Numbered from the stretch's first letter, positions 1 through 27,846 are shown. The stretch: DNA of 27,846 nt from a bacterium (GCA_030649445.1 JAUSKR010000006.1:1-27846); one strand, 5' to 3'. Numbers and translations are program-made. The notes: generated from the letters alone by a model not told the origin.

Positions 1-846
1 TTCACCCGGCATTATATAACCTCCGAACTCGCTGATCTCAAAATTGGATAATTTCTCCGCTTCTCCGCCCGTGCCAACCATGAACCCTGCCTCCTTCAGA
101 AGAGCTTCAATGTACATTCCGTGTGTAACAGCATTTATGATCACATCTTTTTGCAGCGGTGCTTCGTGTCTTTGTCTCATATCGTTATAATGCCGAATAG
201 CCTCAAGCTCATGTTGAAGCTGGTGAGCCAAGCCAATCGCCAAACGGTGGCAAGCCGGTTCGTTGTTCATCAGGTATTCAAAAGCTAGAGGCTGATATTT
301 CTGCCGGATCGGGGCAATCCTCTCCATGACATCAAGAGGTAATTTCTCAATATTTATTCTGAGCCTGCCGTTTTCGTCTTCTTCGTCAGTCCAGCCTTGA
401 TCCGGTTCTATTCTCATCAGTTCTTGCAAAGTTGCCCTCTCGACAATTTTTTTGCCGTTCGGAACTACATCACCCATATCCGGCTGGAGATAATCATACT
501 GAATCCCTGGCACTTCCCTCGTTCCGTATGTTTTATCGGTTAAAGGAGATTTAATCTGGGCTGATGCAGTAATCAATTCGCCGGTTTGTTTTGCTCTGCC
601 GGAACGATGGTCACTCACGCGCGCGGCTAAAACCTCAGCGCTACCCGCCATTCTCTCTCCTTTTTCTTTGGCATGAGCTATCCCCACTTGACTCAGCTGG
701 CCAGAAGGCACTCTCTCAAAATGACGCGTAATCATGAGCTGATACTTCGGTTGGTGCTCGGCTTCGACATCAGCCTCGTGAACAGGCTCATCCGCCCGAA
801 GCTCAGCCGGCTCAGTCTCTCCATGTAGTTCTTGATTAAACCCCAT
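1..846 (-). CDS. Histidine phosphatase superfamily protein, runs off the left edge (not in ORF track)
   Basis: Manual translation from ATG at 846 (GAGGAG SD upstream, 2 nt after the upstream stop) is open for 282 codons: MGFNQELHG...LMITRHFER...SDHRSGRAKQT...INAVTHGMYIEALL. Has the RH motif, a mid Arg and the THG second His. Confidence 0.75.
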   Translation of the reverse strand, partial: MGFNQELHGETEPAELRADEPVHEADVEAEHQPKYQLMITRHFERVPSGQLSQVGIAHAKEKGERMAGSAEVLAARVSDHRSGRAKQTGELITASAQIKSPLTDKTYGTREVPGIQYDYLQPDMGDVVPNGKKIVERATLQELMRIEPDQGWTDEEDENGRLRINIEKLPLDVMERIAPIRQKYQPLAFEYLMNNEPACHRLAIGLAHQLQHELEAIRHYNDMRQRHEAPLQKDVIINAVTHGMYIEALLKEAGFMVGTGGEAEKLSNFEISEFGGYIMPGE

Positions 847-848
847 TT

Positions 849-2345
849 TCAGCTCCTCTTTATTATTTTGACCAAGCCGTGGACTGCATCAACTTCAACT
901 CTGTCGCCGTCCTTTAATATTTTTGTTGCCTGTTTTGTCCCAACAACACATGGTACGCCCAATTCCCGGGCGACAATGGCCGCGTGACAGGTCAAGCCCC
1001 CCATATCAGTTACGAAAGCGGCCGCTTTTTTCATTGCTGGAAAAAGTTTGGGGTTCGTCGAACGCGACACCAGAATATCACCTTCCTCCATTTTAGCCAT
1101 GTCTGGAGTGTCATTTACAATCTTTACCACACCTTCAGCAGTGCCGGCAAAAGCAACTTGACCCCGAACACTATCCTCGCCTCCGATTTTTTCCTCGACA
1201 ATATTGTCTAGAATTGACCCAAGCAAATTATCATCTGTAACTTGGACAACGTCGCCCTGATAATCAAGAATGTAACCATGTTCTATCCTTTTGGATATTT
1301 CTTTTTTATTAATAGCCTTGCCACTGAGCAAGTCTCTGACTTCCCATTCAAACATATTTTTTAACATTTCCAGACTCACGTGCTTCCTTCTAGCCATTTC
1401 AGAAAAAAGAAATTCGACGCAGTAGTAGCTTTCTGCGAACGTACCTTTGCGGAAAAACTTAATCCAAACCATTCCGGCACCATGATGAAAAAACTTTTGA
1501 TCATCTTCGCTGATTTTGTATCTCTCTATGATCTGTAACTTTTTTTGTTTAATCAATTTCTCGGTCTCTTCGTAATTCCTGATTGTTTTCTCAAGTTTTA
1601 ATTTGTCCTTTGATTTCTCGATTATGCGAGTTTTAAATCCCTTAACCGTGATTGGAACACCATCAAAAGTATAATCAAGCCAAGTCCATTTTTCCTCGTG
1701 TAGCCTGATCTTTTCTGCAAGACTTTTCCATCTCTTATCCGCATTCAAATAATCCAAAGCCAAGTGTGATATTTCGAGATCATGCCTTGAAACGTAAGAT
1801 AACTTATCTGGGGAAGTTAGTGTCGAAAAAACCTCTTCACGAGTTTCGTCCTCAATCGGGTATTTTTCCAAGAGACTCTTCAAATGTTTTGTAAAAGTGT
1901 TTGTAAGTTCGATAATTGTCGGGATCGAACTATAATTCCGCATCGAGATAAACTTTTCGATAAAAGTATCATATAAATCAAGCAGCTCTTTGTCCGACTT
2001 TAGCCCGAAATTCATAGTTTGCAGACTTCTGGCAAACACAAGCAATGTCGCTGACCGTTTATCCACCATTTTCTCAACGAGCGGAAAGAATCCCTTGTCC
2101 GAAAGAATTTTTTCTAAAATATGTTCAGAAATTTTCTCATCCTCAGCAGGATCGGTATAAAACTTAAACATCTTATTCGTAATTTCGCAAAACGTTGCTG
2201 TCAATGTCTCACCAATAGACTCTTTGATAAATTTCGTTCTGCTGTGTGTCGCCATCAAAATAGAAAAAACATTCGCTGGTTCTTCATAACTGAGTAGCCA
2301 TTTGAAATCTTTCATTTTGGGCAATAATTTTTCTTGGTCAATCAT
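849..2345 (-). CDS. Variable N-terminal domain + C-terminal PEP-utilising phospho-His swivel domain (paralog 1)
   Basis: C-terminus VTDMGGLTCHAAIVARELGVPCVVGT; no ATP-grasp or TIM-barrel motifs. Confidence 0.9.
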   Translation of the reverse strand: MIDQEKLLPKMKDFKWLLSYEEPANVFSILMATHSRTKFIKESIGETLTATFCEITNKMFKFYTDPAEDEKISEHILEKILSDKGFFPLVEKMVDKRSATLLVFARSLQTMNFGLKSDKELLDLYDTFIEKFISMRNYSSIPTIIELTNTFTKHLKSLLEKYPIEDETREEVFSTLTSPDKLSYVSRHDLEISHLALDYLNADKRWKSLAEKIRLHEEKWTWLDYTFDGVPITVKGFKTRIIEKSKDKLKLEKTIRNYEETEKLIKQKKLQIIERYKISEDDQKFFHHGAGMVWIKFFRKGTFAESYYCVEFLFSEMARRKHVSLEMLKNMFEWEVRDLLSGKAINKKEISKRIEHGYILDYQGDVVQVTDDNLLGSILDNIVEEKIGGEDSVRGQVAFAGTAEGVVKIVNDTPDMAKMEEGDILVSRSTNPKLFPAMKKAAAFVTDMGGLTCHAAIVARELGVPCVVGTKQATKILKDGDRVEVDAVHGLVKIIKRS

Positions 2346-3738
2346 CGGTTCCTTTCGACTTTACTTTTCTGACAATCCCCTTATCAGCGTCAACCTCAAC
2401 TAAATCGCCATCTTCCAACACTTTTGTTGCATTTTTGGTACCAATTATACATGGCTTTTTCATTTCCCTTGCCACAATTGCCGCGTGAGAACTTATTCCG
2501 CCTTCATCTGTGACAAAAGCGCTAGCCATTTTCATAAACGGCAAAAATTCCGGCCGAGTCATACTTGTGACTAAAACATCCCCCCTATTTATCTCTTTTG
2601 CCGCCGAAGAATGAGGATCCAATATGATCTTTACTCTACCAGTAGCAAAACCTCTGGAAGCAATCAAACCTTTCAAAATATCGCCTGATGGCTCTTGGTT
2701 TTCAAGAACACTCTCAACTTGTTTCCATGTTTTTATTCCTTCCTGATAGGAGTAGTATTCGAAATCACCTTCCTTGGTCTTGTAAAGAAAAAAACCCTCT
2801 TCAATTCTCTTCCTTAACTTTCCCTCTGCGACCGCTCCAGCAAAAAAATCTTTGAATTCTTCAGGACGAATTGCATTCACGAGTTCCGTACTTATGTTTT
2901 GCCTCTTCGCAACTTCTCTTAAAATTTTAATCAAACCATAGAGACCTGTATAATTTAGTCTTTTGCGTTCATCTCGCCATTGAGCCAGCAGTGCAAATGG
3001 AGCGAAAGGATTGTCATTCATGCCATACTTCTTAAGTATCGATATTTTATCTATTTTTTCTACAGTTTCGTCAGTTTTTAATTCTTTCAAGTAAAACCCT
3101 ACTAAGTCGTCGTCCATTTCATGATAATTAGAATAATCCATTCCATACCAAAAAAACCTGTCTTTCAATTCTTCATAGGTGACGTGGCCATTCTTCAAGA
3201 TCAATAAGTTTTCATCTAGAGAAGAAATAAAAGACGGCTCACTCGGCATAAGAAGAACCTGAATATCAGAACTATTCATACAGTATTTTTTAGATATTTT
3301 TTCTATTTTTTCCTGATCAACACCAATATCGAAAGAATCTATAAATATTGCGCTGGCCCACATATCCAGATCGACTTTATATATTTCTTCGTAGATATTT
3401 TGGAGCTCTTTGGAATCTACAGTTGAGAGATCTCTTTTGTATATTTTGTGGGCTTGATCTGTTAATTTTAAGTCAACACTCCGCCAGGCGCTAAGCCAAT
3501 CATTTATACCGTCATCGTTGTATTTTTTCAAAAAAGCGTTAGCAGTAATGCGCCAGTTTTCTTCATAAAAGACGGCGCGCATGTAATTATTTTTAAAAAA
3601 CAAAAACCCCTCACCAAAATCACAAGGAAGGTACTTCCTCATCATTTTACTTGTAGTTATGTACGGCAAGGATACTTGAAAAGCGCCACACTTACCTTCT
3701 TGCTTATACAATTTTCTGTTTTTGTCAATTTCAATCAT
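2338..3738 (-). CDS. Variable N-terminal domain + His-swivel (paralog 2)
   Basis: VTDEGGISSHAAIVAREMKKPCIIGT at C-terminus; 8-nt overlap with downstream gene. Confidence 0.9.
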   Translation of the reverse strand: MIEIDKNRKLYKQEGKCGAFQVSLPYITTSKMMRKYLPCDFGEGFLFFKNNYMRAVFYEENWRITANAFLKKYNDDGINDWLSAWRSVDLKLTDQAHKIYKRDLSTVDSKELQNIYEEIYKVDLDMWASAIFIDSFDIGVDQEKIEKISKKYCMNSSDIQVLLMPSEPSFISSLDENLLILKNGHVTYEELKDRFFWYGMDYSNYHEMDDDLVGFYLKELKTDETVEKIDKISILKKYGMNDNPFAPFALLAQWRDERKRLNYTGLYGLIKILREVAKRQNISTELVNAIRPEEFKDFFAGAVAEGKLRKRIEEGFFLYKTKEGDFEYYSYQEGIKTWKQVESVLENQEPSGDILKGLIASRGFATGRVKIILDPHSSAAKEINRGDVLVTSMTRPEFLPFMKMASAFVTDEGGISSHAAIVAREMKKPCIIGTKNATKVLEDGDLVEVDADKGIVRKVKSKGTDD

Positions 3739-3747
3739 AAAATCTTT

Positions 3748-4692
3748 TTAAATACTTAGCGTCGTTATTGGCCGGCTTTGGACAATATAGAATTTACCTT
3801 TCTCATACGCCCATTCGATGTCGCAGGGGAAACCGTAATGTTTTTCGATTTGCAGGCAGATTTTGGCTAGTTCAATAATTCCGCCGTCTGATAATTTCTG
3901 CACTTCGCGCCTACTCTCTGCCACCTCCATCTCAGCCGTACCATTATTCTGACGGACAATTTTAATCGATTGCTCCGAAATGTATTTATCAGTAATTTCC
4001 AAATTTTTCTTATCAACGACATAATTATCCGGTGTGATCAGACCGCCGACAATCGCCTCCCCCAGCCCCCAGCCGGCCTCGAGAACCATTTGATTGTGAT
4101 CCTCCGTCACCGGATGGACGGTGAAGCAAATGCCGGAGACTTCGGACTCGACCATCTTCTGGATGACGACGGCGACGGAAACTTTGTCCTTGTGCATATT
4201 CTTTTCGATGCGATAGAAGATTGCCCGCGGGGTAAAAAGCGACGCCCAACATTTCTGGACATTTTCAAGCAAATTTTCCCTGGTCGTATTTAGATAACTC
4301 TCCAGCTCGCCGGCCCAGGATGCACTGCTACCATCTTCGGCTGTTGCGCTTGAACGAACGGCGACAAATTCAGCGTCCAGTTCAGCAAAATGTTTCAGGA
4401 TCTCAGTTTCAATATCAGCCGGCATTTTTGAATTCAATATAATGCTTTGAATTTCCGCCGAGGCACCATCAACTGAATTGATGTCTTTCTGGTTTACTTT
4501 CGATAAAATTGAATCGATGTCTGCCTCGATCTGGTTTTCCCGCAAAAATTGCTCAAACGACTCCGCCAAAATGACAAAGCCAGGCGGTACTGGAATCCCC
4601 GCACTGGTCATCTCGCCGAGAGACGCACCCTTGCCTCCGGCAATCCCGGCATTACCCTTGCCTAATTTTGAAAAATTTCTGATTAGTTCCAT
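3748..4692 (-). CDS. Stand-alone ATP-grasp (nucleotide-binding) domain of the PEP synthase/PPDK family
   Basis: AGGKGASLG, VPPGF, VAVRSSATAEDGSSASWAG, VQKMV, GLGEAIVGG, DIEWA, IVQSRPIT; protein ends right after RPIT, with no His domain. Confidence 0.93.
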   Translation of the reverse strand: MELIRNFSKLGKGNAGIAGGKGASLGEMTSAGIPVPPGFVILAESFEQFLRENQIEADIDSILSKVNQKDINSVDGASAEIQSIILNSKMPADIETEILKHFAELDAEFVAVRSSATAEDGSSASWAGELESYLNTTRENLLENVQKCWASLFTPRAIFYRIEKNMHKDKVSVAVVIQKMVESEVSGICFTVHPVTEDHNQMVLEAGWGLGEAIVGGLITPDNYVVDKKNLEITDKYISEQSIKIVRQNNGTAEMEVAESRREVQKLSDGGIIELAKICLQIEKHYGFPCDIEWAYEKGKFYIVQSRPITTLSI

Positions 4693-6155
4693 TATTTTGC
4701 CTTTTCAATTATTTTAACCATACCTGTACTGGCATCTACTTCTATTAGATCGCCATCCTTTAATATTTTAGTGGCTTTTTTCGTTCCGATGATGCATAAA
4801 ATACTAAGTTCTCGGGATATAATCGCCGCATGGCAAGTAATTCCGCCCTCATCAGTCACGACGGCCGACGCCTTTCTCACAGCTGATGTAAACTGAGGCG
4901 TTGTCATAGGAGACACAACGATGTCACCGTTCTCCACTTTGGACAAATCGTCCGGCACAAACAATAATCTCGCTCTGCCCCTGACAACATCTCGTTTCCC
5001 CTTGGAAGCAACCACACCTTGGATCAATTCGACAGGACCAGATTCTTCGATAAGTGTATTGAATTCCTTAGCTTTCAGACCAGTATCTATAAATTTAATA
5101 TGATTTTCGACTCCAACCAAAAAACTATTCTTTCGCTGTTTATAGATGTTCTCGATTGAATCTTCTTGATTGCAATTATCTATAATTTCGTTGATATCGA
5201 GGTATTTGAGTTTAACTTTATCTATCCCAAGCGACTCACCATAACGATCCAGCAATTTATCATAAGCGATATGGACGTATGCAGTATATTCTTTTCTATT
5301 GTCCGCCATCATCGTCATAATAATTAGATCGCCCAATAATCTCTGTACCGACTTTCCGATTTTGTATTTTTTGAACAGCTCTTCTTTATTTTTTAAAAGT
5401 TTGTTTTTAGTTGATTTTAAATCAGACAATCTGCTACTCACGCTCTGCAAGCCCCTACCGACAAGATCTTTCAGAACCTTGCGATAATGTTCTTCGTCAT
5501 AAAATGTCGGCCCATCATAACCAAAAGGAATCCAATAATATTTCCTGACCAATCGATTGATTTCATGGTCAATTTTGGAGCCGTTGCCCAAAATTTTAAT
5601 CGCTGATTTCAGAGTGTCAATTTCCTCATTTGCGCTGAAACTGTTTTCACAAGGAGCAGCCAAAAGCTGAAAAACGCTGTCTGACAATACAAAATCTGAT
5701 TTGCTAATTTCTTCATTAATGTAATATTTTAAAGATTCTGCTCCGATATGCCAGGACAGTTCAAGATTGTTGTATTTAAGCCAGGATCTTTTGATATTCA
5801 GGGAGAAATTATTCAGCTCGTCAAATGAAAGGTTCGTCTGACTGTTAATCGCACCAATAGTCTCCAATGCTAACCTTTTCAGATCCTCACCTCTCTTCTG
5901 CTGCTCAATGTTTATGCCGGAAATGTATTTATCGTCATTCATTATCTTCTGCAGAATTGAATTACCAATTTTTTTCAGCTCGTTTGTCGGATAGAGCGCG
6001 GTAACAAAAACTTTATCATGTAGAAAGTAAATATTGGCGAAAGACTGACCACATATTTCTCGAGCCTCCGCACTAGAGTGAACTTCAATGCTCCAATCGG
6101 CTGGCCACGGATAATATTTTCGGGTTCTCAAAATTTTAAAATCTTCTTTTTTCAT
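4692..6155 (-). CDS. Variable N-terminal domain + His-swivel (paralog 3); ORF track extends to a TTG at 6179
   Basis: VTDEGGITCHAAIISREL; ATG at 6155 lies 1 nt after the upstream stop; 1-nt TAATG overlap with the ATP-grasp gene. Confidence 0.88.
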   Translation of the reverse strand: MKKEDFKILRTRKYYPWPADWSIEVHSSAEAREICGQSFANIYFLHDKVFVTALYPTNELKKIGNSILQKIMNDDKYISGINIEQQKRGEDLKRLALETIGAINSQTNLSFDELNNFSLNIKRSWLKYNNLELSWHIGAESLKYYINEEISKSDFVLSDSVFQLLAAPCENSFSANEEIDTLKSAIKILGNGSKIDHEINRLVRKYYWIPFGYDGPTFYDEEHYRKVLKDLVGRGLQSVSSRLSDLKSTKNKLLKNKEELFKKYKIGKSVQRLLGDLIIMTMMADNRKEYTAYVHIAYDKLLDRYGESLGIDKVKLKYLDINEIIDNCNQEDSIENIYKQRKNSFLVGVENHIKFIDTGLKAKEFNTLIEESGPVELIQGVVASKGKRDVVRGRARLLFVPDDLSKVENGDIVVSPMTTPQFTSAVRKASAVVTDEGGITCHAAIISRELSILCIIGTKKATKILKDGDLIEVDASTGMVKIIEKAK

Positions 6156-6156
6156 C

Positions 6157-7215
6157 TCATACCCTTGAATATGCTTCAATCAGTTTGTCTCCTCCAAAAG
6201 ATCCGCTGTAATGTTTTAGCGTCATTTCATAACTCGGAAAAACGTCCTCAATTAGAGCCTTATCTTTAATCCGATCGAGTAATTTGCGATCCGGACGCCA
6301 GTCCATTTCGACAAGATCAAACAATTTCTTTAGTTGATAATGTTCCTGAAAAACAAATTTTATTTTTTGATCTTCGAAATTCATCCCGAGATATTTCTCA
6401 AATTGCTCCGCCGCAATCGGCATCACTTTTTCTCTAAAATCTCTCAGTTTGTCCAGATTATCCAATTTTTTACCATCAACCTCGACATTATATCTCGTCA
6501 AATTGTTCACTGTGTTGTCAGTGTATGTGATGTGGCATCCAACGAAGGCAATCTTCGCATCAATATTTTTGTAGGTAGTGATAATCGAAACATCCTTAAA
6601 ATCCCAAACGATTTTCGGCCAGATATCCTTGGGATTTAGATCTGGAAAAGAACGAAGTAGTATCATCTCATCATCGATTTTGTAAGGACCTGTAATCTCG
6701 TAGTCAAAATCAGTACACCAATCGTTGTAAAGACCATGAGTAAGAGACGCTAGGGCGACCAAAATCTTGCCAATCTCACGAGATTCCTCCTGAGAAGCCG
6801 GCTTGAGCTGATGATTTTCTAATTTTTTTCTAACTTCATCGTCAGCATACTCGATATTTTTATCATAGGCGAACAAATCTTCTTTTGACCGTAATTTGAG
6901 TGATTTAACAAAAAAAGTTTGAATCGTCGTTACCATTTCTGGGTTCTCGACTTTTGAAAGATGATAATGAATCATATCCATCAAAATGATGAATCGGGTG
7001 GAAGAAAGGTTGGGAAATAGTTCAAGGCAATCTTCGATTTTAAGATCTTTATTTTCAAAAGCCAAAATCATTTCATAAATTTTTTCAAGCCAGAGATCGC
7101 TGTAATGCGGAAGCAAGCCCCATGCATCGAAGGGCAGATGAGACGCCGGATCATGATTTGTAAATAATTGGTAGGATGATCTTAAAAACGGATCAATCCA
7201 ATCAGGCTTCTTCAT
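6157..7215 (-). CDS. Hypothetical protein, 352 aa, soluble
   Basis: Long ORF coupled on both sides (ATGA overlap upstream); no motif recognised. Confidence 0.8.
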   Translation of the reverse strand: MKKPDWIDPFLRSSYQLFTNHDPASHLPFDAWGLLPHYSDLWLEKIYEMILAFENKDLKIEDCLELFPNLSSTRFIILMDMIHYHLSKVENPEMVTTIQTFFVKSLKLRSKEDLFAYDKNIEYADDEVRKKLENHQLKPASQEESREIGKILVALASLTHGLYNDWCTDFDYEITGPYKIDDEMILLRSFPDLNPKDIWPKIVWDFKDVSIITTYKNIDAKIAFVGCHITYTDNTVNNLTRYNVEVDGKKLDNLDKLRDFREKVMPIAAEQFEKYLGMNFEDQKIKFVFQEHYQLKKLFDLVEMDWRPDRKLLDRIKDKALIEDVFPSYEMTLKHYSGSFGGDKLIEAYSRV

Positions 7216-8123
7216 TCTGATGCCTCACTATTACTTTGTGTGTCATCTTGATTATCAATCACCTTTTGAAAACGATCGCCATATGTAAAAGTAACAGAAT
7301 CTTCTTGGATACCGAGAGATATCGTTTCAGTTTCTCTCATCGTGCCGCCGAATGATTCGAAAGTCTCAGGTCTCATCTGCCCGCCATCCGCGAGGTACAC
7401 CGCTAAAGCGTCTAGATTCACCGCATGACCGACAAAGACAATTTCAGTCGGCCGATCACCGATATACTTTCTAGTAAATTCGTGAAGGCGCCTGATGCTC
7501 TTGAGTTGATTCTCAGCGACGGCTCTTGGATCTGGTCCATGGATGCTGTCTTCGCCAACCTGTAAAACACCACCTTCGTTTCGGAAATTTTCCAACCAAA
7601 ATTTTATTGCTTCATCATCATTATTACCAGCTCTTTTTTGAATTTCACTATAGTAAGGCATCTTGCCTTCTGCGTCAGTCCAAACTCCGCGCACACCGAA
7701 TCCAGCCATTGCAAGTGGCGCTACAACCACCACTTTTTCATCAGGATGCGTTCTGACTGATTCAGCAGTAGATCTGACACTTTCTCCGATACTCGCTCCA
7801 GTCGAAACAACTTCGTCTTCGCCAATGACTTCTATATCTAGAGCATCATCCTCTGTTATTAATTTTTCCAGTTCATCGCCATAGACTCGCAATGTGGATT
7901 TGCTTCGGACTAATTCGGAGGCTCCGGCAAGGAAAAAAACGGTTCCTTCCGGCGCTGACTTAATATGCTCCAAGATTGCTCGGGCTCTTGTTTGCGCAAG
8001 TTCGACACCTCCTTCCGTGATGCCGGGATATTCCGGAGACTCCGTCCCTCTCCCTGCTTTAAAACTTTTAGTGTGCCTTGTTCCTAAAAATTGGATGTCA
8101 TCTGGAGTTAAGCCTTCACTCAT
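7212..8123 (-). CDS. Histidine phosphatase superfamily protein
   Basis: FLGTRHTKS (RH motif), ASELVRSKST, IVFVGHAVNLDAL (second His). Confidence 0.7.
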   Translation of the reverse strand: MSEGLTPDDIQFLGTRHTKSFKAGRGTESPEYPGITEGGVELAQTRARAILEHIKSAPEGTVFFLAGASELVRSKSTLRVYGDELEKLITEDDALDIEVIGEDEVVSTGASIGESVRSTAESVRTHPDEKVVVVAPLAMAGFGVRGVWTDAEGKMPYYSEIQKRAGNNDDEAIKFWLENFRNEGGVLQVGEDSIHGPDPRAVAENQLKSIRRLHEFTRKYIGDRPTEIVFVGHAVNLDALAVYLADGGQMRPETFESFGGTMRETETISLGIQEDSVTFTYGDRFQKVIDNQDDTQSNSEASE

Positions 8124-8458
8124 ACTTCCTCCTCAATTAAATAAATCTTGCCATTTTTTCCGTCTACTCTAACAAGCATACCATCTTTCAAAACAGTAGT
8201 GGCAACTTTCGTTGAAACGACACATGGAGTGCCCATTTCTCGCGACACAATCGCTGGATGCGAAGTTAGGCCTCCAACATCAGTCACGATCGCTGCCGCC
8301 TTCGCCATCATCATAATCATCGTCGGATTAGTTAATTTAGTCACCAAAATTTCTCCGTCCTGAAAATTCGGCGCATCAGCACTAGAATGCACAATCCGAA
8401 CACGACCAGTCGCCTCGCCAATGCTTGCCGCAATTCCTGTCAAAATTTCTTTTTCCAT
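8120..8458 (-). CDS. Stand-alone phospho-His swivel (PEP-utiliser mobile) domain, 112 aa
   Basis: GIAASIGEATGRV...VTDVGGLTSHPAIVSREMGTPCVV; GAGGAG SD upstream. Confidence 0.9.
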   Translation of the reverse strand: MEKEILTGIAASIGEATGRVRIVHSSADAPNFQDGEILVTKLTNPTMIMMMAKAAAIVTDVGGLTSHPAIVSREMGTPCVVSTKVATTVLKDGMLVRVDGKNGKIYLIEEEV

Positions 8459-8472
8459 TACACTCCTCTTCT

Positions 8473-8550
8473 TTAAAACTCACAATTTGTTACTTTTGCA
8501 ATCCCGGCATCATCTTTGCCAAGTTTTGAAAAATTTCTGATTAATTCCAT
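8473..8550 (-). pseudogene. Truncated duplicate of the 5' end of the ATP-grasp gene (25 aa)
   Basis: MELIRNFSKLGKDDAGIAKVTNCEF*; 16/18 aa and 47/54 nt identical to the start of 3748..4692; AAGGA SD upstream. Confidence 0.85.
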
Positions 8551-8564
8551 CTTTTCCTTAATTC

Positions 8565-8573
8565 TGATATGAT
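8565..8573 (+). promoter_or_regulatory. Extended -10 promoter candidate for hairpin unit 1
   Basis: TG-a-TATGAT, 7 nt before ATCACGATGAGAG; -35 poor. Confidence 0.45.
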
Positions 8574-8579
8574 TACACC

Positions 8580-8636
8580 ATCACGATGAGAGCAGGTTCA
8601 TGATGTTTTGTCTTCATGTAATTGGCTCTCTTTTTT
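8580..8636 (+). ncRNA. Candidate small RNA unit 1
   Basis: ATCACGATGAGAG leader, GAGAGC/GCTCTC outer stem, CATGA/TCATG inner stem, T6 tail. Confidence 0.45.
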
Positions 8637-8659
8637 GTTCTACATCATTAAATTTTCTA

Positions 8660-8688
8660 TTGACATTCTTCTTTTGATCTAGTAAAAT
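8660..8688 (+). promoter_or_regulatory. Sigma70 promoter for hairpin unit 2
   Basis: TTGACA-17 bp-TAAAAT. Confidence 0.7.
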
Positions 8689-8698
8689 TCTAGCTAGA

Positions 8699-8754
8699 AT
8701 CACGATGAGAGGACTACCAAAGGGTTTCGTCCCGAGGGAATGCCTCTCTTTTTT
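8699..8754 (+). ncRNA. Candidate small RNA unit 2
   Basis: Same 13-nt leader as unit 1, GAGAGG/CCTCTC stem, inner GGG/CCC hairpin, T6 tail. Confidence 0.5.
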
Positions 8755-8769
8755 ATTGCCGCCTGACCA

Positions 8770-8797
8770 TTGACAATACAATATTATTTGATACAAT
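8770..8797 (+). promoter_or_regulatory. Sigma70 promoter for hairpin unit 3
   Basis: TTGACA-16 bp-TACAAT with TG-n extension. Confidence 0.65.
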
Positions 8798-8803
8798 TGT
8801 AAC

Positions 8804-8863
8804 ATCATCAGGGAGAAAACGAGCCTCTAGCCACGTGCTAGATGAGTGCACGCCTCCCTTTTT
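8804..8863 (+). ncRNA. Candidate small RNA unit 3, antisense to the NYN gene 3' end
   Basis: ATCATCAGGGAG leader, AGGGAG/CTCCCT stem, TCTAGC/GCTAGA inner stem, T5 tail; spans the NYN stop codon. Confidence 0.5.
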
Positions 8864-9467
8864 GTTTTCCCAATAATCTTCTTTCATCCTCAATAAAAAC
8901 TTTGAATTTGTTGAACGGTTCAAGCAATTTTGACATTGATTTCTTGTTTGGAATAATAATCTTATGCAATTTGCCGTTCTCTTCTAGAAACTGATGTAAG
9001 CAAGTGAAGTCTCCATCACCAGAAGCTATAACAGCTTTGTCATAGTTTTTATACTCAATTGCGACACAATGTAAAACTAATTCGGCGTCAACGTTACCTT
9101 TCGGCTTGCCAAAGCTGTCCTTGACTGTTTTTTTATAGATTAAATCATACCCAGATCGCGATAAATACGAGTAAAGCTCTTTATTCTCACTGATGTAGCC
9201 GATGAACAAAAAAGCTTTCGAGACCCGGAACTTATCCTCGAGATAAACCCTGAATTTTCTAAAATCCAATTCCCAGCCATGATAGATCTTTTTATTGTGC
9301 CTGATAATGTCCTTCTTCGTTCCCAAATTCAAATTCTGGCTATCAATAAAAGCATAGACAATGTCTTTGTGTTTGGTTCCTCTCCTTTGCAAGGAGAGGT
9401 CAGAGCCTGCCCTGAGCGAAGCAGGGCGAAGTCGAATAGGTGAGGTTTTTTTCTTTTGTGCTGGCAT
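8838..9467 (-). CDS. NYN domain (LabA/DUF88, PIN-like) putative RNase; ORF track start 9554, likelier ATG 9467
   Basis: YAFIDSQNL, KGNVDAELVL, VIASGDGDF motifs. Confidence 0.88.
   Translation of the reverse strand: MPAQKKKTSPIRLRPASLRAGSDLSLQRRGTKHKDIVYAFIDSQNLNLGTKKDIIRHNKKIYHGWELDFRKFRVYLEDKFRVSKAFLFIGYISENKELYSYLSRSGYDLIYKKTVKDSFGKPKGNVDAELVLHCVAIEYKNYDKAVIASGDGDFTCLHQFLEENGKLHKIIIPNKKSMSKLLEPFNKFKVFIEDERRLLGKQKGRRALI
9378..9445 (-). repeat. Nested REP-like palindromic elements inside the NYN 5' coding region
   Basis: CCTCACC...ACCTCTCCTTGCAAAGGAGAGG matches the repeat at 25541 but is split by a 36-nt TTCGACTTCGC..CTCAGGGCAGG hairpin. Confidence 0.7.
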
Positions 9468-9470
9468 TAT

Positions 9471-9510
9471 TTGTAAACAAAATAAATTGATTTGTAAACT
9501 AATTGTAAAC
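9471..9510 (-). promoter_or_regulatory. Three GTTTACAA direct repeats upstream of NYN
   Basis: TTGTAAAC on + at 9471, 9492 and 9503 (21 and 11 bp spacing). Confidence 0.45.
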
Positions 9511-9611
9511 TGATTATTACTGGGATTGTGGATAAATTTATTAAACACCGGCATTCCCGGCGATTTTATCGGGATCTTATGCTCGAAATGTGGATTTTGA
9601 AATTTGAAGGG

Positions 9612-10541
9612 CTAGACCTCAATTCCAAGCAAATATGTCATTAAGGCTAGGCAAATTTCCGTGTGCAGTTCCTTTTTTGAATAAATTGCTCTCGGATCGC
9701 TATCGACGGCTGTGTCAATTTCAAATATCCGAGGTGTAATCATTTCCAGAAAAGCGTCTGGCCGAAGCTTTTTCATATGTTCTGTTGTGATCGGCTTATA
9801 GCTCTTGAGAATTAATTCCTCTTTCTCTTTTGGAAACATATTCTCCGGAATAATCCCTTTCTGAAGCCCTCGCGTCACAATCAAAATGTCAACATCGCCG
9901 ATAAAGTCGTCGACTTTGCCATATTTCAGCTCAGCCAATCCATTGGCTTTTGCCAAATCTTCGACCTCCTTTGGCAATGGAAAATGGCCGAGGTCATCAA
10001 TGATCAATTTGGTCTGATACAAGCCCAAGATAGGCACATATGCCTTACAGACCCGGTTAATTTCCGGCGTCCCGTAAATGCCGACTTTCAAGCCTTCCAA
10101 CTTGCCAAGATAGTGACGCATATTCATCAGCATCATCAAGGTGCCGACGGCATGCTCGCGTGAGCCACAGCCACAATTCATAACCGGAACTCGAGAGACT
10201 TCTGCCGCTCTTTCAGCTGCATCATCGTCACCATGTCGTAAAGCAATCGCATCGCAATATCCACCATAAGTCCGGATTGTGTCTTCGAGACTCTCACCTT
10301 TGGCCATTGATATTCCGTCCGTACCAGTGACACCAATCCAGCCACCGCCGGCTCTAAGCAGAGCTGATTGGAATCCATTCATCGTCCGAGTTGACGGCTG
10401 GAAAAAGAGCGTCGAAACAATTTTTCCTCGCATCAAATCAGGTGAGATACCTTCTGTTAGAAATTTCTCCCCTCGAGTTACAATCTCATCAAAGTCTGAT
10501 TTAGTAAAATCTTTTGTCGAAACCAAATGTTTGACTGACAT
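9612..10541 (-). CDS. Divergent aspartate/ornithine carbamoyltransferase-family protein (PyrB-like)
   Basis: FFQPSTRT, KGESLEDT, IALRH, NRV, VTRGLQK; HPTQ replaced by HAVG and HPLP by ITPR. Confidence 0.85.
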   Translation of the reverse strand: MSVKHLVSTKDFTKSDFDEIVTRGEKFLTEGISPDLMRGKIVSTLFFQPSTRTMNGFQSALLRAGGGWIGVTGTDGISMAKGESLEDTIRTYGGYCDAIALRHGDDDAAERAAEVSRVPVMNCGCGSREHAVGTLMMLMNMRHYLGKLEGLKVGIYGTPEINRVCKAYVPILGLYQTKLIIDDLGHFPLPKEVEDLAKANGLAELKYGKVDDFIGDVDILIVTRGLQKGIIPENMFPKEKEELILKSYKPITTEHMKKLRPDAFLEMITPRIFEIDTAVDSDPRAIYSKKELHTEICLALMTYLLGIEV

Positions 10542-11920
10542 TATGCCTCACTTTCTGGCTGATTGACAAAGTGTTGAGCAAAATTCGCATAAATTTCAGC
10601 TAAATCAACGGTTGAATTCGGATCAACCCGAAAATCCGGCGCGTGATGCGGACCGGTTGGGATGCCTTCAGCAGGATTTGCCCCACCAACCTGAACAAAA
10701 ACACCGTTTATTTGCCTACCGCGTAATAATTCAAGATAGGTCGAGAAATCTTCACCGGCAAACATGACCTGATCAGATTGAGGCGATAATTGGTAGTTAG
10801 GCAGAACCTCACTGGCCGCTTCTCTGACCATATGTACAAGTTCTGCGTCCCGATGGATAACCGGCCGATAGCCCTGACGAGGCACAACTTCGATGTCCTC
10901 TTTTCCAAGTCCGCTTCGAACCGCCTCTTCCTGAACAATAGTTCTGATCTGGTTTAAAGCATCTTTAGAAATTTCTCGGTAGAGGGGATCCGCAATCCTG
11001 ACCACCCAGGTGCTCTCTCCTTGAGCTGGTAAAACATTATAACCCTTGCCCGAAAATTCCGTTCGGCCGGAAGCAATCAGACCCTTTTTCTGCTCGTAAA
11101 TTGGCCGGAAAACTTCGTCAAGCCGAACTGTTAGGCGGGAAAAAATAACATTCAAATTTGGTATCTCATAAGCGTTCATTATATGCCCGCCTGAGGCATG
11201 TAGTTTTATCTCGATTTCGCCCGAGCTCGCCATATGAACGCCTTCTTTGACCCGAATCATTCCTCTCTCTATACTCCGAAATACGTGGAGCCCAAGGAAA
11301 GCCCCAATCTTATCGCGCCAGCCATTTTCCTCAAGGAATCTGACTATTTGGACTGCGCCACTTTCCTTTTGATGCGTCTTTTCCTCGCTCGGCTGAAAAA
11401 TTAGCAGAACATCTCCATCTAATTGGCCTTTTTGTGCTAACTCCTGCAACATTTTGGCGGCACCGAGAAGACTGGCTGTGTGAACATCATGACCGCAACC
11501 ATGCATTTTACCGTCAACGGCCGAACGAGGTTCATTCGTGCCAACTTCCTGGACGGGTAACGCGTCCATGTCTGCTCTTAAAGCGACAGTTTTGCCGTTG
11601 CCATTCCCTCGAATCAGTCCGACGACACCTGTGCCACGAAAATGATCTTCACCCTCACCAGTACTTAGGCCGATATTTTGTCCGATAACCTCAATCCCCA
11701 GACTTCGTAAATATTCCACAACTTTGCCGGCGGTTCGGACCTCTTCCCCACCAAGTTCCGGATTTTTATGAATATCTGTCTGAATATCGATCATCTCCGG
11801 TGCTAACTCAGCGGCTCTTTCGCGGATATAATTTGTAGCCTCCGCTTCTGCCGTCTCCACTTCGTGTTCATCGCTACGCTCAACGTCTCTTCCAAAATCT
11901 TCTGACCCTGTCTCTGTCAT
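10541..11920 (-). CDS. M20 family amidohydrolase (M20D/hippurate hydrolase-like)
   Basis: ALRADMDALP, MHGCGHDVH, IFQPSEE, GLHV, GEDFS, PHHAPDF. Confidence 0.92.
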   Translation of the reverse strand: MTETGSEDFGRDVERSDEHEVETAEAEATNYIRERAAELAPEMIDIQTDIHKNPELGGEEVRTAGKVVEYLRSLGIEVIGQNIGLSTGEGEDHFRGTGVVGLIRGNGNGKTVALRADMDALPVQEVGTNEPRSAVDGKMHGCGHDVHTASLLGAAKMLQELAQKGQLDGDVLLIFQPSEEKTHQKESGAVQIVRFLEENGWRDKIGAFLGLHVFRSIERGMIRVKEGVHMASSGEIEIKLHASGGHIMNAYEIPNLNVIFSRLTVRLDEVFRPIYEQKKGLIASGRTEFSGKGYNVLPAQGESTWVVRIADPLYREISKDALNQIRTIVQEEAVRSGLGKEDIEVVPRQGYRPVIHRDAELVHMVREAASEVLPNYQLSPQSDQVMFAGEDFSTYLELLRGRQINGVFVQVGGANPAEGIPTGPHHAPDFRVDPNSTVDLAEIYANFAQHFVNQPESEA

Positions 11921-11962
11921 AGATTCTCCTTCCTGACTCTTAATAAAATTAATAGAACTTAT

Positions 11963-13345
11963 TCATTTTATTTTAATGACAGTGCCCTTGTCCGCATCCA
12001 CTTCGATTATATCACCATCTTTTAAGACTTGTGTGGCGGTTTTGGTGCCGATGATGCAGGGAATGCCAAGCTCGCGGGCAACGATAGCGGCGTGGCAGGT
12101 GATGCCGCCTTCGTCGGTGACAATAGCACTGGATTTTTTCATAATCGGCAGAAATTCCGGATGAGTCATTGTTGTAACTAATATATCGCCTTCCTTAAAT
12201 TTAGCAAATTCACCCTGATGGTAAATGATCGAAACTTTTCCGGTTGCGACACCTCGGCTGGCGATCATGCCCCGGAGATCCGAGCTTGATTCCGGCAACA
12301 TTTTATTGCCCATCTCGACTGCTGACTGGCCTGAAAAAATTTCCAATTTGCCATCATTTAAAATGTAAGCAAACGATTCTTGACGAGCCGCGAGCTCTTC
12401 TTTGCCGATGACAGATTTACTCGCTGATATCGATGCCAGCACCTCGTCAAGAGACAAAAAATTAATCTCGTCGAAGCTCAGTCCAATAACTGAAGCCAGT
12501 TTTGTCAAAAATGGCTGTAGTATCCAGTAGGCTCTACGGCGATAATCGTCTCGCATTTCCTTGAGATAGGAAAAGTAATGGACAATCTCGACCAGTTTTT
12601 TGAAATCATTGTCTTCTATTGTGTCCAAATACTTTCGATATGCTGCTAAATTTTCACTTTGGCTTTTTTCGGCTCGCGATAGTTCGTCTTCTGGGTTTTT
12701 AATTTGCTCGTATTGCTCCAGAAAATCACCCTCTGTCCACGGCTTATCAAGCGGCTCATAGACTGGAATCCAAGCGTATTTTGTGGCATAATAATTCAAT
12801 TTGCTTCTGTCTTTTTCCGCCGCGATTTTTAATAGTTCGAGGTGAGCCCGAGTAATCTGCGTGTGTTTATATGGAGTCGTAATAATTTGCATCAACTTTT
12901 CGCCTTCAGGCGTGATTGACAGCTTATCCTCTAGCTCAGTAGCTGGACCCAGCAAGACCGCAAATGCATAAAACTGGTAAGTGGCTGAGTAAATAATTTC
13001 GTCTTTTAATCTATTGAGCAGGGTGCGAAGACCATCTCTGTCTAAATCATCGGGGTTGATATTTTTAATATTCTCAGCAAACAAAAGTAGCTTTTCTATC
13101 TCTTTCTCATATGCGACCGAGTACTCTGCCATATCCTGTTTTCGAAGAAAATTTTCGTAGTTTTTAACTAAAGCATCAATCTCTGACTTCTCGCAATAGT
13201 AAGCCATCAAATTGCCTTCCGGCACGAATAGTTTATTGCCGCAATAGCCAAACTGCCGGTCTTTGACAAAGAACATCATAAAAGCCGATGCCACAAACGG
13301 CGAATATTTCCGTGCCCACAGGCGTTCCCATTTCATTTCTGTCAT
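11963..13345 (-). CDS. Variable N-terminal domain + His-swivel (paralog 4)
   Basis: VTDEGGITCHAAIVARELGIPCIIGT. Confidence 0.9.
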   Translation of the reverse strand: MTEMKWERLWARKYSPFVASAFMMFFVKDRQFGYCGNKLFVPEGNLMAYYCEKSEIDALVKNYENFLRKQDMAEYSVAYEKEIEKLLLFAENIKNINPDDLDRDGLRTLLNRLKDEIIYSATYQFYAFAVLLGPATELEDKLSITPEGEKLMQIITTPYKHTQITRAHLELLKIAAEKDRSKLNYYATKYAWIPVYEPLDKPWTEGDFLEQYEQIKNPEDELSRAEKSQSENLAAYRKYLDTIEDNDFKKLVEIVHYFSYLKEMRDDYRRRAYWILQPFLTKLASVIGLSFDEINFLSLDEVLASISASKSVIGKEELAARQESFAYILNDGKLEIFSGQSAVEMGNKMLPESSSDLRGMIASRGVATGKVSIIYHQGEFAKFKEGDILVTTMTHPEFLPIMKKSSAIVTDEGGITCHAAIVARELGIPCIIGTKTATQVLKDGDIIEVDADKGTVIKIK

Positions 13346-14799
13346 ATTTTCCTCACAGTTCCTTTATCTGAATCGACTTCAACCATGTCGCCGTTTTTGA
13401 ACACCTGCGTTGCTGTTTTTGTACCAACGACACATGGAATACCAAATTCTCGGCTGACAATAGCAGCGTGTGACAGCATCCCACCCTCATTTGTCACAAT
13501 TGCCGCCGCTTTTTTCATCAGCGGCAGATAGTCGGGCCGAGTTGCACTCGCGACTAAAATGTTGCCGTCCTTAAATAATCCGAAATCTCGATTACTCAGA
13601 ACAACCGAAACAGGCGCGGTCACTTTGCCCGGATTGACTCCAAATCCTTTTATCTCAACCACTTCTTTTCTCTCCAGTATAGTACTGATAGCACCAACAA
13701 CCTCTGGGTCTGAAATAATATTTATCTTGTTATCGGCGCAGTAAAAGACTGAATTAGTGACTCTCTGCCTAATCTCTGCCAGGATTAGAACGGAGTTACC
13801 CTCCAAAAGCTCGGCGATCTCCTCCGCCGTCAGAAACAAAACTTCATCGAGAGTCAGGTTCGTTCGACGAGATATCTCTTTAAATAAAGGCTGGATCAAA
13901 TAGTTGGCCGTGTCTCTGGTATATGGTTTCTGTTCCTTTAGGAAGGGGAAACGAGAATAGATATCTAGTAGATTGTAAAATTTTTTGTCTTTGCGATATT
14001 TCCAGATGATCTGTTTCGTCTCACGGGAGTGATATTTTTTTTCAAGCTCCGCTATCTCCTGTTTGATTTCAGCTCGAGTTTTGGACACGATAATTTGAGC
14101 CAATTCATCTCGAAAATATTCGAGCGAGTGAGATGCGTAGTTAATATCGTACATCGGCATATAAGCAAACTTAGCATGGTGTTTTCCCAGTGCCTTCTGA
14201 CGCTTGCCCTCAGGCAAGAACGCGATTTTCAACATGGAAAAGTGTTCGCGGTCGAGAGCAATCATTTTGTGAGGACGAGACAAGGATCGAAGATTGGCTT
14301 CAACCTCCGGCTTCGAAAGACAGTAATTGTCTGTAAAAATTTCGATAACTGTCTTTGTCAGCGTCTCTTCAAAATGATTGTAGATAATCCAATACGATCC
14401 TTCGACGATCCGATCTAAATCATAAAATTTTTGTAAAAATTCAACCAAGACTCGATTCGAGTATTTAGCATAATTTTTCGGCAATTTCCTGATCTGTCCT
14501 AGATACCGTTCAAAGCTTCGCTCGACGGCATTACTCAATGCGGACAACCAATGATTTGAGTGATTGCTAAGCAATAGTTTTTTGATCGCACTCTTTATCT
14601 CCTCGAGATCGGCGCTATCGTGCCACTGCGAGAAATCCCCGTTCACATTTCGATACAAGATCGGAAGTTCACCGGCGATCTTAAATATTCGCTTGAACTC
14701 ACCAGTCAAACCAAAATAATACAGCCTGACCTTCTGATAGGTCATCCGTCTCGTCCCCTCGAATTTCCAATTCAATTTTTTAATCTCTTCGATGTTCAT
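13342..14799 (-). CDS. Variable N-terminal domain + His-swivel (paralog 5)
   Basis: VTNEGGMLSHAAIVSREFGIPCVVGT; ATGA overlaps at both ends. Confidence 0.9.
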   Translation of the reverse strand: MNIEEIKKLNWKFEGTRRMTYQKVRLYYFGLTGEFKRIFKIAGELPILYRNVNGDFSQWHDSADLEEIKSAIKKLLLSNHSNHWLSALSNAVERSFERYLGQIRKLPKNYAKYSNRVLVEFLQKFYDLDRIVEGSYWIIYNHFEETLTKTVIEIFTDNYCLSKPEVEANLRSLSRPHKMIALDREHFSMLKIAFLPEGKRQKALGKHHAKFAYMPMYDINYASHSLEYFRDELAQIIVSKTRAEIKQEIAELEKKYHSRETKQIIWKYRKDKKFYNLLDIYSRFPFLKEQKPYTRDTANYLIQPLFKEISRRTNLTLDEVLFLTAEEIAELLEGNSVLILAEIRQRVTNSVFYCADNKINIISDPEVVGAISTILERKEVVEIKGFGVNPGKVTAPVSVVLSNRDFGLFKDGNILVASATRPDYLPLMKKAAAIVTNEGGMLSHAAIVSREFGIPCVVGTKTATQVFKNGDMVEVDSDKGTVRKI

Positions 14800-16127
14800 T
14801 TGATAATCTTGACAATCCCCTTATCCGCATCGACTTCGACCATATCACCGTCCTTCAAAATTTTGGTCGCGTTTTTGGTGCCTACTACGCAAGGTTTTTT
14901 CATCTCTCTGGCGATGATCGCGGCGTGACAGGTGATCCCACCCTCGTCCGTGACAAAAGCCGCCGCTTTTTGCATTGCCGAGATAAATGACGGAAACGTC
15001 ATCTGCGCCACCAAAATATCGCCTTTTTTAACTTTATCCAGCTCTGTAGAATGAGTTACGACCTTGGCAATACCCCTAGCTTTTCCGCTATAAGCGATCT
15101 TACCCTTAATTTTATCAGAAGAAACCTGAACAAGATCAGGAATTAAAACTTCGTTGGAGATAATGTAATCATCACCTAGAGAGGCATAGCAAAAATTCCG
15201 CTCATATCTCCGTGGCTGTCCAAACATAATTGAGTTTGCGTCATACGACGCCAATTCCTTGAAAGTAACGCCGACATGACCCGCCACTTCTTCCAGAAAC
15301 GGTCTGGCAAGACCAAAAAATTCATAGAGTTTATCGGTCCGGTCGGTCCGGAAAAATGTTAACTCCTGCAATTCTGTCGCTAGATCCTGCAGCTCGACGG
15401 GGATTTTGACTTCAATCTTATGTGGTTTCGTATGATTCTTCCTAATTTCCTCAAGCTCATCGATGGTATAGAAATCAGTAAAGCCGTCTCTTGATTTCAT
15501 CCAGCCAAATTTCTGCTGAATCTCCGTGAGATCAGTACCATTTTCAAGCTCGTCCTGCATCAAGGTGTAGGCGTTTTTCTTCTTTGGCACGCTTATATCG
15601 CCAACAAATTTATCGATATCACCACTAAAATATTTAGGTACTTCATGCTCGACTCGTTCAGTAAAATGCGCTTCAAGTGGAATATTTATCCAGAGAAAAA
15701 CAGTGTAATTGCATGACAAATCTGAAAAGGCAAGCAATCTTTCAGAGATAGGATTATGATGGTCTTGCGTCAATTCACGCAGTTTTTTCAAATTATCTTC
15801 TTGCATCCGATCTAGAAGTCTGGTTACATCCGCCATTTTGTGAGTTTGAAAAAAATCGGCAAAATAGGATTTGCCATGTTCGGCAAACTTTTCATCGTAA
15901 TAAAGATCGGGGTGAGAATAAAAGTGATCGTCCGCTCCGATACCAGGAAATCCGTTCCGGCTAAAAAATTCCCCGTTTACCCCGCGCCAATGGCTTGTCA
16001 CCATAAAAACAGTTTGAGGCCGGTTGACCCAAGATTTCCACTTAATTTGTTTAATTTGTTCGATAAAATTAACCCTCTCGCTCTCTGGGATGAATCGAAA
16101 TTTATTTTGTATTTCAGTCTTAAGCAT
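14796..16127 (-). CDS. Variable N-terminal domain + His-swivel (paralog 6); ORF track extends to a TTG at 16160
   Basis: VTDEGGITCHAAIIAREMKKPCVVGT; ATG at 16127 preceded by AAGGTG SD. Confidence 0.88.
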   Translation of the reverse strand: MLKTEIQNKFRFIPESERVNFIEQIKQIKWKSWVNRPQTVFMVTSHWRGVNGEFFSRNGFPGIGADDHFYSHPDLYYDEKFAEHGKSYFADFFQTHKMADVTRLLDRMQEDNLKKLRELTQDHHNPISERLLAFSDLSCNYTVFLWINIPLEAHFTERVEHEVPKYFSGDIDKFVGDISVPKKKNAYTLMQDELENGTDLTEIQQKFGWMKSRDGFTDFYTIDELEEIRKNHTKPHKIEVKIPVELQDLATELQELTFFRTDRTDKLYEFFGLARPFLEEVAGHVGVTFKELASYDANSIMFGQPRRYERNFCYASLGDDYIISNEVLIPDLVQVSSDKIKGKIAYSGKARGIAKVVTHSTELDKVKKGDILVAQMTFPSFISAMQKAAAFVTDEGGITCHAAIIAREMKKPCVVGTKNATKILKDGDMVEVDADKGIVKIIK

Positions 16128-16212
16128 AGTGTTCACCTTATCCACTAATAATAGCACCAAAACAGCATAATTTATACCTTATGCGCCCAATAAACAAGAC
16201 GCACGATCACTA

Positions 16213-16241
16213 TTGACTTTTTTAGATCATTATTGTATAAT
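16213..16241 (+). promoter_or_regulatory. Near-consensus sigma70 promoter, divergent from the dikinase block
   Basis: TTGACT-17 bp-TATAAT. Confidence 0.7.
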
Positions 16242-16256
16242 GCGTCCAGACTCTGA

Positions 16257-16373
16257 ATTCCGTACCCGCTGGCTGCGTCGGGTTACCAGGTCTTCGCCGT
16301 GGATCGCTACGGCAAGGTCACCTACCTCGGCCCGAACGAGCCCGAGGATATGCCGATCATCGGCGCGCCGTAA
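16257..16373 (+). pseudogene. 3' fragment of a foreign GC-rich gene (38 aa, no start)
   Basis: IPYPLAASGYQVFAVDRYGKVTYLGPNEPEDMPIIGAP*; nearly all third codon positions are G/C; followed by a hairpin. Confidence 0.55.
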
Positions 16374-16403
16374 GGCGCAGACAACTGGAACGGAGGGAGA
16401 TCA

Positions 16404-16444
16404 CGAGCGCGGAGTCCATCGGACACCGCGCTCGCTCTCGTTTT
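16404..16444 (+). terminator. GC-rich terminator-like hairpin after the gene fragment
   Basis: CGAGCGCGG...CCGCGCTCG followed by TTTT. Confidence 0.55.
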
Positions 16445-16478
16445 ATGGAGTAAATTAATCTGAATCATTATTAACAAG

Positions 16479-16507
16479 AAAAAATCAGGAATATTCCTGA
16501 TTTTTTT
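16479..16507. terminator. Bidirectional terminator-like hairpin
   Basis: AAAAAATCAGGA-atat-TCCTGATTTTTT. Confidence 0.6.
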
Positions 16508-16544
16508 GGTGGGACGCTTGGCGTCCCTGTAACCACGCTGAGCG

Positions 16545-16565
16545 TGGTGGGCGAAAGAGGACTTG
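16545..16565 (-). repeat. Direct repeat of the tRNA-Leu 3' end (att-like)
   Basis: TGGTGGGCGAAAGAGGACTTG identical to 16692..16712. Confidence 0.85.
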
Positions 16566-16660
16566 GTCACGCGTCGAAATCTGCTGATTGCGCGCTCGAC
16601 CCCGGCTCGGGCTACCCGCCCTCCGCCTTTCAAGTCCTCTCACTATCCCATTCACCAACT

Positions 16661-16690
16661 AAAAATACTGTCATGCGACAGTATTTTTTT
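16661..16690 (-). terminator. tRNA-Leu terminator
   Basis: AAAAATACTGTC-atgc-GACAGTATTTTT directly after the CCA end. Confidence 0.75.
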
Positions 16691-16691
16691 T

Positions 16692-16778
16692 TGGTGGGCG
16701 AAAGAGGACTTGAACCTCCACGGGATTGCTCCCATAGCGCTCTGAACGCTACGTGTCTACCAATTCCACCATTCGCCC
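16692..16778 (-). tRNA. tRNA-Leu(CAG)
   Basis: GGGCGAA/TTCGCCC acceptor, TAGCG-TTCAGAG-CGCTA anticodon arm, long variable arm, TTCAAGT T-loop, encoded CCA. Confidence 0.95.
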
Positions 16779-16873
16779 TTATCAGCTGATAAGCGAATAA
16801 GCTTATAAGTGCGTAAGCGAGAGAATTTATTTCCTTATTAGCTTACTAGCTTATGGGCTTATGGGCTTACTGC
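16779..16873. repeat. Low-complexity TAAGC/GCTTA imperfect inverted repeat
   Basis: TAAGC units in the left half and GCTTA units in the right half. Confidence 0.6.
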
Positions 16874-18409
16874 TTACTGCTTTCTGACCCTCTTCTCCTC
16901 TATATACCACTTCCCAATCGTATCGAAACGGGAATAAACTTGCGTGCCAGTGATCGGCAAGATGCCCTTGACCGCCGGCTTGACCGAAAATGCGAATTGG
17001 ATCGGATCATAAAACTCAGCGATATAATTTTTCTTTATTGTATCAAAAACCTGGTCGTATTTGGCGTTACGACCGGCGGCGTCCGGCAACATCCGAGCGT
17101 CTTCCATCAAGATGTCGGCTTTCTTATCCGACCAACCGGCTAAATTCAGGTCGCTCATTTGGCTCGAATGCCAAAAGAGGTAGGGGTCGCGGTCGTAGCC
17201 AAAGTCAAAACCGTAGAGAACAAGATCATAATCTTTCTGGACTAAATGGTCTTGGAAACTGACACTATCATAATAATTAATCTTGATTTTTAAGTTCTCT
17301 GTCTCAAATTTTTTCTTTAATTCTTCCCCTTTGGCCCGCTGTGGCGGCGCGTCCTGAGCCGCAATTGTCAGGGTCAACGGCACATCGAATTTGCCACCGG
17401 TCAAAATTTTCTGTCTGACCGCCGCGTCCTTGAACGCGGTTTTGCGCAGATTGAAAATTAAGCCAAGCTCGCGAGAGGAATCATAATTCAGATTGGCACC
17501 AGCACCTGTGTCGGCACCAAAAATTGCATTGTTATTATTGTCTGTCTTGAATTGCTTGATAGCGTCAGTTTCGTCTGATTGAAAGACCAACTTGACTGTA
17601 TCTAAAAAAGGTTTACCGCTAGAATAGTTATCATTTCTGGCCAGATCAACTTCGGTAATTTTGCCTCCGCTCGAGACCGATTTTAAAAATTGAAACGGAC
17701 CAGAACTAGTCAGTTTTTGCGAGAAATCATCGGGTGCGAGATAAGATGGGATGATACTGAAGTCACAGTTGTAGATAAATGGGCCATATGCTTTGGCAAG
17801 ATTAAATTCAATGGTGAAGTCATCGATCAAGTCGACTTCTATACCTAACCAGGTCTTCTGAAGCGGACTTTTCAATTCCGGCGCTTGAATCATCGCTATT
17901 GTATAGGCGACATCCTTGGCCGTCAACGGCTGACCGTCACTGAACGCAATGCCATGCCGCAAGCTGAAGGTGTATTTTTTACCATCGGTTGAGACAGTGT
18001 AACTCTCAGCAGCATCAGGAACAATCGTGTTCGGGTCGGTAATTTTGACCAGACCCTGAAACATCAACTTACTAACGCTTTTCTCGGCATCAGACTGAGC
18101 CACGACTGGATTCAAAAATTTAACATTTCCGACCATCACTTCGGAGTATTCTCCGCCAACTGTCGGCCGCAAAACCGTTTCCTCAATATAATTTTTGTAT
18201 GATTTATAGCCAAGAAGGGAAACTCCGGCCACGAGGAGGACTATTGCTCCGATTCTTTCCCTTTTGGTCATCAAGAGATAACTTTTTTTGAGATTGCCAA
18301 AAAAGATTTTGGCTGCACCATAAGTAGTTGAGGCAAACAAAAAAGGTTTTTGCCAAACCTCGCTTCTCTCTTTCAAATTTTCTGATCGGAGCTTAAATCT
18401 AAATTTCAT
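16874..18409 (-). CDS. ABC transporter substrate-binding protein, family 5 (OppA/DppA-like), N-terminal TM anchor
   Basis: LNPVVA, GLVK...PDAAESYTVSTDGKKYTFSLR, FSDGQPLTAKDVAYT, SSGPFQF. Confidence 0.88.
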   Translation of the reverse strand: MKFRFKLRSENLKERSEVWQKPFLFASTTYGAAKIFFGNLKKSYLLMTKRERIGAIVLLVAGVSLLGYKSYKNYIEETVLRPTVGGEYSEVMVGNVKFLNPVVAQSDAEKSVSKLMFQGLVKITDPNTIVPDAAESYTVSTDGKKYTFSLRHGIAFSDGQPLTAKDVAYTIAMIQAPELKSPLQKTWLGIEVDLIDDFTIEFNLAKAYGPFIYNCDFSIIPSYLAPDDFSQKLTSSGPFQFLKSVSSGGKITEVDLARNDNYSSGKPFLDTVKLVFQSDETDAIKQFKTDNNNNAIFGADTGAGANLNYDSSRELGLIFNLRKTAFKDAAVRQKILTGGKFDVPLTLTIAAQDAPPQRAKGEELKKKFETENLKIKINYYDSVSFQDHLVQKDYDLVLYGFDFGYDRDPYLFWHSSQMSDLNLAGWSDKKADILMEDARMLPDAAGRNAKYDQVFDTIKKNYIAEFYDPIQFAFSVKPAVKGILPITGTQVYSRFDTIGKWYIEEKRVRKQ

Positions 18410-18416
18410 AATGGTT

Positions 18417-18448
18417 CTTCCCCTAAACTAGGGGAAGCTAGAAGGGGT
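18417..18448. repeat. REP-like hairpin + G-rich tail
   Basis: CTTCCCCTA-aac-TAGGGGAAG-CTAGAAGGGGT. Confidence 0.6.
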
Positions 18449-18486
18449 ATGGAATATGTAGTTTCGTAAAATATTCGTATTTGCTA

Positions 18487-18708
18487 TTATGTCGCAAAGA
18501 ACACGGTCGCCACAGCCGACAAACAAAACAAAATTGCGATCACGATCGTTGCCGTGAATAAAAATTTTTCAATGCCGCGACGCGACCGGTAGACGTTGCC
18601 TTCGCCACCAAAAGCCGTACCCAAGCCCGATCCGCGCTGTTGGAGCAGGATAAGCGCAGTCAGGACGACCGCCAAGACAATCTGAATAATTTTGAGTGTT
18701 GTCGACAT
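18487..18708 (-). CDS. secG: Preprotein translocase subunit SecG
   Basis: Two TMs around ILLQQRGSGLGTAFGG...RRGIEK. Confidence 0.92.
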   Translation of the reverse strand: MSTTLKIIQIVLAVVLTALILLQQRGSGLGTAFGGEGNVYRSRRGIEKFLFTATIVIAILFCLSAVATVFFAT

Positions 18709-18794
18709 AATTTGATAACTGCCCTAAAAAACTTAAAGCAGATTCCTCTGCTTCTTGTAAGAATACAACAAACCAAATAAAATTTCAATCGTTC

Positions 18795-18826
18795 CCTCCC
18801 ATTTTGAAGGGGAGGCTAGGAGGGGT
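18795..18826. repeat. REP-like hairpin + G-rich tail
   Basis: CCTCCCATT-ttg-AAGGGGAGG-CTAGGAGGGGT; same layout as 18417. Confidence 0.6.
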
Positions 18827-18837
18827 TTATTGGAGAT

Positions 18838-19470
18838 TTATTCAAAGATAATAACACTTCCGGCTCTCTCTGAAATATTATTCTGATTTATCTCCAGCTC
18901 ACTAACTTCACCGACTCCCCAGCCAAGTTTTTTGATAAATTCATCAACTGGCGCAATCGGTACTGATGCTGGCAGATTTTTGGATTTGTAGTGCATCGGC
19001 AAAACGACTTTCGGTTTTAATTGATTGACAATTTCGACTGCCTGATCCGCATCGATGGTATAAAAGCCGCCGACCGGAATCATCAGAATGTCGATTGGCC
19101 CGATCAAATTTAATTGTTCTTGTGTGAATAAATGCCCTAGATCCCCCAAATGCCCCAATCTTAATCCCTCAATTTCATAGATAAAAACAATATTATTGCC
19201 TCTCTCCTGGCCTTGAACATCGTCGTGAAAAGTCGGCACGCCGGTGATTTTAATCCCGCCAAAATCATACTCGCTAGGTTTGTCGATAACTTTCGGACTT
19301 CCCCCAACCCCTTCGATATAATTGTGATCGTGATGCGCGTGCGACACGGTCACGATATCCGCAATCAGGCTGGCCGGCAGGGTGCCAACAGCCGGATCGT
19401 GCGGATCGATAACAATAGTCTTGTCGCTTCCAATTTTAAATGTCGAGTGTCCGAGCCATTTAATTTTCAT
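18838..19470 (-). CDS. MBL-fold metallo-hydrolase
   Basis: WLGHSTF, VIDP, SHAHHDHN, HLGDLG, VLPMHY. Confidence 0.92.
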   Translation of the reverse strand: MKIKWLGHSTFKIGSDKTIVIDPHDPAVGTLPASLIADIVTVSHAHHDHNYIEGVGGSPKVIDKPSEYDFGGIKITGVPTFHDDVQGQERGNNIVFIYEIEGLRLGHLGDLGHLFTQEQLNLIGPIDILMIPVGGFYTIDADQAVEIVNQLKPKVVLPMHYKSKNLPASVPIAPVDEFIKKLGWGVGEVSELEINQNNISERAGSVIIFE

Positions 19471-19638
19471 AATTTGCCTCCAATCTATATTATTGTCGTC
19501 TCCGATCCGATCGGGGGTTCATTTCTAACTTAAATTCTAAATCCTGTATTCTATCCACTATATTACTACGATTTTGACCTTGAATATAGTCTACAAAGCA
19601 CAAAACTATTGAAAATAAATTATAGAAATGTTAATTTA

Positions 19639-19845
19639 TTAGTAATCCAGCACTAACTTCGGCACCGAGCCGAGAAAAGTGGCTGGTAGGAGTACCTCGA
19701 TGCGTAAGTCCGCGACTGCTCGCGGTCCGACGGAGGCCGGCTTGGTCTCCACAAGGCGCAACATCTCCACGTGACCAACGGCGAAGATCCTCGAAAGGTG
19801 GTCAAGAGGCAATGAGTACGAACCCGCGATTCGCGGCTCGACGGC
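19639..19845 (-). pseudogene. Possible GC-rich gene fragment (68 codons, no convincing start)
   Basis: Frame AVEPRIAGSYSLPLDHLSRIFAVGHVEMLRL...PKLVLDY* has G/C-biased third positions; bounded upstream by TGA. Confidence 0.3.
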
Positions 19846-19922
19846 TCACCGCCCGTGGTGCGCCTCTCTAGCGACATCTCCCCAGTGTTCCCCTCCTGGA
19901 CACTCGGTAGTCCCCTCTGGGT

Positions 19923-19946
19923 GGCGGCGCGGTTCGCCGCGCCGCC
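19923..19946. other. Perfect 10-bp GC hairpin with TTCG loop
   Basis: GGCGGCGCGG-TTCG-CCGCGCCGCC. Confidence 0.75.
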
Positions 19947-19960
19947 CCCACCTTCCCCCC

Positions 19961-19989
19961 TTGACAAACAAGAAATTATATGATAAGAT
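19961..19989 (+). promoter_or_regulatory. Sigma70 promoter pointing toward the tRNA cluster
   Basis: TTGACA-17 bp-TAAGAT with TG-n extension. Confidence 0.65.
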
Positions 19990-20348
19990 ACTAACATCCT
20001 GTAATTGACCTCATGATTCAGTTCTCGATATTTGGCTGGTTGCCCCTGCAATCATTGCACGATCTCTAACACTCACCATTTAATTTGGCGTATTTTCGTC
20101 CAAAGGTAAGTCACTTCAAGATCGATAGACATCTGGCCATCTCAAATTTTGCATTTTTGCAAACACGCTGATTTTTGCGCCCATATTGGGCAAAGTTTTC
20201 AATCCCGCACGATATATAGCAATATAATTTGCTAACTGCCGGCACTTCGAGACTAAAATGAAAATTAGCTGTTTGCGAAGAACTACTCCTATTATTTACT
20301 AGCACAAAGTTTTGTGTTAGAATTTTGGTGTTTTTAGTTAATAATTTT

Positions 20349-20423
<75 letters not shown>

Positions 20424-20465
20424 CGTAAAATCGTGGCAAGCCACTGTTGTTTTACAAGTTGGTCT

Positions 20466-20539
20466 GGTGTCGTGGCCGAGAGGTTAGGCAGCGGTCTGCA
20501 AAACCGCGTAGCCGGGTTCGATTCCCGGCGACACCTCCA
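20466..20539 (+). tRNA. tRNA-Cys(GCA)
   Basis: GGTGTCG/CGACACC acceptor, CTGCAAA loop, TTCGATT, CCA. Confidence 0.95.
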
Positions 20540-20586
20540 AATTAATTGAAGTTTCGTTTGAAATTTGTTAATTTAATAGCTGGTAT

Positions 20587-20660
20587 GCGGGTATAGTATA
20601 GCGGTAATATACGTCCTTGCCATGGATGAGACACGGGTTCGACTCCCGTTACCCGCTCCA
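20587..20660 (+). tRNA. tRNA-Gly(GCC)
   Basis: GCGGGTA/TACCCGC acceptor, TTGCCAT loop, TTCGACT, CCA. Confidence 0.95.
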
Positions 20661-20701
20661 TAAAAAAATGATCATCGTAAGATGGTCGTTTTTTTATGGA
20701 G
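20656..20701 (+). terminator. Terminator of the tRNA cluster
   Basis: CTCCATAAAAAAATGATCATC-gtaa-GATGGTCGTTTTTTTATGGAG. Confidence 0.75.
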
Positions 20702-20803
20702 TAGAATAGTGTCTCGGTGACCGACTCCCACGATGATTAAGCTGATATCTATTGATATCTCCGCTAGTTTCAAGTAATTTAGAATTAACATAACAATAAT
20801 GAT

Positions 20804-20833
20804 TGGATCCCCGGGTCAAGCCCGAGGATGACA
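20804..20833. repeat. Short palindromic REP/RPE-like element
   Basis: TGGATCCCCGGGTCAAGCCCGAGGATGACA; hairpin ending in GATGACA. Confidence 0.6.
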
Positions 20834-20852
20834 ACTTTTTAAAAGGAAAATT

Positions 20853-21200
20853 ATGGGCAAAAAACACAACAAATTCAAAAAACGCCAATCAGCTCACCAA
20901 CCCCACGCCGCGCGACAAGAGACGGCTCAGCCCGTTTCAACTTCAACTCAAGAAATGGCGGACACGCTGGTCGAAATCAAATCGTCAGAACTCTCAAAAG
21001 CAATCACGCCGGAGAAACCGGATGAAATTGCCCTACTCAACGAGAAATACGCCTTCGTCCGCCGGGATGTCCGGAAGTTGATCATCGTCCTCGGATCTTT
21101 AGTTTTACTTTTTGTCGCCATCTATTTCGTTAACACCCGCACGACACTCCTCACGAATCTCGGAAATTGGATTTACAAAATTGGACATTTTTCGATTTAG
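20853..21200 (+). CDS. Hypothetical membrane protein (basic N-terminus, C-terminal TM)
   Basis: AAAGGA SD; hydrophobic LIIVLGSLVLLFVAIYFV segment. Confidence 0.75.
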   Translation: MGKKHNKFKKRQSAHQPHAARQETAQPVSTSTQEMADTLVEIKSSELSKAITPEKPDEIALLNEKYAFVRRDVRKLIIVLGSLVLLFVAIYFVNTRTTLLTNLGNWIYKIGHFSI

Positions 21201-22732
21201 TAGACTTTTTCCTTCGGCCGATATTGCAATGCTTCGGCGATGTGATTCGGTTTAATGTTCTCTGAATTTTCCAGATCAGCAATTGTTCGAGCTAATTTGA
21301 GTAAGCGGTGATATACTCTCGCTGACAATTTCATCGAATCAACGGCGGCCCCGATCAATTTTTCCGCATCATCGTCAAGTCGGCAATATTTTTTGACTTC
21401 CTTGACGCCCATTTTGGCGTTTGATTTTATTTTAGTCCCCTTGAATCGCTCTTTCTGCTTTTGACGGGCGGATTCAACCCGCTCTTTAACTTTGGCTGAT
21501 TCCTCCGCGACTTTCTCACTGGCTAATTTGTCGTATTTAATTCTCGGCACTTCGATATGAATGTCGATCCGATCTAGGATCGGACCGGAGACCTTTTTCT
21601 GGTATCGGATAACTTGTGTCGGGGTGCAAATGCAATGCTTTTCCGGATCGGAAAGGTAGCCACAGGGGCAAGGGTTTTGGGCCGCCACCAGCAAAAATTC
21701 AGCCGGAAAAGTCAGCGAACCGGTCGCCCGGGAAACAGTGACGATGCCGTCCTCAAGCGGCTGACGTAAAGCTTCCAAGACGCTCCGCGGGAACTCCGGG
21801 AATTCGTCCAGAAAGAGGACACCTCGATGGGACAGGGAGATCTCTCCCGGCTTCGGCCAAGTGCCGCCGCCAACGATGGCGACGCTCGATGTTGTGTGGT
21901 GTGGTGAGCGGAATGGCCGGATTTTTTGCAGATTGGCAGCACCACTTAGCAATCCGGAAACCGAATAAATCTTCATCACTTCGAGCATCTCATCCTCATC
22001 CATTTCTGGTAAAATCGTCGGCAAGCTCCGGGCGAGCAAGGTCTTGCCCGAGCCGGGCGGCCCGGACAGAAAAATATTGTGATGGCCGGCGGCGGCAATC
22101 TCCATCGCTCGCTTCGCCTGTTCCTGCCCGGCGATATAGCTAAAATCAAATTGCGACTCCACTTCACTTTCTACTTTATGAACTTTACGAACTTTATAAA
22201 CTGGGATAACTTCCTCACCGCGTAAATGTTCAATCAACCGCATCAGCGACTCGACTGCGATAACTTTTATTCCCTTGACCAGCGCCGCTTCCTCGGCATT
22301 CGCGACCGGCACGAAAATTTGTTCGAACCCCCTCTCGGCGGCATACATCGCGATCGGCAAGACGCCGCTGACCGGCCGCAATTTGCCGTCAAGCGAGAGT
22401 TCACCGATAAATATTGCCGTTTCAAAATCCTTGACACGGTCAAATTGTTCTCCGGACAGGAGGATGCCGACAGCAATCGGCAGATCGAAGCTCGGCCCCT
22501 CCTTTTTGACATCAGCCGGCGCCAGATTGATCGTCAAACGATGATTTGGAAAGAAGACACCAGAATTTCGGATCGCCGCCCGGACCCGCTCTTTGCTCTC
22601 CTCGATCGCCTTGTCCGGCAGACCGACAATAGTAAAAGACGGCAGACCGGCGCCGATGTCCACTTCCACTTCCACTAAATAGGAATCGAGTCCAACCGTA
22701 GCAGCCGAAAATATCTTGGCAACTTTGTTCAA
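21197..22732 (-). CDS. comM: YifB/ComM Mg-chelatase-like AAA+ ATPase
   Basis: GLPSFTIVGLPD, KEGPSFDLPIA, GPPGSGKT, RPFRSPHH, LFLDEFPEF, NPCPCG; TTG start with GGAGG SD. Confidence 0.95.
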   Translation of the reverse strand: MNKVAKIFSAATVGLDSYLVEVEVDIGAGLPSFTIVGLPDKAIEESKERVRAAIRNSGVFFPNHRLTINLAPADVKKEGPSFDLPIAVGILLSGEQFDRVKDFETAIFIGELSLDGKLRPVSGVLPIAMYAAERGFEQIFVPVANAEEAALVKGIKVIAVESLMRLIEHLRGEEVIPVYKVRKVHKVESEVESQFDFSYIAGQEQAKRAMEIAAAGHHNIFLSGPPGSGKTLLARSLPTILPEMDEDEMLEVMKIYSVSGLLSGAANLQKIRPFRSPHHTTSSVAIVGGGTWPKPGEISLSHRGVLFLDEFPEFPRSVLEALRQPLEDGIVTVSRATGSLTFPAEFLLVAAQNPCPCGYLSDPEKHCICTPTQVIRYQKKVSGPILDRIDIHIEVPRIKYDKLASEKVAEESAKVKERVESARQKQKERFKGTKIKSNAKMGVKEVKKYCRLDDDAEKLIGAAVDSMKLSARVYHRLLKLARTIADLENSENIKPNHIAEALQYRPKEKVY

Positions 22733-22820
22733 AATACCTCCCCACGAGAATTATCAAATAGTTCAAATCTATTGTATCAAAATTTTATAAAAAGTATTTT
22801 AGTGATCTTCAAAACGCTTT

Positions 22821-22843
22821 AGGGCGCCCCAGTGGGGCGCCCT
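22821..22843. terminator. GC hairpin downstream of the CA-like gene
   Basis: AGGGCGCCCC-agt-GGGGCGCCCT; no clear U tract. Confidence 0.45.
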
Positions 22844-22888
22844 TCGGCTCATTGTCTGCGAGGTTTTTCCCGCATGTGTTGGCGGCGG

Positions 22889-23599
22889 TCAGGCCGCCAC
22901 GGGATCACCGTGCTGGAAGACCGGCATCTCGTGCCGGAGGAACAGCGCACGGATCTTGTCGCGGTGGGGCAAGGGGACATCCCTTGCGAACGACATCGGC
23001 ACCTTCTGCCCAGCCGGCGCGTACCGGCCAAGGATCTTGCCGACGGTCGGCAAGTTGTTGTCGATGTCCGCGGCGCTCAGCAAGAGCGCTCTGCTCTGGC
23101 GACGGTGGTTGCCGACGACGAAGTTGTCGCCGACCACCACCTCGTGCACGACCGCCTCGTCATCGTACGACCAGTCGAGCTGGTCGTCCCGGATCACCTC
23201 ACGGATCAGCGACTCCAGCCAACAGTCCGTGCTGTTCAGCCCAAGCCAGTGAAAGACTGGGGACTGATCCCGCCGCAACTGCAGCACGGCGGTCGATATG
23301 CCGTGACTGCGTGTCTGCAGACCAAGCCACAACGCATAGTCGCGGCCCTGCCTGTCGCCCAAATCGCCATCCGGATAGGCCCCACACTCAGTGTGGAAGA
23401 CCAGAACCAGCGGCGCCTGGCGCGTCAGCTTCTCCTGCCGGTTTGACGGATCGGGCACGAAGGTGTCGAGTCTGAAGCGAACGCCAGGCGTCAGCTTCAG
23501 TACTCCGTTGAGCTCGTTCGCCAGTTGCTCGTACGACCGGCGCAAGCGCGGGTCGGGACAGCCGGCGATCAGTACAGATCGCGTTCCGATTTCACCCAT
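22889..23599 (-). CDS. Beta-carbonic-anhydrase-like protein with extra C-terminal region, GC-rich; ORF track start 23719, likelier ATG 23599
   Basis: IAGCPDPRL (CxDxR) and VFHTECGAY (HxxC); GC-rich codon usage begins near 23600. Confidence 0.65.
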   Translation of the reverse strand: MGEIGTRSVLIAGCPDPRLRRSYEQLANELNGVLKLTPGVRFRLDTFVPDPSNRQEKLTRQAPLVLVFHTECGAYPDGDLGDRQGRDYALWLGLQTRSHGISTAVLQLRRDQSPVFHWLGLNSTDCWLESLIREVIRDDQLDWSYDDEAVVHEVVVGDNFVVGNHRRQSRALLLSAADIDNNLPTVGKILGRYAPAGQKVPMSFARDVPLPHRDKIRALFLRHEMPVFQHGDPVAA

Positions 23600-23711
23600 T
23601 GTCTCTGACTCACCCTTCTTCTGTCTTCTGCGCCTTTGTTTGACCATGTCAACCGACAGGTCTAGCACAGACAAGAAAACAAAAAAGGACACCATATGGC
23701 GTCCTCTTAAT

Positions 23712-24122
23712 TCAAACAAATTTTATTTCATCCCAGTCAGCAAAGACTTTTTTGATAATAATATTGGGGTATCTTTCAGTCAGAATTTCTGCCGCCTTAT
23801 CCAATCTTTCAGTATGGAATTTTTTCTCTTCATCTTTATTGGCGAAGTCCTTACTGCCGCCGTAGGCGCCACAATCTATATGATCGATCAGATATAATTG
23901 TTTAATTGAGTGTAATTTCAATGATGTCGCGATGACATTGCAACAGCTGTCCAAATCAGCTTCACAATCGATGATCGCCTTGGTCGCGCCGACTTCGGTC
24001 CGGTAGTCAAAAACTCCGCCGGTCTGTAAAGCCAACCATTCAATCGTTTTTTTGATGAAACGACCGTCGATACATGAAACTGCTAAGACTTCCCAGTGAT
24101 GCAAATTCTTCAAATCTGACAT
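23712..24122 (-). CDS. Small beta-class carbonic anhydrase
   Basis: VSCIDGRF and IDHIDCGAYG zinc-ligand motifs. Confidence 0.85.
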   Translation of the reverse strand: MSDLKNLHHWEVLAVSCIDGRFIKKTIEWLALQTGGVFDYRTEVGATKAIIDCEADLDSCCNVIATSLKLHSIKQLYLIDHIDCGAYGGSKDFANKDEEKKFHTERLDKAAEILTERYPNIIIKKVFADWDEIKFV

Positions 24123-24183
24123 TGTTTCCCTTTGGGCCGTAGCTCAAGCTTTAGCTTGCTAACTATTACAATTTATTCAGAAA

Positions 24184-24212
24184 ATTCTACCACCATATTT
24201 TAGTTTGGTCAA
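24184..24212 (-). promoter_or_regulatory. Sigma70 promoter for the carbonic anhydrase gene
   Basis: TTGACC-17 bp-TAGAAT on the minus strand. Confidence 0.6.
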
Positions 24213-24321
24213 TAAGACCAGAAAAATCAAAATATTGATTGCTCTGGTCCTAGCTCCTACCTTACTGTAGTTCTCCTTTCTTCAGGGAGGAGCCGGATGT
24301 TGTGTTCACGGATGTTGGCCG

Positions 24322-25455
24322 TCATCGGACCTTGAGCGATTCCGCGTCGAAGGTGAGATCGAGCGGAAGGATCTCCACGGCTTTGAGGTCACCGCGCTTC
24401 GTGACGTAGCCGGCGTTGAAGAGCTCCATGCCGTGCCGACGAACGACATCGGACGCAGCTCGTACGTCATTCTGCGCTAGGAAGAGCGCGAAGCCAGCAC
24501 CCATGTTCAAGTTGCCGTAGGCTTCCTCGTTGGTGAGGTTGCCATGATGCTGGATGAACTGGAGTACCGGAGGGACTTCTGGGACTGCATGAATGACGTA
24601 GACGAAGGGCTCAGTCGCCCTCTCCAGTTTCCGCCAGGCATGACCAGTGACGTTGACTGTGTAGTGGGGAACGATACCGGCACCGAGCAGATCGTCCAAT
24701 ACCGGCACATAGATCGGCGTCGGCACCAGCAACGCGTCGCCATATGTCTGGCCGTTGCCGATGTCGGTCAGGTACCCGTCAGGCAACGATTCAGCAATCT
24801 GCTGCGCAAGGGTCAGACCGTTGGCGTGGATGCCAGTCGAGGGCAAGAACGTGATGACGTCACCATCCCGCAGATTCCGCGGATCGATCAACCGGCTTTT
24901 CGGTTTGATGATGCCGGCAGCAGAACCGGCCAAGACCGGAAAGTCGGGGTGTACGAGGACCTTCAGTGTCGGCATCTCGCCGCAACCCCAGGTACACCGT
25001 GCGATGTCGCACGCCTCAGCGAAGCCTTCCATCAGGTTGGCGACACGGGGCTCGTCGGCAAACCAGTCGGACGAACCTGCCGCCAAGTGCATGGCCACTG
25101 TGACGGGCATGACACCCAAGGTGATCATGTCATTGACGATCATCGCCAGCAAATCCTGAGCGATCAGGTTGAAGCTGAGCTGGCCGGTCAAACGGCGCAT
25201 CGCCTCGGCGACGCGGTTCTTGGTGCCAAGACCTTCCTCGACGTGGCCGTTGTAGCGGTCGTCTTCCTCGGTGAGGTAGACGCTCTCACCGCGGCTCCAA
25301 GGCACCTCACGCATGCCATGGTGTGCCAAGTTGTCGGCTGTTGTGAGTGCGCAAATCTGCGCTGCACGTTTGGCCGGATCCATCTGCTCGTAGTCAACGC
25401 CACTGCCTTGATAGGTTAGCGACGGTGCTTTCGCTTGTTCCAACCGAATTCTCAC
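24322..25455 (-). CDS. purM: AIR synthase (PurM)-family protein, divergent, GC-rich
   Basis: TYQGSGVD, EGLGTK, AMIVND, STGIHANG, LLVPTPIY, NMGAG. Confidence 0.82.
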   Translation of the reverse strand: MRIRLEQAKAPSLTYQGSGVDYEQMDPAKRAAQICALTTADNLAHHGMREVPWSRGESVYLTEEDDRYNGHVEEGLGTKNRVAEAMRRLTGQLSFNLIAQDLLAMIVNDMITLGVMPVTVAMHLAAGSSDWFADEPRVANLMEGFAEACDIARCTWGCGEMPTLKVLVHPDFPVLAGSAAGIIKPKSRLIDPRNLRDGDVITFLPSTGIHANGLTLAQQIAESLPDGYLTDIGNGQTYGDALLVPTPIYVPVLDDLLGAGIVPHYTVNVTGHAWRKLERATEPFVYVIHAVPEVPPVLQFIQHHGNLTNEEAYGNLNMGAGFALFLAQNDVRAASDVVRRHGMELFNAGYVTKRGDLKAVEILPLDLTFDAESLKVR

Positions 25456-25540
25456 TTTCGCATGTACTTCACAGACCGAAGCCGTGAAGGTTACATACTA
25501 TATAACAGCTCATGGACGCAATATCAAGCAAAAACTTTTA

Positions 25541-25573
25541 CCTCACCCAACCTCTCCTTTCAAAGGAGAGGGG
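25541..25573. repeat. REP-like C-rich tail + hairpin
   Basis: CCTCACCCAA-CCTCTCCTT-tca-AAGGAGAGG. Confidence 0.65.
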
Positions 25574-25683
25574 GCAATCTCATATCACAAAACTTTTCTC
25601 TGGTCAAGACCCCCATCACTTGACGCACCAACGACGGCAATGCTAAGCTAGACGCTGACAGACATTAAATCTGGAAAAATTAC

Positions 25684-25959
25684 GTGAAAAAAAGTCTGCT
25701 TTTTTCGTTTAGTTTGATCGGCACCATCGGTTTCGCCACCGCTCTTCCGCTCGTCGCCCTTACCCTGCTTGGCCGCTATTTGGATCGTCAATTTAATACC
25801 GGGCACGATCTTTTTTACGCCGGCTTGGTCATCGCTACAGTCATTGTTTATTTCACTATCAAACAAATTGTCGGGGACGCCGTAGATAAATTCGACAAAC
25901 TTCAAAATACGAAAAGCGAAATCCGCCAGTCGGCGGAAGCTAAAAAAACTAAAAGATAA
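25684..25959 (+). CDS. AtpZ/AtpI-family small membrane protein
   Basis: IGFATALPL...LLGRYLDRQFNT; two TMs; first gene of the atp operon. Confidence 0.8.
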   Translation: MKKSLLFSFSLIGTIGFATALPLVALTLLGRYLDRQFNTGHDLFYAGLVIATVIVYFTIKQIVGDAVDKFDKLQNTKSEIRQSAEAKKTKR

Positions 25960-26016
25960 TTATTTTTTATTTCGCTTATTTCGTTTAATTTAGTCTTTCG
26001 TATTATTTAGGAAACT

Positions 26017-26760
26017 ATGGAAATTTCGCTTGCCGCTGAAAAAATTGCCCACTTGGGGCCTATTCCGATCACTAATTCGATGACGACCAGCTGGATCGCC
26101 ACGGCAATTTTAGTTGTCCTGGGCTATCTGGCGACTCGCAACTTAAAAAGTGTTCCTAAAGGCATTCAGAACGTTTTCGAATTGATTGTCGAAGGGCTTT
26201 TCGGCATGATCGACAGTATCTTCACCGACAAAGAACAAACCAAAAAATATTTTCCCTATCTGGCGACAGTTTTCCTTTTTATCGTCACCAATAATTGGCT
26301 CGGTATCTTCCCCGGTGTCGGATCAATCACGCTCCACGAAGCCGGCAAATTCGTCCCCCTTTTCCGCAGTGGCAACGCCGACCTGAATACAACACTGGCT
26401 CTGGCTATTTTGACTATTGTTCTGGTCCAAGTTTATGGTATTATGGCGATTGGCTTCGGCCAGTATTCCGGCAAATTTTTCAACTTCAAAAACCCAATTC
26501 TATTGTTTGTCGGTATGCTCGAGCTGATGTCGGAATTCTCCCGCATTATCTCCTTTTCCTTCCGGCTCTTCGGCAACATCTTCGCCGGCGAAGTCCTGCT
26601 TGCCGTCATCACCATGCTTCTTCCCTACGTCGGGCCAGTGCCGTTTTATATGCTCGAGATCTTCGTCGGCTTCATCCAGGCACTCGTTTTCACCATGTTG
26701 GCATCAGTCTTTATTAAGCTAGCAATTACCAGCCATAGTGAGCACGCCACCGCACATTAA
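26017..26760 (+). CDS. atpB: F0F1 ATP synthase subunit a
   Basis: SFSFRLFGNIFAGE, LEIFVGFIQALVF. Confidence 0.97.
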   Translation: MEISLAAEKIAHLGPIPITNSMTTSWIATAILVVLGYLATRNLKSVPKGIQNVFELIVEGLFGMIDSIFTDKEQTKKYFPYLATVFLFIVTNNWLGIFPGVGSITLHEAGKFVPLFRSGNADLNTTLALAILTIVLVQVYGIMAIGFGQYSGKFFNFKNPILLFVGMLELMSEFSRIISFSFRLFGNIFAGEVLLAVITMLLPYVGPVPFYMLEIFVGFIQALVFTMLASVFIKLAITSHSEHATAH

Positions 26761-26868
26761 AATTATCAGTTACCAGTTTCCAGTTATCATTTAATTTTCA
26801 GTTTTCAATTGAAAATTTAATAATTGATAATTAATTGGAAATTGATCATTGATAATTGAAAATTTATT
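26761..26868. repeat. AT-rich low-complexity quasi-palindromic spacer
   Basis: CAGTT/TCAATT units followed by AATTGA units. Confidence 0.5.
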
Positions 26869-26882
26869 AAGAAGGAGTTCGC

Positions 26883-27110
26883 ATGGAAAAAGAAGTAATG
26901 TCCGTCATCGGTGCCGCTGTCGCTATCGCTATCGGTACCATCGCCCCAGCCCTAGCTATCGGCCGTATCGGCGCCGCTGGTCTTGAGGCCATTGGCCGCA
27001 ATCCGGAAGCCGCCAGCAAGGTACAAGGCCCGATGATTTTGGCCATCGCCTTTGCGGAAGCGATCGCGATTTATGTCCTCGTCGTCGCCCTGATCGTCAA
27101 ACTGGTGTAG
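26883..27110 (+). CDS. atpE: F0F1 ATP synthase subunit c
   Basis: AIGRNPEA loop, FAEAIAIY with the carboxylate Glu; AAGGAG SD. Confidence 0.97.
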   Translation: MEKEVMSVIGAAVAIAIGTIAPALAIGRIGAAGLEAIGRNPEAASKVQGPMILAIAFAEAIAIYVLVVALIVKLV

Positions 27111-27262
27111 TCAGCAAGTCAGCAAGTAAGCTTATAAGCTGGTAAGCCAGTAAGCCATGATTGCTTACGCTTACCGCCTAGAAGCTTGATTGTGATTTGG
27201 TTAATTTGGGTTTTGGGATTTGATTAGAAATTAGAAATTAGGATTTAGAAATTTATTTCCGA
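27111..27262. repeat. Low-complexity TAAGC/GCTTA then ATTAGAA repeat spacer
   Basis: Shares TAAGCTTATAAG with 16798..16809. Confidence 0.55.
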
Positions 27263-27273
27263 AGGAAATTGAC

Positions 27274-27756
27274 ATGGAAGTCTTAGGCATCGATTTAAAA
27301 CTTATCATCGCTCAGATTGTCAACTTCGGCATTCTCTTTTTCCTGCTATCGAAATTCTTATACAAGCCGATCAGTGGACTTCTCGACGAGAGGCAGAAAA
27401 AAATTGACACGGGCTTGAAGGATGCTGATAAAGCCGGCAAAGACCGGAGCAATGCTGAAATTGAAGCGGAGAAAATCGCCGAAAAAGCTTACAAAGATGC
27501 CAATGAAATTCTGAAAAATGCCAAGCATGAAGCGACTCTGGAAGCCGCCGGCATCGTCACAAAAGCCAGTGAGCAGGCCGACCGGATAATGGCCAACGCC
27601 AAGTCTGAGGCCGCATCTGCCAAAGACAAGGCGCTCAAAGACGCCAAAAGTGAAATTTCCGATGTCGTCGTCATCGCATTATCGAAAATTGTTGGTGATG
27701 AGTTGACCGAAGATCAAAAAGCTAAATTGACCAGTAAAGCAATCGCAGACCTGTAA
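27274..27756 (+). CDS. atpF: F0F1 ATP synthase subunit b
   Basis: IIAQIVNFGILFFLLSKFLYKPI followed by a coiled coil. Confidence 0.95.
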   Translation: MEVLGIDLKLIIAQIVNFGILFFLLSKFLYKPISGLLDERQKKIDTGLKDADKAGKDRSNAEIEAEKIAEKAYKDANEILKNAKHEATLEAAGIVTKASEQADRIMANAKSEAASAKDKALKDAKSEISDVVVIALSKIVGDELTEDQKAKLTSKAIADL

Positions 27757-27846
27757 ATTAGAAACCGAATCTCGAATTAATCTAATAAATCGAATAGAAA
27801 GAAAATCCCTGAAATTAGATTGATTCGACCAATTAGACATTAGGTT

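What the first reader, a model, noticed from the sequence alone, without database searches (positions are those of the whole stretch)
8565..8863. Tandem array of three self-contained small-RNA genes, antisense to the operon
Seen: three consecutive + strand units share one layout: promoter, ATCA-leader, purine-rich outer stem, variable inner hairpin, then a U-tract. The promoters are an extended -10 TATGAT, TTGACA-17-TAAAAT and TTGACA-16-TACAAT. RNAs would be 57, 56 and 60 nt. Units 1 and 2 share the exact 13-mer ATCACGATGAGAG (8580, 8699) and end in CTCTCTTTTTT, while their interiors are unrelated. No protein gene on the + strand explains three stacked promoters. Inference: an array of antitoxin, guide or decoy sRNAs with a constant scaffold and variable core, next to an NYN RNase. 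I cannot match it to a named RNA family.
Basis: partly seen in the sequence, partly recalled or inferred. Interest (0 to 1): 0.8.

Follow-up and report, generated by a model that had tools for sequence, protein, structure and literature searches.

The report
Three small-RNA genes partnering NYN nuclease
Three tiny, separately promoted hairpin-RNA genes sit tail to tail with a predicted RNA-cutting enzyme (NYN); they belong to a widespread RNA family I found described nowhere, which always accompanies this enzyme and most likely acts as its RNA antidote, here with two spare antidotes of another type.

Summary
At 8565-8863 the + strand carries three promoter / ~57-nt hairpin RNA / U-tract units, antisense to a minus-strand operon.

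They are not a scaffold with free "guide" cores. They are three genes of one conserved small-RNA family that has two sequence classes.
- Unit 3 (8804-8863) is class 2. It overlaps the stop codon of the adjacent NYN gene.
- Unit 2 (8699-8754) and the diverged unit 1 (8580-8636) are class 1. No class-1 NYN gene was found in this 71%-complete genome.

Evidence from other genomes:
- In the window's order of Patescibacteria, 17 of 17 NYN genes of this family have such an RNA convergent on their 3' end.
- Of 80 NYN loci from many phyla, at least 77 have one.
- RNA class splits exactly with NYN clade, and the stems covary.
- 59 of 72 loci have a near-consensus promoter 6-8 nt before the conserved AUCA start.
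- The RNA also occurs without NYN; NYN was never seen without the RNA.

Best reading, about 55%: a toxin-antitoxin-like cassette in which the RNA is the antidote, here with one cognate and two orphan antidotes. Whether the RNA acts by antisense pairing or by binding the protein is open.

No Rfam family and no paper matched. This scan has noted the same NYN-RNA pair on many other genomes. The three-unit, mixed-class array is the new point here.

The parts
8565..8573 (+). Unit 1 promoter: extended -10 (TG-n-TATGAT); weak -35 (TTCCAT at 8545-8550)
   Evidence: Read directly. The -10 ends 6 nt before the AUCA start, which is the family's usual 6-8 nt.
8580..8636 (+). Unit 1 RNA, 57 nt: diverged class-1 NYN-partner RNA with no NYN gene of its own
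   Evidence: Model R1 scores it 46.0 bits, E 1e-13. The 5' tail, outer stem, UUUUGU loop and UAAU are kept; one near-invariant G-C pair is lost. The fold is -16.9 kcal/mol, z -2.9. The interior has no relative in 162 genomes of the class.
8660..8688 (+). Unit 2 promoter TTGACA-17-TAAAAT
   Evidence: 11/12 match to the consensus.
8699..8754 (+). Unit 2 RNA, 56 nt: intact class-1 NYN-partner RNA with no NYN gene of its own
   Evidence: It is identical over 59 nt to the RNA next to a NYN gene in another genus, G006. It is identical over exactly 8698-8754 in contigs from other environments whose flanks are unlike the window. R1 scores it 78 bits (it is a seed member).
8770..8797 (+). Unit 3 promoter TTGACA-16-TACAAT, with TG before the -10
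   Evidence: 11/12 match to the consensus; it ends 6 nt before the RNA start.
8804..8863 (+). Unit 3 RNA, 60 nt: class-2 NYN-partner RNA, cognate to the adjacent NYN gene
   Evidence: Model R2 scores it 58.6 bits (it is a seed member). It is 98% identical in G001, where it also lies next to NYN. It overlaps the NYN stop codon and last 7 codons by 26 nt.
8838..9467 (-). NYN (LabA-like, PF01936) nuclease gene. The start is uncertain: ATG at 9467 or at 9554
   Evidence: Pfam NYN, E 2.8e-14. The AlphaFold model has mean pLDDT 93.9; its best structural matches are 2QIP and the MARF1 NYN domain. All family-invariant residues are present, including D11, D96, D120 and D122 of the core. It falls in the class-2 NYN clade.

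Best explanation
The three units are three separate genes of one conserved small-RNA family that I found described nowhere. This family is the constant partner of a clade of ~170-aa NYN (LabA-like, PIN-fold) nucleases.

Each RNA has these features:
- It starts at a conserved AUCA, 6-8 nt after a strong sigma-70 -10 box.
- It folds into one long hairpin with a purine-rich 5' strand and conserved internal and apical loops.
- It ends at its own U-tract terminator, which abuts or overlaps the NYN stop codon from the opposite strand.

Unit 3 (class 2) is the cognate partner of the NYN gene at 8838-9467. Units 2 and 1 (class 1) are RNA-only genes of the type that elsewhere pairs with the other NYN clade.

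Most likely, by inference, NYN is a toxic ribonuclease and the RNA is its antidote. The window would then hold one toxin, its own antidote and two orphan antidotes. The orphans are either leftovers of cassette turnover or protection against class-1 NYN toxins arriving on mobile elements.

Two modes of action remain open and need not exclude each other:
(a) The RNA pairs with the complementary 3' end of the NYN mRNA and so triggers its decay (type I-like).
(b) The folded RNA binds and blocks the NYN protein (type III-like).

Shown here: the genes, their conservation, structure, strand, promoters and linkage to NYN. Inferred: toxicity, neutralisation and mode of action.
For: Linkage:
- In the window's order, 17/17 NYN genes of this family (>=220 bits) have a class-1 or class-2 RNA convergent on their 3' end.
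- Of 80 NYN loci from many phyla, 43 have class 1 and 34 have class 2. All lie on the opposite strand directly behind the gene.
- The NYN stop lies a median 2-5 nt inside the RNA gene, range -30 to +55 apart from one outlier at +131.

Real structured RNA on this strand:
- 110 pair cells changed on both sides against 27 in shuffles, and 87% of cells paired against 43-58% when the partners are slid. The class-2 apical stem covaries.
- G:U 38 against A:C 13 in model pairs. The reverse strand of unit 2 scores 5.8 against 78 bits.
- The promoter matches >=10/12 in 59/72 loci and in 0/72 on the other strand, ending 6-8 nt before AUCA.
- A U tract follows the stem in 56/61 loci on the RNA strand and in 0/61 on the NYN strand.

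Constraint on the RNA itself:
- The RNA is more conserved than the NYN coding DNA (79% vs 66% in class 2; 64% vs 59% in class 1), and the flanks are unalignable at 33%.
- Unit 2 is identical in another genus and in contigs from other environments, exactly up to the RNA ends.

Toxin/antidote asymmetry:
- The RNA occurs without NYN in G011, G024, G027, G029 and G032. In G032 a 35-aa remnant of the NYN C-terminus lies beside the RNA. It also occurs alone in 3 predicted viral contigs.
- No NYN gene of the family in the order lacks the RNA.

Mobility:
- The distribution is patchy: 13/44 genomes of the order, about 30/150 of the phylum.
- The NYN tree cuts across phyla.
- The cassette sits inside an operon here and beside an IS integrase gene in the same genus.

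Specificity: RNA class and NYN clade split on a single branch with support 100/91.

One NYN gene with stacked RNA genes recurs in G001, L067, G293, G191 and G295.

The nuclease looks intact: a confident NYN fold and all family-invariant acidic residues present.
Against: - No experiment or RNA-seq shows the transcripts. The RNA-library contigs that hold unit 2 run on into flanking DNA and may be DNA or read-through.
- Toxicity of this NYN clade is untested. NYN.COG1432 proteins have no established function (PMC5499597).
- 'NYN never without the RNA' equally fits an obligatory RNA cofactor.
- The class/clade split is a single event, so it may reflect co-inheritance rather than co-evolution.
- No complementarity beyond chance was found between the RNA and the NYN 5' region.
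- Unit 1 has a weak -35 and a broken conserved pair, and may be decaying.
- The genome is only 71% complete, so a class-1 NYN gene may exist unassembled.
Confidence: 0.55

Rival explanations
1. The RNA is an obligatory cofactor, scaffold or activator of the NYN nuclease: a ribonucleoprotein enzyme, possibly a defence effector, rather than its inhibitor. Extra units would add dosage or alternative scaffolds.
For: NYN is never found without the RNA. The unpaired nucleotides are strongly conserved. RNA class tracks NYN clade. A basic 10-11-aa insertion accompanies 42 of 43 class-2 partners.
Against: RNA-only loci exist in genomes with no NYN gene, and in viral contigs. There is no variable guide segment. 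Units of the class-1 type, which elsewhere pairs with a different NYN clade, are kept beside this class-2 NYN. The convergent, overlapping layout is unusual for known RNA-protein enzymes.
Confidence: 0.15
2. The RNAs are plain cis-antisense regulators or insulators. They tune NYN expression, and head-on strong promoters damp read-through into the downstream dikinase-like operon. NYN would not be a toxin.
For: The layout is convergent and overlaps the stop codon. Here all three units lie between NYN and the next minus-strand gene, so any read-through transcript carries their complements. On the NYN strand the unit 3 apical hairpin is followed by a U-rich run, which looks like a weak terminator.
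Against: A cis-antisense RNA needs no conserved primary sequence, yet loops and the 5' tail are conserved across phyla and exceed the coding DNA in identity. Orphan RNA genes lie far from any NYN gene. In most loci the cassette is not inside an operon.
Confidence: 0.12
3. A guide-RNA array: a constant scaffold with variable cores that target phage or host sequences.
For: The three interiors differ within this window.
Against: Across 80+ loci the interiors fall into two conserved classes with invariant loop nucleotides. Unit 2 is identical in unrelated organisms. The 10-mer complement of the 5' tail has only 3 other sites in the genome, all inside ORFs, against about 1 expected.
Confidence: 0.03
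4. Not genes at all: the hairpins are terminators or REP-like elements of the minus-strand operon, or they encode micro-peptides.
For: The hairpins lie between minus-strand genes. Unit 2 contains an ATG-led 22-codon frame (read).
Against: A U tract follows the stem only on the + strand. Near-consensus promoters lie at a fixed distance. The ATG and the frame are not conserved in homologues (several have ATA, or early stops), while the base pairs covary.
Confidence: 0.02

Closest known systems
Type I toxin-antitoxin loci with convergent, 3'-overlapping RNAs (Bacillus subtilis txpA/RatA and bsrG/SR4; par of pAD1, Fst RNA I / RNA II) - recalled from established literature
   Same: A small, strongly promoted RNA is transcribed towards the 3' end of the putative toxin gene. 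The two transcripts share the terminator region, so they are complementary there. The cassettes are compact, mobile and patchily distributed.
   Different: Type I toxins are small hydrophobic peptides, whereas this is a ~170-240-aa NYN nuclease. The RNA's loops and 5' tail are conserved across phyla, which antisense pairing alone does not require. No second pairing site at the 5' end of the NYN mRNA was found.
Type III toxin-antitoxin / abortive-infection systems (ToxIN, CptIN, TenpIN, AbiQ-antiQ), and the pseudo-ToxI decoy of phage PhiTE - recalled from established literature
   Same: An endoribonuclease-type protein is paired with a structured RNA. The RNA occurs in multiple adjacent copies here. 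RNA-only copies occur in predicted viral contigs, as a counter-defence decoy would.
   Different: ToxI-type antitoxins are tandem 34-36-nt direct repeats upstream of the toxin on the same strand, and the toxin itself processes them. Here each RNA is a separate gene with its own promoter and terminator, convergent on the gene, and the units are of different classes. The NYN fold is unrelated to ToxN/AbiQ.
LabA-like NYN proteins (NYN.COG1432; PDB 2QIP VPA0982; MARF1 NYN domain 5YAA)
   Same: Same fold and conserved acidic residues.
   Different: No RNA partner is described for them and their function is listed as unknown (PMC5499597). Many LabA-like proteins carry an OST-HTH RNA-binding domain, which this small stand-alone form lacks.
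Orphan antitoxin or immunity genes ('anti-addiction' modules; immunity-gene arrays of polymorphic toxin systems) - recalled
   Same: Antidote genes are kept without the matching toxin, stacked next to a complete pair, and differ in specificity class.
   Different: Those are protein genes. Here the orphans are ~57-nt RNA genes, and their protective role is only inferred.

Membership tests
NYN-partner small RNA family (undescribed; defined here by models R1 = class 1 and R2 = class 2) | Significant match to the covariance model, with the hairpin kept by covarying pairs | tested here: met
   Unit 1 scores 46 bits on R1 (not in the seed). Unit 2 scores 78 bits on R1 and unit 3 58.6 bits on R2 (both are seed members). 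The family shows covariation.
NYN-partner small RNA family (undescribed; defined here by models R1 = class 1 and R2 = class 2) | Own sigma-70 promoter ending 6-8 nt before a conserved AUCA start, and a U tract after the outer stem | tested here: met
   Units 2 and 3 have 11/12 promoters. In unit 3 the -10 ends 6 nt before AUCA; in unit 2 it ends 10 nt before, just outside the usual range. Unit 1 has an extended -10 only, ending 6 nt before. T runs follow all three. In the family: 59/72 promoters and 56/61 U tracts.
NYN-partner small RNA family (undescribed; defined here by models R1 = class 1 and R2 = class 2) | Convergent on, and abutting, the stop codon of a NYN gene of the matching clade | tested here: inconclusive
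   Met for unit 3, with a 26-nt overlap. Not met for units 1 and 2: no class-1 NYN gene in the 71%-complete assembly and no NYN remnant between the units. They are orphan members, as also seen in G011, G024 and G032.
Type I toxin-antitoxin (3'-overlapping antisense type) | Antitoxin RNA complementary to the toxin mRNA through convergent overlap | tested here: met
   At the DNA level, the NYN stop lies inside the RNA gene in 61/74 loci, and here by 26 nt. The extent of the transcripts was not measured.
Type I toxin-antitoxin (3'-overlapping antisense type) | Toxin is a small hydrophobic membrane peptide | tested here: not met
   The partner is a soluble NYN-fold protein with a ~170-aa core.
Type I toxin-antitoxin (3'-overlapping antisense type) | RNA duplex leads to degradation or translational block of the toxin mRNA | not testable with these tools
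   Needs in vivo RNA analysis.
Type III toxin-antitoxin (ToxIN / CptIN / TenpIN / AbiQ) | Antitoxin is an array of short direct repeats upstream of the toxin on the same strand, separated from it by a terminator | tested here: not met
   The units are convergent on NYN, each has its own promoter and terminator, and they belong to different classes.
Type III toxin-antitoxin (ToxIN / CptIN / TenpIN / AbiQ) | Toxin belongs to the ToxN/AbiQ-type endoribonuclease families | tested here: not met
   The protein is Pfam NYN. In PADLOC it gave only a weak match to a LabA-like NYN model.
Type III toxin-antitoxin (ToxIN / CptIN / TenpIN / AbiQ) | RNA binds and inhibits the toxin protein | not testable with these tools
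   The complex-prediction job was not folded for a protein-RNA pair, so it gives no evidence either way.
Any Rfam 15 family | Match at or near the gathering score | tested here: not met
   Nothing relevant at E<=10 over 8300-9100, and nothing at the RNA in 10 other loci.
NYN domain, LabA-like (PF01936 / COG1432), for the neighbouring gene | Profile match, NYN fold and conserved acidic residues | tested here: met
   Pfam E 2.8e-14. 2QIP by sequence and by fold, and MARF1 NYN by fold. The invariant aspartates are present.
Signal recognition particle RNA (considered because no SRP RNA is detectable in this order) | Present in essentially every genome; GNRA-type tetraloop and conserved helix-8 loops | tested here: not met
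   The RNA is found in only 13/44 genomes of the order and is linked to NYN. It gives no match to RF00169.

The most novel reading that the evidence does not exclude
NYN-RNA cassettes are a large new family of RNA-antidote toxin systems, or anti-phage defence systems, spread across Patescibacteria and at least ten other phyla. In them a ~57-nt structured RNA directly neutralises a NYN ribonuclease in a class-specific way. Arrays such as this one (cognate class 2 plus two class-1 RNAs) would be heterotypic 'immunity libraries' that protect the cell against NYN toxins of other clades brought in by mobile elements. Viruses would carry RNA-only copies as counter-defence.
Probability: 0.35. Interest if true: 0.85.

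Novelty: new variant of a known kind. Interest (0 to 1): 0.72.

Why it matters
- LabA-like NYN proteins are among the most abundant PIN-fold proteins with no known function (PMC5499597). A constant, structured RNA partner gives them a testable biology.
- If the RNA is an antidote, this would be a new RNA-antitoxin family. It combines the layout of type I systems with an enzyme toxin, and it is common in ultra-small, uncultured bacteria, where regulatory RNAs are almost unknown.
- The mixed-class array in this window offers a natural specificity test: which of the three RNAs neutralises which NYN clade.
- It also suggests that RNA antidotes can be collected as orphan genes.

Tried and rejected
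- Divergent SRP RNA: considered because RF00169 and RF01854 hit nothing in this order. Rejected because the RNA is patchy (13/44 genomes) and linked to NYN.
- Micro-ORF reading: the ATG and the frame are not conserved.
- Trans target of the conserved 5' tail: the 10-mer complement has 3 other sites in the genome, all inside ORFs, against about 1 expected.
- A par-like second pairing site in the NYN 5' region: duplex energies are no better than with shuffled targets.
- Remnants of earlier NYN genes between the units: none.
- Relatives of unit 1's interior: none in 162 genomes of the class.
- Empty-site comparison to define the cassette ends: no close orthologue of the flanking carbamoyltransferase-like gene in the order.
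- Transcript evidence: only DNA runs hold the window. RNA-library contigs hold unit 2, but with flanking DNA-like sequence, so they do not show transcription.
- Protein-RNA complex prediction: the job was not folded, so there is no verdict.
- Cultured phages and plasmids: no NYN gene of this family. PHROGs and NCBIfam: no hit.
- Class-2 RNA in viral contigs: none among 29 seed hits.
- Literature searches for NYN with small RNA, antitoxin, type III or COG1432 found no description of the pair.

Full report
**What is in the window**

Between two minus-strand genes lie three + strand units. The flanking genes are a NYN-domain gene (8838-9554, Pfam E 2.8e-14) and a free PEP-utilizer swivel gene (8120-8458).

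| Unit | Promoter | RNA |
|---|---|---|
| 1 | TG-n-TATGAT, 8565-8573 | 8580-8636 |
| 2 | TTGACA-17-TAAAAT, 8660-8688 | 8699-8754 |
| 3 | TTGACA-16-TACAAT, 8770-8797 | 8804-8863 |

- The promoters of units 2 and 3 each match the consensus at 11 of 12 positions.
- Each RNA begins with AUCA, folds into one long hairpin (-16.9 to -17.9 kcal/mol) and is followed by a T run on the + strand only.
- The 13-mer shared by units 1 and 2 occurs nowhere else in the assembly.
- No + strand ORF and no Rfam family accounts for the units.

**What the units are**

Unit 2 is not local noise. A 59-nt stretch is identical in another genus, G006. Recognisable copies, each with its own promoter and U tract, occur in other genera and families of the same order.

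I built a covariance model (R1) from seven of these copies. It finds the RNA in 13 of 44 genomes of the order. That distribution is too patchy for a housekeeping RNA. I had briefly considered a divergent SRP RNA, because no SRP RNA model hits this order.

Eleven of the 14 hits lie convergent on the 3' end of a ~170-aa NYN gene.

I then started from the protein instead. An alignment of these NYN proteins retrieves at least 577 loci from one-genome-per-species collections. The organism names show that the window is from Patescibacteria. They also show that the family reaches Chloroflexota, Omnitrophota, Planctomycetota, Nitrospirota, Elusimicrobiota, WOR-3 and others.

Among the 80 best loci:
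- 43 carry an R1-type RNA (class 1).
- 34 carry a second type (class 2, model R2), to which unit 3 belongs.
- In every case the RNA is on the strand opposite to NYN and directly behind its stop codon.

Within the order, all 17 NYN genes of this family have such an RNA.

**Evidence that these are RNA genes on this strand**

- Covariation. Pairs are kept through changes on both sides far more often than in shuffles: 110 cells against 27. With the partners slid, 43-58% of cells pair, against 87% observed. The class-2 apical stem covaries as well.
- Strand. G:U pairs outnumber A:C by 38 to 13. The reverse strand of unit 2 scores 5.8 bits against 78.
- Promoters. A match of at least 10/12 to the sigma-70 consensus ends 6-8 nt before AUCA in 59 of 72 loci. 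On the other strand of the same stretch the count is 0 of 72.
- Terminators. A U tract follows the outer stem in 56 of 61 loci on the RNA strand and in 0 of 61 on the NYN strand. The hairpins are therefore not terminators of the NYN or operon strand.
- Conservation. The RNA is more conserved than the NYN coding DNA: 79% against 66% in class 2, and 64% against 59% in class 1. The cassette ends at the promoter; beyond it identity drops to 33%.
- Sharp boundaries. Contigs from oil-field, aquatic and sediment libraries contain unit 2 without a single difference over exactly 8698-8754, with unrelated flanks. This shows the limits of the constraint, not transcription.

**The three units are not equivalent**

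A maximum-likelihood tree of 91 NYN proteins separates the partners of class-1 and class-2 RNAs on one branch, with support 100/91. The window's NYN lies in the class-2 clade.

Of 43 class-2 partners, 42 carry a basic 10-11-aa insertion after the NLNLG motif. In the model it forms a beta-hairpin next to the first catalytic aspartate.

- Unit 3 is the cognate RNA. It overlaps the NYN stop codon and last seven codons by 26 nt.
- Unit 2 is an intact class-1 RNA.
- Unit 1 is a diverged class-1 RNA (46 bits). That score is near the middle of the range for bona fide partners. It has a weak -35, one broken conserved pair, and an interior with no relative in 162 genomes.

No class-1 NYN gene is present in the 71%-complete assembly. 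No NYN remnant lies between the units.

In the same genus, one locus (G001 C1) has NYN, then a class-2 RNA, then a class-1 RNA of another subtype, beside an IS integrase gene. In the same genome, contig C27 carries the head of an ATP-grasp gene that matches the truncated one next to unit 1. There a class-2 RNA abuts that gene head directly, with no class-1 units, just before the contig ends. The orphan slots therefore turn over.

Stacks of two RNA genes behind a single NYN gene recur in L067, G293, G191 and G295. A stack of three was seen only here.

**How it most likely works**

The cassette behaves like a selfish or defence module:
- Its distribution is patchy: about 30 of 150 sampled Patescibacteria.
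- The NYN tree cuts across phyla.
- It is inserted into unrelated contexts.
- Some genomes hold several copies.

The key asymmetry is that the RNA occurs without NYN, while NYN of this family was never seen without the RNA.
- RNA-only loci occur in G011, G024, G027, G029 and G032.
- G032 has no NYN gene at all, but a 35-aa remnant of the NYN C-terminus lies beside the RNA.
- Three predicted viral contigs also carry the RNA alone.

This is the pattern expected of a toxin and its antidote.

The NYN protein looks like an intact enzyme:
- The model is confident (mean pLDDT 93.9).
- Its best structural matches are 2QIP and the MARF1 NYN domain.
- All invariant aspartates are present.

I therefore put about 55% on a toxin-antitoxin-like system with an RNA antidote. 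In that reading units 1 and 2 are orphan antidotes: either relics of cassette turnover or protection against incoming class-1 NYN toxins.

The mode of action is open.
- For antisense action (type I-like): the stop-codon overlap, median +2 to +5 nt, guarantees complementarity with the 3' end of the NYN mRNA. This resembles txpA/RatA, bsrG/SR4 and par.
- For protein binding (type III-like): loops and the 5' tail are conserved across phyla, more so than the gene. Cis-antisense pairing does not need that.
- No second pairing site at the NYN 5' end was found, and no trans target of the 5' tail.

**Rivals**

- An obligatory RNA cofactor (15%) fits 'NYN never alone'. It does not fit RNA-only loci or class-1 units kept beside a class-2 NYN.
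- Plain cis-regulation or insulation of the operon (12%) does not explain the conserved sequence or the distant orphans.
- Guide arrays, terminators, REP elements and micro-ORFs are disfavoured by the data above.

**Comparison with what is known**

- No Rfam family matches.
- Six full-text literature searches found no description of a NYN-small-RNA pair.
- The PIN-superfamily survey lists NYN.COG1432 as of unknown function (PMC5499597).
- The system resembles type I loci in layout and type III loci in having an RNase-like protein. It fails a defining feature of each: the toxin is not a small membrane peptide, and the RNA is not a same-strand repeat array with a ToxN-type toxin.

This scan's own earlier notes describe the same NYN-RNA pair on many other genomes. 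I reached it independently before reading them. They are unchecked notes, not support.

**What could not be done**

- There is no evidence of transcription.
- No cultured carrier was found among phage and plasmid records.

Noticed in passing
whole order (G000-G043): Neither the small (RF00169, 41 genomes) nor the large (RF01854, 21 genomes) bacterial SRP RNA model hits any genome of this Patescibacteria order, although both ring in control genomes. The SRP RNA here is either very divergent or missing.
   Followed up: partly
window 8494-8564 (- strand): An 18-codon head of an ATP-grasp (PPDK N-terminal-like) gene, about 90% identical to the head of an intact gene in the same genus (G001 C27). 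Here it is cut short just before the free swivel gene at 8120-8458.
   Followed up: partly
window 9378-9467 (- strand): The N-terminal extension of the NYN protein contains two in-frame hairpin-like inserts (GCCCTG..CAGGGC and CCTCTCC..GGAGAGG). Most relatives start only ~8 residues before the NYN core, so the true start codon is uncertain.
   Followed up: no
L110 (G032 C58) 1501-1600; L112 (G037 C4): A two-hairpin variant: a class-2 RNA without its own U tract runs straight into a second GGGAGGC...GCCTCTC hairpin that has the terminator. In G032 it stands beside only a 35-aa NYN remnant.
   Followed up: partly
L192, L194, L211 (IMG/VR contigs); L279, L280: Three predicted viral contigs carry a class-1 RNA with no NYN gene in the fetched stretch. 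Two others carry the full NYN-plus-RNA cassette.
   Followed up: partly
window 1-16127: The surrounding minus-strand operon encodes several PEP-utilizer swivel-domain paralogues, an aspartate/ornithine carbamoyltransferase-like protein with no close orthologue in the order (about 30% identity at best) and an M20 peptidase. The NYN cassette is inserted in the middle of it.
   Followed up: no
window 8826-8842 (- strand): Read on the NYN strand, the apical hairpin of unit 3 contains the NYN stop codon and is followed by a U-rich run (GGCUCGUUUU). This is a weak terminator-like site that could end the NYN mRNA inside the RNA gene.
   Followed up: no
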